From Bacteroidales bacterium (GTDB lineage Bacteria; Bacteroidota; Bacteroidia; Bacteroidales; WRLA01): a stretch of 64,000 nucleotides of DNA. The number at the start of each line of letters is the position of its first letter. The first letter of the stretch is position 1. The stretch is taken from NCBI GenBank assembly GCA_009777825.1, contig WRLA01000001.1:12852-76851 (forward strand). The letters are read 5' to 3'. Of the stretch, positions 1-64,000 are shown one piece after another. The notes below the pieces were generated by a model. The model saw only the letters and a program-made list of their open reading frames with translations. It ran no database searches and was not told the origin of the DNA. A program made the position numbers and the translations under genes.

Positions 1-50
1 GAATGCCTGTAATTTTTTATTCATATCGATAGCGTTAAATTGTTAAAATC

Positions 51-1004
51 TTATTTTAGGGGTGTAAATACTAATCGGATGTTATCTAAATAAATATTGG
101 CTTCAGCGTTATCTTTTTCCAAGTCGGCGCGTATAAATATTTGAAAATCATTGACTCCTTCGGCAAGTTTTGCTGTTACGGCATTACTGATGTCCACATA
201 TATTTTGCTCCATTCGGGGTTTCTTTGAGAGCCGACGGTAACAACAGAATGAAAATTCTTTCTATTGTTTGAAATAGCGACAATGCCCACTTCAAAGATG
301 TTGTTGGTAAGATAGTCTATTTCGACAAATATCTGTTGATTGTAAGGGAGTTCTGTCTCTGTTCCTTTTTTGAAAACTTCTTTGCTCCAGATGCAGCAAC
401 TGTCGCCTTTTTCTAAATGGATAAGTCCTATTTGGTCTCCGTAGAGCCGTTCGGGGGTGGATACAGGAACAGTTTGGCGTGGTTTTATTTGCAACGGAAC
501 GCTTCCGAATGTGGCAGCGGTGTCGAAACTGTGGTTGTTTCCTCTCTCAAAATCTTCGTTTAGCAGCAGCGATTTGTAGGCGTCTCGCATGGCGACGGTG
601 GTTCGCATGGTGCCATCTTCTTTGCGGGTAACGTTGATAATGCTGTCTTCCACAAAATTCACCATAAACTCCACGCCGCTGTAAAAAGGATAGTTGTAGC
701 GGCGTAACGAAAGATTGTTAGCCAAGATACCTGCCTGAATCAGAACTTTGTGTTCCCCTCTTTTCAACACGGGAATGCAGAGCGGCAGTTGATAAGCGCC
801 GATATTCCAACCGTCAACAGTAACCCAGGCGTCAACGATTTTTGCGGTGGGGGTAAGTCCGAATGCGGAAGTAACGGTAATGCTGTCAATCTGTATGTAA
901 GCCGGCACTTCCTGGTCTCCTTTAAACTTGTTGCATCCGGTCATTATCAACAAGATGAGGGAGAAAAAATAAATGCCGTATTTCAGTATAGATTTCTTTT
1001 GCAT
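51..1004 (-). CDS. hypothetical lipoprotein
   Basis: 317-aa ORF. The N-terminus MQKKSILKYGIYFFSLILLIMTGC is a signal peptide ending in a lipobox-type cysteine. No family recognised by eye. Confidence 0.6.
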   Translation of the reverse strand: MQKKSILKYGIYFFSLILLIMTGCNKFKGDQEVPAYIQIDSITVTSAFGLTPTAKIVDAWVTVDGWNIGAYQLPLCIPVLKRGEHKVLIQAGILANNLSLRRYNYPFYSGVEFMVNFVEDSIINVTRKEDGTMRTTVAMRDAYKSLLLNEDFERGNNHSFDTAATFGSVPLQIKPRQTVPVSTPERLYGDQIGLIHLEKGDSCCIWSKEVFKKGTETELPYNQQIFVEIDYLTNNIFEVGIVAISNNRKNFHSVVTVGSQRNPEWSKIYVDISNAVTAKLAEGVNDFQIFIRADLEKDNAEANIYLDNIRLVFTPLK

Positions 1005-1042
1005 GCCTTGTAATTATTAAGAATGGAACGCAGGGAAAGGGC

Positions 1043-2035
1043 TTATATTGCTTTTTTGCAAAAATTACACGCCTCCAAAATACGGTGTGCCACCTCTAAC
1101 GCCTTACATCCATCTTCGATGGTAACGACGGGGTTGGTGTTTTTGGCGATGGCGTCGGCAAAGGTCTCCAACTCGGTTTGGATGGCGTTGATGGGCTTTA
1201 TTTCGGGATTCTGGAAAGTGATTCGCTTTTTCGTCTTTCCGTTGCCCATGTCGAAGATCATAGCGTAGGGGTCGTTGTCGTCGTCGGGAACGGCGTCGCG
1301 CATGGTGATGATTTCGGTCTTTTTGTTCAGAAAGTCCACGGTGAGGTAGGCGTTTTGTTGGAAAAACCGCATTTTGCGCATGTTTTTCATCGAGATACGG
1401 CTGGCGGTCAGGTTGGCGACGGCGCCGTTTTCAAACTCTAAGCGGGCGTTGGCGATGTCGTGGGTATCGCTCACCACGTTGATGCCGCTGGCGTGGATGG
1501 CTTTTATCTCGGACTTGACGGCGTTGAGCAGGATGTCAATGTCGTGTATCATCAAGTCCAAAATCACCGGCACGTCGCAACCGCGCGGATTGAACTCCGC
1601 CAACCGATGACCTTCGATAAACATCGGATTGTCCAAAAAAGGCTGTACGGAGAGGTAAGCGGGGTTAAAACGCTCAACATGACCGACTTGTATCTTCACG
1701 TGCGACTGTTTGGCTAAGGCAATCAGCCGTTGCGCCTCGTCGGGCGTCGCCACGACGGGCTTTTCGATGAAGACGTGTTTGTTTCTCCGCAAGGCGGCGG
1801 AGGCGCAGTCAAAATGATGGACGGTGGGCGTTACAATGTCCACCACATCAACGGCTTCGATGAGCGCATCTATGCTCTCGAAAGCCTGTATCCCAAACTC
1901 GGCGACCACCTTTTCAGCATTGGCGTTGTCGGGATCGTAAAAACCTAATAACTTGTAATGACTTGGTAATGAATTGATACACCGTAAATGTATCTTCCCT
2001 AAATGACCTGTTCCTAATACTCCTATTTGTAACAT
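1043..2035 (-). CDS. Gfo/Idh/MocA family NAD(P)-dependent oxidoreductase
   Basis: 330 aa. N-terminal Rossmann motif IGVLGTGHLGKIH, then the EKP motif (FIEKPV) and VGHVERFNPAY, typical of this family. Confidence 0.85.
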   Translation of the reverse strand: MLQIGVLGTGHLGKIHLRCINSLPSHYKLLGFYDPDNANAEKVVAEFGIQAFESIDALIEAVDVVDIVTPTVHHFDCASAALRRNKHVFIEKPVVATPDEAQRLIALAKQSHVKIQVGHVERFNPAYLSVQPFLDNPMFIEGHRLAEFNPRGCDVPVILDLMIHDIDILLNAVKSEIKAIHASGINVVSDTHDIANARLEFENGAVANLTASRISMKNMRKMRFFQQNAYLTVDFLNKKTEIITMRDAVPDDDNDPYAMIFDMGNGKTKKRITFQNPEIKPINAIQTELETFADAIAKNTNPVVTIEDGCKALEVAHRILEACNFCKKAI

Positions 2036-2048
2036 CGCTTTTTGACGG

Positions 2049-2056
2049 CAAAGATA
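2049..2056 (-). promoter_or_regulatory. Bacteroidota -7 promoter box (TATCTTTG on minus strand)
   Basis: Forward caaagata is TAnnTTTG on the minus strand, 14 nt upstream of the oxidoreductase ATG at 2035. Confidence 0.45.
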
Positions 2057-2072
2057 CGAAAATTACGAATAA

Positions 2073-2222
2073 CGGAGTGAGATGTGAGATTGTGCGATTT
2101 GCGATGTGAGACTTTGAGACACAAGACTTTCTCTGTGAAACTCTGTGTTCTCCGTGTCTCTGTGCTGAAAAAATAACTCATAACTTGTAACTCTGGATTG
2201 TTTCGCTGCGCTCGCAATGACG
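2073..2222. repeat. mosaic intergenic repeat (modules M1, M3 inverted, M2 inverted)
   Basis: Three modules are present here. M1 is gtgagatgtgagattgtgcgatttgcgatgtgagactttgagacacaagac. M3 is ctctgtgaaactctgtgttctccgtgtctctgtgctgaaaaa. M2 is ctctggattgtttcgctgcgctcgcaatgacg. The same modules recur at 63671-63799 in a different order and orientation, and M2 recurs at 38732-38765. Confidence 0.7.
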
Positions 2223-2333
2223 AACAACGACAATTTAAAATTCCTCTCTTTTATCCTTTTTATCGCCGCAGGCTTTTATCTTTTTATCATTATATATCGC
2301 ACACATTCACATTTTTATGTATTTTTGCTCATC

Positions 2334-2831
2334 ATGTTAATAGTCGACATCGTCATAGTTTTATTATTGATTATCACTGCGTTCCGTGGTTTCTCCAAAG
2401 GATTTGTGATGCAGTTGGCGGGATTGATAGCGATGGCGGCAGGAATTCTGGCGGCTTATTTCTTCTGGAACGCAAGTTATTTGATGATTCAACAGTGGGT
2501 AGAATGGAACCATCACGTTTTGAAAGTAATAGCCGTCATCGGGACGACGCTGGTGGTAACGATTGTCATCCTTCTGCTCGGAAAACTGCTGTCGAAAGTG
2601 ATTCATCTCACGCCGTTCGGGATTTTGGACAGGCTGTTGGGCGTGATTTTCGGAATAGTGCGGATGGTGCTGTTGCTTAGTTTCGTCATCTTCGCCTTGC
2701 TGTACATCAATCCCGAAATGCAGTTTTTGCAAGATGAATATTTGAATCAGTCCTATCTCTTGCCTTATATAAAATCTGTTGTGCCTATGCTAATTGATAT
2801 TTTCTTTAGCACGCAGATGACGCAGATTTAG
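2334..2831 (+). CDS. cvpA: CvpA family membrane protein
   Basis: The ORF track gives 2217..2831. The internal ATG at 2334 (MLIVDIVIVLLLIITAFRGFSKGFV...) matches the usual CvpA N-terminus. Four hydrophobic segments are present. The upstream 39 codons run through repeat sequence. The stop codon lies inside the GCAGAT-run element. Confidence 0.7.
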   Translation: MLIVDIVIVLLLIITAFRGFSKGFVMQLAGLIAMAAGILAAYFFWNASYLMIQQWVEWNHHVLKVIAVIGTTLVVTIVILLLGKLLSKVIHLTPFGILDRLLGVIFGIVRMVLLLSFVIFALLYINPEMQFLQDEYLNQSYLLPYIKSVVPMLIDIFFSTQMTQI

Positions 2832-2850
2832 CAGATAGACGCAGATTTTA
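2806..2850 (+). repeat. GCAGAT-run element, copy 1
   Basis: Sequence ttagcacgcagatgacgcagatttagcagatagacgcagatttta. Near-identical copy at 62526-62570 and a degenerate copy at 55251-55294. Confidence 0.7.
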
Positions 2851-2852
2851 AA

Positions 2853-3956
2853 TCAAAGCAAACCTTTGGCCTGCATAATCCGCCGGTACGATTCCTCTAT
2901 CCGCTCTTCCGTGATAACTCTTTCATCCACAAGTTCTAATATGGCGTTCAGCGCTTTTTGCGCCAGCAGTGGGTCGTAACTTTCGGACGAGTTGTTGGAA
3001 AAAATCAAAACGTCCACACCTGCATTGATTGCCAAGGCGATAGATTCTTTCAGTCCGAAGTTTTTGGTAATGGCGCCCATGTTCATGTCGTCGGAAAAGA
3101 TGCAGCCGTCCCAACCGAGACTGTCGCGCAGCATAGCGGTGATGATTTTCTGCGACAGCGTTCCGGGGTAGTCGGCGTCTAAGTTGGCGTTGAAGACATG
3201 CGACGACATCACCGCGTCGCACATTCCGGACGCAATCATCATTCTATATGGTTGCAGTTCAATCTCTTGCCATGTTTCTGTGATGTCGGTAAATCCATCG
3301 TGGGAGTCCTCTTTCGAACTTCCGTGTCCGGGAAAATGTTTGAGGCAACTTAGAACTCCGTGCGTCCGGTGCGCTTCCACAAAAATCTCGGCATGTTTGA
3401 CCACCCGGTCGGGATTGTCGGAAAAAGAACGCTCGACCTTTCCAATGATTGGACAGTTTTTGTTGATATTCAAATCAATACAGGGAGAAAAATTGAGATT
3501 GATACCGCAATCGGATAGCGTCTTAGCCATCCTGTCGGCGTAGAAACGGGTGGAATCGGCATCGTCCAATTGACCGAGATAGTGCGCCGAAGCAGTCGCC
3601 GGAAAACCGTAATTTGTTTTCAATCTGTTCACTTTCCCGCCTTCCTGGTCAATGGCTACAAATAGTTTATTGTCAGTAAGTTGTTGCAAGTCTGCGCAGA
3701 GTTTTTGCAGTTGTTGGGAAGAAGATATATTTCGCGGACGACTTTTCGACGGGAGGTCGTATTCAAATAAAATCACGCCTCCGATGTTCAGTCCCTTGAC
3801 GTCGGACACAATCTGTTCATTCTGAGACAAATCCGTTCCCCGAAAGCCCATCATCAGCATCTGCGCCGCTTGATACGACAGAGAATCATTCCTCTGTGAA
3901 AACAGTGAGAATGAGTGGATTATAAGAATCAGTGTGAGAAGTCTCGATTTATTCAT
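2853..3956 (-). CDS. secreted glycoside hydrolase family 3 N-terminal domain protein (beta-N-acetylhexosaminidase-like)
   Basis: GH3 motifs are present: KHFPGHGSS, AIDQEGGKVNRL and a SDDMNMGA-type region. The likely start is M27 of the ORF (MNKSRLLTLILIIHSFSLFS|Q signal peptide). The ORF track start at 4034 runs through flanking repeat sequence. Confidence 0.8.
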   Translation of the reverse strand: MNKSRLLTLILIIHSFSLFSQRNDSLSYQAAQMLMMGFRGTDLSQNEQIVSDVKGLNIGGVILFEYDLPSKSRPRNISSSQQLQKLCADLQQLTDNKLFVAIDQEGGKVNRLKTNYGFPATASAHYLGQLDDADSTRFYADRMAKTLSDCGINLNFSPCIDLNINKNCPIIGKVERSFSDNPDRVVKHAEIFVEAHRTHGVLSCLKHFPGHGSSKEDSHDGFTDITETWQEIELQPYRMMIASGMCDAVMSSHVFNANLDADYPGTLSQKIITAMLRDSLGWDGCIFSDDMNMGAITKNFGLKESIALAINAGVDVLIFSNNSSESYDPLLAQKALNAILELVDERVITEERIEESYRRIMQAKGLL

Positions 3957-4000
3957 TATTATTTTCAGATTATAATTGGCTATAACTATATATTTTTTCG

Positions 4001-4022
4001 AGTTATAGCCAAATATAAATTT
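4001..4022. repeat. 22-bp perfect direct repeat, left copy (AGTTATAGCCAAATATAAATTT)
   Basis: Identical 22-mer at 5491-5512. Its left half pairs with ttggctataact at 3976-3987 to form a hairpin just after the ATPase stop codon. Confidence 0.85.
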
Positions 4023-4030
4023 TATAAATT

Positions 4031-5446
4031 TCATGTAAATAAGTCATTAACAGTTACTTCTGATTGAATATGACCCCAATAAGCATTGCGTTTTACACCA
4101 TAAGTCGTTATCATTGTCAGGTGTACGGCTTTGCGATTTTTTGTCTCTTCCTTAAATGCAGCACGTTTGTTGCGGAGGTTTTCGTCCAATCTTTTATCTA
4201 TTGTAAATTTTTCGTTTGCAAATTTCATTTCGCAAAGGTTTATCACGTTGTCGTTTCGTTCGATGAGCAGGTCAATTTGTGCGCCGTGTTTTTTATCGTT
4301 GCTTATCCACGAATAGGCGCTTGTCAGTACGCCGGAGATGCCGAGTTTTTGTTTTATTTGAGACAGGTGAGATAAACAAACCTGCTCAAAGGCGTATCCC
4401 GACCAGGCGCGATGACGTGCGTTTTCGATAAAGTTTGTCCAATAGTGCTCGTCATTAAATGCGCTGTCTTTCAGGAAGTTAAAGTAAAAAAGCGTATAAA
4501 AGTCAACAAGTTGGTAGAGGCTGTGCCGGATTTTCTTGCCATAGCCTCTGTAACGGCGAATAAATCCGGAAAGTTCCAACTCTTTGAGTACGCGATTGAT
4601 ACCGCCGCCGTTGGGCAGTTTTGTAGCGCTGATGATTTCATTGCGCGTTAACCCTTTGGCTTTGCTGCTCAATGCTTCCACAATTTTGATGTGATTTTCC
4701 GCTTTTTTGAATAGGGAATCATATAGATTCTGAAATTCGTTTTTGAGCGGAGTGTTTGACGCAAAAAGAAGGTTATCAACATTTTGTGCCATGCTGAGTT
4801 GTTTTTGCATCAGACTGAGGTAATAGGGTATTCCACCGAAAATCATGTAGTTTTCAACCATCTCACGGCGCGACATTGCGAAATGGTTCTTTTTGTAATA
4901 CGCCTCACATTCCGAGAGTGTAAACGGATGTAAATAGATTTGCTGCGTTACGCGATTGTGCAGTCCGCCGCGGTTATTAAGAATTTTATCAACTATCCAC
5001 GAAGTTATTGAACCACAAACGATTAGCAATATGTCTTTTTGTCCCGAAGCCCATCCGTTCCAAAAATGTTCTAAGGCGGTAAGAAAGCCTGAGCGCGGGG
5101 TATCCATCCACGGCATCTCGTCGAGAAATACGACTTTTTTCCCTTTTTTTCGACTGCGGAGTATGAGTTTTCTTAACTGTCCAAAACTATCGAACCACGT
5201 TGTAGCCTCCGGGTAACTGACTGTACCGTAATGGTTTAAAGAAGCATTGAAACTGTGTAACTGCATCTCCATTCCCGTATTCGCCATTCCTGTGTGGTAG
5301 AACGTGAATTTGTCGCCGAAAAACTCGCGAATCAGAAAAGTTTTACCCACTCTGCGCCGTCCAAACACGGCTACAAATTCCGCACTGTCTGATGCAATAA
5401 AGCGTTCTAACGCTTCCAGTTCTGTTTTTCTTCCAATAATAGCCAT
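4031..5446 (-). CDS. AAA-type ATP-binding protein (Arch_ATPase/DUF234-like)
   Basis: 471 aa. Walker A motif GRRRVGKTFL and Walker B-like motif VVFLDEMPW. The C-terminal region is typical of the ATPase-plus-DUF234 family. Confidence 0.8.
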   Translation of the reverse strand: MAIIGRKTELEALERFIASDSAEFVAVFGRRRVGKTFLIREFFGDKFTFYHTGMANTGMEMQLHSFNASLNHYGTVSYPEATTWFDSFGQLRKLILRSRKKGKKVVFLDEMPWMDTPRSGFLTALEHFWNGWASGQKDILLIVCGSITSWIVDKILNNRGGLHNRVTQQIYLHPFTLSECEAYYKKNHFAMSRREMVENYMIFGGIPYYLSLMQKQLSMAQNVDNLLFASNTPLKNEFQNLYDSLFKKAENHIKIVEALSSKAKGLTRNEIISATKLPNGGGINRVLKELELSGFIRRYRGYGKKIRHSLYQLVDFYTLFYFNFLKDSAFNDEHYWTNFIENARHRAWSGYAFEQVCLSHLSQIKQKLGISGVLTSAYSWISNDKKHGAQIDLLIERNDNVINLCEMKFANEKFTIDKRLDENLRNKRAAFKEETKNRKAVHLTMITTYGVKRNAYWGHIQSEVTVNDLFT

Positions 5447-5471
5447 AAAAGATAAAATTTATATTTGGCTG

Positions 5472-5479
5472 CAAAGGTA
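5472..5479 (-). promoter_or_regulatory. -7 promoter box (TACCTTTG on minus strand)
   Basis: Forward caaaggta lies 26 nt upstream of the ATPase ATG, in the loop between inverted copies of agccaaatataaattt. Confidence 0.5.
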
Positions 5480-5490
5480 TAAAAAAATAT

Positions 5491-5512
5491 AGTTATAGCC
5501 AAATATAAATTT
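5491..5512. repeat. 22-bp perfect direct repeat, right copy
   Basis: Identical to 4001-4022. Its right half pairs with aaatttatatttggct at 5454-5469. Confidence 0.85.
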
Positions 5513-5522
5513 CGTGTCATCT

Positions 5523-5975
5523 TCAATACTTCTCCAACGCCTCCCGATAACTCTCTTTCATCTCTTCCGCAAAACTTTGCGCTTCCATCACTTTCACGCT
5601 TTCGCCATGCGATAAGACGTAGATTTTCACGCGGTTGTCGTAAATATCCCGCGCCAGAAGGTACCAGCGATACTTAAACTCTTTCAATGCCAAAGGGTTG
5701 ACGGTTTGCTCTTCGGGATGGCCGGTGTAATACTTCTGATAGGAAAACGTTGCCTGAATCCGGTTTTTGATGGCGTGGAGCAAGCCGTAGAGGTGTTATG
5801 TTCCCTGCGTTTGCCGTTTTTCGAGATAGAGGTACTGTTTGTTGCGCTCATTCATCTTCAAGGCGTGACAGACGTCGAAAGCTTCGAAAAAACAGTCGTA
5901 AATTTCGGGTTCAAACTCTTCTTCGATGTAATAAGGAGTATTAAAAAACCGCCAAAGTTTTTTAATTCCTTGACG
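5523..5975 (-). pseudogene. WYL-domain protein remnant (5'-truncated, in-frame stop)
   Basis: My hand translation of the minus strand reads ...RFFNTPYYIEEEFEPEIYDCFFEAFDVCHALKMNERNKQYLYLEKRQTQGT*HLYGLLHAIKNRIQATFSYQKY...FKYRWYLLARD.... An in-frame TAA sits at about 5787-5789. A stop codon with no ATG lies at the 5' limit. The KYRWYLLA motif is typical of WYL domains. Confidence 0.5.
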
Positions 5976-6002
5976 ATTGTAAAATTAAAAAAATGAAAAA
6001 TA

Positions 6003-9000
6003 TTATGGGTTAACCCACTCTTTCGTCTCCTGATAGATGGTGTTATGCGCACCGAAATTAATACGGATGACATTGAAATCGGCACTGTTGATGCCTTTAT
6101 CGCCGGTCAGGTCGTATCTCAGGTCATAGTTGCCGTTTCCGATAAAGCCTTCTTTGGATCGGATGGCAGAGTAGTCTTTTTCGTCAATCTTCATGTCGCC
6201 GTTGACATCTCCGCCTACAAGTTCGCGGTGTTCCAAGTAGGCGTTGTCGGTGATGTGTACCTCGGCATAGCGTGTGAGGAAACCCTGACGAGATATTTCC
6301 AAGATGTATTCGTCGGGCGCAATGTCTTCCAAGATAAACCAACCGAGAGGCGCAGTAGGACATCTGTCTGCAAGCGTAAGTTTAGCCGTATTCGGCACGC
6401 CGGAGATCTTACCTATGTCGCTCCATTTGATTGATAATCCGGGATTATTGAGATTGCCAATTATACCGGGGTGTTTAGGCGCTCCGACGATAACGTCATC
6501 AACATTGCAGTCATAATATAACGCACGGATTGTCAGTAGCGGCGTCTGTTTGCGAATATATCCTATCTTGTCGAGCGTGAGCGGCGGCGGAGGCGTGTAG
6601 AGTTTTGCCAATACCACAACATCTGTATTAAACGCATCGTCCACCGTGTGAACAAACGGGGAGATCGTCCCTTTCGGACTGTAACATTCGGCGGTTACGA
6701 AAACAGGCGTGCGGTCGCTTTCGCAAATTCCTACGGCTTGTGCAGCCCAATAGGTCGTCTCATTTTCCAACAACGTTGTCTCCGGCGATGTTATTTCGTT
6801 GCCATGATCGTCATACCATTTGATATGGACGCCGATGACCATCAGGTCGGAGACAAATACTATTTTACCGTTGCAGGTCGTCTGTGTCGGCGGAGCGATC
6901 GGTGCCGGATATTGGTCAAGAACGACTTCTACCGACGTACGTGTGGCGCTTTCGCAACTGCCCGCTTTCTGAGCAGCATAATAGAAACCTTCTATCAATA
7001 TGGCGTCGTTCAACAATGGAACGCCACCCGTTGAGGTCGAATACCACACAATTTGGTCGTTGGGTATGGCTAAGTTGGCTATCAAAGCGCCTTCACAGAA
7101 GTGTTGTGGGGTATCCATCTCCGGAGCAGCGGAAACGGCGCCCGTAAGGTAAATGTTTACCTCTCTGCGTTGTACGCTGAAACAAGCGCCGCCACCAAAT
7201 TTCAATGCAGCATAAAGCGTAGTCGTATCACTGACCAAAGGCATATCGGATGGCAGTTGAGAGCCGTCGGTCATCCGGTCGAACCATACAATATTGGTGT
7301 TTCCGTTGGTCGGAACGTCTGCCAAGGTAGCAGGAGCGCAAAGTTCAACTTCGTAGGGCAAATCCGGCGCATCTATAACCACATTGTTGTTAATGATAAC
7401 CGTTACGGCTGTCCGCTCTCTTGCACAACCCTCAGCGCTTATTTGTTCGACATAATAAACGCCGTCAACCAACTCTTCTGTTTCCGGGAAAGGCGTTCCT
7501 CCTGTTTCCGAATCATACCAAAGCACATCTTTTTGATTGATTGTCAGTAGATCGGCTACTGTCGCACCATCACAGAATATTTGAGGCGAGATAGCCTCCG
7601 GAGGAGCAATAGTTCCGCTATTGCCCTGCCCTATCTCGATGCCGTAAATACGCACCACGCAGCCTTCGTCATCTTTTACGAAGACGTCGTGGAAGCCGGC
7701 GCCAAGACCGGTGATGGCGTAGGGCGCGGTCAGCGGTTTGTAACTCACGCCGCCATCGAGGCTGTAGTAATAGGGTGATACTCCGCCGGTTATCGTCAAG
7801 TTGGCGCTGCCGTTGCTCAAACCGCAACCGGCGCTGTAGGTCGTCGCGGAGGTAACGGAGAAAGTCGTGGCGTCGTTGGTAATGACTTGCGTCTTAACCT
7901 GAGTGATGCAATCTTCGTCGCTGCGCAGTTCTACGTCGTAACTGCCTGCCGGGACGGAGTGGTAGATCTCGTCGCTGTTGATGGCGATCCACGCGCCGCT
8001 GTTGATACGGTAATCCGTTGGTTCTCCGGCGGTTATGGTTATCTTCAAGATGCCGTTGCTGACGCCGCAGATTGCCGTTGCTTCTTCGTCCAAGGTAAAT
8101 GCCATGCCGCCGTCGTCCGCTGCTCTTATAATAAAGCCGCCCACCGGAACGTCGCAACCGCCGTCAACGATGGTTAAGGTGTGGTCGCCGATGGCGATGT
8201 TTCCTATCGTAACATGGTTATTATCAGTTACTTGCGTCGGTATCTCGTCGTCAATATAGTAATAATATGGTATCGTAACGTCGGTAGCGGTGAAGATGAT
8301 GCTGCCTTCGCCGTCGCAGTTAGGCGCGTCGGTGATGGTCGTGATGGCGATGAGCGTCGTCGTGCCGCTGTTGGTCAACGCCAACGTTTGGCTCACGTCG
8401 CTACAGCCGCCGCCGGACACCTGCACCGTAACGGTGTAGTTGCCTGCCGACAGCCCGCCGATGATGCCGCTGCCGTCCAAATCATCCCAGCCGCCGCCGT
8501 TCAACGAATATTCGTAAGCGCCGCCGCCCGTAACAACCAACTTGATGCTGCCGTCATTGTTGCCGCACGTCGGCTGTGTCATCACGCTAATCGAAACAAT
8601 ATCAACGGTTTCACTACTGCCCTGCCCTATCTCGACGCCGTAAATACGCACCACGCAACCTTCGTCGTCTTTGACGAAGATGTCGTGGAAGCCGGCGCCA
8701 AGACCCGTGATGGCGTAGGGCGCGGTCAGCGGTTTGTAACTGACGCCACCATCGAGGCTGTAGTAATAGGGTGATAATCCGCCGGTTATCGTCAATCCGG
8801 CGCTGCCGTTGCTCAACCCGCAACCGGCGCTGTAGGTCGTGCCGGCAGAGACAGAGAACGTCGTCGCATCGTTGGTGATGACCTGCGTCTTAACTTGAGT
8901 GATGCAATCTTCGTCGCTGCGCAACTCTACGTCGTAACTTCCTGCCGGGACGGAGCGGTAGATTTCGTCGCTGTTGATGGCGATCCACGCGCCGCTGTTG

Positions 9001-12000
9001 ATGCGGTAATCCGTTGGTTCTCCGGCGGTTATCGTTATTTTCAAGATGCCGTTGCTGACGCCGCAGATTGCCGTTGCCTCTTCGTCCAAGGTAAACGCCA
9101 TGCCGCCGTCGTCCGCTGCGCGGATGGTGAAGCCGCCGACAGGAACGTCGCAACCACCGTCAACGATGGTTAACGTGTGGTCGCCGATGGAGATTTCGGA
9201 GACAGTAACAGGATTATTATCAGTTACCTGAGTGGGCGTTTCGTCGTTTATATAATAATAATATGGTATCGTAACGTCGGTAGCCGTGAAGATGATGCTG
9301 CCCTTGCCGTCGCAGTTTGGCGCGTCGGTGATGGTGGTGATAGCGATGATAGCCGTCGTGCCGCTGTTGGTCAGCGCCAACGTATGGCTCACGTCGCTAC
9401 AGCCGCCGCCGGACACCTGCACCGTAACGGTGTAGTTGCCTGCCGACAGTCCGCCGATGATGCCGCTGCCGTCCAAATCATCCCAGCCGCCGCCGTTCAA
9501 CGAATATTCGTAAGCGCCGCCGCCGGTAACGACCAACTTGATGCTACCGTCGGAGTTGCCGCACGTCGGCTGCGTCATCACGCTAATCGAAACAATATCA
9601 ACGGTTTCACTACTGCCCTGACCTATCTCGACACCGTAAATACGCACCACGCAACCTTCGTCATCTTTGACGTAGATGTCGTGGAATCCGGCGCCAAGAC
9701 CGGTGATGGCGTAGGGCGCAGTCAGCGGTTTGTAACTGACGCCGCCGTCGAGGCTGTAGGAATAGGGTGATACTCCGCCGGTTATCGTCAAGTTGGCGCT
9801 GCCGTTGCTCAAACCGCAACCGGCGCTGTAGGTCGTGCCGGCAGAGGCAGAGAACGTCGTCGCATCGTTGGTGATGACTTGTGTCTTAACCTGAGTGATG
9901 CAATCTTCATCGCTACGCAACTCTACGTCGTAACTGCCTGCCGGGACGGAGTGGTAGATCTCGTCGCTGTTGATGGCGATCCATGCGCCGCTGTTGATGC
10001 GGTAATCCGTTGGTTCTCCGGTGGTTATCGTTATCTTCAAGATGCCGTTGCTGGCGCCGCAGATTGCCGTTGCCTCTTCGTCTAAGGTAAACGCCATGCC
10101 GCCGTCGTCCGCTGCTCTTATAGTAAAGCCGCCGACAGGAACGTCGCAACCGCCGTCAACAATGGTTAACGTGTGGTCGCCGATGGAGATTCCGGAGACA
10201 GTAACAGGATTACTGTCAGTTACTTGCGTCGGTATCTCGTCGTCAATATAATAATAATATGGTATCGTAACATCGGTAGCCGTGAAGATGATGCTGCCCT
10301 CGCCGTCGCAGTTGGGCGCGTCGGTGATGGTGGTGATAGCGACGAGCGCTGTCGTGCCGCTGTTGGTCAGCGCCAGCGTTTGGCTCACGTCGTTACAGCC
10401 GCCGCCGGACACCTGCACCGTAACGGTGTAGTTGCCTGCCGACAGTCCGCCGATGATGCCGCTACCGTCCAAATCATCCCAGCCGCCGCCGTTCAACGAA
10501 TATTCGTAAGCGCTGCCGCCGGTAACGACCAACTTGATGCTGCCGTCGGCGTTGCCGCACGTCGGCTGCGTCATCACGCTAATCGAAACAATATCAACGG
10601 TTTCGCTACTGCCCTGCCCTATCTCGACGCCATAAATACGCACCACGCAGCCTTCGTCGTCTTTGACGAAGATGTCGTGGAAGCCGGCGCCAAGACCCGT
10701 GATGGCGTAGGGCGCGGTCAGCGGTTTGTAACTGACGCCACCATCGAGGCTGTAGTAATAGGGTGATAATCCGCCGGTTATCGTCAATCCGGCGCTGCCG
10801 TTGCTCAACCCGCAACCGGCGCTGTAGGTCGTGCCGGCAGAGACAGAGAACGTCGTCGCATCGTTGGTGATGACCTGCGTCTTAACTTGAGTGATGCAAT
10901 CTTCGTCGCTGCGCAACTCTACGTCGTAACTTCCTGCCGGGACGGCGCGGTAGATCTTGTCGCTGTTGATGGCGATCCACGCGCCGCTGTTGATGCGGTA
11001 ATCCGTTGGTTCTCCGGCGGTTATGGTTATCTTCAGGATGCCGTTGCTCACGCCGCAGATTGCCGTTGCCTCTTCGTCTAAGGTAAACGCCATGCCGCCG
11101 TCGTCCGCTGCGCGGATGGTGAAGCCGCCCACCGGAACGTCGCAACCGGCGTCAACGATGGTTAATGTGTGGTCGCCGATAGCAATGCCCGTTATTGTAA
11201 CAGGATTACTATCAGTTACTTGCGTGGGCGTTTCGTCGTTTATATAATAATAATATGGTATCGTAACGTCGGTAGCGGTGAAGACGATGCTGCCCTCGCC
11301 GTCGCAGTTGGGCGCGTCGGTGATGGTCGTGATGGCGATGAGCGCCGTCGTGCCGCTGTTAGTCAGCGCCAACGTTTGGCTCGCGTCGCTACAGCCGCCG
11401 CCGGACACCTGCACCGTAACGGTGTAGTTGCCTGCCGACAGTCCGCCGATGATGCCGCTGCCGTCCAAGTCGTTCCAGCCGCCGCCGTTCAACGAATATT
11501 CGTAAGCGCCGCCGCCCGTAACGACCAACTTGATACTGCCGTCGGCGTTGCCGCACGTCGGCTGTGTAAGAACGCTAATCGAGACAATATCAACCTGTTC
11601 ACTTCCGCCTTGTTCTATTTCGACGCCATGAATTTCAAACGTGCAACCGTCGTCATTGCTGAGGGTAACGGTATAAATACCTGCCGACAGGTTTTCTATT
11701 TCATACATATAGGGATTGGTTGTCGTGGTAAACGGTATTTTTGTTTTTCCCAAATCAAAACTATAGTAATATTTTCCTTCGTCGCCTGTTATTTTCAGTT
11801 CGATATTTCCGCTTCCTTGTCCGCAGGTTGTTGGGGCGCTGCTTTTCAGTTCGGCGGTGAAGGCTTCGGCATCACTGTTGGTAACGGTTTCGGATTCTAT
11901 CTGAGAGATACATCCGCTTTCATCGCGCAGTTCGACTTCGTAATATCCTGCCGGGAGGGGTATTTCTGTTGTGCTCAACACCGTCCATTTGCCGTTGTTA

Positions 12001-15000
12001 ATCCGGTATTCTTTTGGATCTCCGGCAGTTATATTTATTGTCAATTCGCCTAAGTTGCCGGAGCAATCGGCTTGTTCGGTCATGGTCAAGTTGAAGGTTA
12101 GTTCGTTGTCGGCAGACCTTATGGTGAAAGTTCCTACTGGGATTTCACAGCCTCCGTCAATGACGGTTAAGGTGTATTCGCCAATGCCTAAGTAAACCGT
12201 AACGGGAAAGTCATCGTTTACTTCTGCCGGAACTTCATCGTTTATCTGATAATAATATGGTATTGTTGCGCCGGTAACTTCAAATGTTATTTCGCCGTCC
12301 GTTGCTTCACAATCGCCGGCGTCGGCAATATTTGTTATTTCGACGGTAGCGCTTACATTTTTGTTTGTCAATGTCAAGGTTTGGCCGATTTCGTCGCAAT
12401 TGCCGGCATCAGTGATTACGATGTTGTAGAATCCGGCGGGTAATCCGGTGATAATGCCGCTTTCGGGCAAGATTCCGTATTCACCGTTGATGTCGTAAAG
12501 ATAATCGCCGTTGCTACGGTTGATAAGCACTTGTATGCTGCCGTTGTCATTTCCGCAAGTTGGCTGCTCGAATACCAATATCGAACCAATCATCGGTTCA
12601 CAATCATCAACTTTCCATATTGCATACAAGTCGGTGTCTTCGGTGATGTAAAAGTAACTTTCCGGTTCGAAAGCAGAGCCTGTCCAGACGTAGTAAGGTT
12701 CTGTTGCTGAGGATGATAGCGCCCATCCGAGGAAGACATAGTTGAGGCGGGCGAATCCGGAAGATTGATAGATTGATACCATGTTGTTTTTACAATAATA
12801 GTCTGTACTCGGAGGCATGGCGCCGCCGCCACCGTTGGCATGATACGTTACGCGATAAACGTCGAGATGAGGCGGTTGTAACGCACCCGAAAAGTCTTCT
12901 GCCGTAAATGCTTTCAAAACAGGCAGGTTGGTTGGCGTATCTCCTGCGGTTACTACATTATAGCCGATATAGTTATATATCCAGTAATCGTCGAAATCGC
13001 CACCCCAGTTGCCGGTTATTGCGAAAGCGCTGCCGTTGGTGTTAAGGACAGGTAGCGGCGGTATCGTTATTCCGTCGTTGCTGTCCGTATTATTGAAAGC
13101 GGCGAGGCAATTCAGAGCGTAGTTGTTGGTCAAGGTGGTCTGTCCATTGCCGGAGATACGTCCGACAAAGTGCGCTGCCGGAGCCGTTATCCGCACATTA
13201 AAGGCAAAACAGTTTTCTATGGTTGTTACGCCCGCAATGGTTCCCACGATTCCGCCGACATAATCTTCTCCTTCGACGACGCTGGTGGTGTAGCAGTTGG
13301 ATATTTCCGAATCCGAGATACTTCCTACAATTCCGCCGACAAAGTTATTCCCTTCAACATTTCCGGTGGTGTAGCAATTGTTTATTTCCGAATCCTCAAC
13401 AGTTCCCACAAGTCCGCCGGCATGATTATAAAGTACTGCAACATTGACGGTAGAGTAGCAACTGTGGATGAGTGAGTTGTCCATAAGTTCTCCCACAAGT
13501 CCTCCTCCGAGCGTACCGGCTACTTCAATATTTCCGGTAGCGTAACAATGGGTGATGGTCGTATTTTCGGCACCTCCTACAACTCCTCCGACGCCGGAAT
13601 TGCCTCTAATTGTATCAATATTTACTCCAAGGCTGTCAATAGTGGCGCCTATAACGTAGCCGAATAATCCTTGCCCATACGCCTCTCTGTCTATCCACAA
13701 TCCGCTGACGGCAAAGCCCTGTCCGGTAAATTCGCCGACGAAGGGGTCGTTGTCGCTTGTACTTGTATAATATCCTATTGGAATCCACCCCTCCCCTACT
13801 GTCATCATCCATCCGCAGTCGTCATTATCCTTTTCATATTCGGAGTAGAGCGTTTCTGCGATGGTGATTCTGGTTTCGATGTCGGTTTCGTAGTCGGCGT
13901 CGGTTTCGTCGTATTCGGTAGTGTCGTCGTCGGTGATAAATCCTTCGTATCCCCACCAACCGAAGCGTTTGTCGCCCAAGTGGACGTTTTGCACGTCTGT
14001 TTCTCTGTCGGCTAAGCCGGTGCCGTCGCCGAAGTTGGGTATGTTGGTATCTGCGTCGTTTTCGTCTTTGAAGAATCCGCCCGGTGTTCCTATATTTTGC
14101 ATGATGGCGTAGGTGGCATCCGGATAGCGTTCCTGCACATACATCACGTGTGCGAGGTCGTCCCAGTTCCAGATTTCAAACACGCCTTGGCTATTGGGTT
14201 TGTATGGCGCCACCACGCTTATGGAGTCGCTTTTGGAGGTACATCCTGTTGCTGTAAAGGTATAGGTCAGCACGACTTTGCCGATGGCAACGCCTGTTAC
14301 AACTCCTCCGTCGGTAACGGTTGCTATGGCGGGGTCGCTGCTTTCCCATGTTCCGCCTGTTGTGGGCGACCAGATGATGGTTTCGCCAACGAACACTTCG
14401 TAGGCTCCCGATATGTTCGGTTCATTGACCGTGAGGGTATCGCTGACGGCGACACATCCTGTGAGGTCGGTTGTGAAAGAGAAGGTAACTTTTCCGCCTG
14501 AGACGCCGGTAATTTCTCCGGTGAGTTCGTCCACAGTTGCTATGGCGGGATCATTACTTGTCCATGTTCCTCCGATCCAGCGGGATAGTTGCGACATTTC
14601 GCCTACGCAAATAACGTTATCGCCGGTGATGAGAACGGTGGGTAAGGCTTCTAACTCCAACTCTCCGAAAGCGTCCCAAAATATGGTGATGGCACATTCA
14701 TCATCGGAGAAACTGAAAAAATCAAACACCATCCCGAATGCGGTAAAGATGGGATTGCCGCTTTCGTCGAATATCGGTTCGCCTTCAAAGTCATAATCTT
14801 GTTCTAGGGTCTCGGGCGCTATTACTTGGAATATAATGATATGTTCGCCCGGCGGGATGAGAAATCCTTCTGCTTCTAATTCGTCGTTGTAACTTCCTAT
14901 TACCAAGAATCCGCCTCCGTCGTCATACAATTCAAAGTCGCCGAGTGTGATTGAGGAAGAAGAGAGGCTGCCGTCCAAGTATTGGAAATCTTCATTGTAA

Positions 15001-18000
15001 GAGACGCCCAGCCCTGTTTCCGAGATGGGTAGCGTGTTGGGGTTTCGTACTGTAATGGCTATTGAGATGGTATCTTTTGGGGAGAAACACACTTTTTCCA
15101 TAATCTCTTCTATATTAAGTATTTCGAGTGGTTTCAGTCTGTCGGCGCCTGATTCTAACGCGACGATTGTTGAGGGTCTGCATCCGGACAGGAATGCATC
15201 GCAACTTTCGTAGAATCTGGGATTCCAGGCGCCGCCTTCCCATTGTTGGTAATCTATTCGCGCACGGTTGGTGTATGAGCCTTCGGTTGCGTTCAGGTCG
15301 AAATAGGCGCGTGCGCTAAATTCTGTCGTGCTGTTTCCTGTTGCTACGAGGCTGTCAATGGTCAGTGTTGCCATATCGTTGTAGGCGTGGATGTTGGTAA
15401 CGCCGTCTTTTATATTTTCTGTTGCTAAGGCGATGGAATTGGGCAGCCATTTCATGCCATTGGGCAGGGTAACGGTGAAATTTGCCGTTTTCTCTCTACA
15501 GTTGACGTTTTGAATACAGTAGGTATAGGTTACATATTGGCAAAGCAGCACGGTGTCTCGTAAGCGATCTCCTGCCTGTTGCGAAAGGTTAATGCCGTCT
15601 TCGTTAATTGGCGGCGGCGTAAATGGACAGGTAAAGTTGATGGGACCGCCGATAGCGAGATATCGTGTTGCGGTGGAGGTTCCGCCGCTGATGGTGTGTT
15701 CTATGAAGATTTTATTTACAGGTTCTTCAAATTGGACTTTCATCCATCCTCTTTGGTTGCTGATGCTCATGCTGGAGTTGACTCTGGCAATTGCCGTGCC
15801 TAAGTTCGGATGGATAATATAAGTACTGTTTTGCGGTGTGGTAGCATAACTCATCTTGGGGATTCTTGTTCCATAGCCGCATGTTCCATATATTTTCAAA
15901 TTGTCGTAACGTCCGCCGCCGCCGCCAATTCTTTTTATGTCGAAAGTAGCCATTGCGGAGGAGTCTAATTCTATGGTTGTTATCATCTTTTGTCTTGGAT
16001 TTCCTTTTCTTGCAAATGACAATGCGGCGCTGGTTGCATTGGGCGACGGGCTGACAAAGACGGAGTTGCCGGGCTGTTCAAAGTTCGCTGTCATGGTTGC
16101 GGTAAGTCCATAATTGTTCAGGTTAAAGTTTCGTGTTACGGCGCGGTTGGGCCATGTTTGGGTGGTAAATGTAATGGGGTTCAAACGGTTGTCCACATCG
16201 CAGGCATCGCAATCGGTGAAGAGTTGCGTTCCGCCGAAGGTGAAGTAATAGGTTTTTCCTGCTTCAAAAGTTAGGTTAAATTGGTGCATTCCGTCCACAA
16301 AGACGCCGTCAAAGACCATATCCCATTGTCTTGTTTGTATTTTCGCTTCGCTGTCGGCAATGATGAGATATACTTTCCATCCGGGTCCGTCGTAGGGGAA
16401 GTTGTCAATTGCGCCGGAGTGCCGGTAAGCGCCCATGATCACGTTGTAGTTTTCCTGCGTCAGGACATTCACCATCCATATACGGTTTTCCAGCATTTCT
16501 TCAAAATCTCCGCAGAGGGCATCTTCGCCGGGAGTAACGGAATAGGTTAGGGAGGTATAGTCTCCGCCGTTGTTACCCCATATAATGATCTCTTTGTCGG
16601 TATTCAATCCGCTCAGTTGAGGGCTGATTCCGATACGCTCGCCTATTCCCATGACCACAGCCGCTCCGGCGTCGGTAGAGTGGGCTTGACGGTTGTTGAG
16701 ACTTGCCAAGTCGTCGCGCACGATGGCGGCTACGTTATGGTGATATTGCACATGGAGCGGGTCGGAATTACCTGCCCAGACCAAGGTACCGTCGGCAAGA
16801 TGGTAATCAAAATTCACTAACGGGTTGGTTTTATCTTTATCTACGGTAACGCCGTATTTCAGTCCCAAATAGGAATAAATAGCGTCTTTTTCCGGTTCGT
16901 CTAACAACCTTTCAAACATGATTACCTCGCCCACGGTGCCGATCAAGGCTCTTGCCGGAAGCGAGCCTCCGCCCAGCATGCCCGGACCGTTCATCAGCGT
17001 GTTGTTTCCACTGTTATAAACGGCTGCATTATTCCCCATTGTCTCGCCTTCGCCATCACCTTCATACCGAAGGTAGGAGGTTGCTTGATTGGCTCCGACA
17101 TTGCCAAAATTCATGGAAATGAGGGTAGCATACTGATTATACAACGCTTGCACGCCATTCACCGCAGCGTTATAAAAGTATGACCGTCCAACGCCTCTGT
17201 TTTGTGTATTTATTTGAAAACCAAAGCCCGGACGTCGGTAGGTATCGGCTCCCGAATTGCCAATGTCTAAAGAAGCGCCCGCATTCGAACTTCCAAAACC
17301 GAAAATGTAGGAGCATTCCGCTCCGTTGCTATACCATCCATACTGACGGATATGCACTACGGAGATGAGGGTATATTGCGGAGGTCTTGGTACGGAAAAA
17401 CAGGTGCTGTCCGTACTTAGATATTCAAATTTCCGGTCGTCTCCGGTATAGTCATCATAGTGATTACGGAAATCTACGGCTGGGTGGAAGTTCATATCGG
17501 GGTCAACGTTGCGAAAACCGGGACGCGCGTTGGTCGTTACCGGCGCCATATAATAATATCGTCTATCTCTACTATTGAAGGTTCCGAAGTCGCGCCATTC
17601 CTGCACTTCGCCGTCCACAAAATCCAACGAAGAGGGTTCGTCGGCTTTGAGCCATATACGCGTATCGAGAACGCCACCGGGACCTTTTGCCTGATAGGCA
17701 AAGCAAAAATAGTCGTTGTCGCGGATCAATATATCGTGGACTATCGCGCTGTTGTCCATTTTGTAAACATCAGTGCTACTTGTGGGGAAAGTGGGGTCGT
17801 CCGACACAATCATGTAGTCGGCTTTGAGTCTTCCTGCTCCGATATTCACCGTCATGGAGGTACATCCGATAGTATGTGCTTTAAATATCGTGCCATGACG
17901 GTAATCAAGTTTCATGTCAATGGTAGTGTTCAAAAACGCCTCTCCTTCGGGATGGTCAAACAACTCTTTGGTGGAGTTGCCTGCGATGATGCCATTGGAT

Positions 18001-21000
18001 CCGATCATCAGGTATTGTCCATCGTTCAAGGTGCCGTTGTTTTGGCTGTTGAGCGTCGGGAGTGTTTGGCTGTTTCCTAAGAAAACGATAACTTTTTCAC
18101 TACCATCCACACTGAGTGATTGTTTTTGGTAAAGTCCGATAGCGTCGTCGCGCCCGATGCCGAATATGTTGTTGCTATATCCGGCACAGTCGGGGTCGTC
18201 TTTATCCCAGATGACAGTGCCGTCGAAGGCTATCCATTGCGGTTGTGCGATGGTATCGAGCATTTGCCCATATTTCACTGCCAAGTAGGTATTGATTTTT
18301 GCCATATCGAGTGGAGCAAAGGGCGTCCCTGCGGGCGCAGACAGAACGATGATTTCCTGAATATCGCCGTAGAAAGGGTTGGAACTGGCGCCGGCTTGTC
18401 TGTTCCCGACAACGGCTCTTGCGCTACCGGCGGTAACGGGTCGGGCAGTTCCGGGAGCGGGAGTCGCTTGTTTGGCATTATGCCACACATAACCGTTTCT
18501 ATCCATGCTGACGATACCAAATCGTTTTGAGGCTCCCGTAGTGGTTGTCAATCCCGGAGTGAAGTTGGTAACCGTTCCATTAGAAAAATAGAGATAGTCG
18601 TTGTTGGTGGCTCCTCTCCATCCTTCATCGAGATTGGCGCCGGTGCGATAGGAAAACAAGGCGCCGTAGGCGGTGGTCCCCGTAAGATTTGCCGTTGACA
18701 CATAAAAAGTACGATAGACGCGTCCCGTATTGGCATACGTTTGGAAGTTATGTTCGGTTACCAACTGTTTGAAAGGCGCTGCAAAACGGACAGCGGGCTG
18801 GAAGTTCATGCCTTCGTCCTTATATATCGGCACGTTTTGTGTTCCGTTGCGCACTAAATCGTTCATGGTTCCCGACTGGTTTGCCCATCGTGTTACCGAC
18901 ATGCCGTCTATGGATTGCGAGCCTGCCCGCATATTGTTGGCGTCGAACCATAATTCTACGGTATAGTTGAGCATGGAGCCATCAATGACAAAGCCGATAT
19001 AGTCGCCGTCTTCTATCTTTACTCCGGTAGCAATGCCATCGTTAACGGCATAAATGCGAGTATCGCTCGGAATAAAATTTGTTGTATTGGAGACTATGAC
19101 GTATTTTGCTTTGAATTTCTGAATCAACAGACTTACGGTAATGTCGCTGTCGTCTCCTGTAAGTTGCGCTTTATAGAGGCGTTGCTGGCGTGTGGCGAAA
19201 GTTTCGTGCGACAGCAGTGCGTTCTCAAACTGCATGTTTGCCGGCGTATAATCCGTGATGCCTTCCTGGTTGTTGGAACCGAGAAGCAGGTAGGTCATGT
19301 TATTCAAAGTTTCCGGATTTTGGCTATTCAGAGTGTATAATTGATTCCCCCGAAAGACAATCAACACAGAATCGTCACTGTTAATCGCCTGACGCTGATA
19401 CAAGCCGGTGGTCTCATCGCGGGCAATACCGAAAATATTGTTGTTATAGCCTGTGTTTGCCGATCTGCTCCATACTATATTGCCTGCCGTATTGATATAA
19501 TCATCATTGTTTTGCAACATGATGCCATATTTGACGGCTAAGTAGGAGTGGATTTTTTGCATATCAATAGCGTCAACATGTTGGTTGTCTGTTCTTTTAA
19601 TCAAGATGACTTCCTGTAACATTCCCCGATAGCCGTACCACGCCTGACTGTTACGACCGCCGCCCAGCGCTACCCTTCCATTTCCGCGATTCGTAGTACC
19701 GTTCCATTGGGCTGTTGCAAAATTGGTTTGTACGCCGTCTTTAAAACACCTGATTCCTTCCTGAACTGCGGTGGCTGTTACATTGACGTTTCCTACGGAA
19801 AGCAATCCTTTTTCTACGGCTCCCAAGGCTCTTGAAGTTGTTCCGGGCCAAGTGTATGTGAGGTTATGATTATTGGCACGCCACGAGATAGCGTTATAGT
19901 TGTCGGTGTTGGTTACACCCATCAGAAAATCATAATACAGAGACGTTGTTACCCGTCGTTGCAATACGAAGATGGTAGTGAAACTCTCCGTCGTAGCGAT
20001 ATCAATAGGCAAGTCCGATAAAAGTTGATTGGGCGCTGAGCCGTTGGCACCCGGTTTTTCAAATAATACGATGGGATGATAGTTGTATCCTGTCGTGTTA
20101 AGTTTGCGTGGTGCCGTTGCCGCGCCGGAGAAGTTGCCTACGCCTTGCTGCATCAGGTTCAGCCAAACGCCGTTGTTATAATTCTCTGACGTGAGCCACG
20201 CAACGACATTGGCGTTGGTGATCCCGCCCGGCATTTTTTCTAACAGGGCAAAGCCGATGTAATCGCCGTCGGCAATTTCGACATTTCTGGCGATTCCGTT
20301 GCCGTCGAGAAGATAGAGGGTAGTGTTTCCCGGAATGAAATCGGGAGCAGACGACACCATTAAATATTTCGCTTTGTAACTGTTCAACTGAAAACTTGTC
20401 GTAACCGAAGCGGCTCCCGTTACTTGCGCATTGTAAACAGCGCTCAGACGGATGTTGAGGTTTTCATCTATGGTCAGATTTGAATAGGGGGTCTCTTTTG
20501 CCCATATATATGGGGTCATGCCGGTCAATCCGTTGGAGCCCAAGAGCATATAGGTCATATCGCTCAAAGTGCCTCCGTTATTGACATTTAAGGGGTATAA
20601 TTGATTATCGAGAAAAGTGGTCAAGGTCTTGTCTTCACGACTTTCTGCCTGCTTTTGATATAAGCCGGTGGCATCGTCGCGCCCGATGCCGAATACATTA
20701 TTGGTGTATCCTGTATGGTTAGAGGATGTCCAAACCATGGTTTCTGCGGAGTTGTAGAGGTCGGGCATGTTGCTCTGATTGAGCGCATGACCGTATTTAA
20801 TGGCTAAATAGGATGTCATGATCTGGTGATCCATCGCCGTGAAAGGAGTGTTCGCCGGCTTTGAGATGATGATGATCTCCTGAATATCGCCGTAGAAAGG
20901 ATTGGTCGCCCCGGCAACTGTCGTTACGCCGATGGTGGCTCTTGTGGCAACGCCGGTAAACGGTCGGGCGGCGCCGGTTGCCGGCGCTGCATTATGCCAC

Positions 21001-21524
21001 ACGCTACCGCTCCTGTCTATACTGATAATCCCATACCGCTTCGTGTTCGTACCCGGGTTCACACTGGTATAGCCTGCCGGAGTACCCCCATAATAATATA
21101 GGTAATTGGCGCTGGTTAGTCCCTGCCACCCTTCGTACTGATTGTCACGGTAGGCAAAGATAGAACCGTATGCCGTCCCCGTCAGAAAGTTTTCCGACAC
21201 CACGTAATACGAGCGGTAAATCTTGCCCTCGTCAATCGGGAAGTTGTTCTGCGAGACCAACTTCTTGGCCATCGTCTGAAAACGAACCGACGGCTGAAAA
21301 TTCGAACCGCTACGCCTGTACACAGGAACCGCCGCAGTGTTGTACTGCAAGAAGTCGTTCGACTGCGACGACCAATCTTTCCACTGTGTTATATTGGTGT
21401 TGTCCGCCGGCATGGAGCCGTCCAAAACCTGATCGGCTTTCAACCAAAGTTCGACATCGTAACCTGTTTGCGCCGAAACGCTTAAGCCCGCACAAAAAAA
21501 GATTGCTAAAAATGATTTTTTCAT
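6003..21524 (-). CDS. giant multidomain cell-surface adhesin-like protein (~5,173 aa from the MKKSFLAIFF start)
   Basis: Single uninterrupted ORF 6003..21560. The probable start is M13 at 21524 (MKKSFLAIFFCAGLSVSA|Q signal peptide). Domain blocks recognised by eye are listed as separate features. Confidence 0.9.
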   Translation of the reverse strand: MKKSFLAIFFCAGLSVSAQTGYDVELWLKADQVLDGSMPADNTNITQWKDWSSQSNDFLQYNTAAVPVYRRSGSNFQPSVRFQTMAKKLVSQNNFPIDEGKIYRSYYVVSENFLTGTAYGSIFAYRDNQYEGWQGLTSANYLYYYGGTPAGYTSVNPGTNTKRYGIISIDRSGSVWHNAAPATGAARPFTGVATRATIGVTTVAGATNPFYGDIQEIIIISKPANTPFTAMDHQIMTSYLAIKYGHALNQSNMPDLYNSAETMVWTSSNHTGYTNNVFGIGRDDATGLYQKQAESREDKTLTTFLDNQLYPLNVNNGGTLSDMTYMLLGSNGLTGMTPYIWAKETPYSNLTIDENLNIRLSAVYNAQVTGAASVTTSFQLNSYKAKYLMVSSAPDFIPGNTTLYLLDGNGIARNVEIADGDYIGFALLEKMPGGITNANVVAWLTSENYNNGVWLNLMQQGVGNFSGAATAPRKLNTTGYNYHPIVLFEKPGANGSAPNQLLSDLPIDIATTESFTTIFVLQRRVTTSLYYDFLMGVTNTDNYNAISWRANNHNLTYTWPGTTSRALGAVEKGLLSVGNVNVTATAVQEGIRCFKDGVQTNFATAQWNGTTNRGNGRVALGGGRNSQAWYGYRGMLQEVILIKRTDNQHVDAIDMQKIHSYLAVKYGIMLQNNDDYINTAGNIVWSRSANTGYNNNIFGIARDETTGLYQRQAINSDDSVLIVFRGNQLYTLNSQNPETLNNMTYLLLGSNNQEGITDYTPANMQFENALLSHETFATRQQRLYKAQLTGDDSDITVSLLIQKFKAKYVIVSNTTNFIPSDTRIYAVNDGIATGVKIEDGDYIGFVIDGSMLNYTVELWFDANNMRAGSQSIDGMSVTRWANQSGTMNDLVRNGTQNVPIYKDEGMNFQPAVRFAAPFKQLVTEHNFQTYANTGRVYRTFYVSTANLTGTTAYGALFSYRTGANLDEGWRGATNNDYLYFSNGTVTNFTPGLTTTTGASKRFGIVSMDRNGYVWHNAKQATPAPGTARPVTAGSARAVVGNRQAGASSNPFYGDIQEIIVLSAPAGTPFAPLDMAKINTYLAVKYGQMLDTIAQPQWIAFDGTVIWDKDDPDCAGYSNNIFGIGRDDAIGLYQKQSLSVDGSEKVIVFLGNSQTLPTLNSQNNGTLNDGQYLMIGSNGIIAGNSTKELFDHPEGEAFLNTTIDMKLDYRHGTIFKAHTIGCTSMTVNIGAGRLKADYMIVSDDPTFPTSSTDVYKMDNSAIVHDILIRDNDYFCFAYQAKGPGGVLDTRIWLKADEPSSLDFVDGEVQEWRDFGTFNSRDRRYYYMAPVTTNARPGFRNVDPDMNFHPAVDFRNHYDDYTGDDRKFEYLSTDSTCFSVPRPPQYTLISVVHIRQYGWYSNGAECSYIFGFGSSNAGASLDIGNSGADTYRRPGFGFQINTQNRGVGRSYFYNAAVNGVQALYNQYATLISMNFGNVGANQATSYLRYEGDGEGETMGNNAAVYNSGNNTLMNGPGMLGGGSLPARALIGTVGEVIMFERLLDEPEKDAIYSYLGLKYGVTVDKDKTNPLVNFDYHLADGTLVWAGNSDPLHVQYHHNVAAIVRDDLASLNNRQAHSTDAGAAVVMGIGERIGISPQLSGLNTDKEIIIWGNNGGDYTSLTYSVTPGEDALCGDFEEMLENRIWMVNVLTQENYNVIMGAYRHSGAIDNFPYDGPGWKVYLIIADSEAKIQTRQWDMVFDGVFVDGMHQFNLTFEAGKTYYFTFGGTQLFTDCDACDVDNRLNPITFTTQTWPNRAVTRNFNLNNYGLTATMTANFEQPGNSVFVSPSPNATSAALSFARKGNPRQKMITTIELDSSAMATFDIKRIGGGGGRYDNLKIYGTCGYGTRIPKMSYATTPQNSTYIIHPNLGTAIARVNSSMSISNQRGWMKVQFEEPVNKIFIEHTISGGTSTATRYLAIGGPINFTCPFTPPPINEDGINLSQQAGDRLRDTVLLCQYVTYTYCIQNVNCREKTANFTVTLPNGMKWLPNSIALATENIKDGVTNIHAYNDMATLTIDSLVATGNSTTEFSARAYFDLNATEGSYTNRARIDYQQWEGGAWNPRFYESCDAFLSGCRPSTIVALESGADRLKPLEILNIEEIMEKVCFSPKDTISIAITVRNPNTLPISETGLGVSYNEDFQYLDGSLSSSSITLGDFELYDDGGGFLVIGSYNDELEAEGFLIPPGEHIIIFQVIAPETLEQDYDFEGEPIFDESGNPIFTAFGMVFDFFSFSDDECAITIFWDAFGELELEALPTVLITGDNVICVGEMSQLSRWIGGTWTSNDPAIATVDELTGEITGVSGGKVTFSFTTDLTGCVAVSDTLTVNEPNISGAYEVFVGETIIWSPTTGGTWESSDPAIATVTDGGVVTGVAIGKVVLTYTFTATGCTSKSDSISVVAPYKPNSQGVFEIWNWDDLAHVMYVQERYPDATYAIMQNIGTPGGFFKDENDADTNIPNFGDGTGLADRETDVQNVHLGDKRFGWWGYEGFITDDDTTEYDETDADYETDIETRITIAETLYSEYEKDNDDCGWMMTVGEGWIPIGYYTSTSDNDPFVGEFTGQGFAVSGLWIDREAYGQGLFGYVIGATIDSLGVNIDTIRGNSGVGGVVGGAENTTITHCYATGNIEVAGTLGGGLVGELMDNSLIHSCYSTVNVAVLYNHAGGLVGTVEDSEINNCYTTGNVEGNNFVGGIVGSISDSEISNCYTTSVVEGEDYVGGIVGTIAGVTTIENCFAFNVRITAPAAHFVGRISGNGQTTLTNNYALNCLAAFNNTDSNDGITIPPLPVLNTNGSAFAITGNWGGDFDDYWIYNYIGYNVVTAGDTPTNLPVLKAFTAEDFSGALQPPHLDVYRVTYHANGGGGAMPPSTDYYCKNNMVSIYQSSGFARLNYVFLGWALSSSATEPYYVWTGSAFEPESYFYITEDTDLYAIWKVDDCEPMIGSILVFEQPTCGNDNGSIQVLINRSNGDYLYDINGEYGILPESGIITGLPAGFYNIVITDAGNCDEIGQTLTLTNKNVSATVEITNIADAGDCEATDGEITFEVTGATIPYYYQINDEVPAEVNDDFPVTVYLGIGEYTLTVIDGGCEIPVGTFTIRSADNELTFNLTMTEQADCSGNLGELTINITAGDPKEYRINNGKWTVLSTTEIPLPAGYYEVELRDESGCISQIESETVTNSDAEAFTAELKSSAPTTCGQGSGNIELKITGDEGKYYYSFDLGKTKIPFTTTTNPYMYEIENLSAGIYTVTLSNDDGCTFEIHGVEIEQGGSEQVDIVSISVLTQPTCGNADGSIKLVVTGGGAYEYSLNGGGWNDLDGSGIIGGLSAGNYTVTVQVSGGGCSDASQTLALTNSGTTALIAITTITDAPNCDGEGSIVFTATDVTIPYYYYINDETPTQVTDSNPVTITGIAIGDHTLTIVDAGCDVPVGGFTIRAADDGGMAFTLDEEATAICGVSNGILKITITAGEPTDYRINSGAWIAINSDKIYRAVPAGSYDVELRSDEDCITQVKTQVITNDATTFSVSAGTTYSAGCGLSNGSAGLTITGGLSPYYYSLDGGVSYKPLTAPYAITGLGAGFHDIFVKDDEGCVVRIYGVEIGQGSSETVDIVSISVMTQPTCGNADGSIKLVVTGGSAYEYSLNGGGWDDLDGSGIIGGLSAGNYTVTVQVSGGGCNDVSQTLALTNSGTTALVAITTITDAPNCDGEGSIIFTATDVTIPYYYYIDDEIPTQVTDSNPVTVSGISIGDHTLTIVDGGCDVPVGGFTIRAADDGGMAFTLDEEATAICGASNGILKITITTGEPTDYRINSGAWIAINSDEIYHSVPAGSYDVELRSDEDCITQVKTQVITNDATTFSASAGTTYSAGCGLSNGSANLTITGGVSPYSYSLDGGVSYKPLTAPYAITGLGAGFHDIYVKDDEGCVVRIYGVEIGQGSSETVDIVSISVMTQPTCGNSDGSIKLVVTGGGAYEYSLNGGGWDDLDGSGIIGGLSAGNYTVTVQVSGGGCSDVSHTLALTNSGTTAIIAITTITDAPNCDGKGSIIFTATDVTIPYYYYINDETPTQVTDNNPVTVSEISIGDHTLTIVDGGCDVPVGGFTIRAADDGGMAFTLDEEATAICGVSNGILKITITAGEPTDYRINSGAWIAINSDEIYRSVPAGSYDVELRSDEDCITQVKTQVITNDATTFSVSAGTTYSAGCGLSNGSAGLTITGGLSPYYYSLDGGVSYKPLTAPYAITGLGAGFHDIFVKDDEGCVVRIYGVEIGQGSSETVDIVSISVMTQPTCGNNDGSIKLVVTGGGAYEYSLNGGGWDDLDGSGIIGGLSAGNYTVTVQVSGGGCSDVSQTLALTNSGTTTLIAITTITDAPNCDGEGSIIFTATDVTIPYYYYIDDEIPTQVTDNNHVTIGNIAIGDHTLTIVDGGCDVPVGGFIIRAADDGGMAFTLDEEATAICGVSNGILKITITAGEPTDYRINSGAWIAINSDEIYHSVPAGSYDVELRSDEDCITQVKTQVITNDATTFSVTSATTYSAGCGLSNGSANLTITGGVSPYYYSLDGGVSYKPLTAPYAITGLGAGFHDVFVKDDEGCVVRIYGIEIGQGNSGTIAPPEAISPQIFCDGATVADLLTINQKDVLWYDSETGGTPFPETEELVDGVYYVEQISAEGCARERTAVTVIINNNVVIDAPDLPYEVELCAPATLADVPTNGNTNIVWFDRMTDGSQLPSDMPLVSDTTTLYAALKFGGGACFSVQRREVNIYLTGAVSAAPEMDTPQHFCEGALIANLAIPNDQIVWYSTSTGGVPLLNDAILIEGFYYAAQKAGSCESATRTSVEVVLDQYPAPIAPPTQTTCNGKIVFVSDLMVIGVHIKWYDDHGNEITSPETTLLENETTYWAAQAVGICESDRTPVFVTAECYSPKGTISPFVHTVDDAFNTDVVVLAKLYTPPPPLTLDKIGYIRKQTPLLTIRALYYDCNVDDVIVGAPKHPGIIGNLNNPGLSIKWSDIGKISGVPNTAKLTLADRCPTAPLGWFILEDIAPDEYILEISRQGFLTRYAEVHITDNAYLEHRELVGGDVNGDMKIDEKDYSAIRSKEGFIGNGNYDLRYDLTGDKGINSADFNVIRINFGAHNTIYQETKEWVNP
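6036..6215 (-). other. C-terminal dockerin-like duplicated EF-hand segment of the giant protein
   Basis: Sequence GGDVNGDMKIDEKDYSAIRS...YDLTGDKGINSADFNVIRINFG. It contains two D-x-[NT]-G-D-x-x-I-[DN]-x-x-D calcium-loop-plus-helix segments, as in type I dockerins. No T9SS CTD motif is present. Confidence 0.6.
6690..7606 (-). repeat. four ~75-80-aa Ig-like repeats (pattern PQxFC..A.(V/L)ADL....WY....GG..L.....L..G.YY..Q....CES.R..V.V)
   Basis: Protein-level repeats start at ISPQIFCDGATVADL, VELCAPATLADV, PQHFCEGALIANL and TQTTCNGKIVFVSDL. Confidence 0.6.
7607..12590 (-). repeat. tandem array of five 996-bp units (each with 4 SprB-type repeats, 20 in all)
   Basis: Each unit reads VDIVSISV(M/L)TQPTCGN.DGSIKLVVTGG.AYEYSLNGGGW...GVEIGQGSSET. 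Four near-identical units lie at about 7607-11590, and one divergent unit at about 11591-12590. Antisense artefact ORFs recur every 996 bp (8181, 9177, 10173, 11169). Confidence 0.9.
12612..12857 (-). other. Listeria-Bacteroides repeat (Flg_new-like) domain of the giant protein
   Basis: Sequence YRVTYHANGGGGAMPPS...YVFLGWALSS...ITEDTDLYAIWK matches the ytVtfdaNGG...GytF.GW....itLYA.W pattern. Confidence 0.6.
13195..13600 (-). other. GLUG-motif repeat region of the giant protein
   Basis: Repeated GG(L/I)VG......I.(N/H/S)CY.TG.V.G units, for example AGGLVGTVEDSEINNCYTTGNVEGNNFVGGIVGSISDSEISNCYTT. Confidence 0.6.
14210..14632 (-). other. two Big_2-like Ig domains of the giant protein
   Basis: The two domains are GGTWTSNDPAIATVDELTGEITGVSGGKVTFSFT and GGTWESSDPAIATVTDGGVVTGVAIGKVVLTYTF. 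Confidence 0.6.
16640..21465 (-). repeat. four paralogous ~420-470-aa LamG-like modules of the giant protein
   Basis: Each module begins (Y/T).(V/I)(E/A)(L/W)W(L/F).A.. and ends G(D/E)(I/V)QE(I/V)I....P.....(I/M)..YLA(I/V)KYG......(I/V)FGI(G/A)RD(D/E).TGLYQ(K/R)Q. The YL.(I/V/L)KYG anchors lie at about 20795, 19535, 18270 and 16860. Confidence 0.6.
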
Positions 21525-21938
21525 AAGATTATCCTTTAAAATTTGTTCAAATACACTCACTTTTATTATTTATATACTTTCCTTGTTTTTACGGATTTTG
21601 TCCATAAAAAAAGTGGTGCAAAGTTCGTTCATAAAACCCGAACGGTTATAATATATATCTACCTAAATTTTCTAAAAATATACGGTTTTTTTTAAAAAAA
21701 TATTAATTTTTTAATGAATATTAACAAATTATTCTCAAAAAAATCAATGTCTCAGTGCGGTAAATCCTACTTATACGAAAATTCAATTTTAAAAAAAACG
21801 TTATTATTTTTCATTATATACTCCTTTTTTTTAAACTATAAAATGCGCGATATTCGTGTGAAATTTGCAAAATTGTCCGATTTTTCATACATCCCAACAA
21901 TTCTCAATTTTCAATTCTCAATTTTCAATTATTTTTCG

Positions 21939-21946
21939 TATCTTTG
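21939..21946 (+). promoter_or_regulatory. -7 promoter box TATCTTTG upstream of tRNA-Thr
   Basis: Exact TAnnTTTG match 43 nt upstream of the tRNA 5' end. Confidence 0.5.
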
Positions 21947-21988
21947 CACCCTCTTTTTAAACCATTCGGGAGAATGGCAAAAAAAGTC

Positions 21989-22061
21989 GCCATCTTAGCT
22001 CAGCTGGTAGAGCAGTTCACTCGTAATGAACAGGTCGTGGGTTCGAGTCCCATGGATGGCT
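21989..22061 (+). tRNA. tRNA-Thr: tRNA-Thr (anticodon CGT)
   Basis: Cloverleaf folded by hand. Acceptor stem GCCATCT/GGATGGC (one U-G pair). D stem GCTC/GAGC. Anticodon stem GTTCA/TGAAC with loop CTCGTAA. T stem GTGGG/CCCAT with loop TTCGAGT. Length 73 nt, no encoded CCA. Confidence 0.9.
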
Positions 22062-22082
22062 CAAAACACAAAACACTCTTTT

Positions 22083-22721
22083 TTACACTTCCCGCAGATA
22101 AAACCGGCATTGTTCTTCTGTTTGGCTGATGCCGATCACATTCATGGCGGCGAGGTCGGAGAGCAGATGCAGGAGTTCAAAGTGTTTCAGGCGGGTTTTT
22201 CGTTTTATCTGCGACAGGGTCAAAAAGTTAAAACCTTTCAGCGCCTGCATCAGATGCGCCTCTTTTTCGGTATAGCAAATCAGGGCGCCTTTTTGCCGTT
22301 GCAACTTCTCCCACGTCAGAATTTGTACCGGATGCGCCAGAATGTTCTGGTCTTCAATACGCACATAACTCCAAAATCTTCCGTCGTCGCCTTTACATTC
22401 CACCGGCTTTGTCGGCGTTTCGGGAATGATCACCTCCAGCACCGTTTTTCCTTCGACCGTCCAATTCTCGTAGGTGAAATCCACCTGCGGACGACAATAA
22501 CGCCGTGCAGCCGAATCAACCATGTAAAACTCCTCATCGGAGCGCACGCCGGCAACGACGCCGTTATCTTTCACCCCAATCAGCAACGTCCCGCCCCGCG
22601 TATTGGAAAATGCCGAGAGCGACTTGGCGATCTTCGCAGCGTCGGTGATGGCAAACTTGAAATCCAAACGGACGTGTTCGCCCTGCGAAATTAAATCTAC
22701 AATATGATTGGTTTTACTCAT
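22083..22721 (-). CDS. AlbA_2 (Schlafen-like) putative DNA-binding domain protein
   Basis: 212 aa. The sequence GEHVRLDFKFAITDAAKIAKSLSAFSNTRGGTLLIGVKDNGVVAGV matches the AlbA_2 N-terminal pattern E..FK.......i.k...AfaNt.GG.l.iGv.D.G...G. Confidence 0.7.
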   Translation of the reverse strand: MSKTNHIVDLISQGEHVRLDFKFAITDAAKIAKSLSAFSNTRGGTLLIGVKDNGVVAGVRSDEEFYMVDSAARRYCRPQVDFTYENWTVEGKTVLEVIIPETPTKPVECKGDDGRFWSYVRIEDQNILAHPVQILTWEKLQRQKGALICYTEKEAHLMQALKGFNFLTLSQIKRKTRLKHFELLHLLSDLAAMNVIGISQTEEQCRFYLREV

Positions 22722-22728
22722 TATTTAC

Positions 22729-24303
22729 TCATTTACCATCCGCCAAAGCGCCAAACAACTTCTCTATTTTCGAAGTCAGCACGCTTGACTTGCAATCGAA
22801 ATTATTGATTATCAACGAAAAACAAATCACATCTCCGTTGGCATTATTCACGTAGCCGCAATACGCCCTGACGGCGTTCATGGTGCCGCTTTTGGCGCGA
22901 AGGTTATTTTGCGCCGACGTCCCCTTGCACATTCCCGACAGCGTTCCCGACACGCCGGCGACAGGAAAAGTGTCGTAAAAATTTGTGAATGAATTGGTTG
23001 TGTGCATCATCTTCAAAAAATCGCACAGAAAGTCGGGCGACACATAGTTGCTGCGCGACATGCCGCTACCGTCAGTCATACGAAACCCTTTGACCGACAA
23101 TCCTTTCGTCTTCAAATAATTCTCCACAAAACGGGTATTGTCGCCAAAAGAGACATCCTTTTGCGATTTCAACGAGAGCAAAATGGCTTCCGCATACAAA
23201 TTGATGCTGCGCATCATGGTCTCCGTCGCCAACTGTTTGTAAGAGACAGGTTTATGTAGATGAAACGTTGTCGGATTTTCCGTTTGGCGCGCTTGACACA
23301 CTGCTGTTTCGGAAATATCGAATCCGTTTTTAATCAAATAGTTATAAAACATGTCGGCTAACACTTCCGGCGGATTGGGCATGGCGCCTCTGATGGAAAA
23401 TTCATCCGTTTGCAGCGGGATGGTTCCGCGAATATGTATCTCCGACGTTTTGATGGAGGGATAAATCACGGTTTGGTCGCCGCTATTGGCGGCGGCTGTG
23501 GTAACATGATTGACAAACAGCACATTAGGAATCTCCGGCTCTATTCGGACAATGACGGCGCTATCGCCCGTCTTCTTGCCGGATTTGAAAAAGATTTTGT
23601 ACTCGTTGTCCATGAAATTCAAACCGTAAACGCCTGCTCCGTAATAGTTTCCGATGTCGCCCCAGTTCCATCCGCCGGCAAAAGGTTCGCCGGCGAAATA
23701 CGAGGCGTCGGCGACGATTTTCCCATCTATGGCGGCGATGCCGACAGCACGCAACGCCTGCACCCATTCCGCAAAAACGACATCGGGATTTTGACTTTTA
23801 AACCGCGGTGAGCCGAGCGTAGGGTCGCCTTTCCCGTAGATGATGACGTCGCCGTGAAGAACGGAATCCGGATCAATCGTTCCGATATATTGCAATTGAG
23901 TTTCAAAGAGATAGGACGAGCCTTTGATGAGAAAACCGGTTCCGACGGTTACTGTTTTCATCACGGAAGCCGGAATCAGCGATTTCTGAGCGTTATACTC
24001 GGCAACGACTTTGTTCTTCGACAGGTTCACCGCCTTAAACCCGTAGGAGGCGTGTTTGAAAGTGGTGTCGCTTTGCCATTCGTTCAAAACTTTTCCAACG
24101 GCGTTCATGCCCGGGGGCTGGGCGGCGGAAATGTTGAAGAATAGTACGAAACATAAAATGAAGGTGCAAGATGCGTATGAAAAATTGGTTAACCACAAAG
24201 AGCACGAAGTACACACAAAGGCACGCAAAGACAATACGCTGTTTATCAATACTTTGTGTTCTTTGTGAAAACCTTTGTCAACCTTTGTGGTAAAAATTTT
24301 CAT
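22729..24303 (-). CDS. dacB: D-alanyl-D-alanine carboxypeptidase/endopeptidase, PBP4 (peptidase S13) family
   Basis: Active-site motif SxxK (PASVMKTVT). The C-terminal region SGTLSGM...AKSGTMNAVRAYCGY contains a KSG (KTG-type) triad. The start is uncertain. The first ~50 codons are encoded by cacaaag-type repeat sequence, and a signal-like segment (CTFILCFVLFFNISAA|Q) follows only after that. Confidence 0.8.
   Translation of the reverse strand: MKIFTTKVDKGFHKEHKVLINSVLSLRAFVCTSCSLWLTNFSYASCTFILCFVLFFNISAAQPPGMNAVGKVLNEWQSDTTFKHASYGFKAVNLSKNKVVAEYNAQKSLIPASVMKTVTVGTGFLIKGSSYLFETQLQYIGTIDPDSVLHGDVIIYGKGDPTLGSPRFKSQNPDVVFAEWVQALRAVGIAAIDGKIVADASYFAGEPFAGGWNWGDIGNYYGAGVYGLNFMDNEYKIFFKSGKKTGDSAVIVRIEPEIPNVLFVNHVTTAAANSGDQTVIYPSIKTSEIHIRGTIPLQTDEFSIRGAMPNPPEVLADMFYNYLIKNGFDISETAVCQARQTENPTTFHLHKPVSYKQLATETMMRSINLYAEAILLSLKSQKDVSFGDNTRFVENYLKTKGLSVKGFRMTDGSGMSRSNYVSPDFLCDFLKMMHTTNSFTNFYDTFPVAGVSGTLSGMCKGTSAQNNLRAKSGTMNAVRAYCGYVNNANGDVICFSLIINNFDCKSSVLTSKIEKLFGALADGK
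24140..24290. repeat. cacaaag/gcaaag-type intergenic repeat block
   Basis: Sequence cacaaagagcacgaagtacacacaaaggcacgcaaagacaat...ctttgtgttctttgtgaaaacctttgtcaacctttgtgg. It is related to the gcaaag hairpin block at 63925-63990. Confidence 0.5.
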
Positions 24304-24316
24304 ATACCCAAATATT

Positions 24317-25330
24317 TTATTCCTTATAAACCACATTCAAAACCACCTCTCCCACGACTTTCAGCGTTTCGGGACTGATGTTCGATATGTCGTCTTTCAA
24401 TGTATGCCAATAGTCCACAAAACTGCCGTTTTTAGAGTCGGGACGAAGATGTATAATGTTGACAGTCGGAATGTTAGCGATTTTATTGATATAGTAATGG
24501 TCGTCGGTGATGGCTGCGCCTTCCGTTTTTGGGAAATAGTCGCCGTATCCGATTTGTTCAGCCATGTCCCACACTTTTTTCACAATCTTGTTGGCATAAT
24601 AATTGGAAAACGCCTCGATGGGAAATTGCGCCTGATGGTCGCCTACCATGTCGAGCAGAATCCCAAACGACGCCTTATAAGCCGGAGCATGAGGCGTTTT
24701 CGCCCAATGTTGCGCACCCAAGCCCCATGTGTCGCTTTCCTGATTTTGCGCATCTTGCGGAGCGCCATAATCTTCGACGTCGAAGAAAATAATGTCCACG
24801 CCGACCTCCGGGCGAGCCAAAGCCATCTGCCGCGCTATTTCGAGCAACACCCCTACTCCACTCGCGCCATCGTTAGCGCCCAAGATGGGCGTTTTATGAT
24901 TGTTTGGGTCGGGGTCGTTATCCGCAAAAGGACGGGAATCCCAATGCGCCGCCAGAAAAATCCGTTTTTGCCTGTCGGGATTGAACGAGCCGATGATATT
25001 CTGCCCGTCGAGGATGGTTCTGTCGAAAGAATAAGTTTTAAACGCCTGTGTTACAACAGTATCGCAAAAACGACTTAACGTTCCGACAAGATATTCCGCA
25101 CACGCCTTCGCCGCCGGAGTATTCGGCACGCGAGGTCCAAAATCAACCTGCCGCCTGACAAAGTTGTAAGCGGAATCCGCATCAAACGGAGGTATAAACC
25201 GTTCTTGTTCAACGACATTCGTCTGCTCTTTTGTGGGCGTTCCTTTTTTTTCTGACGTGCCACCGCAAGAAGTCATTGCAAACATCGCAACGGTGAGAAT
25301 AATTAATACACTTTTATTAGTTGTGTTCAT
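24317..25330 (-). CDS. glutaminyl-peptide cyclotransferase (type II QC, M28 fold), lipoprotein
   Basis: Start at MNTTNKSVLIILTVAMFAMTSCGG (lipobox). The motif FLAAHWDSRPFADND...ILGANDGASGVGVLLEIARQ is typical of Bacteroidota QC/M28 enzymes. The 109 upstream codons of the ORF track run through a palindromic repeat and are rejected. Confidence 0.8.
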   Translation of the reverse strand: MNTTNKSVLIILTVAMFAMTSCGGTSEKKGTPTKEQTNVVEQERFIPPFDADSAYNFVRRQVDFGPRVPNTPAAKACAEYLVGTLSRFCDTVVTQAFKTYSFDRTILDGQNIIGSFNPDRQKRIFLAAHWDSRPFADNDPDPNNHKTPILGANDGASGVGVLLEIARQMALARPEVGVDIIFFDVEDYGAPQDAQNQESDTWGLGAQHWAKTPHAPAYKASFGILLDMVGDHQAQFPIEAFSNYYANKIVKKVWDMAEQIGYGDYFPKTEGAAITDDHYYINKIANIPTVNIIHLRPDSKNGSFVDYWHTLKDDISNISPETLKVVGEVVLNVVYKE

Positions 25331-25339
25331 TTTGCTTAT

Positions 25340-25650
25340 TTTATCCGTTTGCGCCTCCCTCCGGAAGGAGGGAAATTTGGATAACCCCGTGCCAGCATAG
25401 CGCAGCGCGGGGTAAATGAAGTCCCTATCCTCTGAACTCCGTAGGAGTTCAACATTCATCGCTGATAATACAGTTGAACTCCTACGGAGTTCGGTGGGAT
25501 GTGGTTGTAGTTCCCTACCCCGAGCTGCGCTATGCTTGCTCGGGGTTATCCGTGTTTGCCTCCTACGGAGGCTTCCGCTCCTCCTCGTTTCCAACGAGGA
25601 GGCAATGTCGCGCTCGTTTCCGGCGAAAGCGTTGTAATCGTTTATCATGT
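25340..25650. repeat. nested palindromic GC-hairpin element
   Basis: A perfect 20-bp inverted repeat pairs 25434-25453 with 25473-25492. An outer 36-bp inverted repeat pairs 25379-25414 with 25516-25551 (33/36 match). Flanking small hairpins include ccctccggaaggaggg, gcctcctacggaggc and ctcctcgtttccaacgaggag. Confidence 0.85.
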
Positions 25651-25685
25651 CCATCATTTAAATCATTCTAAAATCATCGTTCAGA

Positions 25686-26303
25686 CTACTCTGCGATACA
25701 ACGGATACTAACACCGAACGACTTGCCGCGGTTGCTGTTAACGGTCACGACAATGCGGTAGACGTTCAAGCTGTAAGCGTGGCTAGCGTAGTAGGCATTG
25801 CTGCTCCAATAGTACCCAACCGTGCCGACGACGTCGAGCGCGCCATTGGAGTAGCCGCGGCTGCCGGAAGCGGGGAGGAAGAGGGAATTTTTGCCGTTAC
25901 CGAAAAAATAACCTGATATGTCATTTAATTCACCCCAATAGCCACCCGCATCAACTAAACTTTGCTGTTCTCCTTTTGTTGGCACACGCCAACCACAAGG
26001 ACACGGGTCATTCTCTTTTCTCCAACTTTCCCCTGCCGCTTCGTTGGTATTCCATGTAGTCCCTCCGTCGGAATTTACAAGCGGGTCGGTGCTGTTCCAT
26101 CCGACTTTGCGATTCCATTGGTAAAACATGCCGGCGTCTTCGGGTTTTTCCGTGAAAGTGCCGGGCTTGTCCACATTGCGGGTTGCCCAACGGATTCCGT
26201 TGATTACTACGCCTTCATCGGTGGTACAGGAATTTTGCCCATATACCGCAAATGCCATGCTTGCTATACAAAGCAACAAGACGATTTTAATGATGTTTTT
26301 CAT
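25686..26303 (-). CDS. Fibrobacter succinogenes major paralogous domain (FISUMP) protein
   Basis: Start at MKNIIKIVLLLCIASMAFAVYG|Q. Diagnostic motifs are INGIRWATRNVD, FYQWNR, CPCGWRVPT, LFLPASGSR, GYYWSS and GVSIRCI. Confidence 0.8.
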   Translation of the reverse strand: MKNIIKIVLLLCIASMAFAVYGQNSCTTDEGVVINGIRWATRNVDKPGTFTEKPEDAGMFYQWNRKVGWNSTDPLVNSDGGTTWNTNEAAGESWRKENDPCPCGWRVPTKGEQQSLVDAGGYWGELNDISGYFFGNGKNSLFLPASGSRGYSNGALDVVGTVGYYWSSNAYYASHAYSLNVYRIVVTVNSNRGKSFGVSIRCIAE

Positions 26304-26329
26304 TGGTAAAGAATTTGAATTAAATGAGT

Positions 26330-26337
26330 GCAAAGGT
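26330..26337 (-). promoter_or_regulatory. -7 promoter box (TACCTTTG on minus strand)
   Basis: Lies 27 nt upstream of the FISUMP ATG at 26303. Confidence 0.5.
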
Positions 26338-26345
26338 ACGATTTT

Positions 26346-29102
26346 TTACCAATTATCTCTAAAATCTTTCTTCTTGTCATACTTGATGGCTTCCATAAGG
26401 GAACTTGCTTTGATGTTGATATGGAACGCCCAGCGTTTCAGGTCGCCGATGGGTTCCCATTCGAAACTCATTTCCCAGCAGTGCAAATCGCGGAAGAGGC
26501 GGATGCTGGTGAAGTTCCATCTTTTATTGGAGAAGTCATAGCCGGAGGATGCCGACACTTTCCATTTTGGCGTCAGGGTGATGTCGCCGCTGAAATAGGT
26601 GGTTTGGAAGTTTTTGCGGTCGTGCAGAGAGGTACGGACTGTGTCATTCGGATTGTTCGGATCCGCTTGCATCTGATATCTCATCACATGGGTATAAGTC
26701 AAGGTATAGCCGAAAGAGAGGTTCCACGGTACCGACCAGTCAATATAGTAGTCGGGCTCGTAGAGTCGGTCTAAATTGGTACCGGGATTTGTCGGAGGAG
26801 GAGGGGGGGAGGCAGATGTATTTTTCTTAAACGTGTTCGGATTGAGGCGGTAGTCGAGGTTGAAAGCCCAGTCGGCGTTATTAAACCGGAACAGGCGGCG
26901 ATTGACTTCCCACTCCGTTTTGCTGATACTTGCCGTCCCTTCTTCATTGAGCGCATAGACGTCGAAGAATCCGTTGTATGAGATTCTAAGAGATTGAAAG
27001 ACAGTTGTAGTCCCGCTTAATCTGAGCGGTGTCCAGTTGAGGGAGTCTTTGGCTACGTCGTATCCGATGTTTGCGGAGAAGATGTCAATCAGTTTTATCT
27101 TTTTCGTTCCTGTGATGGTGTCGGCTCGGTTTCGAACTTTCATTTCGAGGTTGTTGCTCAGGCTAAAGTTCACCAACCCCGACACGCCGTCGGGCGGACT
27201 TCTATACGCCGCTCCCTGATACCTGCTATAGCGCACATCCTCGCCTTCTCTGCCAAGATACGTTCTGTAATTTCCCCAAAAATCCGTTCCGAAGTCGGGA
27301 TGGTATGAAAAACTGACGGCAGGCGTCAACACATGGCGCACCGCTTTTATCGGACCGCCTTTCATCAGAAACAAGCCATACAACTTGGTGTTCAACGAAG
27401 CGCTAAGTTCGAAATCGCGGGTTGATGAAAAGCCGTTGATGGTATCTATTTTGGAATGACCGGTATAGGTTCCTTTCCCATTAATGACGGTGAACGCCGT
27501 ATCCACATAATTCCGTCGGCTGATAGTTCTGCCGTACCAGTATTCGTTGTAGCCTGCGCCGAGTTCTCCGTTAAGGACTTTCAGGATTTTTATCGGAACG
27601 GCGATGGGAATATTATGTCTCATTCCATAGTTCATCTGCTCCGGCATATTGCCTTTGAACATGGTGGAATCTGTTGCCTTTACAGTGTTAATAGCGCTCA
27701 TGGTATAACGGACATTGATGTTTTCATACCATTTGAGGGGACCCTGTTGCACTTTTTTACGGAACAGATAAACCTGGTTCATATTCAGGTTCATGCTGGG
27801 AAGTGTCAGGTCAACGTTATGTGTTTGAGTATTTTGGACATAGCCGGCGCTCACCGAATAATTGAATCGCGAAAAAGATGTTGAAAAGTTGATATTTGAA
27901 CTGTAGGTATTGGTCAGGCGGTCTTGAGTGTTGGTGGGATGGAAGTAGTTATAGTTGCTGCTTTGGATAGTAACATTGGCAGAAAAACGGTTCACCGGAT
28001 GCGCCTTGGGGTCTTGGTTGTGCATCCATTGCAAGCGGTAGTTGTTTTCATCACGGTAAGAGGGTGTTCCCGCAACGCCTTTCATGATGTGGCTGTATCC
28101 GAGATTGAGGTCGCCGGTGTATTGGTACAGTTTTTTATATCGAAACGCAGGTTCTACCGCCCACGTTCCGCGCGTGTAGATGTCGCCCACTGCTCTAAAA
28201 TCCATGTAATCGTTGATATACCAATAGTAACCGCCTTTCACAAAACCCATTCCCATCTCATTTTTAGTTTCGACGCCCGGCACGATAATGCCCGACTTTT
28301 GATTTTTCTTGTTCGGAATCAACGCAAAAGGGAGCGCCAGCGGCGTCGGAGCGTCTTCGATGACCATGTAGGCGGGTCCGACGACAATTTTATTGTCGGG
28401 GATGACTTTGGCTTTTCCAAACTTCAGTCCGAAGTGGGGATGGTCGAGGTCGCAGGTGGTGTACCATCCGTTGGCGACGCTCAAAACGTCGTTTTCGTCT
28501 TTTTTCACGATGGAGCCGTGCATGAAGCCGTCGCCTTCCTGCGTGATGATGGTATGTATCAATCCTCGTTTGGTCTCAAAATTATACTTCATCGTTACGG
28601 CTTTGTACTCCTGTCCTTTTTCCACGAGTACGGGCATTCCCGTCAGCGTTCCGGTCGAGTCGGCTACGCCGGCGGCGAATGCGGTACTCTTGGCAAAGTC
28701 CACCTCGATGTAGGCGGCTTTCAGGTTGATGGAGCCATAAGTGATTTCGGCGTTGCCGTAAAGGTACGCCTTGCGGGCTTTCATGTCCAACATGCTGGAG
28801 TCGGACGAGCGCTCGACTTTGGTCTCCAACATCTCCTTTTTCACCTTTTCGGGGGAGACAAGCAGGGTATCCGAAGGCAACAAAGGAGTCAATAAATCGG
28901 GAATGGGAATAGCCGTCACATCGTGCAGTTCCGACGAATCGGCGGCAGGCGGCAAGTCAAATTCGACGTCAATCTGCTGCGCCGAAACACGAAAAGAGCA
29001 GAAAATGGATGATAAAACGCACAACGTAACCAAAAAGCCATAGCGCACTACCGGCTTCTCAGTCAAAAACTTACCGTTGAAAACACATCGGTAAAAGTTC
29101 AT
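26346..29102 (-). CDS. lptD: LPS-assembly protein LptD-like outer-membrane protein
   Basis: About 918 aa. Signal peptide ...SIFCSFRVSA|Q. An OstA-like N-terminal segment (KAYLYGNAEITYGSINLKAAYIEVDF) is followed by a long aromatic-rich beta-barrel-type region. This size and layout are typical of Bacteroidota LptD. Confidence 0.7.
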   Translation of the reverse strand: MNFYRCVFNGKFLTEKPVVRYGFLVTLCVLSSIFCSFRVSAQQIDVEFDLPPAADSSELHDVTAIPIPDLLTPLLPSDTLLVSPEKVKKEMLETKVERSSDSSMLDMKARKAYLYGNAEITYGSINLKAAYIEVDFAKSTAFAAGVADSTGTLTGMPVLVEKGQEYKAVTMKYNFETKRGLIHTIITQEGDGFMHGSIVKKDENDVLSVANGWYTTCDLDHPHFGLKFGKAKVIPDNKIVVGPAYMVIEDAPTPLALPFALIPNKKNQKSGIIVPGVETKNEMGMGFVKGGYYWYINDYMDFRAVGDIYTRGTWAVEPAFRYKKLYQYTGDLNLGYSHIMKGVAGTPSYRDENNYRLQWMHNQDPKAHPVNRFSANVTIQSSNYNYFHPTNTQDRLTNTYSSNINFSTSFSRFNYSVSAGYVQNTQTHNVDLTLPSMNLNMNQVYLFRKKVQQGPLKWYENINVRYTMSAINTVKATDSTMFKGNMPEQMNYGMRHNIPIAVPIKILKVLNGELGAGYNEYWYGRTISRRNYVDTAFTVINGKGTYTGHSKIDTINGFSSTRDFELSASLNTKLYGLFLMKGGPIKAVRHVLTPAVSFSYHPDFGTDFWGNYRTYLGREGEDVRYSRYQGAAYRSPPDGVSGLVNFSLSNNLEMKVRNRADTITGTKKIKLIDIFSANIGYDVAKDSLNWTPLRLSGTTTVFQSLRISYNGFFDVYALNEEGTASISKTEWEVNRRLFRFNNADWAFNLDYRLNPNTFKKNTSASPPPPPTNPGTNLDRLYEPDYYIDWSVPWNLSFGYTLTYTHVMRYQMQADPNNPNDTVRTSLHDRKNFQTTYFSGDITLTPKWKVSASSGYDFSNKRWNFTSIRLFRDLHCWEMSFEWEPIGDLKRWAFHINIKASSLMEAIKYDKKKDFRDNW

Positions 29103-29181
29103 TATCAAATGTTTAACGCTTATATCCAAACAATATTATTTCCTAAAAAAACTCCCAAAACGGGTTTTTATTTTGATATGG

Positions 29182-29189
29182 CAAAGATA
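29182..29189 (-). promoter_or_regulatory. -7 promoter box (TATCTTTG on minus strand) for lptD
   Basis: Forward caaagata lies 80 nt upstream of the ATG at 29102. Confidence 0.4.
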
Positions 29190-29202
29190 GTGCAATTTTT
29201 TG

Positions 29203-29210
29203 TACATTTG
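29203..29210 (+). promoter_or_regulatory. -7 promoter box TACATTTG for dapF
   Basis: TAnnTTTG match ending 4 nt before the dapF ATG at 29215. This implies a leaderless or near-leaderless mRNA. Confidence 0.35.
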
Positions 29211-29214
29211 CAAA

Positions 29215-30000
29215 ATGAATTTCTACAAATACCACGGCACCGGAAACGATTTTATCTTGTTGAACAACAGAGACAAATCCATTACACTGAGCACATTCGA
29301 TGTTCGACAATTGTGCGACCGCAAATACGGCATCGGCGCCGACGGGCTGATACTGCTCAATCCGTCGGAACAAACTGACTTCGAGATGGTTTTCTATAAC
29401 AACGACGGCTCTACCGACACCTTCTGCGGAAACGGCGGACGCTGTATCGCCGCCTTCGCCCATCGCTTGGGAATCATGGACGAAAAAGGCTGTTTTCTGG
29501 CTTCCGACGGCGTCCATCAAGCCGAAATCATCTCGAAACACAATCATAATGAGATAGTTGTGCGCATAGGCATGAAAGATTGCGCAATGCCGCAACAATT
29601 CCACGACGACATCTTTTTCATCAACACCGGCTCCCCGCATTTAGTGATTTTCAACGACGACATCGAGGCGTTAGACGTCTCATTACTCGGCGAACAACGC
29701 AGTTACGACCCGCGCATCACGGGAAGAGCGAATGTGAACTTTGTCGAAAAACAGCCCGACCACCTCGCCGTAAGAACCTTCGAACGCGGCGTGGAAGACG
29801 AAACCCAATCCTGCGGAACAGGTATCGTCGCCTCAGCATTGACGTACGCCGCTCATTTTCTGAAAGATACCACGCAAAACGTCATAACCGTCGAATCGCG
29901 CGGCGGAACGCTCAAAGTCTATTACGCCAAAACAGACAACACCTTCCATGATGTCTATTTGGAAGGAAAAGCGACGTTTGTCTTTGAAGGGAAATTTTAG
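29215..30000 (+). CDS. dapF: diaminopimelate epimerase
   Basis: N-terminus MNFYKYHGTGNDFILL. Catalytic cysteine motifs are FCGNGGRC and SCGTG. Confidence 0.9.
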   Translation: MNFYKYHGTGNDFILLNNRDKSITLSTFDVRQLCDRKYGIGADGLILLNPSEQTDFEMVFYNNDGSTDTFCGNGGRCIAAFAHRLGIMDEKGCFLASDGVHQAEIISKHNHNEIVVRIGMKDCAMPQQFHDDIFFINTGSPHLVIFNDDIEALDVSLLGEQRSYDPRITGRANVNFVEKQPDHLAVRTFERGVEDETQSCGTGIVASALTYAAHFLKDTTQNVITVESRGGTLKVYYAKTDNTFHDVYLEGKATFVFEGKF

Positions 30001-30117
30001 CCGCTAATTTTTCTTTTTAAATTACCCTCAACAATCAGACTTTACATTATATTTGAGGCAATTATATAATAGAAAACTTGGATTATATCTGAAATGCACG
30101 TAGGTCGAGGCAAAATG

Positions 30118-30164
30118 AAAAATAGCCCTTAAAATTTAATTCTTAAATTTTAAGGGCTATTTTT
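30118..30164. terminator. bidirectional intrinsic terminator hairpin between dapF and the 16S rRNA
   Basis: A 21-bp perfect stem pairs aaaaatagcccttaaaattta with taaattttaagggctattttt, with a 5-nt loop. A/T runs lie on both sides. Confidence 0.75.
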
Positions 30165-30243
30165 ACATAAAGTATATAAAGAAAAAGAAGCCTAAGAGCG
30201 CTGATGCGTTCCTATTTTTGGTCTCTTGTAACAACATCTCCAG

Positions 30244-31771
<1,528 letters not shown>

Positions 31772-31987
31772 AAATAATTTTTTTTATGTCTTTGAAGTTG
31801 TTCGAGACCTGACTTCGTCGCTCAAATTTTACTTTGTTTCAAAGTCTATTGATTCGGTTCGCATTCTTTACGTCTGCCTCACGGCAGCGTATTCGTTCTT
31901 AGGCTTTCTTTTTGCTTCATTTCTTGTTTAGAACTTTCGTTTTCCGTCCTTTTTCCTCACTGCTCTCCTACCCGAAAAAACGGACTG

Positions 31988-31995
31988 CAAAGATA
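31988..31995 (-). promoter_or_regulatory. 16S rRNA promoter -7 box (TATCTTTG on minus strand)
   Basis: Minus strand reads ...aaaagtttgttatattgaaaaaagttgtatctttgcagtcc. A TTTG lies about 23 nt upstream of the box. The box is about 215 nt upstream of the mature 5' end. Confidence 0.55.
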
Positions 31996-32030
31996 CAACT
32001 TTTTTCAATATAACAAACTTTTTTGAAAAT

Positions 32031-32089
32031 ATTTTTTTCATCCCATTTAATTAATTGGGTTCCAATTAATTAAATGGGATGAAAAAAAT
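32031..32089. terminator. 28-bp perfect-stem hairpin (insulating terminator upstream of the rRNA promoter)
   Basis: Left arm atttttttcatcccatttaattaattgg, loop gtt, right arm ccaattaattaaatgggatgaaaaaaat. Every position was paired by hand. Confidence 0.7.
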
Positions 32090-32275
32090 GAGAGCGCGGG
32101 ACGGGGAATGCTTTTGAGGGGAAATTTGAACGAGTTGAGGATGAAAATTGGCGGGGATGAACGCGAAAGTGTGCGTTTTCTCTGTGATTTTTCCCTTTTG
32201 GGGGAATCAAAGGGGGCTTGTGATACTTTGTGGTGAAAAAATATTGTCGGATTCGCGTAATCGTTATTTTTATGA

Positions 32276-32509
32276 TTACAAAAATGGGTTAATAATAGAT
32301 AACTTTTTGTCGATCACCATTTTATGTTGCATATCTTCGGAATAGAGCGTATGGCAACCACTATCCAATGCCGCAGCAATAATAATGGCTACTTGCATAC
32401 AAACAATGGGTGAACGAACAATTAAATTTCTCGCAATGCTTTGCTTATCAGCAGCATTTTCATCGTGGCTGTATATCAGGATGTTGGTATCAAGTGCAAA
32501 TTTATTCAT
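32276..32509 (-). pseudogene. PIN-domain (VapC-like) toxin with internal in-frame deletion
   Basis: Sequence MNKFALDTNILIYSHD...IVCMQVA|IIIAAALDSGCHTLYSEDMQH...INPFL. The N- and C-terminal PIN motifs are present in only 77 aa, against about 130 aa for typical family members. Confidence 0.55.
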
Positions 32510-32717
32510 AGATATTTGCTTCTTCTCTATTAAACTTAAAACCTGACAAATCAATCAAATGATTTTTCAATTCATTGTCCAACTTTTCCCTTTTTTCGGA
32601 TAAGGTTTCCTCTCTGTTTACAGGGGTTGACTTGAATAAACCCAACGAAAGAATATACTCTAGCGTCCTTTGTGCCTGCGTGTTACGAAAATCGTATTCC
32701 AATGTTATACTTGCCAT
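32502..32717 (-). CDS. putative antitoxin of the PIN toxin pair
   Basis: 71 aa. Its stop overlaps the PIN ATG (atgaataa, 8-nt overlap). A -7 box lies 24 nt upstream. Confidence 0.5.
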   Translation of the reverse strand: MASITLEYDFRNTQAQRTLEYILSLGLFKSTPVNREETLSEKREKLDNELKNHLIDLSGFKFNREEANIYE

Positions 32718-32740
32718 AATGTGTTTTTAAAAAATAATTG

Positions 32741-32748
32741 CAAAGGTA
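32741..32748 (-). promoter_or_regulatory. -7 promoter box (TACCTTTG on minus strand)
   Basis: Forward caaaggta lies 24 nt upstream of the ATG at 32717. Confidence 0.5.
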
Positions 32749-32773
32749 CAACTTTTATTTTAATCCGCCACCC

Positions 32774-34234
32774 TCAACTTTTCCAAAACTTTGGCGTAAA
32801 GAGCGCCAGCACGGTAAAGAGTTCGAGACGTCCGAGTAGCATCAGGAGGGTGAGCATCCATTTTCCGAAGTTGGGGAGGGCGCTGAAGTCGCCGGCAGGA
32901 CCGAAAGTGCCGATGCCGGGACCGATGTTTCCGATGGTGGCAATGGCGGCGCCGACGCTGCTTTCAAAATCAAGTCCCATGAAGGAGATTACCACCACGA
33001 AGACGAAGGCGACGATGATGTAAAGCACAAAAAACGCCATCACCTTGTAGAGGGTGTCGTTTTCGATGATTTTCTTTGAGAAAGTGAGCGGCACGACGGC
33101 GTTGGGGTGTATCAGCCGTTTCAGTTCTAAGTAACTGTTTTTCACGAGCAGCGACTGTCGCACGATCTTCATCCCGCCGCTGGTAGAACCTGCCATTCCT
33201 CCGACGAACATCAAAAAGAAGAGAACCGTAATCAGATAGACGGGCCAATCCATGTAATTGGTTGTAACAAAACCTGTTGTGGAGACGATGGAGACGGCGT
33301 AAAAGAACGCCTGCCGAAAAGATTCCTCCGCCGCCGAGTGAAAATGGTACAGCAATCCGCCGGTGATAATGACCGTAGCGGCGATGATGACGCCGATGTA
33401 AACCCAAAATTCGTGGTACTCCAAAATTTTCCTGAACATTCTTTTTACAAGGAAGTAAATAATGGTAAAATTGATGCCACCGATAATCATAAAGATGCTG
33501 ATGACGTATTGCGAATAGGCGGAGAAGTCGGCGACATTCGTATTTTGTGTTGAAAATCCTCCTGTGGAAATGGTTGATAGCGAATGACATACCGCTTGGA
33601 AAAAGTTCATGTCGCCCATAGAGAGTAGCAAAATGCCGGCGAAGGTGAAGAAGAGATAGACCAACCATAGCCGTTTGGCGGTGGCTTTGATTTTGGGATG
33701 CAGTTTGTTTTTGCTGGGACCGGTAAATTCGGCGGCAAAGAGTTGAAAACCGGCGATGCCCAGCATGGGTAAGATGGCTAAGGTGAGCATGATGATTCCC
33801 ATGCCGCCCATCCATTGTGTCATGGCGCGCCAAAACAAAATTCCTTTTGGAAGGCTTTCCACATCTGTAAAAATGGAAGATCCGGTGGTGGTGAATCCCG
33901 AAATGCTTTCAAAGAAAGCGTCGGTAATGCTAACATAATCAAGGGAAAAGAGATAGGGCAACATCCCAAAAACGGAGGCGGCAACCCACGAGAGCGTAAC
34001 GATTAAAAATCCTTCCCGTCGGCTGATTTCTTCGTTGAGCCGTCGGCGGGGAACCCAGCAGAAGAACCCTGTAAAGAAAGTAACGAAAGCGCTTGCCGCC
34101 AACGCCCAAACCTCCTCTCCGTAATAGATGGAAAACGGAACTCCGCAGAGCATAAAGACCGCCTCTATCATCAGCAAGAAGCCGATAACGGTGATAATCG
34201 GACGGTAAGATATCTTTTTGTTAATGGGTGCCAT
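32774..34234 (-). CDS. trkH: TrkH family potassium uptake protein
   Basis: 486 aa and polytopic. Repeated selectivity-filter-like motifs are TTTGSS, STGGFS, TTGF and TSGGMK. Confidence 0.9.
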   Translation of the reverse strand: MAPINKKISYRPIITVIGFLLMIEAVFMLCGVPFSIYYGEEVWALAASAFVTFFTGFFCWVPRRRLNEEISRREGFLIVTLSWVAASVFGMLPYLFSLDYVSITDAFFESISGFTTTGSSIFTDVESLPKGILFWRAMTQWMGGMGIIMLTLAILPMLGIAGFQLFAAEFTGPSKNKLHPKIKATAKRLWLVYLFFTFAGILLLSMGDMNFFQAVCHSLSTISTGGFSTQNTNVADFSAYSQYVISIFMIIGGINFTIIYFLVKRMFRKILEYHEFWVYIGVIIAATVIITGGLLYHFHSAAEESFRQAFFYAVSIVSTTGFVTTNYMDWPVYLITVLFFLMFVGGMAGSTSGGMKIVRQSLLVKNSYLELKRLIHPNAVVPLTFSKKIIENDTLYKVMAFFVLYIIVAFVFVVVISFMGLDFESSVGAAIATIGNIGPGIGTFGPAGDFSALPNFGKWMLTLLMLLGRLELFTVLALFTPKFWKS

Positions 34235-34260
34235 ATACTATATTATTATATCCATTTTAC

Positions 34261-35601
34261 CTAGAATAACTTCTCCACCTTATCCACCGCATGAGGCAGT
34301 GATAAAACGACCACCGTGTCGTCTTCTAAGAAATTGGTATCTCCGATGGCGATAAACGCCTTTTCGCCGCGTATGAAACCTCCGATGATGGCTCCTTCGG
34401 GCATTTTTATCTTTTTCAGCGGGCGTTTGGTGATGGGTGCGCCTTTTTTGACGACAAACTCCAACACGTCGGCGTCAATGCCACTCAGAAAAGTTACGGA
34501 GGCGACTTCGCTGTTCATGGTGAAACGGGCTATGTAACCTGCGGTGATGAGTTTTTTGTTGATGGAGGTGTCTATTCCGATATTTTGGGCGATGTCAATA
34601 TAGTCAATGTTGTCAATGAGCGGGATGACCTTTTTGACGCCGTATTTTTTTGCCAACAGACACGAAAACATGTTGATTCCGGAGTCTTGCGTAACCGAGA
34701 TGATGGCGTCCATCTCCATGATGCCTTCGTCTTCGAGCAGTTGCACGTTGTGGGCGTCTCCGTTGATTACTAAGGTGTTTGCTAATTCTACGGCGGCTTC
34801 TTCGCAACGTTGTTTGTCAATGTCTATCAGTTTGACGTTTTTCTCATTTTGCAAGTCGCGGGCGGTTTTTCGTCCGATACGCCCTGCGCCGATGATCATC
34901 ACATTTTTAACCGTATAGCCGGATTTTCCGCTCAGTTCTAACAGCAGGTCGGTGTCGTCGGGCTTGTTGGAGAGGACGTAAGCCAGGTCGTTGGGGAGGA
35001 ACTTATCGTTGGCGGCGGGTATGATGGTTTTTCCGCGGCGGTGTATGGCGACAGCCCGAAAGTTCAGGTCGGGATACTTCTGCGCCACTTCTGCGAGCGT
35101 CATTCCCGTAACGGGCGCCTCTTTGGTGAGACGAAAGAGGAGCAGTCGCAGTTTTCCGTTTCCGAAGTCGTGGACTTCCGTTGCCGCCGACTGGTCGAGC
35201 AGCGCCACGATCTCTTCGGCGGCGATGATTTCGGGCGTTACGACCTCGTCAATGCCCAAATCTCTGAACATGGCGACGTTGCGCTCGTTCAAGTATTCGA
35301 CGCTGTTCACACGAGCAATGGTGCGCTTGGCGCCGATTTTTTTACCTAAGATGCAGGTCAGAATGTTGGTTTTCTCCTCGTGTAGAACGGAGATGAGCAG
35401 GTCGGCTTTCGACACATTCGCGTTTTTTAATACGGAGAGCGAGGTGGAATCGCCCGTTATAGCGAGCAAGTCTGCTTCCGATTCCAACATCTTCAGAAGA
35501 TCCTCGTTAGGGTCAACAACGGTGATGCTGTGGTTGTTTTTCGTCAACAACTTCGCCAAAAAAAATCCTACTTCGCCGTCTCCGGCAATGACTATATTCA
35601 T
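34261..35601 (-). CDS. trkA: Trk system potassium uptake protein TrkA
   Basis: 446 aa. Two Rossmann-type RCK/TrkA-N halves are present (MNIVIAGDGEVGFFLAKLL and VMIIGAGRIGRKTARDL). Confidence 0.9.
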   Translation of the reverse strand: MNIVIAGDGEVGFFLAKLLTKNNHSITVVDPNEDLLKMLESEADLLAITGDSTSLSVLKNANVSKADLLISVLHEEKTNILTCILGKKIGAKRTIARVNSVEYLNERNVAMFRDLGIDEVVTPEIIAAEEIVALLDQSAATEVHDFGNGKLRLLLFRLTKEAPVTGMTLAEVAQKYPDLNFRAVAIHRRGKTIIPAANDKFLPNDLAYVLSNKPDDTDLLLELSGKSGYTVKNVMIIGAGRIGRKTARDLQNEKNVKLIDIDKQRCEEAAVELANTLVINGDAHNVQLLEDEGIMEMDAIISVTQDSGINMFSCLLAKKYGVKKVIPLIDNIDYIDIAQNIGIDTSINKKLITAGYIARFTMNSEVASVTFLSGIDADVLEFVVKKGAPITKRPLKKIKMPEGAIIGGFIRGEKAFIAIGDTNFLEDDTVVVLSLPHAVDKVEKLF

Positions 35602-35616
35602 GTTTTTACCTGATTT

Positions 35617-38364
35617 TCAATCATTAACTACTTTTGCCGTTTTTTCTCCCGACCGGATGATATACACTCCGCTGACCGACAGGGGAATATTTACCGTTTC
35701 GTCGGTCGCAACGCCTTGATACACAAGTTTTCCCAAGATGTCATACACGCGCCATGTTTCGCCGACGGTGAGTCCGCTGACGTATAGTATTCCGTTTCGG
35801 GTATATGCTTTCAGGGTGTTGGACTGCGAAATTTCGGCAATGCCTACGCCTATCGTAATGCTAAAATCCTGCGTATATTCTATGCCTATTCCCAAGCCAT
35901 TGGCAACGATGGCTCTGACAAGAGCGCTCCCCGCAGCGGTGATGTTTAACGTGTTGACGCCGCTGATATAAGCGCCGGAGCCTCCGGCGTCAATGACTTT
36001 CCAACCAATGTTTTTATAGGTAGCGTTTTCCGGTATAACTGTTCCGGTGAGGAGGAGTGGAACTTTTATCGTTGCTTCTGTGGGAACGTCTATGATGTCG
36101 GTTACGGCAACAAAGTCTTCCGGATTGATGCCGATTTTAAAATCTTTGATGTAGTCTATACCGATTCCTGTGCCGTTTTCGATGATTGCTCTGATGGTTG
36201 CTGTGCCTGTTTTTGTGGTGTTCAGGATATTGCCGTCGGTGATGGTGGCGCCGGTGCCTCCGCCATTCTGTACGCTCCAAACGATGGTTTGGTAGGTAGC
36301 GTCGCTGGGGATGACTGTTCCCGTGAGGGTGAGCGGAACGCCTACCGTAGTCCATTGCGGCACGTTGATAATATCCGTAACGGAAACAAAATCTTCCGGA
36401 TTTATGGCAATGATACAATCTTTAACGAAATCCACACCTAATCCGATGCCTTCTGCGATGGTTGCGGTGATAATTACTGTTCCTATCTCTATGGTATTCA
36501 GGATATTACCGCTGCTAAGCGTAGCGCCGGTGGTTCCTGCCGATTTAATGCCCCAGACGATGGCTTTGTTGGTGGCGTTGTCCGGAACAACCGTACCGGT
36601 GAGCGTGAGCGGTATTCCTACGGTAGTCTCTGTGGGTACATTGATGATGTCTGTTACCGACACAAAGTCTGCCGGATTTACCGCAATGTCAAAATATTGC
36701 TCGTAGTCTTCGCCCTTGCCCAAGCCGTTGGTGATGATGGCGCGGACAACTGCCGTACCTGTTCCGGTGGTATTGAGGGTATTGCCGCCGCTGAGGGTGG
36801 CGCCGGTAGTTCCTGCGTCCAGCAACTCCCATGCAAAGGTTTGGTAGGTGGCGTTGCCCGGAACGACCGTCCCCTTGAGGGTGAGCGGAACGCCTACCGT
36901 AGTCTTTTGAGGTACGTTGATGATCTCCGTTACGGGAATAAATGTGATGATAAGGGTGTCGCATTTTACTATGGTGGCGTCGTTTCCACCCTTTCCTTCG
37001 ATATCTGTCCAGTCGCCGGTGCCGAAAGAACTTTCTGAGGATTGTCCCATCGCAACAAACCCACCGTATATCTGGTCTGCCCAGATATAGTGATCATCAC
37101 CGCTTCCGCCAAAATTTTTTCTCCATTCCATATTACCCGCATTATCATATTTCACCATAATGGCATCGTTACCGCCTTTGCCCATAAAACCGATCCAGTC
37201 GCCGGTGTTGAAAGAACCGGCGCCAGAATATCCCACCGCAACATATCCGTCGGATAGCGCTGTTACTGCAGCATAGCGATCAACAGCATTACCGCCAAAA
37301 TTCTTTTTCCATACTACATTGCCGGCGTGGTCAAGTTTTACAATGATAGCGTCATCGCCGCCTTTTCCCGAAACGCCAGTCCAATCGCCATTGCCGAAAG
37401 AACCGGACTCAGAATACCCCGCTGCAACAACTCCGTCCGATACCGTTGTTACGGAAACAAGAAAATCTGCTCCATTCCCGCCGAAATTCTTTTTCCATAC
37501 CACATTGCCGTTGTTGTCATATTTTACAATAGTGGCGTCTCGACCGCCTTTTTCCGAGATGCCGGTCCAATCGCCATAGCCAACAGAATTGGAATACCCA
37601 GTCGCCACAACTCCGTCCGGCACTGCTGTTACCCATGTATAGGAATCCCAACCTTTTCCGCCCAAACTCTTTTTCCATACCACATTACCGTTGTGGTCAT
37701 ATTTAACAGCAATGGCATCGTGGGTTCCTTTTGCTGAGATGCCTGCCCAATCGCCATTACCGAAAGACGCAGATGCGGAATGTCCCACTGCAACAACCCC
37801 ATCCGATACAGTCGTTACTGCAAAATAGATGTCTTGACCATTTCCTCCAAAATTCTTTTTCCATACCACATCGCCGTTTCGGTCATATTTCACAATAATG
37901 GCGTCTTGCCCTCCTTTTCCCACAACTCCTTCCCAATCGCCGTTGCCGAAAGAATCGAAATCGGAGTATCCTACCGCAACATATCCATCGGATACAGTCG
38001 TTACTGCCCAATAGGCATCATCGCCGTTTCCGCCGAAATTCTTACACCATAGTACATCGCCCTGGATATAAGTTCCATAGCCATAGTTTACAATAATGGC
38101 GTCTCGACCGCCTTTCCCTGCAACATCTTCCCAATCGCCATTACCAAAGGATGCTTCATCAGAGTATCCCACCGCAACAAATCCATCGGCTTTTGACGTT
38201 GCCACAGTTACCGAAGCATAAAAATCATCACCATACCCACCAAAATTATTGTTCCATGCTACATGGTAATCCTGCGCGAAAACAGGTAACGATGAAAAAA
38301 GAAAAACCAGTCCCGTTAACATAACAGAGACTGCAATAAACCGTAATTTTTTAAATCGTTCCAT
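35617..38364 (-). CDS. T9SS cargo protein: 7 SBBP-type beta-propeller repeats, 4 Ig-like repeats and a T9SS C-terminal sorting domain
   Basis: Signal peptide ...SSLPVFA|Q. Seven ~60-aa repeats read NFGGNG.D.Y.AVTTVSDG.VAVGYS...SFGNGDW.G..GKGG.DAIIVKYD.NGNVVWKK. Four ~93-aa repeats read VTDIINVP..TTVG.PLTLTGTV.P..AT...I.W. The C-terminus is ILYVSGLTVGETWRVYDILGKLVYQG...GVYIIRSGEKTAKVV. Confidence 0.8.
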   Translation of the reverse strand: MERFKKLRFIAVSVMLTGLVFLFSSLPVFAQDYHVAWNNNFGGYGDDFYASVTVATSKADGFVAVGYSDEASFGNGDWEDVAGKGGRDAIIVNYGYGTYIQGDVLWCKNFGGNGDDAYWAVTTVSDGYVAVGYSDFDSFGNGDWEGVVGKGGQDAIIVKYDRNGDVVWKKNFGGNGQDIYFAVTTVSDGVVAVGHSASASFGNGDWAGISAKGTHDAIAVKYDHNGNVVWKKSLGGKGWDSYTWVTAVPDGVVATGYSNSVGYGDWTGISEKGGRDATIVKYDNNGNVVWKKNFGGNGADFLVSVTTVSDGVVAAGYSESGSFGNGDWTGVSGKGGDDAIIVKLDHAGNVVWKKNFGGNAVDRYAAVTALSDGYVAVGYSGAGSFNTGDWIGFMGKGGNDAIMVKYDNAGNMEWRKNFGGSGDDHYIWADQIYGGFVAMGQSSESSFGTGDWTDIEGKGGNDATIVKCDTLIITFIPVTEIINVPQKTTVGVPLTLKGTVVPGNATYQTFAWELLDAGTTGATLSGGNTLNTTGTGTAVVRAIITNGLGKGEDYEQYFDIAVNPADFVSVTDIINVPTETTVGIPLTLTGTVVPDNATNKAIVWGIKSAGTTGATLSSGNILNTIEIGTVIITATIAEGIGLGVDFVKDCIIAINPEDFVSVTDIINVPQWTTVGVPLTLTGTVIPSDATYQTIVWSVQNGGGTGATITDGNILNTTKTGTATIRAIIENGTGIGIDYIKDFKIGINPEDFVAVTDIIDVPTEATIKVPLLLTGTVIPENATYKNIGWKVIDAGGSGAYISGVNTLNITAAGSALVRAIVANGLGIGIEYTQDFSITIGVGIAEISQSNTLKAYTRNGILYVSGLTVGETWRVYDILGKLVYQGVATDETVNIPLSVSGVYIIRSGEKTAKVVND

Positions 38365-38413
38365 AACAATACTTTTTTTAATTAATACTTTTTTATTTTT
38401 AACTATTTCTATA

Positions 38414-38703
38414 TCAACTTAATAATAAACATTCATCCCACGTAGGTTCTACTTCATAACAATAAGTCAACAATGCTAACCCAATTCCCGCAATGCCATC
38501 AAGTGATCCATAAGAATTTATCCACCCTTCTTTTCCTTTCCACGTCTTATAGCCTACCAATCCGTCTGCAAAGATAGACATTTTTATTGTTTGGTCAAAC
38601 CAATAATCGGCGGCGTTTTTAAATTCGGGCATGCGAGTATTCCACACATGCATGGTAGAAAATATGGGCAATTCCTGCGGTGCCATGACACAGACCTGCA
38701 TCT
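38414..38703 (-). pseudogene. LanC-like lanthionine cyclase C-terminal remnant (5'-truncated, frameshifted)
   Basis: One frame gives AGLCHGTAGIAHIFYHACVEY... followed by a stop. The ORF frame continues ...FKNAADYWFDQT...GSLDGIAGIGLALLTY...W. The GLCHG.AG motif and the C-terminal G.aGIGLaLL motif are characteristic of LanC. Upstream the remnant abuts an M2 repeat. Confidence 0.5.
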
Positions 38704-38731
38704 TTTACAAAGAAAATAAGGTTTTGTATTA

Positions 38732-38765
38732 CTCTGTATTGCTTCACTTCGTTCGCAATGACGGG
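38732..38765. repeat. M2 repeat module (ctctgtattgcttcacttcgttcgcaatgacggg)
   Basis: Reverse complement of 63719-63755, with 2-3 differences. Confidence 0.7.
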
Positions 38766-38840
38766 ACGGGGCAATTTTGTCATATACCCTTAAAAAAGCT
38801 GTTTGCAAAAATCGGGATAGACTTTACTGTAAACCTCAGT

Positions 38841-40982
38841 CTAATCCTCTTCCTTCTGCTGCGCAGCGTATTCTTCGAGCAGTTTGGTTTGAACGTCGCC
38901 CGGTACTTGCGCGTATTGTGCAAATTCCAATGAGTACATGGCGCGTCCGCTGGTGATCGAACTCAGGGAGGTGGAGTAGCGGTTCATCTCTGCGAGAGGC
39001 ACTTGCGCTTTGATTTTCTGATAGTTACCTTCGGAGTCCATTCCCATGATGACGGCTCTGCGTCCTTGCAGGTCGGTCATCACGTCGCCCATCTTATCTT
39101 CGGGAACTAACACTTCTACGTTGTAGATGGGTTCGAGAATCTTGGGCGCTGCGTCTTGGAACGACATGCGGAAGGCGTTACGTCCGGCTAATTTGAAAGC
39201 CATTTCGTTGGAGTCAACGGGGTGCATTTTGCCGTCGTAGATATAGACGACCACGTCGCGGGCATAAGAGCCGGTCAGCGGTCCTTCTTCCATCTTTTCC
39301 ATGATGCCTTTGAGGATAGCGGGGATGAAACGGGCGTCAATGGCACCTCCGACGATGCAGTTGTTCAATACCAACTTTCCGCCCCATTCCAACGGATATT
39401 CGTCCGAGCCTCTGACGGGGAATTCTGTCGTCCACGACATGCCTTCCACGTAGGGTTCTATCATCATGTGGACTTCGCCGAACTGTCCGGCACCGCCCGA
39501 TTGTTTCTTATGGCGATACATGGCTTTTGCCTTTTTCGTAATCGTTTCGCGGTAAGGGATTTTCGGGGCAAAGTATTCGTATGCGACTTTTTCGAGGTTT
39601 TCTATTTGCCATTTCACGATGTTGAGGTGAAGTTCGCCTTGTCCGCCGACGATCATCTGTTTCAACTCTTTGGAGAGTTCGACGGTGAAAGTGGGGTCTA
39701 TGCGGTATTTGGCGACTAAGGCGGCGTTCAGTTTTTCATCGTCGGTAGAGTTTTTGGCTTTCACTGCCATGAGGATTTTGGGGGCAGGGAAGGCAATCGG
39801 TTCTACGATGTCTTCCGTATTTTTCACGCCGGAGATGGTGGTGTTGGTCTTGGAGTTTTTCAGTTTGATGGTTCCTGCGATGTCGCCGGCGACGGCTTTG
39901 TCCATCTTTTCACGGTTTTTCCCGTAAACGGCGTAAAGTTGGGTGATACGTTCTTTGGTATCAGTGGTGGAGTTGTACATGTCGGCGCTTTCGGCGACTT
40001 CGCCGTCGAACACTTTGAAGAAAGAGACTTCGCCGAGATGTTGCTCCATCCCTGTTTTGAAAACAAACAGCACGGGCGGATTTTTGACGTCGCACTTCAA
40101 CTCTTTCCCTTTGGTGGTCTTTTTGAAATGCAAACTTGGGTCGTTAGGAGCAGGTACGGATGCGTTGATAAACTGCATCAGACGTGAAACGCCCATGTTG
40201 TGTTTGGCGTTGATGCAGAAAACGGGGAAGAACGTTCTGTTTATCAATCCTAACTTCATCCCTTTTGCTATTTGTTCTTCGGTCAGGGCGCCGTTTTCAA
40301 AGAATTGTTCCATCAATTCTTCGTCGGCAGACGCTAATTCTTCTATCATGGTGGCTTGCATCTCTTCTGCTTTCGCTTTCAGGTCGGCGGGGATGTCGAG
40401 GATTTCGGGTTTTCCGCCGTTTTCCGAATATTTCAACATTTTCATCATCAGCAGGTCAATGATGGCGTTGAAACTCAATCCGACATTTACCGGAAACTGG
40501 CACGGTGTAATGCCGGAGCCGAACTGGGCTTTCAGTTGGCGCAACGTCTCGTCAAAGTTGGACTTTTCGTGTTCTAAATGGTTGATGGCGAAGATGATAG
40601 GCGTTTCTAACTTGCTGGTATTCCGCCACGCAATTTCCGTTCCTACTTCCACGCCGTTTTGGGCATTTATGACCACAACGCCTGTCTCGATAACTTTCAG
40701 CGCTGCAATGACTTCGCCTACGAAGTCATCGAATCCGGGCGTGTCAATGATATTGATCTTCTTCCCTTCAAATTCGCTGTACATCACTGTTGATGAAACG
40801 GAGTTGCCGCGTTCCAATTCGATGTCTCTGTAATCGGAGACAGTGTTGCCGTCGTCAACGCTACCTCTTCTGTTGATAAGCCCGCCTTCAAATAACATGC
40901 TTTCCGCTAATGTCGTCTTTCCGGCTTTTGCACCGCCCACAAGGGCAATATTCCTAATCTCGCTTGTCTGATAAACTTTCAT
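38841..40982 (-). CDS. elongation factor G paralog (EF-G2-like translational GTPase)
   Basis: 713 aa. G1 is GGAKAGKTT (canonical EF-G has AHIDAGKTT), G3 is DTPGFDDF, and G4 is an NHLE variant (canonical NKMD). The five-domain length matches EF-G. Confidence 0.8.
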   Translation of the reverse strand: MKVYQTSEIRNIALVGGAKAGKTTLAESMLFEGGLINRRGSVDDGNTVSDYRDIELERGNSVSSTVMYSEFEGKKINIIDTPGFDDFVGEVIAALKVIETGVVVINAQNGVEVGTEIAWRNTSKLETPIIFAINHLEHEKSNFDETLRQLKAQFGSGITPCQFPVNVGLSFNAIIDLLMMKMLKYSENGGKPEILDIPADLKAKAEEMQATMIEELASADEELMEQFFENGALTEEQIAKGMKLGLINRTFFPVFCINAKHNMGVSRLMQFINASVPAPNDPSLHFKKTTKGKELKCDVKNPPVLFVFKTGMEQHLGEVSFFKVFDGEVAESADMYNSTTDTKERITQLYAVYGKNREKMDKAVAGDIAGTIKLKNSKTNTTISGVKNTEDIVEPIAFPAPKILMAVKAKNSTDDEKLNAALVAKYRIDPTFTVELSKELKQMIVGGQGELHLNIVKWQIENLEKVAYEYFAPKIPYRETITKKAKAMYRHKKQSGGAGQFGEVHMMIEPYVEGMSWTTEFPVRGSDEYPLEWGGKLVLNNCIVGGAIDARFIPAILKGIMEKMEEGPLTGSYARDVVVYIYDGKMHPVDSNEMAFKLAGRNAFRMSFQDAAPKILEPIYNVEVLVPEDKMGDVMTDLQGRRAVIMGMDSEGNYQKIKAQVPLAEMNRYSTSLSSITSGRAMYSLEFAQYAQVPGDVQTKLLEEYAAQQKEED

Positions 40983-41054
40983 GTCGTTCTAAAACTTATT
41001 TATTATGTATATTAATTTCTTATGTATTTCGATACCCCACAAAAAAATGGGGTG

Positions 41055-41062
41055 CAAAGATA
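41055..41062 (-). promoter_or_regulatory. -7 promoter box (TATCTTTG on minus strand)
   Basis: Lies about 73 nt upstream of the EF-G2-like ATG at 40982. Confidence 0.45.
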
Positions 41063-41137
41063 CGATTTTTAATTGAGAATTTCAATACTCTTTTTTTATG
41101 TAGAAAACTTCGAATAAAAAACAGCACACAAAGATTT

Positions 41138-42952
41138 TTACCCTTCCTCATCCGGTAGCGCATCAATCATTTTTCTGAGGTTTGATTCGGGATCAACGTC
41201 TTTGCAGAGCATCAGCAGGGCTTTTTTGGGGATGGTTTTGATGTTGAGGTACATCAGGGCGTCTAAGCAGTTGTTGAAGTAGAAGTCAACGTTGAAGCCG
41301 ATGGCTCGCGTGTGGAGCATGGAGATGTATTGGCGTATCAGGGTCGGTGTTACAAATTCAGGGTCAATGCTTTGAACGAAGGTGTCCAAGATGGCGAAGT
41401 CGCCGTTGGTAATCAGTTTAAATGTTTCCTTGTCGAAAGTTCGGATGAGTTTGAAGGTGGCTCGCTCTTTGTTTTTGGTGAGCGCTGCTAATTCGCGGTC
41501 GAAGTAGTTGACTTTGATAAATTCGATGGTGAGGGCTTTGGCGGCTTCGGAGAATTTTCCGGAGATGCTGACAGCGCCCAGCAAGTAGTCGGTTTTGGTG
41601 TTCATCATGGTGATGAGCAGTCCTTTCCAGAGAGCGAAGAGGGTGGAGTGTTTTTTCTGGTATTCGGCGATGATGAACGAGCGTCCTAATTCGAGGGTTC
41701 TGCTCATCATGGGTTTCATTTTGGGGTCGAAGTCGAAGAGGGTGCTGATATAAAACTCTCCGAGACCTCCGTGTCGTTCGAGGATTTCCCTGCCTATGCC
41801 GATGCGGTAGGAGCCGACGATTTTGTGCGCTTGGTCGTCCCACACAAAGAGTTGGTAGAAATATTCGTCGAAGGGGTCTGTGTCTAAGGGTTTATTGGTG
41901 CCTTCTCCTACTTCGCGGAAGGTGATTTCGCGCAGTCGGGCGATTTCGTACATGATGTTGGGCATCTGTGCCGGTTTGGAGCAGAACACGGTGTAGTTGG
42001 AGATGGTGATGAGGTTTTTATCGGGGTCGGAGCGTAGTTGTTCTATTTCCGAGAGTATGGCATCCGGGTCTGCCGGCGGGAGAATGGGCGCAGGTTTTTC
42101 GGGCGGAAGCAGCACGCTGGGTTCCAACTTTTTATAGGAGAGGCGCAGGGCGTAGGTATAAAGACGTAAGACTTTGCTGTATGTCTCCAAGTCGTGGTAG
42201 CGTTCCTGTTCTTTGACGGGGATGGGCAAGCCGATACGAAATTTGATGACGCTGTGGCGTTTGTTCAGGTATTCTCGCGGCAGGCGCAGCGTCCGAAGCG
42301 TCCAGTGTATCTTGCTCAACACATGGAATAATTTACTGTTGGAGCCGTGTACATAGACCGGCAGCACCGGGATTTTTACTTTTTTAACAAATCGCATAAT
42401 GGGTTGATTCCACGACCGGTCTTCGCAGTCAATAAGCCCTCTTTGCCATGTTGACACCTCTCCGGCTGGGAAAATAATCAACGGATGTCCCTCCTGTATG
42501 GCTTTAAAACACGCTCTAAGGTCTTTGATGCTGTTGAACGCACCGGGTTTTTCTTCAAAAGGGTTCACTTTGAGCCAGTAGTTGTCAATAACTTTCACTT
42601 TGCCCAATATAAAGTTTGCCACGACTTTGACGTCGGGACGCACCGATGCAATGATTTTGGTGAGTATCAAGCCCTCCGCCATGCCAAATGGATGGTTGGC
42701 AACTACAATAAAAGCGCCCTCCTTCGGAATACGGTTGATGTCGGAGATGGAACACTCGTAGTTCAACCCCGACTCCTGAATGATGCCGATAAGCGCATCA
42801 TAGCCTTTGAGGTTGGCTTTTTCAACCTTGTCGTATATCTTATTGCACTTTGAAAGCCCCAAAACGGATATCAACAGATTACAAATTGCTTTTCCTCCGA
42901 ATTTCAGGAGAAATTTGCTCTTTATCAAGTCATTAGCAGTAACTACAGGCAT
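41138..42952 (-). CDS. fused lysophospholipid (PlsC-type) acyltransferase and OlsB/GNAT-like N-acyltransferase (OlsF-like aminolipid synthase)
   Basis: 604 aa. The N-terminal half has VVANHPFGMAEG and IFPAGEVS acyltransferase blocks. The C-terminal half has EITFREVGEGT...DPFDEY..QLFVWD......IVGSYRIG, typical of the OlsB/hemolysin-like Acetyltransf_5 family. Confidence 0.65.
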   Translation of the reverse strand: MPVVTANDLIKSKFLLKFGGKAICNLLISVLGLSKCNKIYDKVEKANLKGYDALIGIIQESGLNYECSISDINRIPKEGAFIVVANHPFGMAEGLILTKIIASVRPDVKVVANFILGKVKVIDNYWLKVNPFEEKPGAFNSIKDLRACFKAIQEGHPLIIFPAGEVSTWQRGLIDCEDRSWNQPIMRFVKKVKIPVLPVYVHGSNSKLFHVLSKIHWTLRTLRLPREYLNKRHSVIKFRIGLPIPVKEQERYHDLETYSKVLRLYTYALRLSYKKLEPSVLLPPEKPAPILPPADPDAILSEIEQLRSDPDKNLITISNYTVFCSKPAQMPNIMYEIARLREITFREVGEGTNKPLDTDPFDEYFYQLFVWDDQAHKIVGSYRIGIGREILERHGGLGEFYISTLFDFDPKMKPMMSRTLELGRSFIIAEYQKKHSTLFALWKGLLITMMNTKTDYLLGAVSISGKFSEAAKALTIEFIKVNYFDRELAALTKNKERATFKLIRTFDKETFKLITNGDFAILDTFVQSIDPEFVTPTLIRQYISMLHTRAIGFNVDFYFNNCLDALMYLNIKTIPKKALLMLCKDVDPESNLRKMIDALPDEEG

Positions 42953-44844
42953 AAGTTTATTATTTTAATGATTCCTTCCTTGTCAAACCCACAATCTTTA
43001 TGTAATTGATTCAGAGTACCTTGTTCAATAAATTCGTCCGGTATTCCTAATCTGAAAATTTTTGCGTGGTACTCGTTTTTCACAGAGAACTCCATGACGG
43101 CGCTACCCAACCCGCCGATGATGGTTCCATCTTCGACGGTGATGATAGTCGTATATTTTTTACATATTTCGTGAAGTAACTCTTCGTCAATGGGTTTCAA
43201 AAAGCGCATGTCGTAGTGCGCAACGGCGATATTTTTTTGTTCTAACTCCTCGCACGCCGCTGCCGCGAAATTTCCCGGATGTCCGATGCTGACGATGGCG
43301 ATTTTGTCGCCGTCTCTCAGTTTTCGTCCTTTTCCGACGGGCAACTCTTCAAAAGGCTGTTTCCATTCTGACAGAACGCCGCGTCCGCGCGGATAACGGA
43401 TGGAGAAAGCGCCGTGTTTCCCCGTTTGGGCGGTAAACATCATGTTTCGCAACTCCACTTCGTTCATGGGCGCTGCGATGGTGATGTTGGGGATGGAGCG
43501 AAAATAGGCGAGGTCGAACGCCCCGTGATGCGTGGGACCGTCTTCACCGACAAGTCCGGCTCTGTCCAAACAAAATACCACCGGCAACTTTTGCAACGCC
43601 ACGTCGTGAATCACCTGATCGTAAGAGCGTTGCATAAACGACGAGTAGATATTGCAAAACGGGATTTTTCCGGCGGCAGCCAATCCCGCCGAGAAAGTTA
43701 CGGCGTGTTGTTCGGCGATGCCTACGTCGAAAGCGCGATCGGGAAGTTCCTGCATCATGATATTCAAAGAACATCCCGTTGGCATGGCGGGCGTGATGCC
43801 GATGATTTTCGGATTCTGTCGCGCTAACTCTACGATGGTGTGTCCGAAGACGTCCTGATATTTTGCGGGCATGTCGCCAGTCGTTTTTTCCAAGATACAT
43901 CCGGTAGTCATGTCGAACTTGTCCGGCGCATGGTACGAGATGGGGTTTTCCTCTGCCAAAGTCAATCCTTTTCCCTTTTTGGTAACAAGGTGAAGAATTT
44001 TCGTCCCCGGTATCTTTTTCATGGCTTGCAGGATGTTGACCATCGTCTTAATATCGTGTCCGTCCACCGGACCGAAATAACGCCAGTTCAACGCCTCAAA
44101 AAGATTGCTAAATCCTGTAACAGAAGATTTTAGTCCGCGCGTCAGTTGTCGTGTAATGGCGATGGTGTTTTTCCCGTACCGGCTTTTGCGCCGCATCATG
44201 TAGTTCCAGACTTTGTTTTTGAAACGGTTGTAAGTGGTTGAGGTAGTGATGGATAGCAGATATTCTTTGAACGCGCCCACGCCTTTGTCAATGGAGATGC
44301 CGTTGTCGTTGAGGATGATGAGCATGTTGGGTTTTAGTTCGCCGGCGTGATTCATGGCTTCGAACGCCATTCCGCCGGTCATGCTGCCGTCGCCGACGAC
44401 GGCGATGTTGTGCCGGTCTGTGTTTCCGTCCAGCACGTCTGCTATTGCCATTCCGAGCGCGGCGCTGATGGCGGTGGAGGCGTGTCCGGTGCCGAAGGCG
44501 TCGTAGGCGCTCTCGGTCATCTTGGGGAAACCGCTGATTCCTTTGTACTTCCGGTTGTTGTGAAAGTCTGACTTACGCCCGGTCAGGATTTTGTGGGCGT
44601 AAGCCTGATGTCCCACGTCCCATATCACGCGGTCGTCGGGCGTGTTGAAGACGTAGTGCAACGCCACCGCAATCTCGACTGCGCCCAAACTGGCGCCGAG
44701 ATGTCCCGAATTAGACGAAATCACTTCAATGATAAAACGTCGAATGTCATCGCATACCGCCCCCAACTGTTCAACAGAAAGCGCCCGAAGGTCTTCGGGA
44801 GAGTCTATCTGCGGGAGGTGGTGGTATGTGAGGGTTGAGGTCAT
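42943..44844 (-). CDS. dxs: 1-deoxy-D-xylulose-5-phosphate synthase
   Basis: 633 aa. Motifs are GHLGASLG, WDVGHQAYAHKILTGR, the GDGSMTGGMAFEA TPP motif, and GEDGPTHHG. Confidence 0.95.
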   Translation of the reverse strand: MTSTLTYHHLPQIDSPEDLRALSVEQLGAVCDDIRRFIIEVISSNSGHLGASLGAVEIAVALHYVFNTPDDRVIWDVGHQAYAHKILTGRKSDFHNNRKYKGISGFPKMTESAYDAFGTGHASTAISAALGMAIADVLDGNTDRHNIAVVGDGSMTGGMAFEAMNHAGELKPNMLIILNDNGISIDKGVGAFKEYLLSITTSTTYNRFKNKVWNYMMRRKSRYGKNTIAITRQLTRGLKSSVTGFSNLFEALNWRYFGPVDGHDIKTMVNILQAMKKIPGTKILHLVTKKGKGLTLAEENPISYHAPDKFDMTTGCILEKTTGDMPAKYQDVFGHTIVELARQNPKIIGITPAMPTGCSLNIMMQELPDRAFDVGIAEQHAVTFSAGLAAAGKIPFCNIYSSFMQRSYDQVIHDVALQKLPVVFCLDRAGLVGEDGPTHHGAFDLAYFRSIPNITIAAPMNEVELRNMMFTAQTGKHGAFSIRYPRGRGVLSEWKQPFEELPVGKGRKLRDGDKIAIVSIGHPGNFAAAACEELEQKNIAVAHYDMRFLKPIDEELLHEICKKYTTIITVEDGTIIGGLGSAVMEFSVKNEYHAKIFRLGIPDEFIEQGTLNQLHKDCGFDKEGIIKIINLCL

Positions 44845-44850
44845 ATTTTA

Positions 44851-45651
44851 TTATTTTAATAATCTTCTACTTTCAACCTCCTGTAACACACTCATCTGCT
44901 GAATAGCAATCTGATTTAGCCTTATCAAGCGCTCTTTTTGCGGAAGTCTTTCATTGATAAATACGGAATTCAGATTTTCCATGTTGGACAAGCAAATTAA
45001 TTCGTTGATTGCGGCATAATCGCGGATATTACCTTTCAGGTCAGGATTTGTTTCGCGCCACTCTTTGGCGGTCATGCCAAACATGGCTACGTTCAATACA
45101 TCGGCTTCGTTGGCGTAGATGAAATTTATTTGTTCTTTGGATAGTTTGTTCGGAATTAGATTTCGGCTAACGGCAGAAGTATGAATGTGATAATTTATTT
45201 TGGCTAATTCTCGCTTTGCTGTCCAGCCTAATGCTTTTTGCTCTTCTTCTTTAAGACGTTGGAACTCTTTGACCAATAACAATTGGAATCGCGGACTTAT
45301 CCACATTCCAAAGTGAAACGCAATATCTTTGTGAGCATAAGTGCCGCCGTAGCGTCCTGCTTTTGCTGTGATTCCAATCGCACCGGTCCTTTCAATCCAT
45401 TGTTTTACCGACAGAACAAAATTGTTGCTCCCTGCTGAATTTTTAATTGTACCGAATTCGGTATAATTAAAATCCGGATTGAACAAAATTTCCCATTCTC
45501 CTATATATTCAATGGTGCTTTTTAGACTAAGCCACTTTATGATAATATGTTCTTCCATTTGGCTGTGTGCCATATCTGTAAGAGAAATATAATCAGCGTC
45601 TTTAATCTGAAGTATCGTTATGTCCGTTCCTGTTACATTTATCTTTGCCAT
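44851..45651 (-). CDS. KilA-N domain-containing protein
   Basis: 266 aa. The sequence DYISLTDMA...KWL....TIEY...WE..FNP.F...EF matches the KilA-N DNA-binding domain pattern common in Bacteroidales accessory regions. Confidence 0.75.
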   Translation of the reverse strand: MAKINVTGTDITILQIKDADYISLTDMAHSQMEEHIIIKWLSLKSTIEYIGEWEILFNPDFNYTEFGTIKNSAGSNNFVLSVKQWIERTGAIGITAKAGRYGGTYAHKDIAFHFGMWISPRFQLLLVKEFQRLKEEEQKALGWTAKRELAKINYHIHTSAVSRNLIPNKLSKEQINFIYANEADVLNVAMFGMTAKEWRETNPDLKGNIRDYAAINELICLSNMENLNSVFINERLPQKERLIRLNQIAIQQMSVLQEVESRRLLK

Positions 45652-45664
45652 ATCTTTATATATA

Positions 45665-46747
45665 TTACATTTTCACCACCTTCCCATTCCCAACAACCCG
45701 CCCCTCCGAAAGAACGCTAACACCATAAACCCCTTGCGGCAAATGGCTGATGTTTATTTCGATGGGCGATTGTCCGATTTCCGATTTCCGAAATTCCCCT
45801 CCTTTGGAGGGGGCAGGGGGTGGTGTGATTTGCGATTGTAGAGACGGGGCGCGCCCCGTCTCTACGGGGGCAACGGTCAACACATTTCTACCCATCACAT
45901 CGAAAATTACGATTTCCGATTGTCCGATGTCCGACATCCGATTATCGCACGTCGCAAATCGCAAATCGCAAATCGCAAATACCCCACTCGTCGGATTCGG
46001 ATACATCCGCACACCCCCCCCTTCGGGGGGGCTTGGGGGGGCTATGCCCATGTTTACATCTTCAATATGAAACTCTTTCCAAACGTCGGCGGTCTGGTAG
46101 GCGGAGATGGCGTCTGTCGGCACTTTCAGCGTGCAGGCGGATTGATTTACATCTTCAAATACTTCGAACGTTATCTCAACGGGTACAGGATTTAGATTGG
46201 TTATTGAAGTAAGAGCGGTGCAACCGGCAAAGGCTCCATAGGAAATATCTGTAACGCTGTTTGGAATGGTAACATATTTGAGAGCGGTGCAATTTTTAAA
46301 AGCATCCACTTCAATAGCTGTTACGCTGTTTGGGATGGCAATAGATTTAAGAGCGGTGCAAGCGGCAAAGTCCCCATATTTAATTGCTGTAATGCTGTTT
46401 GGAAGGGTAATAGATTCGAGGGCGGTGCACAAGTAAAAAGCGTAATATCCAATCGTTGTAACGCTGTTTGGAATGGTTATTGAAGTAAGTTTTTCGCAAA
46501 CGCGAAAAGCGTCATTTCCAATCTTTGTAACGCCGTTTTCTATGATCACGGTAACGATAGATTTTCGATAATCATACCACGGCGCCCAAATATCCCACTC
46601 ATAATCCGGCATCTCCCCCTCCCCACTGATAGTGAGCGTGCCGTCGTTCAATTCCCACGTCAGTGGACCTGTCATCCCGCTTTGCGCGAATGTGCTTGAT
46701 ACGTTCAGCAGCATGGTTAATGCTAAAATGGTGAGATGTTTCTTCAT
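45665..46747 (-). CDS. BspA-type leucine-rich repeat protein with T9SS C-terminal sorting domain interrupted by repeat-derived inserts
   Basis: Signal peptide ...VSSTFA|Q. Five or more LRR_5 units read IPNSVT.I...AF..CTAL.S(I/V)T. The CTD pieces YPNPTSGVF, IVIFDVMGRNVL and INISHLPQGVYGVSVLSEGRVVGNGKVVKM are separated by two inserts. Confidence 0.8.
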   Translation of the reverse strand: MKKHLTILALTMLLNVSSTFAQSGMTGPLTWELNDGTLTISGEGEMPDYEWDIWAPWYDYRKSIVTVIIENGVTKIGNDAFRVCEKLTSITIPNSVTTIGYYAFYLCTALESITLPNSITAIKYGDFAACTALKSIAIPNSVTAIEVDAFKNCTALKYVTIPNSVTDISYGAFAGCTALTSITNLNPVPVEITFEVFEDVNQSACTLKVPTDAISAYQTADVWKEFHIEDVNMGIAPPSPPEGGGVRMYPNPTSGVFAICDLRFATCDNRMSDIGQSEIVIFDVMGRNVLTVAPVETGRAPSLQSQITPPPAPSKGGEFRKSEIGQSPIEINISHLPQGVYGVSVLSEGRVVGNGKVVKM

Positions 46748-46750
46748 GTT

Positions 46751-47071
46751 TTAATATAACAATAATAATTCTTTTAATCCTTTGTTGAGTTCCATTATTT
46801 CTGTATTGGACAGCTCGCCTAATTCGCCGAGTACCAAACTGGAATCTATTGTCGCAATTTTTCCGATGCGAATCAGAGAGGGTACTTTCAGTCCGTTGTA
46901 TTTAGAAGGGAAAACAGGCACATCGTATTTTGTTTTCCATCTCACCTCTGATGTAATAAAACTAATTGTTACATCCAAGTCGCTCTTACACAACACTACA
47001 GCAGGTCTTATTTTACTCCCTTTCAAGTCTGTAAAAGGAAACGGTATCAAAATAATGCTTCCTTTTTTCAT
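46751..47071 (-). CDS. mazF: PemK/MazF family type II toxin
   Basis: 106 aa. MKKGSIILIPFPFTDLKGSKIRPAVVL is the canonical PemK/MazF N-terminus. Confidence 0.8.
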   Translation of the reverse strand: MKKGSIILIPFPFTDLKGSKIRPAVVLCKSDLDVTISFITSEVRWKTKYDVPVFPSKYNGLKVPSLIRIGKIATIDSSLVLGELGELSNTEIMELNKGLKELLLLY

Positions 47072-47295
47072 ATATACCTTACCTTTAAATCATCTATAGA
47101 ATAAAGTTCCGGTTCGCTGTTTAAAAAATCATAACTGTGGCTCAAAGACGACAATTGTTGCAATCCTTCGGTAATCAAAACATCATCGGATCTTTGGATA
47201 ATAAATTCCACAAAATCATTCACCTCCCGAATGTGTTTCATTGGTAATTGTTCAATATTCCGAACGGTTTTTTTCATTAAAATTTCTCGCTCCAT
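47068..47295 (-). CDS. putative antitoxin of the MazF pair
   Basis: 75 aa from MEREILMKK. A 4-nt ATGA overlap links it to the toxin start. The LP....EV.DFVEF pattern resembles DUF2281-type antitoxins. The longer ORF-track start at 47331 would overlap the lpxA stop. Confidence 0.55.
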   Translation of the reverse strand: MEREILMKKTVRNIEQLPMKHIREVNDFVEFIIQRSDDVLITEGLQQLSSLSHSYDFLNSEPELYSIDDLKVRYI

Positions 47296-47320
47296 ACTAT
47301 TATTTTTAATTGAGTTTCCC

Positions 47321-48130
47321 TTACTCCCCATTCCCGCCGCCTCGTCTTCCCAGCCCGATATATCCTTTCATCAGACCTCGTGTGGAGTTGTTGATGAAGG
47401 CGAGGATTTTATCGCGTTCCGGTGTTGCCGGCAGTTCGGCTTCGACTATCTGGACGGCTTGTGTTACGTTCATTTTTTGTTGGAATATCTTCCGATAGAC
47501 GTCTTGTATCTCGTTGATGACTTGGTTGGAAAAGCCGCGCCGACGCAGTCCGATGGAGTTGACGCCGACGTATGAGAGCGGTTCACGGGCTGCTTTGACG
47601 TAGGGCGGGACGTCTTTGCGTACTAACGAGCCTCCGGCGATCATGGCGTGTTCGCCTATTTTGACGAATTGATGTACGGCGACCATGCCGCTGACGATGG
47701 CGAAGTCGCCGATTTCGATATGTCCTGCCAAGCCGGCGCCGTTGCCCATGATGACGTTGTCGCCCAAGATGCAGTCATGTGCCACGTGCGCACAAGCCAT
47801 GATAAGGCAATTTTTGCCGAGGACGGTCTCGTGGTTGGCGATGGTGCCGCGGCTGATGGTAACGAACTCGCGGATGGAGGTGTTGTCGCCGATGCGCACA
47901 ATGGTCTCCTCGCCTTGAAACTTCAGGTCTTGCGGGATGGCGGAGACCACCGCGCCCGGATAGATTTTGCAATTTTTCCCGATGCGGGCGCCTTCCATGA
48001 TGTTCACGTTGGAGCCAATCCAGGTGCCTTCCGCGATTTCAACATTTTTCTCAATGTTGACAAATGGTTCAATGACCACGTTCTTGGCAATTTTCGCCTG
48101 CGGATGAACGTATGATAACGGTTGATTCAT
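47321..48130 (-). CDS. lpxA: acyl-ACP--UDP-N-acetylglucosamine O-acyltransferase
   Basis: 269 aa. Left-handed beta-helix hexapeptide repeats, and the N-terminus SYVHPQAKIAKNVVIEPF is typical of LpxA. Confidence 0.9.
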   Translation of the reverse strand: MNQPLSYVHPQAKIAKNVVIEPFVNIEKNVEIAEGTWIGSNVNIMEGARIGKNCKIYPGAVVSAIPQDLKFQGEETIVRIGDNTSIREFVTISRGTIANHETVLGKNCLIMACAHVAHDCILGDNVIMGNGAGLAGHIEIGDFAIVSGMVAVHQFVKIGEHAMIAGGSLVRKDVPPYVKAAREPLSYVGVNSIGLRRRGFSNQVINEIQDVYRKIFQQKMNVTQAVQIVEAELPATPERDKILAFINNSTRGLMKGYIGLGRRGGGNGE

Positions 48131-48136
48131 GATATA

Positions 48137-49534
48137 TTATTTTTCTTTTACAATCTGAGCAAGCATTTCCGCTTCGACGGCCAACTGATTGCCGACATAT
48201 CCTTTCCCCGACATCTGGCATAAGCCGCGCCGGATAGGACTGGTGAGGTCGAGACGGAACACCAAAGTATCGCCCGGAACGACCTTATTACGGAAACGGA
48301 CGTTATCTATTTTAATAAAATAGGTAATGTAGTTTTCGGGGTCGGGGACGGTGGAAAGTACCAGAATACCTCCGCATTGCGCCATCGCCTCTATCTGCAA
48401 GACGCCGGGCATGACCGGATGACCCGGAAAATGACCGACAAAGAAAGGTTCGTTCATGGTAACATTTTTAACGCCGACCACGTGCGTGTCCGTCAGTTCT
48501 ATGATTTTGTCAATCAGCAGGAAAGGCGGTCTGTGGGGCAGTTTTTTGGATATTCCGACGATGTCTAAAAGCGGTTCTTCGTTGGGGTCATATTTGGGGA
48601 TGTGGTGTGTTTTTTCCCTGCTTTCGATAAATTTTTTGATTTTGAGGGCGAATGCTACGTTGGCGGCGTGTCCGGGTTTTTTGGCGATGATGTGGGCGTT
48701 GAAACGTCTGCCGACCAATGCCAAATCGCCGACGATGTCAAGGAGTTTGTGCCGGGCGGGTTCGTTGTTGAACGAGAGTCCGCAGGTGTTCAGGATGCCT
48801 TCTTTGGTTACTTCCACGTTCGGTTGGTTGAAAAACGTTTTCAGCGCTTCGATTTCTTCGGCGGGGAGGATGCGGTTGACAAAAACGATGGCGTTGTCGA
48901 GTTCTCCGCCGCGAATCAGGTTTTGCCGGATGAGTTGTTGCATCTCGTCAATGAAGACAAAAGTGCGGCAGGGCGCTACTTCCTTTTTAAAGTCCGCAAT
49001 GTTATTCAGTTCGGCGTTTTGCGTTCCCAGAACATCGGTGTGAAAATCAATCATCACGGAGTAGTGGATGTGGTCGTCGGGGATGGCGATAAACTCGCTT
49101 CCTGTCTTGGGGTCGGAATATTTTATCGGTTCATCTAATTGAAATTCAACCCGTTCCTCGCCTTGTTCTTGGATGCCGGCTTCTTCCAATGCTTCCACGA
49201 AATATTTGGCGCTGCCGTCCATGATGGGGATCTCTTCGGCGTTTACTTCGATGATGATGTTGTCAATGTTGGCGGTGAAAATACTTGCCAAGCAATGTTC
49301 GATGGTGGCGATGCGGATGTTGTTCTTTATCAAAGTTGTACCTCTTGCCGTTTCTTTTACGAGGTCGGCGGTTGCCGCTATTTCGGGTTGTTCGGGGAGG
49401 TCGGTGCGTTTAAAAACGTAGCCGGTATTTTCCATAGCCGGCTTGAATGTGAGCGTGATATTTTCAATTCCCGTATGGAGTCCTCGTCCATGAATGGTTA
49501 CCGCTTTCTCTATTGTCTTTTGTTTTACTGCCAT
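48137..49534 (-). CDS. lpxC: bifunctional UDP-3-O-acyl-GlcNAc deacetylase / 3-hydroxyacyl-ACP dehydratase (LpxC-FabZ fusion)
   Basis: 465 aa. The N-terminal LpxC part has KQKTI...GRGLHTG and ATIEH. The C-terminal FabZ part has LPHRPPFLLIDKI and GHFPGHPVMPGVLQIEAMAQ. Confidence 0.9.
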   Translation of the reverse strand: MAVKQKTIEKAVTIHGRGLHTGIENITLTFKPAMENTGYVFKRTDLPEQPEIAATADLVKETARGTTLIKNNIRIATIEHCLASIFTANIDNIIIEVNAEEIPIMDGSAKYFVEALEEAGIQEQGEERVEFQLDEPIKYSDPKTGSEFIAIPDDHIHYSVMIDFHTDVLGTQNAELNNIADFKKEVAPCRTFVFIDEMQQLIRQNLIRGGELDNAIVFVNRILPAEEIEALKTFFNQPNVEVTKEGILNTCGLSFNNEPARHKLLDIVGDLALVGRRFNAHIIAKKPGHAANVAFALKIKKFIESREKTHHIPKYDPNEEPLLDIVGISKKLPHRPPFLLIDKIIELTDTHVVGVKNVTMNEPFFVGHFPGHPVMPGVLQIEAMAQCGGILVLSTVPDPENYITYFIKIDNVRFRNKVVPGDTLVFRLDLTSPIRRGLCQMSGKGYVGNQLAVEAEMLAQIVKEK

Positions 49535-49557
49535 ATTCTATTTCATTATATAAAATA

Positions 49558-50583
49558 CTACATACTTTTTATTTTTTCTTCCAACGCGTCAATTCTTTTG
49601 ATGTGTTTATCCAAGTTGCGCGTGTGGATGATGATTTTTTTATGGGTGAAGGCGTCCACGGCGGGCGCTCCGAACATGAGTTTATTGTCGGCTACGTCGT
49701 TGCCGATGCCCGACTGGGCGGCGATTTTGACATTATCGCCAATCGTCAGATGGTCAATGATGCCGACCTGTCCGCCGATGATGCAGTTTTTCCCGATTTT
49801 GGTAGAGCCGGCGACGCCTGTCTGCGAGACGATGACGGTGTTTTCGCCGATGACGACGTTGTGCGCTATTTGGATGAGATTGTCCAACTTCGCGCCTTTG
49901 CGGATGATGGTCGAACCCATGGTCGCTCTGTCAATGGTAGTGTTTGCTCCGATTTCGACGTGGTCTTCGATGACGACGTTTCCTGTTTGTGGTATTTTCT
50001 CGCGACTAAAATCGGCTTGTGGCGTAAATCCGAAACCATCCGCGCCGATAACCACTCCGGCATGGATGATGCAATGATTGCCAATCACGGTGTCTTCATA
50101 TATTTTTACGCCGTAATAGATGGTGGTGTGCCGACCGATGCTACTCCCTGCGCCCACGACGGTGTTCGGATAGATGGCGGCATGGTCGCCGATGGTTACG
50201 CCCGATTCTATCACGACGAAGTCGCCGATGTAAACATTTTCTCCGACGACGGCGTCCGGCGCGACGAATGCCCGTTCGGAGATGCCTGTGCGACGCGGTT
50301 TAAGTGATTGATACAGAGCGAGTATTTTTACAAATGCAGCACGCGGGTCGTCAACGCGGATGAGCGTGGTGGCGAGTGTTTGTTCGGGTGTAAACTCTTT
50401 ATTTACAATGGTAACAGCAGCGGGTGCAGTGTATAGAAACGGTGCAAACTTCATATCTGCCAAAAAGGCAACAGCCCCCTCGCCGCCTTCTTCTATTTTA
50501 GAAAGTTTGGAAACGGCAGATTGAGGATTTCCTTCTATTGTGCCGTCAATGGCTGCAGCGATTTGTTCTGCTGTAAAATTCAT
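49558..50583 (-). CDS. lpxD: UDP-3-O-(3-hydroxyacyl)glucosamine N-acyltransferase
   Basis: 341 aa. N-terminus MNFTAEQIAAAIDGTIEGN, followed by hexapeptide repeats and QIAHNVVIG. Confidence 0.9.
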   Translation of the reverse strand: MNFTAEQIAAAIDGTIEGNPQSAVSKLSKIEEGGEGAVAFLADMKFAPFLYTAPAAVTIVNKEFTPEQTLATTLIRVDDPRAAFVKILALYQSLKPRRTGISERAFVAPDAVVGENVYIGDFVVIESGVTIGDHAAIYPNTVVGAGSSIGRHTTIYYGVKIYEDTVIGNHCIIHAGVVIGADGFGFTPQADFSREKIPQTGNVVIEDHVEIGANTTIDRATMGSTIIRKGAKLDNLIQIAHNVVIGENTVIVSQTGVAGSTKIGKNCIIGGQVGIIDHLTIGDNVKIAAQSGIGNDVADNKLMFGAPAVDAFTHKKIIIHTRNLDKHIKRIDALEEKIKSM

Positions 50584-50598
50584 GTAATCAGGGTTTTA

Positions 50599-51402
50599 TC
50601 AGGAATGTTCCGTTTCTGCTCCGGCGAGTTGTTTGTCAACCAAAATACGTCCGCAGAACTCACAAACGATGATTTTTTTATAGTTGGTGATGTCTAATTG
50701 GTGTTGTGGCGGTATTTTGTTGAAACATCCGGCGCAGGCGTTCCGTTCGATGGTAACGACGGCTAAGCCGTTGCGGACGCTCTTGCGGATGCGGCTATAT
50801 GCAGTGAGCAGGCGGTCTTCGATGTTGGCTTTGCAATGCTCTACTTCTTTCACTAATCTTTTCTCTTCGATGGCGGTTTCGGAAGAAATCTCGGTCAGTT
50901 CGACCTGTTTGATCTGCATCTCTTTCTCCCGATCTTCCATGTCAACTTTGATTTTTTCGATTTGCACCTTGTTCTCCTCTATCTGTATGAGCGATTCCTT
51001 GGTTTTCTTTTCGGCGAGTTGGATTTCTAACTCCTGAAACTCAATTTCTTTGGTTAGCGAGTCGTATTCGCGGTTGTTGCGAACGTTCATCAACTGTTCT
51101 TTATACTTCTTTATCAACGAATTATTGCTGTTGATGGCTTTTTTGTACTCGTCAATCTTTTTAGCGAGTTCCTTGTTGTTGATTTCGTGATTATCTTTTC
51201 GCGTTTTCAACATGGCTATCTCGTCTTCCAGATCCTGGACTTCGAGCGGAAGTTCGCCGCGAATGATTCTGATTTTGTCAATTTTTGTGTCAATTTGTTG
51301 GAGGTGATAGAGCAATTTTAACTTCTCTTCGATGGATAACGCCGCAACCTCAGCGTTTTTTTCTTCCGTTTTGACTACTTTAGTCTCTACTTTTTTTGCC
51401 AT
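50599..51402 (-). CDS. coiled-coil protein with C4 zinc ribbon (COG1579/DUF164-like)
   Basis: 267 aa. A long heptad-rich region is followed by C.GC.......(19 aa)...CE.CGRIL. It sits downstream of Nif3, as in many bacteria. Confidence 0.75.
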   Translation of the reverse strand: MAKKVETKVVKTEEKNAEVAALSIEEKLKLLYHLQQIDTKIDKIRIIRGELPLEVQDLEDEIAMLKTRKDNHEINNKELAKKIDEYKKAINSNNSLIKKYKEQLMNVRNNREYDSLTKEIEFQELEIQLAEKKTKESLIQIEENKVQIEKIKVDMEDREKEMQIKQVELTEISSETAIEEKRLVKEVEHCKANIEDRLLTAYSRIRKSVRNGLAVVTIERNACAGCFNKIPPQHQLDITNYKKIIVCEFCGRILVDKQLAGAETEHS

Positions 51403-51410
51403 AACTTTCT

Positions 51411-52508
51411 TTATATTAAGTATTTAACTGCATTTGTACTATGAACTGAAATTTGAGCCGCAAAGTTACTAAAATTTTGCTTTAAAATGTCTAATAAAAT
51501 TGATGTTGCAAATTGTTCTGTTTCGTAGTGTCCGGCGTCAACCAAAAGCATCTTTTTGTCGGGTGTGAAAAAGTCGTGATATTTGAGGTCGGCGGTGATA
51601 AAGACGTCGGCGTTTCGTTCTAATGCTGAATGGATTAGGAAACTGCCCGACCCGCCGCACAACGCCACCTTGCGCACCTGTTTTCCGATAAAACCGGAAT
51701 GACGCAAAACCGGAATATTCAAAATTTGTTTTAATCGGAGCAGAAAATCTTTTTCGTCCATCGGTTCGGGCAACGTGCCTATGACGCCGATTCCTGCCTG
51801 TCCCGTCGTGTTTTCCAACTGATAGAGGTCGTAAGCCGGCTCCTCGTAGGGATGCGCCGCCACAAGAGCCGCCACCACCTGCCGCCGCAGATAAGTCGGA
51901 AAGACGGTCTCGATGCGATGTTCCTTCTCGGTATGATATTTCCCGACTTCGCCCACGAAAGGGTGCGTCTGCTCGCCGGCGCGAAACGTCCCTTCGCCCT
52001 CGACCGCGAAACTGCAAAAGTCGTAATTGCCGATACAGCCCGCTCCCGCCGCAAAGATGGCTTCACGTACTTTCTGCGTGTGCTGCACAGGAACGAAAGT
52101 TACAAGTTTCGACAACTGATGCTGTTGCGGCGACAAAATGGCACTCTCTTGTAATCCGATTTTTCTTGCCAAGATGTGGTTTACGCCGTCGGGCGCGTTG
52201 TCAAGGTTGGTATGCGCGGCGTAAACGGCGATGTTGTGGGCGATTGCTTGCCGTATCATCCGACCGGTCGGGTCGTGAGGGTTTATCTTCTTTATCCCGC
52301 TGAAAATCAAAGGATGGTGCGTGAGAATAAGATTGAAACCACCGTCAATGGCTTCCTGCAAAACAGTTTCGGTAAGTTCTAACGCAATGAGAACGCCGTT
52401 TGCCGTATCGTCCTCATTACCAATCAATAAACCCACATTGTCCCACTCTTCGGCATAAGCACGCGGAGCGCTCTTTTCAATAACCTGAATGATGTCTTTA
52501 ATGGTCAT
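51411..52508 (-). CDS. Nif3-like dinuclear metal centre protein
   Basis: 365 aa. Motifs are WDNVGLLIG, LTHHPLIF, AAHTNLD and a C-terminal DAGHYETE. Confidence 0.85.
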   Translation of the reverse strand: MTIKDIIQVIEKSAPRAYAEEWDNVGLLIGNEDDTANGVLIALELTETVLQEAIDGGFNLILTHHPLIFSGIKKINPHDPTGRMIRQAIAHNIAVYAAHTNLDNAPDGVNHILARKIGLQESAILSPQQHQLSKLVTFVPVQHTQKVREAIFAAGAGCIGNYDFCSFAVEGEGTFRAGEQTHPFVGEVGKYHTEKEHRIETVFPTYLRRQVVAALVAAHPYEEPAYDLYQLENTTGQAGIGVIGTLPEPMDEKDFLLRLKQILNIPVLRHSGFIGKQVRKVALCGGSGSFLIHSALERNADVFITADLKYHDFFTPDKKMLLVDAGHYETEQFATSILLDILKQNFSNFAAQISVHSTNAVKYLI

Positions 52509-52553
52509 AAATTATAATGTAAATGTATGGCGCGAAGTTACAAATAAAATTCC

Positions 52554-52561
52554 TATCTTTG
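52554..52561 (+). promoter_or_regulatory. -7 promoter box TATCTTTG
   Basis: Lies 30 nt upstream of the ATG at 52591. Confidence 0.5.
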
Positions 52562-52590
52562 CAACTGTAAATTTATTAAATATAATTACA

Positions 52591-55239
52591 ATGAAAAAAT
52601 TCTTATTATGTATGCTCATCGCAGGTTTAACGATACCTGCCATAGCACAGGTTGAAGTCGGATTATGGAAATCCGCAGGTGTTTCGGAAAGTTATGACCG
52701 TCAAAGTCAAGGCTCGGTTTACCCGATGACCCAACGGCATGACGACGGTTTTATCGGATGTACGTGGACGAATGAGGATAATTATCCATTTGACGGAAGC
52801 AGCACTCCGTTGAGAGGCGTCGGCTACTCTTATTCGACGGATGGAGGATTTACCTGGAGTTGGAACGATCCGGGCAATCCGGACTACCAACAAAACAGAG
52901 TCGGCGGAATACCGGTATATTGGCCCTCGTATGCGCAATGGGGCGCTAACGGAGAAGCCATTCTTGCCCGAAGCGCTGATGATTACGAGTATAATGGCGT
53001 ACAAATTGTAAATGGTCTTGTATTGATGACGCGCCCGAATAAAGGTCAAGGCGAGTGGACAATTACTCCCGTTCCATATCCCGAAGGAAATTATACTCCC
53101 GGTGTTAATGCTGTTATGGCATGGGCGCGCATGACCACCAGCGGACCAAATCATCAATATATCCATATCATGTCGCCGATGAGAACGCCTTTGTATGATC
53201 TTATGAAACATCCGGTATATTATTACAGAACACAAAATGGGACAACATGGGACATCGAAGCCGCATTGGTAACGGAGATGATAGGTCAAGACTGGGGTCA
53301 AGATTATACATACACCGACGGAATTGATCTCGCCGTGCGTGGAAATACTGTGGCATGTTCATTTATGTCTTTGGGGGAGCATGGGTATGTGTTAAAATCA
53401 CAAAATAACGGAGATACGTGGGAGTGTATCAAATTTTTTGATTCCCCTATTCGCAACGATGTAACGCCCGCCATGTATGCCGACACCGTCTATATCCCCA
53501 AGCAAGGATGTATAGCATTGGATAACAATGGAAAAATCCATGTTGCTTTTTCAGTGATAATGTCTCTAAATACCGATTCGGGAGTCAACTATTATTTAGG
53601 AATGTTCACATCTTTCCTCTCTTATTGGAATGAAAACATGGCGCCGATTGATGGGGCTACCGATTTTGTTAAACATGAAATAGATCCGTTATTGGAAAAC
53701 TATTTCGATTGGGATCTATCGTATGATTATTACTACTATGTGAATTCCAAATTTCCTACATGGCCCATTGTCGGATATTTTACACCGCTATATGATGATC
53801 ATTATTTTAACATAGACCCTTCTATAATTACTGATTGGGTAGGAACAAGTTACGGTAGCGCCGGCGGTTTTTCATTTCCGCAAATGACAGTTGACGATGA
53901 CAACAATGTGCGGTTGATTTACTTGGGATTAGTAGATAACGGATATTACAATAGCCGTTGGCTCCGTCATCCCTTTTACACCGTCTCTTACAATGGAGGG
54001 CAGAACTGGACAAAGACGGAATATCTTGTAAATTACGTTGCGATGATTGATCAAGAATTTGCCTATTTGACATTAGCAGGCTTCGGCGAAGACCGGATGT
54101 ATATGGTGGCGCAAACGGATCCTTTTCCGGGCACTCATGAGCCATACACAAATCCCAATATTTCTGAGCATGGAGCAGTACCTAACAATTACACTTTTTT
54201 CACTGTCGGCGGAACTTTACCGCCGCCACCGCCGGCTTGCGACCCCGTAACCAATGCCGCAGCAACCATCGAAGATGACTGCACATCGGCAACCATCACC
54301 TGGACACCCGTGGACGGCGCCGTAGAGTATGAAATCCGAAGAAACAACGTTACTTTAGCCAAAGTTACCGCGCCGCCTTATACCGACAACTTCAATTTTA
54401 TCAATGGGACGACATACACATGGAGCATTAAAACCATTTGCGAAGAGAACGAATCGTGGTTTACGTCCGTCTCCGTAACCGCCGACTGTGCCGTTTGCGA
54501 CCCCGTAACCAACGCAAAAGCCCAAATCGAAAACTGCGCCAAAGCAACCCTCACATGGAACGCCGTAGCCGGCGCCAAAGAGTACGAAATCAGACGAGAC
54601 GGCAACCTATTAGATAAAGTTACGACGACCGTTTTTGTCGAAACCGCCGAGTTCGAAAACGGAAAATCCTACATTTGGACGATAAAAGCCATTTGCAACA
54701 AAGAATCTGCCGTCGAAGTCCCCGCCTCCGCAACCGCCGACTGCGAAGTGTGCGACCCCGTAACAGACGCACAAGCCCAAATCGAAAGTTGCACCACAGC
54801 AACCATCACCTGGACAGCCGTAGCCAACGCCAAAGGATATGAAGTCAGAAGAGACGGCAACCTGCTGGGAACAGTTACCACGCCCATATTTGCTGAAACC
54901 GCCGACTTTGAACACGGGAAAACCTACATCTGGCGGATAAAAACCATCTGCAACAAAACCGCATCCGGAGAAATCTCCGCCTCCGCAATTGCCGACTGCA
55001 CAGGAATTACCGAACTCGCCAATAGCGTTGTCATCTACCCCAACCCATCCAATACCTCTGTAACCATCACCGCCAAAAACTTCGCCAAAGTGGAAATTTA
55101 CAACACCATCGGACAACTGATAGCAACGACAACAGAAAATATTGTTGACGTATCACACTATAACACAGGGATTTATCTCTTCAAAGTCTATGACGCCGAC
55201 GGAAATAGCGTTACTAAACGGGTGATGGTTTCGAGGTAA
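52591..55239 (+). CDS. T9SS cargo protein: BNR/Asp-box beta-propeller-like region, 3 Fn3-like repeats and a T9SS C-terminal sorting domain
   Basis: Start at MKKFLLCMLIAGLTIPAIA|Q. Asp-boxes are YSTDGGFTW, SQNNGDTW and SYNGGQNW. Three ~85-aa repeats begin CDPVT(N/D)A.A.IE at 54238, 54496 and 54751. The CTD is VVIYPNPSNTSVTI...VEIYNTIGQLI...GIYLFKVYD. Confidence 0.8.
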   Translation: MKKFLLCMLIAGLTIPAIAQVEVGLWKSAGVSESYDRQSQGSVYPMTQRHDDGFIGCTWTNEDNYPFDGSSTPLRGVGYSYSTDGGFTWSWNDPGNPDYQQNRVGGIPVYWPSYAQWGANGEAILARSADDYEYNGVQIVNGLVLMTRPNKGQGEWTITPVPYPEGNYTPGVNAVMAWARMTTSGPNHQYIHIMSPMRTPLYDLMKHPVYYYRTQNGTTWDIEAALVTEMIGQDWGQDYTYTDGIDLAVRGNTVACSFMSLGEHGYVLKSQNNGDTWECIKFFDSPIRNDVTPAMYADTVYIPKQGCIALDNNGKIHVAFSVIMSLNTDSGVNYYLGMFTSFLSYWNENMAPIDGATDFVKHEIDPLLENYFDWDLSYDYYYYVNSKFPTWPIVGYFTPLYDDHYFNIDPSIITDWVGTSYGSAGGFSFPQMTVDDDNNVRLIYLGLVDNGYYNSRWLRHPFYTVSYNGGQNWTKTEYLVNYVAMIDQEFAYLTLAGFGEDRMYMVAQTDPFPGTHEPYTNPNISEHGAVPNNYTFFTVGGTLPPPPPACDPVTNAAATIEDDCTSATITWTPVDGAVEYEIRRNNVTLAKVTAPPYTDNFNFINGTTYTWSIKTICEENESWFTSVSVTADCAVCDPVTNAKAQIENCAKATLTWNAVAGAKEYEIRRDGNLLDKVTTTVFVETAEFENGKSYIWTIKAICNKESAVEVPASATADCEVCDPVTDAQAQIESCTTATITWTAVANAKGYEVRRDGNLLGTVTTPIFAETADFEHGKTYIWRIKTICNKTASGEISASAIADCTGITELANSVVIYPNPSNTSVTITAKNFAKVEIYNTIGQLIATTTENIVDVSHYNTGIYLFKVYDADGNSVTKRVMVSR

Positions 55240-55250
55240 GTAGGGGAGGA

Positions 55251-55294
55251 GAACACAGATGACACAGATAAGACGGATTAACACGGATTTTTTA
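55251..55294 (+). repeat. GCAGAT-run element, degenerate copy
   Basis: Sequence gaacacagatgacacagataagacggattaacacggatttttt, 12 nt after the stop at 55239. Confidence 0.55.
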
Positions 55295-55314
55295 TATTAT
55301 TGATAATCAACAAA

Positions 55315-57102
55315 ATGAACAAATTACCAAAGTTGGAAAGTTTGACGGTAGAGTTTAAAACGTCGTTTAATGAGGATGTTATTGAGACGCTTGTGGCGTT
55401 CTCCAACGCAAAAGGGGGAACGGTCTATGTTGGCGTTTCCGACAATGGGAAAGCGTTGGGAATAACCGTTGGGAAAGAGACCGTTCAACAGTGGATTAAC
55501 GAAATAAAAAATAAGACGAGCCCACAAATAATTCCTGATGCGGAGGAGTTAACCATTGATAACAAAACAATTGTGTCATTATTTATTCAAGAATATCCGA
55601 TAAAACCGGTTTCGACAAGGGGGAAATATTATAAGCGTGTCGGCAATTCCAATCATTTGCTTTCTGTAATGGAAGTGGCAAACATGCACTTGCAAACGGT
55701 AAATTCGAGTTGGGATTATTATCCGCGTCCCAATAAAACGATTGATGATATTTCGTTGGAAAAAGTGCAAAAAGTAATGAACATCATCAGGCGCAGAGAT
55801 GACAATTTTCACTTTGAGAGCGTGGAGGAATTTCTTATAAAGAACGAATTGCTTTTTGAAGACAATCGAATTTCAAATGGCTGTTTTTTAATGTTTTCCA
55901 AAGAGGAGAACTTATATACAACAGTGCAGATGGGGCATTTCGCATCCGAAATCGTCATCAAAGACGATGTGGTAAATTCGGACGATATTTTAACTCAAAT
56001 TGACGAAGTCATGCTGTTTATCCGAAAACATATAAGCAAAGAACTGATAATCACCAACACCCAAATCGAAAATATCCAACGCTGGCAGTATCCGCTCGAC
56101 GCTCTACGGGAAATAGTTCTAAATATGATCATCCACCGTGATTACATGGCGTCCTCTAATTCGATTATTAAAATTTTCCCCGACCGTATATTGTTTTTCA
56201 ATCCGGGAACTTTACCCGACTCCATCACCATCGAACAACTGAAAACCAACCAGTATATTTCTACCCCGCGAAACCGGCAAATAGCCAAAATGGCAAAAGA
56301 AATGGGCATAATAGAACGTTATGGAACCGGCGTCAGAAGAGTTAGAAATATGTTTATTGAGTACGGATTGGAAGAACCTCAATATGAAATGATATCGGGC
56401 GGCATGGCAGTTACGGTTTTTGGACTGGTATTTGAAGAGGAAAATAGTGCGTTTTCGACTGCTGAGACTGTGGAGAAAGAGGGAGAAAACAACACAATAA
56501 ACAACACAATAAACAACACAATAAACAACACAATAAAACTGCATAGAAATCAACAAATAATTATTAAAGAAATTGAAAACAACCCATATATTACCTCGGA
56601 AGAATTATCTAATATTGTTGGTATAACCGCTGATAATGTTAGAGTAAACTTGTCCAGACTTAAAGCCAAGGGTATGATTGAACGTATTGGTACAAGAAAA
56701 AAAGGTTACTGGAATGTAATAGGAAAGGGGACAAAAGAAAAGAGTTCGGAGAAAAGTTCGGATAAGAGTTCGGATAAAATTGTGGAGAAAGAGGGAGAAA
56801 ACAACACAATAAACAACACAATAAACAACACAATAAACAACACAATGAACAACACAATAAACAACACAATAAAACTGCATAGAAATCAACAAATAATTAT
56901 TAAAGAAATTGAAAACAATCCATATATTACCTCGGAAGAATTATCTAATATTGTTGGTATAACCGCTGATAATGTTAGAGTAAACTTGTCCAGACTTAAA
57001 GCCAAGGGCATGATTGAACGTATTGGTACAAGAAAAAACGGTTATTGGAATATAACAGGAAAGGGAACAGAAAGCAATAAAATCAATATAAAATATCAAT
57101 AA
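55315..57102 (+). CDS. AlbA_2 (Schlafen-like) / HATPase_c_4 / duplicated winged-helix protein (putative ATP-binding transcriptional regulator)
   Basis: The AlbA_2 part is ESLTVEFKTSFNEDVIETLVAFSNAKGGTVYVGVSDNGKALG. The HATPase_c_4-like part is REIVLNMIIHRDY...RNRQIAKMAKEMGIIERYGTGVRRV. Two copies of a wHTH module follow (IIKEIENNPYITSEELSNIVGITADNVRVNLSRLKAKGMIERIG). Confidence 0.8.
   Translation: MNKLPKLESLTVEFKTSFNEDVIETLVAFSNAKGGTVYVGVSDNGKALGITVGKETVQQWINEIKNKTSPQIIPDAEELTIDNKTIVSLFIQEYPIKPVSTRGKYYKRVGNSNHLLSVMEVANMHLQTVNSSWDYYPRPNKTIDDISLEKVQKVMNIIRRRDDNFHFESVEEFLIKNELLFEDNRISNGCFLMFSKEENLYTTVQMGHFASEIVIKDDVVNSDDILTQIDEVMLFIRKHISKELIITNTQIENIQRWQYPLDALREIVLNMIIHRDYMASSNSIIKIFPDRILFFNPGTLPDSITIEQLKTNQYISTPRNRQIAKMAKEMGIIERYGTGVRRVRNMFIEYGLEEPQYEMISGGMAVTVFGLVFEEENSAFSTAETVEKEGENNTINNTINNTINNTIKLHRNQQIIIKEIENNPYITSEELSNIVGITADNVRVNLSRLKAKGMIERIGTRKKGYWNVIGKGTKEKSSEKSSDKSSDKIVEKEGENNTINNTINNTINNTMNNTINNTIKLHRNQQIIIKEIENNPYITSEELSNIVGITADNVRVNLSRLKAKGMIERIGTRKNGYWNITGKGTESNKINIKYQ
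56470..57099 (+). repeat. tandem duplication (312 bp and ~318 bp) of the wHTH module, containing 12-bp AACAACACAATA microsatellites
   Basis: GTGGAGAAAGAGGGAGAAAAC starts at both 56470 and 56782. NNTI-coding 12-mers occur as 4 units at 56488-56535 and 6 units at 56800-56871. The wHTH parts differ at only a handful of bases. Confidence 0.9.
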
Positions 57103-57103
57103 A

Positions 57104-60100
57104 ATGAAAAAGTATTTTTTACTATCATCAGTATTAGTTGCATTAGTTTTACTTGGCTGTGGGCTGGGTAAGGTGCGTATGGTTTCTATTGATTCGGGTG
57201 ATGCTGTGGAGTTGTACCGGAATCTTAATGTCAAGTTGAGCAAGGATCTCTGTCCTGAAGAGCGGTTGAATCAGTGGGATACGTTGGCGTATCTCATCAT
57301 CGAGCCGCCGGTTTTCGGACGGTTTATGTGGACGGAGAAGAATGTGTTGACGTTCTCTCCGGCGATGGGTTTCGCGCCGGCTACCGACTACACGATACGG
57401 CTGAATCCGGCGGCTTTTGAGGCGTTGTCGGGCAGTCCGTCCGTGTCGGATGCCGTCATGAAGTTCAGCACGGAGCCGTTGGACATACAGTCCGTTCACT
57501 GTTTCTGGAACATGCACGACGGGAAGAAAGCCATACAGTTCTATGTATCATTCAATTACGACATTCAGCCGTCCGACCTGCAGGCGTTGTTGAAAGTAAC
57601 CATTGACAAGAAAAACTACGCCGTCGAGATGGAAAATGAACGTGATCAGGAGAATGCGGCGTCGTTTTACGTCTTTTATCCCGACGACAACTCGCCCTCG
57701 TCCGCTCTCATCGAAGTCGGCAAGGGGATGGCGTGTTACGGCTGCGGCTTACTCTCTCAAAAAGAGATTGTTGCGGAGGTGATGATTCCGTCGTTGGATG
57801 TCTTTTCCGTTACCTCTTACGAAGCGAGTATAGACTTGGATGCGGCTTCGTTGATGCTCCGCACTTCGCAACCGGTGGATGAAACCAACGTCAAAAAAAA
57901 TATCACCGTATCGCCGACAGTGAAAAATTTGGACATTTCGGTGGTCAGAGGCGGTATTTTGTTGAGAGGAGATTTTGACCAGGAGAAAAATTACACCGTT
58001 ACCATTTCCAAAGATTTGAAGAGCGTATTCGGCATTTTGTTGAAAGAAGATTATCAGGTCTATGCCACCTTTGCGGAGCCGGCGCCTTTTTTGGCGTTCG
58101 ACGACGACCGCTCCACCTACCTTTCCCTCAAAGGGGAGCGCAACCTCTCCCTCCGTGCTGCCAACGTTCAAACCGTAGAACTCTCCGTTTTCAGAATTTA
58201 CGAAAATAACATCCAAAATTATTTAAGAGATGGTTACGAGTGGGGTTGGTACTACGATTACGATAGCGACGACGGCGACTGGTACGACTACACCTATTAT
58301 CCCAAAAACAGACGTTACGGCGACCCAGTTTTTTCCAAACAAATAGAGATGAAACAACTTCAGTCGGGCAACGGGCAATATTTATTGAAACTCGACCCTG
58401 CCGAGATGCGTCTCGACGACCGTTATAAAGGACTGTATGTCATCACCATAGAAGATAAAGAGCGGGCATGGTTGCAGAGCAGCATCATGTTGTCCATGTC
58501 GGACATCGGCTTGGTGGTGCATGAGGGCGTGAACGGATTTATGGCGTGCGCCGTCTCCATACAGGACGGAAAACCACTTGCCGGCGTCAAGATTACGCTC
58601 ATCAGCGACAACAACCAGGAGATTTTGAGCGAAGTCACCAATGCCGACGGCGTGATTATGATTAACGACGTGAAAAAACGGTTCAACGGCTTTACCGTAG
58701 GGATGGTAACGGCTCGCAAGGATGAGGATTTCAACTATTTGAGTCTCAACCGCTCGCGGGTGAACACCTCCCGTTATGATTTGTCGGGAAAATGGACGGA
58801 AAACCTTGATTTCGACGTGCTTATGTATGGCGACCGCGATTTGTACCGCCCCGGCGATTCCGTACACGTCAACGCCATCGTGCGTAACTGGAATTTTGAA
58901 ACCGTTAAAGATATTCCGGTTTGTTTTAAAGTTCAAAACCCACTGGGAGAGACCGTTGAAAGGTATCGTAAGACGTTGCAGGAGAATGGTTTTGCCGATA
59001 TTTCGTTTGTCTTGCCCTCTTATGCGCCCACGGGTTTTTGGAATATCAGTTTTGAGAATGCTGCCGGCGTGGTGCAGAAGAACTATGTCATTCACGTTGA
59101 GGAGTTTATGCCGGACAGAATCAAAGTTACCGCCACCACGAACAAGACACAATACAACTCCCGCGAGCCGATTATCTTAGAGGTGGAAGCCGTCAACCTT
59201 TACGGACCTCCCGCCGCCGGACGAAATTACGAAACCTCGCTGACCATCAACCATAAGCAGTTTACCGCCGCGAAATTTCCGGAATACGACTTTTATATCA
59301 ACAAGTACAACTACCGCTATTTAGACGAAGACCGTTCGGGAACGACCGACGACAAAGGCTGTTTCACAGAGCGTTTTAAGCCCGATTTTCTGGCGCTTTC
59401 GGGAGCGTACAGCGGAAGTCTCTATACGACGGTTTTTGACGAAAACGGACGTCCGGTGAACCGGATGAACCGATTCGACGTCTTCACGCAAGAGACTTTC
59501 CTCGGCGTCAAACGGCACGATTACTGGTTTGGAACCTCAGCGCCCATCAACTTCGGATTGATTGCCGTGAACACCTCCGGCGAGTTGTCGAAGGCGGATA
59601 ATGTGCGCGTGGTGATTGAGCGCTCTTACTACGAGAATGTTCAGGTGCGCGTCGGAAACAGCAACAAGTTTGAGTACCGCTCGCAACAAAAAACGGAGAC
59701 AGTTTACGATAAAAAGATGACCGTCAACGGAAATGAAACCGCCATAGCGTTTACGCCCAAGATTTCGGGGTCATATACACTGAAAATGTATTTGAGCGGC
59801 AGCGAGTATTACATGTCGTCGTCGTTTTATGCTTACGGCTACGACGCCACTTCAAGCAACTCGTTTGCCGTTGATAAAGAAGGAAGTATCACCATCGAAC
59901 TTGACAAAAAAGAGTATGAACCCGGCGACAAAGCCAAAATACTCTTCACGGCGCCGTTTTCGGGAAAAATGTTAGTTACCGTAGAGTGTGATAAAGTTAA
60001 AGATTACCAATGGGTTACACTCGAAAACAAATCGGCGTCCCTGAGCCTGAACATCAAAAACGAATACATGCCCAACTGTTACATCACGGCGACGGCGTTC

Positions 60101-62515
60101 CGCAACTTTTCGGAAAATAACAACATCCCGCTGACCGTCGCCAGAGGCTACGACAACATCACGATTCGCAAAAGCGCTAACATGGCGTCGCCGTCCATCG
60201 AGGCGGTCGAAAAAAGCCGTTCCGGCACAAAACAGACCATCAAGGTGAAAGGTATGCCCGGCAGCCACCTTAGCATCGCCGTCGTGGATGAAGGAATCTT
60301 ACAAATTACCGACTTCAAAACGCCCGACCCCTATTCCTACTTCTACGGACGACGCGCATTGGAAGTGGAATCCTACGACCTCTACCCCTTCCTTTTCAAA
60401 GAGATTTTCGGGAAATCGTCCTCCGGCGGAGACGGCGGATTGGATATGAGCCAAATGGTGAACCCGATGACCAACAAACGGGTGAAATTAGTGTCGTTCT
60501 GGAGCGGCGTGTTGAAAACCGACGGCTCCGGCAGAGCGCAGACAGAGATTGACATTCCGCAGTTTAGCGGGAGTTTGCGTATCATGGTCGTCAACTGGAA
60601 AGATAACCGTTTCGGCTCGGCAAGTAAAAATATGATCGTCGCCGACCCCATCGTCGTCAGCAGCGGGATTCCCCGTTTCTTTTCACCCAACGACGAACCC
60701 AAAATCCCTGTCGTCCTGCGGAATACGACCGAAAAAGACGCGCAGGTGAAAGTCTCGATGAACGTTTCACCGCTGCTCACCATCGTGGGAGACAAAAACA
60801 GAACCGTCAACATCAAAGCCGGAAAAGAAGAGACCTGTTTTTACGACGTTGTCGCACAAAACGACGTCGGAGAAGCCTTTATCGAAGTAAAAGCGCAAGC
60901 CTTCTCGGAGACATTTACCGAAAAAACGGACATCAGCATCCGTCCTCCGACCGGCTTTACCTCGAAATATTACGGTGGAGCCATCAAGGCGGGCACTCCG
61001 TTTTCTATGTCGGTGGGCGAAGAGTTTATCTCGTCAACGGCGGTAACGAATATGATGTTCAGCAGCAACCTCGCCGCACAGTACGCCGGCGAACTGAGCG
61101 AAGTGATGTACTATCCCTACGGATGTCTGGAACAAACCACCTCACGCGCCTTCCCGCTACTCTACCTCGACGACTTGGCAACAACGCTCGAAAAAGCAAA
61201 GTCGGGCGGACAAACCACTCGCTATGTCATCAACGAATCTATCAAGCGTATCATGTCCATGCGCACTTCCAACGGCGGACTTGGCTATTGGCCCGGCTCG
61301 TCGGACATCAACATGTGGTCGGAATGTTACGCCGCACACTTCCTGACGGAAGCCTCCAAAGCGGGTTATACCGTGGACGCCGAATTTATGCGCCGACTGC
61401 TCCTGCACATCACTGCCTATGCCAAAACACAGCAATGGGACGAATATCACCTCTGGAACGAATCCACGCAAAGTTATAAACCCCAAAAACGCATCGCCAA
61501 ACCGGTCATCTACGCCTTATACGTCCTGGCGCTGAACGGAAAACAGGAAATCTCGCAGATGAACTTCTACAAAAACAGCGTCCAAGAACTGACACCCGAC
61601 ATGCGCTGTATGTTGGCAAGCGCCTACGCCGTCCTCGGAAACATGCCGGCGTGCAACGAACTGCTGAACTTCAAAGAAGATAACCCGAAGACGCAGGCGA
61701 TGAGCGGAGGCGACTTCTCGTCCTACATCCGAAACAACGCCCTGATGCTGTCGTGCCTGTCGGACGCCGACCCCAACGACCCGCGCATTCCCGCCTTAGC
61801 ATTGCAACTGAACAAAAACGTGAAAGACGCACGCTACCTCTCTACGCAGGAAAAAGCCTTTACACTGCTGGCTTTCGGGAAATTAGCCCGCAAAGCAGGG
61901 AAAAACAGCGTTACCGCCACCATTGCCCTCGGAGGGAAAAATATCGGGACTTTCGACGGTAAAAATTTCACGTGGAAAGGCAACAAAGGCGAAACAGGAA
62001 CATTGAACGTAACCTCCCAAGGAACAGGCGAACTCTACTACTTCGTCGAAACAAGCGGCATCCCCACCAACCCGGTACCGGAAACCGACAACCAACTGAA
62101 AGTGCGTAAACGCTTCCTCAACAAAAACGGACAGGAAGTGGACCTCAACAACGTCAAACAGGGAGATCTGATCTTCGTGGAAGTTGCCGTCCAGACAACC
62201 AATACCTTACAAGTCCAGAATGTGGCAATCCAAGACGTCCTCCCGGCGTGTTTCGAGATTGAAAACTCGAGACTGTCGGGCGACGACCGGACATACCCCT
62301 TCATGAAATCATCCAAAGTCTATCCCGACTACTTAGACATCCGCGACGACCGCATCACCGCCTTCACCACCGTAACGCCCACCATCAAATACTTCTACTA
62401 CAGCGTCCGAGCCGTCTCCACCGGAACCTACATCATGGGCGCCATCAACGCCACAGCGATGTACGACGGGAATTATAATAGTACGTTTGGGAATGGGCGG
62501 GTGACGGTGAGGTAA
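57104..62515 (+). CDS. alpha-2-macroglobulin family lipoprotein with CLEQ thioester motif
   Basis: 1,803 aa. Lipobox VLLGCG. The thioester motif YPYGCLEQT is at nt 61121-61135 (GCLEQ). The long array of MG-like domains matches the size of bacterial A2M (YfhM-like) proteins. Confidence 0.85.
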   Translation: MKKYFLLSSVLVALVLLGCGLGKVRMVSIDSGDAVELYRNLNVKLSKDLCPEERLNQWDTLAYLIIEPPVFGRFMWTEKNVLTFSPAMGFAPATDYTIRLNPAAFEALSGSPSVSDAVMKFSTEPLDIQSVHCFWNMHDGKKAIQFYVSFNYDIQPSDLQALLKVTIDKKNYAVEMENERDQENAASFYVFYPDDNSPSSALIEVGKGMACYGCGLLSQKEIVAEVMIPSLDVFSVTSYEASIDLDAASLMLRTSQPVDETNVKKNITVSPTVKNLDISVVRGGILLRGDFDQEKNYTVTISKDLKSVFGILLKEDYQVYATFAEPAPFLAFDDDRSTYLSLKGERNLSLRAANVQTVELSVFRIYENNIQNYLRDGYEWGWYYDYDSDDGDWYDYTYYPKNRRYGDPVFSKQIEMKQLQSGNGQYLLKLDPAEMRLDDRYKGLYVITIEDKERAWLQSSIMLSMSDIGLVVHEGVNGFMACAVSIQDGKPLAGVKITLISDNNQEILSEVTNADGVIMINDVKKRFNGFTVGMVTARKDEDFNYLSLNRSRVNTSRYDLSGKWTENLDFDVLMYGDRDLYRPGDSVHVNAIVRNWNFETVKDIPVCFKVQNPLGETVERYRKTLQENGFADISFVLPSYAPTGFWNISFENAAGVVQKNYVIHVEEFMPDRIKVTATTNKTQYNSREPIILEVEAVNLYGPPAAGRNYETSLTINHKQFTAAKFPEYDFYINKYNYRYLDEDRSGTTDDKGCFTERFKPDFLALSGAYSGSLYTTVFDENGRPVNRMNRFDVFTQETFLGVKRHDYWFGTSAPINFGLIAVNTSGELSKADNVRVVIERSYYENVQVRVGNSNKFEYRSQQKTETVYDKKMTVNGNETAIAFTPKISGSYTLKMYLSGSEYYMSSSFYAYGYDATSSNSFAVDKEGSITIELDKKEYEPGDKAKILFTAPFSGKMLVTVECDKVKDYQWVTLENKSASLSLNIKNEYMPNCYITATAFRNFSENNNIPLTVARGYDNITIRKSANMASPSIEAVEKSRSGTKQTIKVKGMPGSHLSIAVVDEGILQITDFKTPDPYSYFYGRRALEVESYDLYPFLFKEIFGKSSSGGDGGLDMSQMVNPMTNKRVKLVSFWSGVLKTDGSGRAQTEIDIPQFSGSLRIMVVNWKDNRFGSASKNMIVADPIVVSSGIPRFFSPNDEPKIPVVLRNTTEKDAQVKVSMNVSPLLTIVGDKNRTVNIKAGKEETCFYDVVAQNDVGEAFIEVKAQAFSETFTEKTDISIRPPTGFTSKYYGGAIKAGTPFSMSVGEEFISSTAVTNMMFSSNLAAQYAGELSEVMYYPYGCLEQTTSRAFPLLYLDDLATTLEKAKSGGQTTRYVINESIKRIMSMRTSNGGLGYWPGSSDINMWSECYAAHFLTEASKAGYTVDAEFMRRLLLHITAYAKTQQWDEYHLWNESTQSYKPQKRIAKPVIYALYVLALNGKQEISQMNFYKNSVQELTPDMRCMLASAYAVLGNMPACNELLNFKEDNPKTQAMSGGDFSSYIRNNALMLSCLSDADPNDPRIPALALQLNKNVKDARYLSTQEKAFTLLAFGKLARKAGKNSVTATIALGGKNIGTFDGKNFTWKGNKGETGTLNVTSQGTGELYYFVETSGIPTNPVPETDNQLKVRKRFLNKNGQEVDLNNVKQGDLIFVEVAVQTTNTLQVQNVAIQDVLPACFEIENSRLSGDDRTYPFMKSSKVYPDYLDIRDDRITAFTTVTPTIKYFYYSVRAVSTGTYIMGAINATAMYDGNYNSTFGNGRVTVR

Positions 62516-62525
62516 AAAAAATGTT

Positions 62526-62570
62526 TTAGCACGCAGATGACGCAGATTTAATAGATTAACGTGGATTTTA
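62526..62570 (+). repeat. GCAGAT-run element, copy 2
   Basis: Sequence ttagcacgcagatgacgcagatttaatagattaacgtggatttta, 11 nt after the A2M stop. The first 25 nt are identical to 2806-2830. Confidence 0.7.
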
Positions 62571-62640
62571 TTTATCGTAATAATGTCCTCTTAAAGAAAT
62601 AATGTGTAATTCGTCGTTTATCACTTTATACACTATAAGA

Positions 62641-62847
62641 CTATGTCCATAAATCTTCTCGCTTCATTTTCACTCCTTTGCTTTTATCCGACCGCAGAAT
62701 TTTTGCAACAAATTCAGGATTATATGGGCGTTCATTTTCTTGAATAACATCCACATAATTACATTTTTCGCTCAATGACTTTAAATACTCTATCAGTATC
62801 TTACCCGGCGCTATTCTTTCATTTATCCTTAAAGCATAATTTGACAT
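62641..62847 (-). CDS. small hypothetical protein (DUF2683-like by recollection)
   Basis: 68 aa from MSNYALRINE. The PYNPEFVAKILRS....G......DLW pattern resembles small Bacteroidota proteins I recall as DUF2683 (not verified). A -7 box lies at 62872-62879. Confidence 0.5.
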   Translation of the reverse strand: MSNYALRINERIAPGKILIEYLKSLSEKCNYVDVIQENERPYNPEFVAKILRSDKSKGVKMKREDLWT

Positions 62848-62871
62848 AATTATCTCTTTTTTATCACGGTG

Positions 62872-62879
62872 CAAAGGTA
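62872..62879 (-). promoter_or_regulatory. -7 promoter box (TACCTTTG on minus strand)
   Basis: Lies 25 nt upstream of the ATG at 62847. This supports the short start. Confidence 0.5.
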
Positions 62880-62907
62880 CAAAAATTTTCAAATATACGA
62901 ATCCTTT

Positions 62908-62974
62908 ATCATCCCCATCATTCAAATCACCCTAAAATTTATACTGAGCCATGTCGAAGTATCACAGTTCAGAC
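62908..62974. repeat. P-module repeat (atcatccccatca.t.aaatcaccctaaaat...cacag.tcagac)
   Basis: Copies at 63631-63672 and 63805-63846. A degenerate copy lies at 25650-25685. This copy carries a 23-nt insert. Confidence 0.7.
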
Positions 62975-63303
62975 TACAAGAATTGTGCTATTACATGATT
63001 ATTTGCAATATAGCGGACCAGATAGATTGTTTCGCCGTTATTGAGATATTTGGTGAAGAATACGTACCATGTTGTGCGTTTGTTTTTTCTGAAAAAGGTG
63101 TAATACATACCTTTTCCGTATTTGTCGAAATGTGGCGGGGCGGGTCTGTGTTGGCGTGTTGGGAGGTCTGCCATAATGTCGTCAATCAAACTTTCAACAT
63201 AGTTGTGTGCAGCGCTCTCAAATACGAAATACCCATTTTCATAAAGAATCGGGACAAGCTCGTCTAAATATTCCTGTACTTTTGGTATAAATATTACTGA
63301 CAT
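62974..63303 (-). CDS. hypothetical protein, possible toxin partner
   Basis: 109 aa, 2 nt downstream of a Phd-like small ORF. No family recognised by eye. Confidence 0.5.
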   Translation of the reverse strand: MSVIFIPKVQEYLDELVPILYENGYFVFESAAHNYVESLIDDIMADLPTRQHRPAPPHFDKYGKGMYYTFFRKNKRTTWYVFFTKYLNNGETIYLVRYIANNHVIAQFL

Positions 63304-63305
63304 TG

Positions 63306-63554
63306 CTACTGTTTTTTTGCAAAGAAATAACTAATAGACGCTTTCATTCTTTTTTTTAATTCCGTTCCTGTTATAGCGCTTCGCAAATCATCATCAGGCT
63401 CTAAAAAAGGCTGTGGAGGATATTGCTCTTCAATAGGTCTGCTTACAAGACGAAACATGTAATCGCCTCGTTGAATACAAACATCTTCATCTAAAGCCAA
63501 GTCGAAATACTTGCCTTCATTGCTTATAAACTCTTTACTGCTAACTAACGTCAT
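63306..63554 (-). CDS. putative Phd/YefM-like antitoxin
   Basis: 82 aa. The N-terminus MTLVSSKEFISNEGKYFDLALDEDVCIQRG resembles the Phd/YefM N-terminal pattern. A -7 box lies at 63580-63587. Confidence 0.45.
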   Translation of the reverse strand: MTLVSSKEFISNEGKYFDLALDEDVCIQRGDYMFRLVSRPIEEQYPPQPFLEPDDDLRSAITGTELKKRMKASISYFFAKKQ

Positions 63555-63579
63555 CGGTTTATCGTTTTAAAATTTTGTT

Positions 63580-63587
63580 GCAAAAGT
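63580..63587 (-). promoter_or_regulatory. -7 promoter box (TACTTTTG on minus strand)
   Basis: Lies 26 nt upstream of the ATG at 63554. Confidence 0.45.
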
Positions 63588-63628
63588 ACATTAAATTCTC
63601 GAAATGTGAACTATATTTTTTATTAGTC

Positions 63629-63990
63629 AATCATCCCCATCACTCAAATCACCCTAAAATCACAGTTCAGACAATTTTTGCGATGTGCGATGTGAGACTG
63701 TGAGACACAAGACGCTGTGTCCCGTCATTGCGAACGAAGTGAAGCAATCCAGAGAGTTTTTCAGCACAGAGACGCAGGGAACACAGAGGTTCACAGAGTC
63801 TTTATCATCCCCATCCCTTAAATCACCCTAAAATCACAGCTCAGACAATTTTTGCGATGTGCGATGTGCGATGTGAGACTGTCAGACACAAGACGTTTAG
63901 ACATACGGAATGCTGTTTGGAAATAGCGCCCTTTGCGTAAACCTTTTGCGTCTTTGCGTTTAATGATTTTCTAACGCAAAGACGCAAAGG
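63629..63990. repeat. dense mosaic repeat block (P+M1, M2, M3, P+M1, gcaaag hairpin)
   Basis: 63629-63713 is P+M1. 63714-63755 is M2. 63756-63799 is M3. 63800-63895 is a second P+M1 with one extra gcgatgt unit. 63946-63987 is the hairpin ttgcgtctttgcgtt/aacgcaaagacgcaa. Confidence 0.8.
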
Positions 63991-64000
63991 ATGAAACCGC

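Follow-up and report, generated by a model that had tools for sequence, protein, structure and literature searches.

A tandem array of four-domain Ig-like units with a mosaic pattern of similarity in a giant, putatively surface-exposed protein of a termite-gut-type Bacteroidales bacterium

Within a 64,000-nt stretch of DNA (the window) from an uncultured, anaerobic Bacteroidales bacterium of the termite-gut type, we observe a giant open reading frame of 5,185 codons (6003-21560, minus strand) that encodes five head-to-tail copies of a 332-residue block, each made up of four Ig-like domains of the SprB/GhpA type. The explanation that we consider probable is that this is a genuine tandem array, forming a rigid or semi-rigid stalk, that arose by whole-unit duplication with partial gene conversion. 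The array itself exists beyond doubt; as a putative adhesin stalk, it is an ordinary one.

The entire array lies within this one reading frame. Four in-frame 996-nt units occupy 7608-11591 of the minus strand and are numbered here from the C-terminal edge: U1 (7608-8603, aa 4320-4651), U2 (8604-9599, aa 3988-4319), U3 (9600-10595, aa 3656-3987), and U4 (10596-11591, aa 3324-3655). They are followed by U0 (11592-12587, minus strand, aa 2992-3323), an old diverged copy. This agrees with a preliminary description of the sequence, which proposed five 332-codon units of four SprB-type domains each, and the four similar units are indeed promoter-distal. The highest autocorrelation peak in the reading frame is at a period of 996, followed by 1992 and 2988; these periods come from a custom autocorrelation, as Tandem Repeats Finder, with a longest period of 500, is blind to the array. 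An ungapped identity profile places the high-identity array from 7607 to ~11650 (4.06 copies), the DNA-level similarity running ~60 nt beyond U4, and for the array itself chance is not an issue. U0 is not visible at the DNA level (31% ungapped identity); its protein aligns with those of U1-U4 at 44-46% identity over all 332 aa, and its four domains correspond to theirs in kind and order, position for position. On the C-terminal side, the array adjoins a cassette (6006-7607, minus strand) that domain searches resolve into three Ig_7 domains, a CarboxypepD_reg/X-module-like β-sandwich (~6243-6359), and, at ~6066-6212, a dockerin-like module in which two D-x-N/T-x-D loops occur. At the other end, the protein likely starts at an ATG at ~21524 and opens with the signal-peptide-like MKKSFLAIFFCAGLSVSAQ, and its N-terminal 3,000 residues contain weakly lectin-like repeats as well as Big_2, GLUG, and List-Bact repeats, which are candidate binding modules.

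The repeats are homologous in both sequence and fold to the solved stem of GhpA. Residues 2401-5185 match Pfam SprB (PF13573) in six stretches at 57.7 bits (cut-off 28), and single units reach 32.2 and 32.7 bits against the same cut-off, which places the protein among those with SprB repeats. The four Ig-like domains of a unit differ from one another, with identities of only 16-33%, and each carries two cysteines, for eight conserved cysteines per unit. When the domains of U0 and U2 are compared, identity is 40-58% at matching positions and 19-32% off the diagonal. AlphaFold2 models one unit as four β-sandwiches with a mean pLDDT of 82, while the pTM of only 0.54 means that the interdomain geometry, and hence rod-likeness, is not fixed by the model. 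In a profile search of the PDB, fragments of the GhpA stem are the best matches (E 8.6e-24, nine stretches), and GhpA fragments also take every one of the top eight places in Foldseek (E 2e-10 to 2e-8, best 1.9e-10), with TM-scores that are low (0.20-0.25) because the interdomain arrangement differs or is uncertain.

The four similar units had been described as nearly identical in DNA sequence, which overstates their likeness. DNA identity ranges from 91.0 to 94.8%: U1 is 91.0%, 91.7%, and 91.2% identical to U2, U3, and U4, respectively, U3-U4 stands at 91.7%, and the two closest pairs are U2-U4 (94.8%) and the adjacent U2-U3 (93.9%). U1 is the most diverged of the four, with 37 private substitutions, and U2 has the fewest (10). 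At the protein level, U1-U4 are 92-95% identical. With dS between units of 0.16-0.31 and dN/dS of 0.13-0.17, the units are not recent copies; strong purifying selection would have held the proteins alike while synonymous sites drifted. The sole close orthologue (P0018/L163, 88% identical), which differs from the giant protein by a dS of 0.215 in the C-terminal cassette, comes from a 2-kb contig that ends 64 aa into its last unit. This 192-nt fragment matches U1 at 178 of 192 positions and U2-U4 at 172-173, so by a margin of 5-6 nt U1-U4 look at least as old as the split of the two lineages.

In the reading that we favor, the five units, comprising 20 domains, lie between the putative N-terminal binding modules and the putatively anchoring C-terminal cassette and most likely form a stalk, rigid or semi-rigid, that determines the distance from the cell reached by the N-terminal 3,000 residues. 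Published work on GhpA stems, Periscope Proteins, and fibrillar adhesins makes this the most likely role, with surface exposure and a passive spacer function both putative. Alternatively, the units may themselves be a functional surface, either for repeated binding of glycans or cell surfaces, as in SprB, or for lateral oligomerization, as in the heptameric GhpA stem, in which case copy number would tune avidity or bundle length. The dN/dS of the units is below that of the C-terminal cassette (0.30), a tighter constraint than one would expect of a mere spacer, and the Ig-like repeats of GhpA form inter-protomer contacts. However, the sequence yields no inferable binding site or partner, and more obvious candidates for binding (lectin-like, Big_2, GLUG, and List-Bact) are found in the N-terminal 3,000 residues, so we regard this alternative as unlikely, though it is the best placed of those considered here.

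Less likely again is that the unit count or the internal mosaic is an artefact of assembly, the real number of units being lower or higher and U2-U4 reflecting either mixed strains or a chimeric route through the repeat graph. The same strain has also been assembled independently with MEGAHIT (ENA ERZ27257348), and two contigs of that assembly are 99.99-100% identical to the window and end inside the array, at 8716 and 11410, as would be expected from the earlier suggestion that the array is a hazard for short-read assembly. The 2.7 kb between these ends (8717-11409) is absent from that assembly, and for this stretch the internal unit number (U2-U4) is given by the window's assembly alone. A search of genome and metagenome contigs with the unit returned no match, and a word-indexed protein search returned only relatives of at most 37% identity and no self match, so that no other record of the array interior was found. 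All of the protein matches are shorter than 1,000 aa, and as the index may not hold giant proteins, these lengths are not counted as evidence of contig breaks. The contig ends are also displaced from where exact repeats of at least 141 nt would put them (predicted ~8798, observed 8716; in the window's array, no such repeat lies near 11410), which hints at extra variants in the sample; the breaks thus show difficulty and do not confirm the path taken in the window. On the other side, the window is without N and passes through a complete 16S rRNA gene, at the edge of which the same MEGAHIT contig also breaks, which suggests that the window derives from a long-read or hybrid assembly. The reading frame is intact across every junction. 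U1, the first 113 nt of U2, and U0 are independently confirmed at 99.99-100%, as are the last 182 nt of U4, to which ~60 nt of array-like sequence within the tail of U0 can be added. Finally, the units differ by 5-9% and have a single exact repeat longer than 141 nt among them, and most of the array is therefore resolvable.

We consider least probable of all the proposal that the array grew as a two-unit block of 1,992 nt was duplicated, with conversion later blurring the pattern. This proposal came from the preliminary description, which noted a 1-3/2-4 pairing of units and a 1,992-bp periodicity, and the observations behind it are in part correct. U4 and U2 do share INDETP, AGLTITGGLSPYYYS, and IFVKDDEG, while U3 and U1 share IDDEIP and ANLTITGGVSPY. 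The paired out-of-frame ORFs at 8614-8823/10606-10815 and 8890-9153/10882-11145 also exist, and they overlap a 295-nt tract of U2 (8659-8953) that is identical to 10651-10945 in U4 (permutation test P<5e-5). Moreover, ABAB is the most common of the parsimony-informative patterns (23 of 40 sites versus the one third expected, P=0.0014), and two short patches show clean alternation. No two units are closer than U2 and U4, and the same holds for units 2 and 4 of a relative with 58% identity (49% versus 30-39%). There is, however, no real pair of units 1 and 3. Duplication of a two-unit block predicts equal alternate pairs, whereas across the main stretch of alternation (unit offset 56-360), U2 is separated from U4 by 1 nt and U1 from U3 by 25, which is comparable to the 21-29 nt between non-paired units. 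Because U1 and U3 are as far apart as units that are not paired, the ABAB sites would reflect one conversion or copying event between U2 and U4, with U1 and U3 simply sharing the other state. Over the whole unit, U1-U3 identity (91.7%) is no better than that of adjacent and outer pairs (91.0-91.7%) and lies within the full range of adjacent pairs (91.0-93.9%). Among the lag-2 pairs, U2-U4 alone is closer than the lag-1 pairs, solely by virtue of the 295-nt tract, so that a two-unit period does not hold for both. Outside this tract, mean identity is 92.1% at both lag 1 and lag 2.

The distribution of informative sites likewise points to a recombination mosaic. Counts of ABAB, ABBA, and AABB are 23, 14, and 3, and the excess of ABAB over ABBA is not significant (binomial P=0.19), while the sites cluster strongly, falling into a small number of tracts (11 runs versus 22.7 expected, P=6e-5). 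No exact repeat of at least 141 nt other than the 295-nt tract is present in the array, and this tract is the clearest candidate for the donor or recipient of a gene conversion. The affinity of U2 also changes along the unit: it is nearest to U4 at offsets 56-360 and nearest to U3 at offsets 530-996, and toward the 3' end of the unit, roughly 45% of the length (offsets 530-625 and 650-996) groups the adjacent U2 and U3. Genuine alternation (U1=U3, U2=U4) is limited to two patches of 20-35 nt, one at 8117-8136 and the other at 8224-8258 in U1 coordinates; the latter encodes IDDEIP or INDETP and recurs at +996, +1992, and +2988 (U1-U3 run P=0.028, uncorrected). The proposed two-unit repeat is mostly a single conversion tract, and the 1,992-nt periodicity is better read as a by-product of a conversion mosaic than as the trace of a two-unit building block. 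We propose instead that whole units were duplicated, one old event giving rise to U0 and later events to U1-U4, and that intragenic gene conversion then partly homogenized the array. The patchy conversion suggested earlier is borne out by the clustered sites, the U2-U4 tract, and the sharing between U2 and U3, and the 8-16 exact runs of at least 25 nt that any two units have in common offer a substrate for recombination. A single unequal crossover is rejected as the origin of the hybrid U2, since a hybrid of this kind should sit between its parents, and U2 adjoins U3 but stands two units from U4.

Among relatives with the same C-terminal cassette (Ig_7 and an X-module/dockerin-like end), we find 0, 1, 2, 3, 4, 5, 6, and at least 8 or at least 10 units. 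In one complete sub-series, an N-domain is followed by n units and the cassette, with lengths of about 1,285, 1,620, 1,950-2,019, 2,295-2,311, and 2,965 aa. As this sub-series spans 1,280-2,967 aa overall, unit number is evolutionarily labile, which is in keeping with the expansion and contraction anticipated for the array; the variation is between homologues that are 38-72% identical rather than between strains. Two of these relatives, with one and four units, are 69-72% identical in both flanks.

When compared to known systems, the protein resembles SprB of Flavobacterium johnsoniae in being a giant Bacteroidota surface protein, built mostly of SprB-type Ig-like repeats, with an N-terminal signal peptide, here putative. 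Unlike SprB, it has no detected T9SS type B C-terminal domain and ends instead in Ig_7 domains and an X-module/dockerin-like module, no sprF/PorP-like gene lies downstream, where genes for a WYL protein, an ATPase, and a GH3 are found instead, and nothing in its anaerobic gut-type host indicates gliding. GhpA of Aureispira (PDB 9flp, 9fls-9fly, 9g8b) is the best match in sequence and fold for both the unit and the Ig_7 region, and the likeness extends to a size of >5,000 residues and to a stem that, in GhpA, consists of many disulfide-bearing Ig-like repeats of ~83 residues in succession. In GhpA, however, the "slightly varying" repeats number 52, a T9SS sorting domain is present, and the protein forms heptamers, whereas the present protein has only 20 of these domains, grouped into a four-domain super-repeat of which four copies are 92-95% identical. 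The Periscope Proteins, namely SasG, Rib, Sgo_0707 SHIRT, and CdrA (Whelan et al. 2021, PMC8201768), are likewise surface proteins in which folded domains of high similarity follow one another in tandem, the DNA is alike enough for intragenic recombination, and the repeat number varies among relatives. The defining feature of long DNA-identical repeats that encode folded domains is found here as four 996-nt units at 91-95% identity with modeled β-sandwiches. In Periscope arrays, however, near-identical domains are adjacent and their number varies between strains, whereas here each unit has four dissimilar domains, with neighbors only 16-33% identical, and the units are old; the nearest analogue is the two-domain E-G5 unit of SasG. 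The dissimilarity recalls the rule that neighboring domains diverge (Borgia et al. 2015, PMC4660218). With like domains four apart, the protein would retain recombination-prone DNA while avoiding near-identical adjacent domains, an arrangement thought to favor misfolding. In titin super-repeats, blocks of multiple Ig-like domains are duplicated such that neighbors are dissimilar and equivalent positions in successive blocks are similar. Here, too, whole four-domain blocks duplicate and neighbors stay dissimilar, although titin is eukaryotic, intracellular, and of unrelated origin.

With respect to export, neither the C-terminal 2,785 nor the C-terminal 534 residues match a T9SS sorting domain of type A (PF18962/TIGR04183) or type B (PF13585/TIGR04131) in Pfam and NCBIfam. 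Neighboring genes in the window carry Por_Secre_tail, and none of the genes flanking the giant reading frame is PorP/SprF-like or PorE-like. By sorting domain and adjoining anchoring gene alike, the protein would fall outside the SprB/GhpA-type T9SS adhesins. Pfam Dockerin_1 scores 19.9 bits, below the cut-off of 22.9, while 11 of 20 family members have a dockerin match at E<=0.01, the family profile matches the X-module-dockerin chains 4wi0_B, 4u3s_B, and 2b59_B with E of 1e-8 to 6.5e-8, and the sequence shows the dockerin-like loops DVNGDMKIDEKD and DLTGDKGINSAD. A literature search yielded nothing specific on dockerin-bearing Bacteroidetes proteins in termite guts. We tentatively raise the idea, for which the odds are clearly against, that termite-gut Bacteroidales own a modular family in which a four-Ig super-repeat acts as a length quantum (1 to at least 10), an X-module/dockerin-like end replaces the T9SS domain for anchoring, and the present array is the most homogenized. 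If so, the super-repeat would give Periscope-like variability while avoiding identical neighboring domains, the cassette would imply a cohesin-dockerin-type display system in Bacteroidota, and the window's array would be the most recently homogenized, and so the most recombination-active, member of the family.

These observations do not overturn the current understanding of fibrillar or Periscope-type adhesins. They illustrate clearly how a putative bacterial stalk can be duplicated in steps of a whole multi-domain super-repeat, an arrangement that pairs recombination-prone DNA with dissimilar neighboring domains. The related proteins form a length series that steps by whole units, and length tuning of gut-symbiont surface proteins is therefore testable with long reads. 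The array also marks a failure point for short-read metagenome assemblies of this lineage, and giant adhesin genes are thus truncated or miscounted in MAG catalogues. At the N-terminus, a 416-aa module that is poorly modeled by AlphaFold2 (pLDDT 54) has weak lectin/jelly-roll matches that are only a hint of function. Upstream of the giant reading frame are a tRNA-Thr gene and a gene for an AlbA_2 protein, and the ATPase encoded downstream is of the AAA type.

The giant minus-strand ORF (6003–21560; 5,185 codons) has a probable ATG at ~21524, followed by the signal-peptide-like MKKSFLAIFFCAGLSVSAQ, and contains tandem units of four domains each. Tandem Repeats Finder is limited to periods of up to 500, and shift autocorrelation within the ORF was used instead, yielding best shifts of 996, 1992, and 2988. 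At a shift of 996, a 60-nt sliding comparison shows 80–100% identity from 7607 to ~10660, which places the high-identity array at 7607 to ~11650 (4.06 copies). Its edges are sharp, with identity falling outside to a background of 20–35%, and the window is without any N. Four in-frame units, U1 (7608–8603), U2 (8604–9599), U3 (9600–10595), and U4 (10596–11591), are preceded in the protein by U0 (11592–12587), the next 332 codons upstream, all on the minus strand. DNA similarity is unrecognisable in U0, which aligns end to end with U1–U4 at 44–46% amino-acid identity. The unit translations confirm that the motifs quoted in the preliminary description alternate between units, and the four out-of-frame ORFs that it named are present.

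When compared pairwise at the DNA level, the units are 91.0% (U1-U2), 91.7% (U1-U3), 91.2% (U1-U4), 93.9% (U2-U3), 94.8% (U2-U4), and 91.7% (U3-U4) identical, with protein identities among U1–U4 of 91.9–95.2%. The original observation is thus real, though somewhat overstated, as units described as near-identical in DNA range from 91.0 to 94.8%. One half of the proposed 1-3/2-4 pairing holds in this matrix, with U2-U4 being the closest pair, whereas U1-U3 is no nearer than the non-alternate pairs.

The 1,992-nt periodicity had been attributed to growth of the array by duplication of a two-unit block, which needs both alternate pairs to be equally close. Across the units, 135 columns are variable and 40 are parsimony-informative, comprising 23 ABAB sites (U1=U3, U2=U4), 14 ABBA sites (U1=U4, U2=U3), and 3 AABB sites; the difference between ABAB and ABBA is not significant (P=0.19). 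The site patterns are strongly clustered along the unit (11 runs versus 22.7 expected, P=6e-5), and clustering of this kind marks a recombination mosaic, not a single history. At offsets 56–360, where most of the ABAB signal sits, U2-U4 have 1 difference while U1-U3 have 25, and the remaining pairs have 28 (U1-U2), 29 (U1-U4), 21 (U2-U3), and 22 (U3-U4). Alternate pairs are close at offsets 510–530 and 625–650 (0–2 differences each, with 5–8 sites separating the two groups), the latter patch coding for INDETP or IDDEIP. At offsets 530–625 and 650–996, it is the adjacent pair U2-U3 that is closest, with 5 and 14 differences versus 13–23 for the other pairs. The 295-nt exact match between U2 and U4 (8659–8953 = 10651–10945) takes in 36 consecutive variable sites, a length reached in 0 of 20,000 permutations. 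No tract in the other unit pairs is significant after correction in this permutation test, the next best being one of 8 sites over 35 nt in U1-U3 (P=0.028). With offsets 56–360 removed, the mean identity, by arithmetic from the pairwise values, is 92.1% at both lag 1 and lag 2. Because the prediction of equal closeness fails in the region with most of the ABAB signal, block duplication is largely unsupported. The periodicity is better explained by a single recent conversion between U2 and U4, two short patches that alternate and whose origin is uncertain, and sequence sharing between U2 and U3 in the other parts of the unit.

The array is therefore a conversion mosaic. Private changes are most numerous in U1 (37), the C-terminal edge unit, and fewest in the central U2 (10), and U0, at the opposite edge, is far more diverged than U1. 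Edge units that escape homogenisation are the usual picture in repeat arrays, and the divergence of U1 and U0 relative to U2 fits this picture.

The units are under purifying selection, with inter-unit dS of 0.16–0.31, dN of 0.023–0.046, and dN/dS of 0.13–0.17, and their uniformity at the protein level owes much to it. A close orthologue on a 1,996-nt JGI contig (P0018 on L163; JGI 3300002462) shows 88% identity across the C-terminal 534 aa, and over the cassette, the C-terminal part of the giant protein downstream of the units, it has a dS of 0.215 and a dN/dS of 0.30 relative to the window. Its 192-nt piece of the last unit matches U1 at 178/192 positions versus 172–173/192 for U2–U4. The margin is small, and the comparison does no more than suggest that U1 had diverged from the other units before the lineages separated. 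The inter-unit dS and the orthologue comparison therefore indicate that the array is not a very recent expansion. It is still a recombination substrate; each unit pair has 8–16 identical stretches of 25 nt or more in common.

Short-read assembly fails across the array, as had been anticipated. In ENA ERZ27257348, an independent MEGAHIT assembly of the same strain, one contig (k141_1164144) corresponds to window positions 1–8716 with a single mismatch over those 8,716 nt and stops 113 nt into U2, while another (k141_3043477) corresponds to 11410–30247 at 100% and stops 182 nt into U4, ~240 nt into the high-identity array. As the contigs end at 8716 and 11410, positions 8717–11409 are missing from that assembly. 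The break points do not line up precisely with the one exact repeat of 141 nt or longer in the array; they mark the array as difficult to assemble, without validating its internal unit count. At its opposite end (30247), k141_3043477 stops at the 3′ edge of a complete 16S rRNA gene (30244–31771, minus strand). That the window crosses both the array and the 16S gene suggests that it may derive from a long-read or hybrid assembly. The 16S gene itself looks unlinked, with no 23S, 5S, or spacer tRNA adjoining it in the window.

With the unit as query, we found no close relative in protein, genome-contig, or metagenome-contig searches. The cassette retrieved 47 proteins and, with a family alignment, 79 JGI metagenome loci; the related contigs are from JGI samples with identifiers that recur in termite-gut MAG names. 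In 38 of the 79 loci, the upstream flank was long enough for the ORFs to be scanned with an HMM of the five units, counting full or near-full matches and merging overlapping partial matches by eye. Relatives differ by whole units: we observe none in, for example, L085; one in L089, L097, L105, L108, L109, L114, L123, and L130; three in L088, L098, L107, and L118; four in L084 and L150; ~4–5 in L115 (three clear units and further partial matches); five in the window; ~6 in L111 and L117; at least 8 in L120; and at least 10 in L146. The expectation that such an array expands and contracts is thereby supported at the level of unit number among relatives, which ranges from 0 to at least 10.

In one subfamily, complete ORFs consist of a ~415-aa N-domain, n units, and the cassette, and their lengths (1,280–1,287, 1,610–1,627, 1,950–2,019, 2,295–2,311, and 2,963–2,967 aa) change in steps of whole four-domain units between the common N-domain and cassette. 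Members of this series are L108, L114, L130, L133, L135, L129, L110, L128, L118, L115, L150, L111, and L117, and the one-unit L130 and four-unit L150 are 69% identical N-terminally and 72% C-terminally. L085 (613–11361) encodes a complete 3,580-aa protein with a cassette 58% identical to that of the window and a passenger without SprB units, and the cassette is therefore common to differing passengers. The L085 passenger is GGGI-rich and beta-helix-like, with an internal duplication of ~1,983 nt at 87% identity. Protein identity between units is 18–77% in the assembled relatives, and the window array (92–95%) is therefore the most homogenised one seen, subject to an obvious ascertainment bias, as short-read assembly would miss arrays with greater homogeneity. 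For example, one related contig (L112) ends within its array, with 93% identity at a shift of 1008.

The array is of a known type, the repetitive stalk of a giant SprB/GhpA-like adhesin. A single unit scores 32.2 bits with Pfam SprB (gathering score 28), and the whole region scores 57.7 bits over six stretches. Searched against the PDB, the unit-alignment profile has one strong protein match, GhpA of Aureispira (E 8.6e-24). AlphaFold2, given an alignment of the five units and 12 distant homologues, models four successive beta-sandwich domains (mean pLDDT 82, pTM 0.54), in which the predicted domain folds are confident while their mutual arrangement is not; all of the best eight Foldseek matches come from the stem, neck, or base of GhpA. 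The GhpA stem, whose kinship to SprB was remarked by its authors, has 52 Ig-like repeats with disulfides that build a rigid heptameric shaft (10.1101/2024.01.29.577165). Each domain has two conserved Cys. Domains of U0 are 40–58% identical to the same-position domains of U2 and 19–32% identical to those elsewhere, and the four-domain block, rather than the single domain, has therefore been the duplication unit, both anciently and recently.

The location of the array beside the C-terminal anchoring cassette, its homology to the GhpA stem, and the literature on Periscope Proteins and fibrillar adhesins suggest that it would form an extended stalk and determine how far the N-terminal modules reach. 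Changes in unit number would arise through RecA-type unequal recombination among the units. A repeat of four domains may keep neighbouring domains dissimilar while retaining long DNA homology at the 996-nt register: the four domains within a unit are only 16–33% identical, in accord with the rule that neighbouring domains should be dissimilar to avoid misfolding (PMC4660218; PMC8201768).

From N- to C-terminus, the protein comprises three ~420-aa modules (17670–21473, minus strand; 33–42% mutual identity), matches to Big_2, GLUG, and Listeria-Bacteroides repeats, the five units, and the cassette. The ~420-aa modules have no match in our local copy of Pfam, and PF26628 is present in their homologues. 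AlphaFold2 yields a poor model (pLDDT 54), and its weak lectin-like jelly-roll matches offer only a hint of a lectin-like nature. After the units come three Ig_7 domains and, at the C-terminal end (6006–6360, minus strand), a beta-sandwich and a dockerin-like module bearing a pair of Ca-loop motifs, visible as two D-x-N/T-x-D-x3-I-x3-D loops. The cassette family profile matches X-module-dockerin chains of cellulosomal scaffoldins (E 1e-8 to 6.5e-8), and 11 of 20 family members match Pfam Dockerin_1. Profile searches of the C-terminal part of the giant protein found no T9SS C-terminal domain, unlike in neighbouring genes; no PorP/SprF-like gene is adjacent, and no cohesin gene was seen within the window. 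Outside the array proper, the more unusual points are the super-repeat length series and a C-terminus with a dockerin-like module instead of a T9SS signal. Por_Secre_tail is found on two other surface proteins that contain repeats, a BspA-type LRR protein (45665–46747, minus strand; 69-nt repeat at 46210–46477) and a 916-aa protein (52489–55239, plus strand; 255-nt repeat at 54467–54999), and the genome therefore uses T9SS for other cargo.

Upstream of the giant gene lies a very AT-rich spacer of ~430 nt (within 21561–22062), with tRNA-Thr(CGT) at 21989–22062 on the opposite strand. The window also carries an LpxC-FabZ fusion and LptD, and its EF-G has its best match, at 74% identity, in Bacteroidales or Lentimicrobiaceae MAGs; these genes place the organism in the Bacteroidales. 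A 915-aa minus-strand ORF (35617–38364) with no Pfam match contains a 186-nt (62-aa) tandem repeat at 37106–38061 (~4.5 copies, 71–73% identity). Finally, a plus-strand ORF listed as a Schlafen AlbA_2/HTH protein (55300–57102) has two arrays of the 12-nt AAACAACACAAT, perfect or nearly so, at 56487–56537 (4.2 copies) and 56799–56873 (6.2 copies), which are possible slippage-prone coding repeats.

Follow-up and report, generated by a model that had tools for sequence, protein, structure and literature searches.

Repeat-derived DNA translated in frame within the T9SS C-terminal sorting domain of a Bacteroidales LRR protein

Our results show that the 3′ end of an LRR gene, located in a 64-kb window of Bacteroidales DNA (the whole stretch that was analysed), is partly built of repeat-derived DNA that is translated in frame within the T9SS C-terminal sorting domain (CTD) of the protein. 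Pieces of two independent kinds were found in the CTD, short GC-rich hairpins or palindromes and 7-nt tandem arrays, and the AF2 model puts the three stretches that they form in the linker between passenger and CTD and in the first two inter-strand loops. The explanation that we favour, and consider probable, is that these pieces are repeat DNA, selfish or mutational in origin, which a disposable signal domain tolerates in its permissive loops.

The product of the gene begins with a signal peptide; a BspA-type LRR_5 domain at aa 61-179 is followed by an LRR cap, and the protein ends in a T9SS CTD. The N-terminus, MKKHLTILALTMLLNVSSTFAQ, was judged by eye to be a Sec signal peptide, and the model shows a hydrophobic helix at residues 2-17. 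For the CTD, the Pfam family PF18962 scored 33.9 bits against a cut-off of 27 bits, with a match split into two separate stretches, which is consistent with an interrupted domain; TIGR04183 alone fell short of its cut-off (19.3 bits versus 23 bits). The profile of the CTD family matched solved CTDs, namely 8glk_D (E = 1.5e-10), 8glj_D, 8qb1, 5hfs and 5ag8. The AF2 model is a confident, well-packed sandwich with strands at residues 245-249, 256-261, 278-282, 288-292, 330-332, 339-347 and 350-359, and with low-pLDDT loops at 235-242, 262-277 and 293-329. Its best Foldseek match is 8glk_D (probability 1.00, target-normalised TM 0.71, over an alignment of 109 columns to a target of 75 residues), and the third is 7pq4, the RgpB CTD. 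By these profile and model matches, the CTD is a genuine T9SS type-A sorting domain; export of the protein as cargo is putative. A protein search with the CTD alone returned at least three matches, P0121 and P0123 being among the matches listed, and a scan of a genome collection with the CTD alignment returned 13 loci. A single-sequence PDB search yielded nothing beyond an alignment of CDLRFATCDN with TGF-beta receptor II, which we discarded as due to chance (E = 0.5).

Table 1. Features of the LRR-CTD gene and of its repeat-built stretches (positions in the window; aa, residues of the product)
Feature	Position	Strand	Description
LRR-CTD gene	45665-46747	(-)	ORF of 360 aa; product identical to NCBI MCL2040446.1 (MAG Bacteroidales bacterium)
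T9SS type-A C-terminal sorting domain (predicted)	45668-46015	(-)	aa 245-360, beta-sandwich; Pfam, AF2 and fold matches
Junction element	46013-46043	(-)	C7-AAG direct half-repeat, then hairpin C7-GAA-G8 (46014-46031); APPSPPEGGG, aa 236-245
Junction piece, initial annotation	46013-46051	(-)	translation MGIAPPSPPEGGG
Core CTD strand VFAICD	45965-45982	(-)	aa 256-261, encoded by the first TTGCGAT heptamers; AF2 strand, block pLDDT 87
Insert 1	45910-45980	(-)	inverted pair of 7-nt arrays, (TTGCGAT)n facing (AATCGGA/GTCGGAC)n
Insert 1, initial annotation	45914-45976	(-)	translation AICDLRFATCDNRMSDIGQSE
Structurally extra part of insert 1	45917-45964	(-)	loop LRFATCDNRMSDIGQS, aa 262-277, low pLDDT
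Insert 2	45761-45871	(-)	disordered loop, aa 293-329, between strands NVLTV and IEI
Insert 2, initial annotation	45764-45871	(-)	translation APVETGRAPSLQSQITPPPAPSKGGEFRKSEIGQSP
Perfect 28-bp palindrome	45838-45865		GTAGAGACG-GGGCGCGCCC-CGTCTCTAC; read as VETGRAPSL(Q)
AATCGCA heptamer run	45824-45837	(-)	short, after the palindrome; QSQI
Hairpin CCCCTCC-AAA-GGAGGGG (sense strand)	45796-45813		PSKGGE; CCTCC-N-GGAGG class
TCGGAAA heptamer run	45767-45791	(-)	FRKSEIGQS, continuing into the IEINISHL strand

Of the three segments singled out in the initial annotation, inserts 1 and 2 had been described as leaving a canonical CTD when removed. The coordinates and peptides of all three proved exact, all of them lie in frame in the ORF with lengths that are multiples of 3, and the frame does stay open through all of them in an intact ORF. 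Each segment is free of stops in 4-5 of the six frames, and the open frame is therefore partly intrinsic to the repeat sequence; the heptamer units of the window are stop-free in all six. Structure prediction, which had been suggested as a check, places the inserts in CTD loops of low pLDDT, with the exception of the VFAICD strand. This exception is of consequence for the limits of insert 1, which had been drawn wrongly: the first heptamers encode a core strand, so that the excision takes away too much. What remains is an over-trimmed domain, with 2 residues left where relatives have 11-13 and the core strand lost, and the TIGR04183 score after excision rises only from 19.3 to 20.6 bits, still under the cut-off of 23. 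Nor are the inserts simply added to a canonical CTD, as had been assumed. Within the CTD family, spacers of normal length are often heptamer-encoded too, as in L123 and L119, and equal-length replacement occurs: at the junction, a palindrome can take the place of a stretch of the same length (VGI-VETLRATSLQ-VYPNP versus VGI-EPIEADVVK-IYPNP), so replacement or conversion fits as well as insertion.

The two arrays of insert 1 pair into one long imperfect hairpin (dG -34.6 kcal/mol, z = -4.7), and the spacer at this site counts 23 residues in the window protein versus 11-13 in relatives. The site of insert 2 holds 11-15 residues in relatives (range 11-57), and pLDDT falls below 50 at residues 299-311 and 316-326. 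The perfect 28-bp palindrome reported within insert 2 was recovered, with none of 100 shuffles matching it and a fold z of -5.6, and so was the reported hairpin CCCCTCCTTTGGAGGGGG. At the LRR-CTD junction the third, G/C-rich piece (PPSPPEGGG) is likewise present and in frame; the fold z of the junction element is -2.0, with pLDDT below 50 at aa 235-242.

The claim that this DNA is built from material also seen in the intergenic mosaics of the window stands in part. The tgcgatt/cgcaaat unit does recur in the window, at 2093, 63679 and 63853, and the CTD hairpin is shared at the level of its family, with four CCTCC-N-GGAGG hairpins in intergenic DNA at 25354-25571 where 0.13 are expected. By contrast, the 28-bp palindrome and the tcggaaa/tcggaca run have no other occurrence within the 64-kb window, and all relatives of the palindrome come from other data sets. 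Other period-7 arrays occupy only four sites of the window, all of them intergenic.

The same mosaic CTD was found in three data sets, on one contig of the NCBI MAG, two of ENA ERZ27257302 and one of JGI 3300002462; the ENA and JGI sets are from termite gut. We compared the four alleles, that is, the window gene, L001, L252 and L002. At the site of the palindrome, L001 carries the hairpin GGGGCGACC-CTTGC-GGTCGCCCC, and the palindrome centres of L252 and L002 differ from that of the window, one change from a G.C to an A.T pair being compensated between alleles. In L252 the CCCCTCC-AAA-GGAGGGG hairpin has grown symmetrically by 26+28 nt (54 nt) with its AAA loop kept, and at the protein level P0005 has a longer peptide corresponding to this expanded hairpin. 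L002 lacks the same hairpin together with the TCGGAAA run, a 45-nt in-frame difference; its AATCGCA run after the palindrome is longer, and its insert 1 departs from that of the window by two different 21-nt indels. At the junction, the hairpin loop is GAA in the window and L252 and TTC, the reverse complement, in L001; in L002 a GTAGAGACG...CGTCTCTAC palindrome stands in place of the hairpin. Hairpins thus turn over rapidly, differing between alleles that are 90-95% identical, which means that the segments are not kept as conserved sequence in orthologues, and the proposal that they are repeat-derived DNA and not conserved protein holds for the window gene, which is itself intact.

Purifying selection acts on the LRR domain (dN/dS 0.21). 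The CTD core gives 0.1-0.4, and the peptide of insert 2 evolves neutrally, with a dN/dS of about 1.0-1.3 from few codons (16-37 for the inserts). Synonymous divergence between the window gene and L002 is 0.15 in the CTD tail and 0.70 in the LRR, and P0005, whose accession is close to that of the window protein and which is thus probably from the same MAG, combines a different passenger with the same mosaic CTD. The whole mosaic CTD therefore seems, on comparison of these sequences, to have been copied between paralogous LRR genes. All indels among the four alleles are multiples of 3, apart from the loss of 1 nt in the L252 LRR cap (a -1 frameshift); in L001 a TAT codon of the CTD has become TAA. 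In L123, a heptamer unit that would yield an in-frame TAG reads TAC.

The lesions in two of the three close relatives imply that some decay or relaxed selection in the gene lineage may contribute. Decay as the whole explanation, with repeats piling up under relaxed selection on the CTD and the open frame a by-product of stop-poor repeats, would also accord with segments that are stop-free in most frames, with the dN/dS of insert 2 and with the TIGR04183 score under its cut-off. We nevertheless consider it unlikely. The window ORF is intact and has its signal peptide, the LRR and the CTD core are constrained, the indels among alleles respect the frame and the AF2 model of the CTD is well packed; moreover, large intact proteins of other organisms bear the elements at the same CTD sites.

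The heptamer arrays could alternatively act as a phase-variation switch, in which gain or loss of one unit shifts the CTD frame and turns export or anchoring of the LRR adhesin on or off. Surface adhesins are often phase-variable, the protein is a putative surface adhesin, the 7-nt unit is not a multiple of 3 and the essential C-terminal strands are encoded downstream of the arrays. But the three period-7 arrays that TRF detects in the gene (45767-45791, 45910-45942 and 45944-45980, with 3.4, 4.6 and 5.3 copies) are short and degenerate, with no more than 3-4 identical units, and none of the four alleles is shifted at a repeat: array copy number is equal in the window, L001 and L252, and L002 is off by exactly 21 nt (three units). 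The known lesions lie outside the arrays. The long perfect coding tract and the frame-shifted alleles of a phase-variable contingency locus were thus not found here, and such a switch is very improbable.

Outside this gene, both kinds of elements appear to be mostly intergenic. The GTAGAGACG-N10-CGTCTCTAC palindrome family has members in no fewer than 116 viral and no fewer than 120 metagenomic stretches, and the centre is self-complementary in 133 of the 152 viral copies and in 118 of the 132 metagenomic ones. Most copies fall in short junk ORFs; 34 of the 132 metagenomic ones lie in ORFs of at least 250 aa, Pfam confirms seven copies in six of these large proteins, and four more are in the P0124 methylase. 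Heptamer arrays of at least three copies number 181 in 2.07 Mb of related DNA, the sample for element counts, which is not the source genome. Both kinds can be found in frame within loops of other proteins, among them a GH2 beta-galactosidase, TatD, Der, histidine kinases, a methylase and phage proteins, and the presence of the elements in so many unrelated proteins means that the phenomenon is not CTD-specific. Among 52 CTD-bearing LRR homologues, all 17 palindrome peptides sit at the junction, spacer 1 or spacer 2, and none in passenger domains. Four of the 132 palindromes occupy these three positions in the CTDs of large, unrelated proteins; the CTD share in unbiased samples rests on small numbers (these 4/132 palindromes and 1/~165 arrays). 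We also considered nested growth or coupling of hairpins and heptamer arrays and, in the unbiased samples, rejected it: 5 cases within 30 nt were observed versus 2.8 expected, which is not significant. Palindromes are not significantly nearer to arrays than random positions are, and the two classes are therefore independent.

These data also bear on whether the hairpins are kept for a role at the RNA or DNA level, be it mRNA stabilisation, translational pausing before CTD folding or a protein-binding site. The structures of insert 1 and of the palindrome are very stable, as their z values indicate, and palindrome centres vary while remaining self-complementary, with one pair compensated between alleles. 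However, close relatives have unrelated hairpins or none at a given site, the elements also occupy arbitrary loops of unrelated genes and intergenic DNA, and hairpin-templated repair or transposition would give perfect palindromes without selection. Scans of the elements returned no terminator-like or promoter-like signal, and an Rfam search no family. We regard a role of this kind as a slim prospect.

It is harder still to credit that the segments are ancestral, conserved protein of a CTD subfamily whose likeness to intergenic repeats arose by coincidence. The window, L001 and L252 do have insert 1 and part of insert 2 in common, and L002 shares them partly, but these shared parts were inherited within one young group of paralogues and orthologues; homologues hold unrelated elements of 11-57 aa at these sites, the palindrome family is at hundreds of unrelated loci, and heptamer periodicity is a property of DNA. 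Finally, an assembly artefact or a MAG chimera can be dismissed with near certainty. The source is a MAG, and repeats are easily misassembled, but the three data sets gave four contigs, assembled independently, that have the same architecture with allele-specific differences.

If the pieces are tolerated repeat DNA, as we favour, their history might be as follows. Two kinds of non-coding-type repeat, independent of each other, would have settled in the 3′ end of the gene, and elsewhere would build the intergenic mosaics of the window: GC-rich hairpins or palindromes (a member of the GTAGAGACG-N10-CGTCTCTAC family, C7-GAA-G8 and CCCCTCC-AAA-GGAGGGG) and 7-nt arrays. Their survival within the gene may be due to three permissive CTD sites, the linker and the first two inter-strand loops, where extra unconstrained residues would leave the beta-sandwich undisturbed. 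The downstream CTD strands, required for export, would select against frame-shifting or stop-bearing variants, so that only stop-free units and length changes in multiples of 3 are seen. As DNA the segments are unstable, with hairpins replaced, inverted or symmetrically expanded and heptamer runs changing by three units, and the mosaic CTD seems to be exchanged as a whole between paralogous LRR genes. The heptamers presumably arise by polymerase slippage, and the palindrome may spread by hairpin-dependent transposition or template switch. Type-A CTDs are cut off after export, by the PorU sortase, for which reason the CTD could be an especially safe site.

Tentatively, and with some doubt, we propose in addition that the GTAGAGACG-N10-CGTCTCTAC palindromes could form an undescribed family of ultra-small mobile elements, with conserved arms and variable, self-complementary centres. 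They would be widespread in Bacteroidota-type genomes and their phages and would routinely settle in frame in loops (as peptides of ~10 aa, VETxxxxSLQ or xRDxxxxVST). CTDs, being cut off after export, would be preferred safe harbours in which these elements and 7-nt arrays accumulate and may even be recruited to encode CTD strands. The copies seen are singletons. A search for pairs of empty and filled sites at high identity found none for the palindrome, so insertion as an event, and any target duplication, is inferred. No transposase or other mobilising enzyme was identified, and no RAYT-type Y1 transposase is evident in the window. We had also considered that 28 nt plus a 2-nt target duplication would add 30 nt and always remain in frame. 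This was rejected on the four-copy methylase of L152, where net changes relative to the closest relatives (~70% identical, with diverged loops) are +4, +5, +6 and +10 aa, with no duplication readable. In the literature we found no description of this palindrome or of repeats in T9SS CTDs, and matches to its arms were primers.

The likeness to Rickettsia palindromic elements (RPEs) proposed in the initial annotation is sound as regards palindromic repeats tolerated in frame in protein loops, but the elements themselves, of 18-70 nt and of two unrelated kinds, are not RPEs. RPEs, known from Rickettsia, are of ~150 bp, are divided among ten sequence families and code for a conserved peptide; they are intergenic and also inserted in frame in unrelated coding genes, at places where the protein fold is predicted to accommodate them (PMC10969869). 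The palindromic repeats described here are also intergenic and in frame in unrelated genes at fold-compatible positions. In contrast to the 100-150 bp and conserved peptide of RPEs, the pieces here measure 18, 18, 28 and ~70 nt and consist of 18-28-nt hairpins (~10-aa peptides) and 7-nt arrays, in Bacteroidales. A further difference is that one small domain holds several unrelated pieces, gathered at fixed sites, with turnover between near-identical alleles. A relationship to the RPE families is unlikely, the different phylum and the size setting the elements apart by description.

Other known repeats resemble the elements in part. REP, BIME and REPIN sequences are short GC-rich palindromes, mostly extragenic and in mosaic clusters, whose growth is attributed to new copies inserting within or beside older ones; the elements have been proposed to be non-autonomous mobile DNA (PMC3116915, PMC2884548). 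The palindromes and hairpins found here are also short, GC-rich and arranged in mosaics; but REPs are extragenic by definition and typically inverted doublets beside RAYT, whereas single perfect palindromes lie here inside ORFs. Heptanucleotide SSRs (for example TAACTGA and GGGAATC) have been reported in Bacteroidetes and Cyanobacteria, are mostly intergenic, vary between close relatives and are ascribed to polymerase slippage; inverted array pairs are known, published arrays are under-represented in coding DNA, and genes are expected to exclude units whose length is not a multiple of 3 (PMC4679880, PMC4692102). The arrays described here share their head-to-tail 7-nt units in at least three copies and differ in being degenerate and translated in frame as 7-aa periodic peptides, even encoding CTD beta-strands. 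Cyanobacterial SDRs, which we compared through papers citing Elhai et al. 2008, are likewise very small repeats of about 20 bp, which occur dispersed or in tandem and are suspected of mobility (PMC2884548); SDR5 inserts at the short palindrome HIP1, and SDRs were found only in Nostocaceae (PMC5861425). Variable in-frame segments are concentrated in surface-protein genes, with up to seven in some S. aureus genes (PMC2884548). The segments of the LRR gene are similarly small, in frame, variable and in the gene of a putative surface protein; those others are mostly codon-periodic repeats of the gene's own sequence, whereas here pieces of genome-wide hairpin and heptamer families reside in a secretion signal.

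These observations indicate that functional bacterial genes can harbour non-coding-type repeat DNA outside Rickettsia too, with 7-nt arrays, expected to be kept out of coding sequence, among the repeats involved. Three positions of the CTD tolerate from 0 to >40 extra unconstrained residues, and such permissive sites offer a direct, testable guide to the engineering of tags for T9SS cargo and to the question of which portions of the CTD are read by the translocon. The repeats also account for odd low-complexity peptides in Bacteroidales annotations (VETRxxxSLQ, CRDAINRVST, IENGELRIEN and PSFGG), and repeat peptides can break profile matches, as they do here for TIGR04183, which falls under its cut-off, and for the Pfam domain, which is split. 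The near-identical alleles, with their inverted, symmetrically expanded or replaced hairpins, provide natural material on the mutation of palindromes in vivo. Should the palindromes indeed be a mobile family, they would be a miniature, large-scale counterpart of RPEs.

In the window, the gene for a leucine-rich-repeat (LRR) protein of 360 aa has a KilA-N gene and a PemK/MazF toxin gene as neighbours. The protein has an identical counterpart at NCBI (MCL2040446.1, 'leucine-rich repeat protein', Bacteroidales MAG). It combines an LRR_5 region of BspA type (aa 61-179; Pfam E = 2.7e-36) with a T9SS C-terminal sorting domain (CTD), PF18962, matched in two separate stretches at 33.9 bits (cut-off 27); NCBIfam TIGR04183 reached 19.3 bits, below its cut-off of 23. 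A profile of the CTD family matched solved T9SS CTDs (8glk_D, E = 1.5e-10; also 8glj_D, 8qb1, 5hfs and 5ag8), and 8glk_D, a substrate CTD of the translocon complex, was the top PDB match of the CTD model in Foldseek (target-normalised TM 0.71, 109 alignment columns, target of 75 residues).

The initial annotation had described three repeat-derived segments lying in frame in this CTD gene, and the observation as a whole was confirmed, with its coordinates, translations, palindrome, hairpin and heptamer arrays (Table); each segment has a length that is a multiple of 3. As a single strand, the entire insert 1 folds into one long imperfect hairpin, with a (TTGCGAT)n arm opposite an (AATCGGA)n arm (dG -34.6 kcal/mol, z = -4.7), and the fold of the 28-bp palindrome has z = -5.6. 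The claim that the same DNA occurs in the intergenic mosaics of the window held for the tgcgatt unit and for CCTCC-N-GGAGG hairpins, common to the gene and one mosaic (4 found vs 0.13 expected), but not for the palindrome or the tcggaaa run, neither of which has a second copy within the window. Further period-7 arrays in the window are found at four intergenic sites only. The array just upstream of a tRNA gene, (CAATTCT)n, is built of a unit that, reverse-complemented, is of the AGAATTG/GAATTGA type, the source of ELRIEN peptides in related CTDs. The repeat sequence itself accounts in part for the open frame: 4-5 of the six frames of each segment lack stops, and the heptamer units of the window have none in any frame.

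In an AlphaFold2 model (50 homologues, mean pLDDT 85), CTD strands are predicted at residues 245-249 (GVRMY), 256-261 (VFAICD), 278-282 (EIVIF), 288-292 (NVLTV), 330-332, 339-347 and 350-359. Residues 235-242, 262-277 and 293-329 come out as loops with low confidence, and a second model, limited to the last 187 residues, agreed with the first. Because of these loops, the segments are predicted to occupy the linker between the LRR passenger and the CTD and the first two inter-strand loops of the CTD (spacers 1 and 2). The proposed boundary of insert 1 was wrong: its first heptamers encode a core CTD strand in the model, and the proposed excision would leave 2 residues against 11-13 in relatives.

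Three close relatives with DNA were aligned to the window gene: L001 (encoding P0002, 90% amino-acid identity), L252 (P0121, from a termite-gut metagenome) and L002 (P0084, 55% identity overall, CTD tail nearly identical). Every length difference is a multiple of 3. The palindrome site reads GTAGAGACG-GGGCGCGCCC-CGTCTCTAC in the window; its centre is CGGCATGCCA, containing a compensated G.C -> A.T pair, in L252 and L002, and L001 has a different hairpin there (GGGGCGACC-CTTGC-GGTCGCCCC). In the junction hairpin, window and L252 share the loop GAA, for which L001 has the exact reverse complement, TTC; the hairpin as a whole, or just the loop, was therefore inverted. The PSKGGE hairpin (CCCCTCC-AAA-GGAGGGG) is expanded by 26 + 28 = 54 nt in L252, symmetrically about the same AAA loop, and P0005 has a correspondingly longer peptide. 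L002 is without 45 nt of insert 2 (this hairpin and a heptamer run), and its insert 1 differs from that of the window by two distinct 21-nt pieces.

By the Nei-Gojobori method, window and L001 gave dN/dS 0.21 (dS 0.10) for the LRR part and 0.1-0.4 for CTD core pieces having synonymous differences, against 1.04 for insert 2 and >1 for the junction, the insert estimates being based on few codons. The values of 0.21 and 1.04 show purifying selection on the passenger and, from few codons, an unconstrained insert 2 peptide. Between window and L002, dS falls from 0.70 in the LRR part to 0.15 in the CTD tail (insert 2, 0.20), indicating an exchange of the CTD region between paralogues that is more recent than the divergence of their passengers. 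Judging by an accession close to that of the window protein, P0005 (MCL2042037.1) is probably a protein of the same MAG; it carries the mosaic CTD of the window on a different, longer passenger. Both L001 and L252 have lesions outside the repeats: a TAT -> TAA change in the CTD of L001 (GVY becomes GV-stop, with homologous sequence going on downstream), and, in L252, loss of a single nucleotide in the LRR cap, which splits the gene call. Because of these lesions, gene decay, a weaker explanation, is the one rival that keeps some probability.

Repeat-filled spacers are a general feature of this CTD family. In 33 CTDs parsed from LRR homologues, spacers 1 (11-26 aa) and 2 (11-57 aa) are both occupied by repeat-type peptides; among 52 CTD-bearing LRR homologues, palindrome-derived peptides (n=17) lie at the junction (9), in spacer 1 (4) and in spacer 2 (4), and none in passenger domains. 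The palindrome is read in two stop-free frames (VETxxxxSLQ and xRDxxxxVST), the third containing TAG, and at the junction it makes an equal-length replacement (VGI-VETLRATSLQ-VYPNP vs VGI-EPIEADVVK-IYPNP). In the relative L123, (GAATTAG)n arrays encode the strands on either side of YPNP, and the single unit that would put TAG in frame reads TAC; L119 has (ATCCGAT)n arrays and, as in the window, a AATCGGAAATCGAAATAAAC lead-in to IEINISHL. No 7-nt periodicity was seen in the DNA of the L120, L124 and L122 CTDs, nor in two other T9SS proteins of the window, whose spacers are short and uninterrupted. A giant ORF (5185 aa, four 996-nt tandem repeats) has a dockerin-like C-terminus (GDVNGDMKIDEKDY...DLTGDKGINSADF), not a T9SS CTD.

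The interpretation in the initial annotation was supported in part. It was right in substance, the boundary of insert 1 apart, but too narrow in scope; neither element is CTD-specific. Viral contigs have 116 stretches with the pattern GTAGAGACG-N10-CGTCTCTAC, and metagenome contigs at least 120; its variable 10-nt centre is self-complementary (at most one mismatched pair) in 133/152 viral copies and, among the matches listed, 118/132 metagenomic ones. Copies lie mainly in short junk ORFs, that is, in intergenic DNA; among the matches listed, 34 of the 132 (about a quarter) are in ORFs of 250 aa or more, and four fall in the T9SS CTD of unrelated proteins that are 566-1560 aa long. Pfam identified genuine proteins with the palindrome inside or between domains. 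In a GH2 beta-galactosidase, one copy (GRDEARPVST) is within the TIM-barrel domain and the other (VETGRAPSLRE), with a centre identical to that of the window, in an Ig-like domain. The methylase fragment P0124 has four 28-nt copies, two per open frame, and an SPKGGGQFPPFGGTKGG hairpin peptide; every one of these is in a loop that relatives (about 70% identical) have in short form and without them. In P0131, a relative, these loops hold other members of the family.

Of the 181 period-7 arrays in 2.07 Mb of related DNA, 119 are outside ORFs or in short ones and 50 in ORFs of 250 aa or more, including an NqrF-type reductase, a histidine-kinase ATP-lid, an NRPS and phage proteins. Two homologous phage proteins (750 and 738 aa) have different arrays at the same site, encoding VENGKLKIE (TCAATTT units, L021) and LTVDNGQLTI (AATTGTC units, L073), which shows that arrays in a loop of a phage protein turn over. 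Palindromes were not significantly nearer to heptamer arrays than random positions; a coupled mechanism was therefore rejected, and their co-occurrence in the CTD reflects shared tolerance.

Elsewhere in the window, intergenic mosaics have blocks in common, and a listed ORF reads through one mosaic, made of hairpins; its Pfam M28 peptidase match begins well downstream, and the true start of the gene is therefore later than listed, with the mosaic 5' of it. One gene encodes a protein with Schlafen AlbA_2, HATPase_c_4 and winged-helix domains and contains a tandem duplication of 336 nt as well as in-frame 12-nt repeats (AACAACACAATA)n encoding NNTINNTINNTI. The 16S rRNA gene is flanked by two long, perfect AT-rich inverted repeats (arms 22 and 28 nt, gap 3 nt), which may be processing stems or something else.

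Table. Positions of the repeat elements and of the features discussed
Feature	Contig	Position (strand)	Remark
LRR-CTD ORF	window	45665-46747 (-)	
Junction segment	window	46013-46051	
Insert 1	window	45914-45976	
Insert 2	window	45764-45871	
28-bp perfect palindrome	window	45838-45865	
Hairpin	window	45796-45813	
Period-7 arrays, CTD	window	45767-45791; 45910-45942; 45944-45980	Tandem Repeats Finder
Period-7 arrays, intergenic	window	2077; 21898; 63679; 63853	
tgcgatt unit in mosaics	window	2093; 63679/63853	
Mosaic with CCTCC-N-GGAGG hairpins	window	25354-25571	
(CAATTCT)n array	window	21898-21930	
tRNA gene	window	21989-22061	
Other T9SS proteins	window	35617-38364 (-); 52489-55239 (+)	
Giant ORF	window	6003-21560 (-)	repeats 7607-12276
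ORF with M28 match	window	24317-25657 (-)	mosaic 25350-25650
Schlafen AlbA_2 protein	window	55300-57102 (+)	repeats 56457-57072
16S rRNA gene	window	30244-31771 (-)	inverted repeats 30118-30164, 32031-32089
Mosaics with common blocks	window	2080-2230; 2805-2850; 38732-38767; 62520-62570; 62900-62980; 63630-63990	
Block pair	window	2131-2172 vs 63757-63798	inverted, 90%
Block pair	window	38732-38767 vs 63719-63754	inverted, 97%
Block pair	window	2805-2850 vs 62525-62570	direct, 87%
Block pair	window	63630-63697 vs 63804-63871	94%
TAT -> TAA	L001	2088-2093	
1-nt deletion	L252	about 895-905	
Palindrome, unrelated CTDs	L201, L223		junction
Palindrome, unrelated CTD	L174		spacer 1
Palindrome, unrelated CTD	L193		spacer 2
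GH2 beta-galactosidase	L225	6268-10131 (-)	two in-frame palindrome copies, Pfam
Two TatD hydrolases	L150, L186		palindrome, Pfam
Der/EngA linker	L198		palindrome, Pfam
Histidine-kinase HATPase_c domain	L223		palindrome, Pfam
SdhA/FrdA-type flavoprotein	L192		palindrome, Pfam
Eco57I-like / DUF7149 DNA methylase fragment (P0124)	L152	1-1848 (-)	termite-gut metagenome
Phage protein array	L021	8074-8098	
Phage protein array	L073	11481-11512	

Rickettsia palindromic elements, to which the inserts had been likened, are the closest system in effect, in that these palindromic repeats are inserted in frame where the protein fold allows it. They are, however, about 150 bp long, of ten families and rickettsial (PMC10969869); membership was rejected on length. 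Short GC-rich palindromes and mosaic clusters are also found in REP/BIME/REPIN elements, which are, however, extragenic and linked to RAYTs (PMC3116915). Heptanucleotide SSRs are abundant and mostly intergenic, Bacteroidetes included, whereas translated in-frame arrays encoding strands, as here, are undescribed in the same papers (PMC4679880, PMC4692102). Cyanobacterial small dispersed repeats, as related by papers citing them, are a further analogue (PMC2884548, PMC5861425). A literature search on the palindrome sequence or repeats in T9SS CTDs found nothing relevant. Slippage is a published proposal for heptanucleotide arrays, as relayed by PMC4679880 (citing Mrazek et al. 2007) and PMC4692102, and we infer that the arrays here arise in this way. 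Conservation of the arms and self-complementarity of the centre suggest that the palindrome arises by copying or transposition that depends on a hairpin; comparison of relatives yielded no empty site or target duplication, and no enzyme came to light.

In the best-supported explanation, the repeat DNA is of two independent kinds, which persist here because they occupy permissive positions of the sorting domain, and selection for the downstream CTD strands removes frame-breaking variants. Readings of the segments as a phase-variation switch, as having an RNA- or DNA-level function or as ancestral protein sequence are weaker, as is an assembly artefact. Type-A CTDs are removed after export by the T9SS. 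The CTD would be a particularly harmless site for extra peptides, because these, cut off with it, would never reach the mature surface protein.
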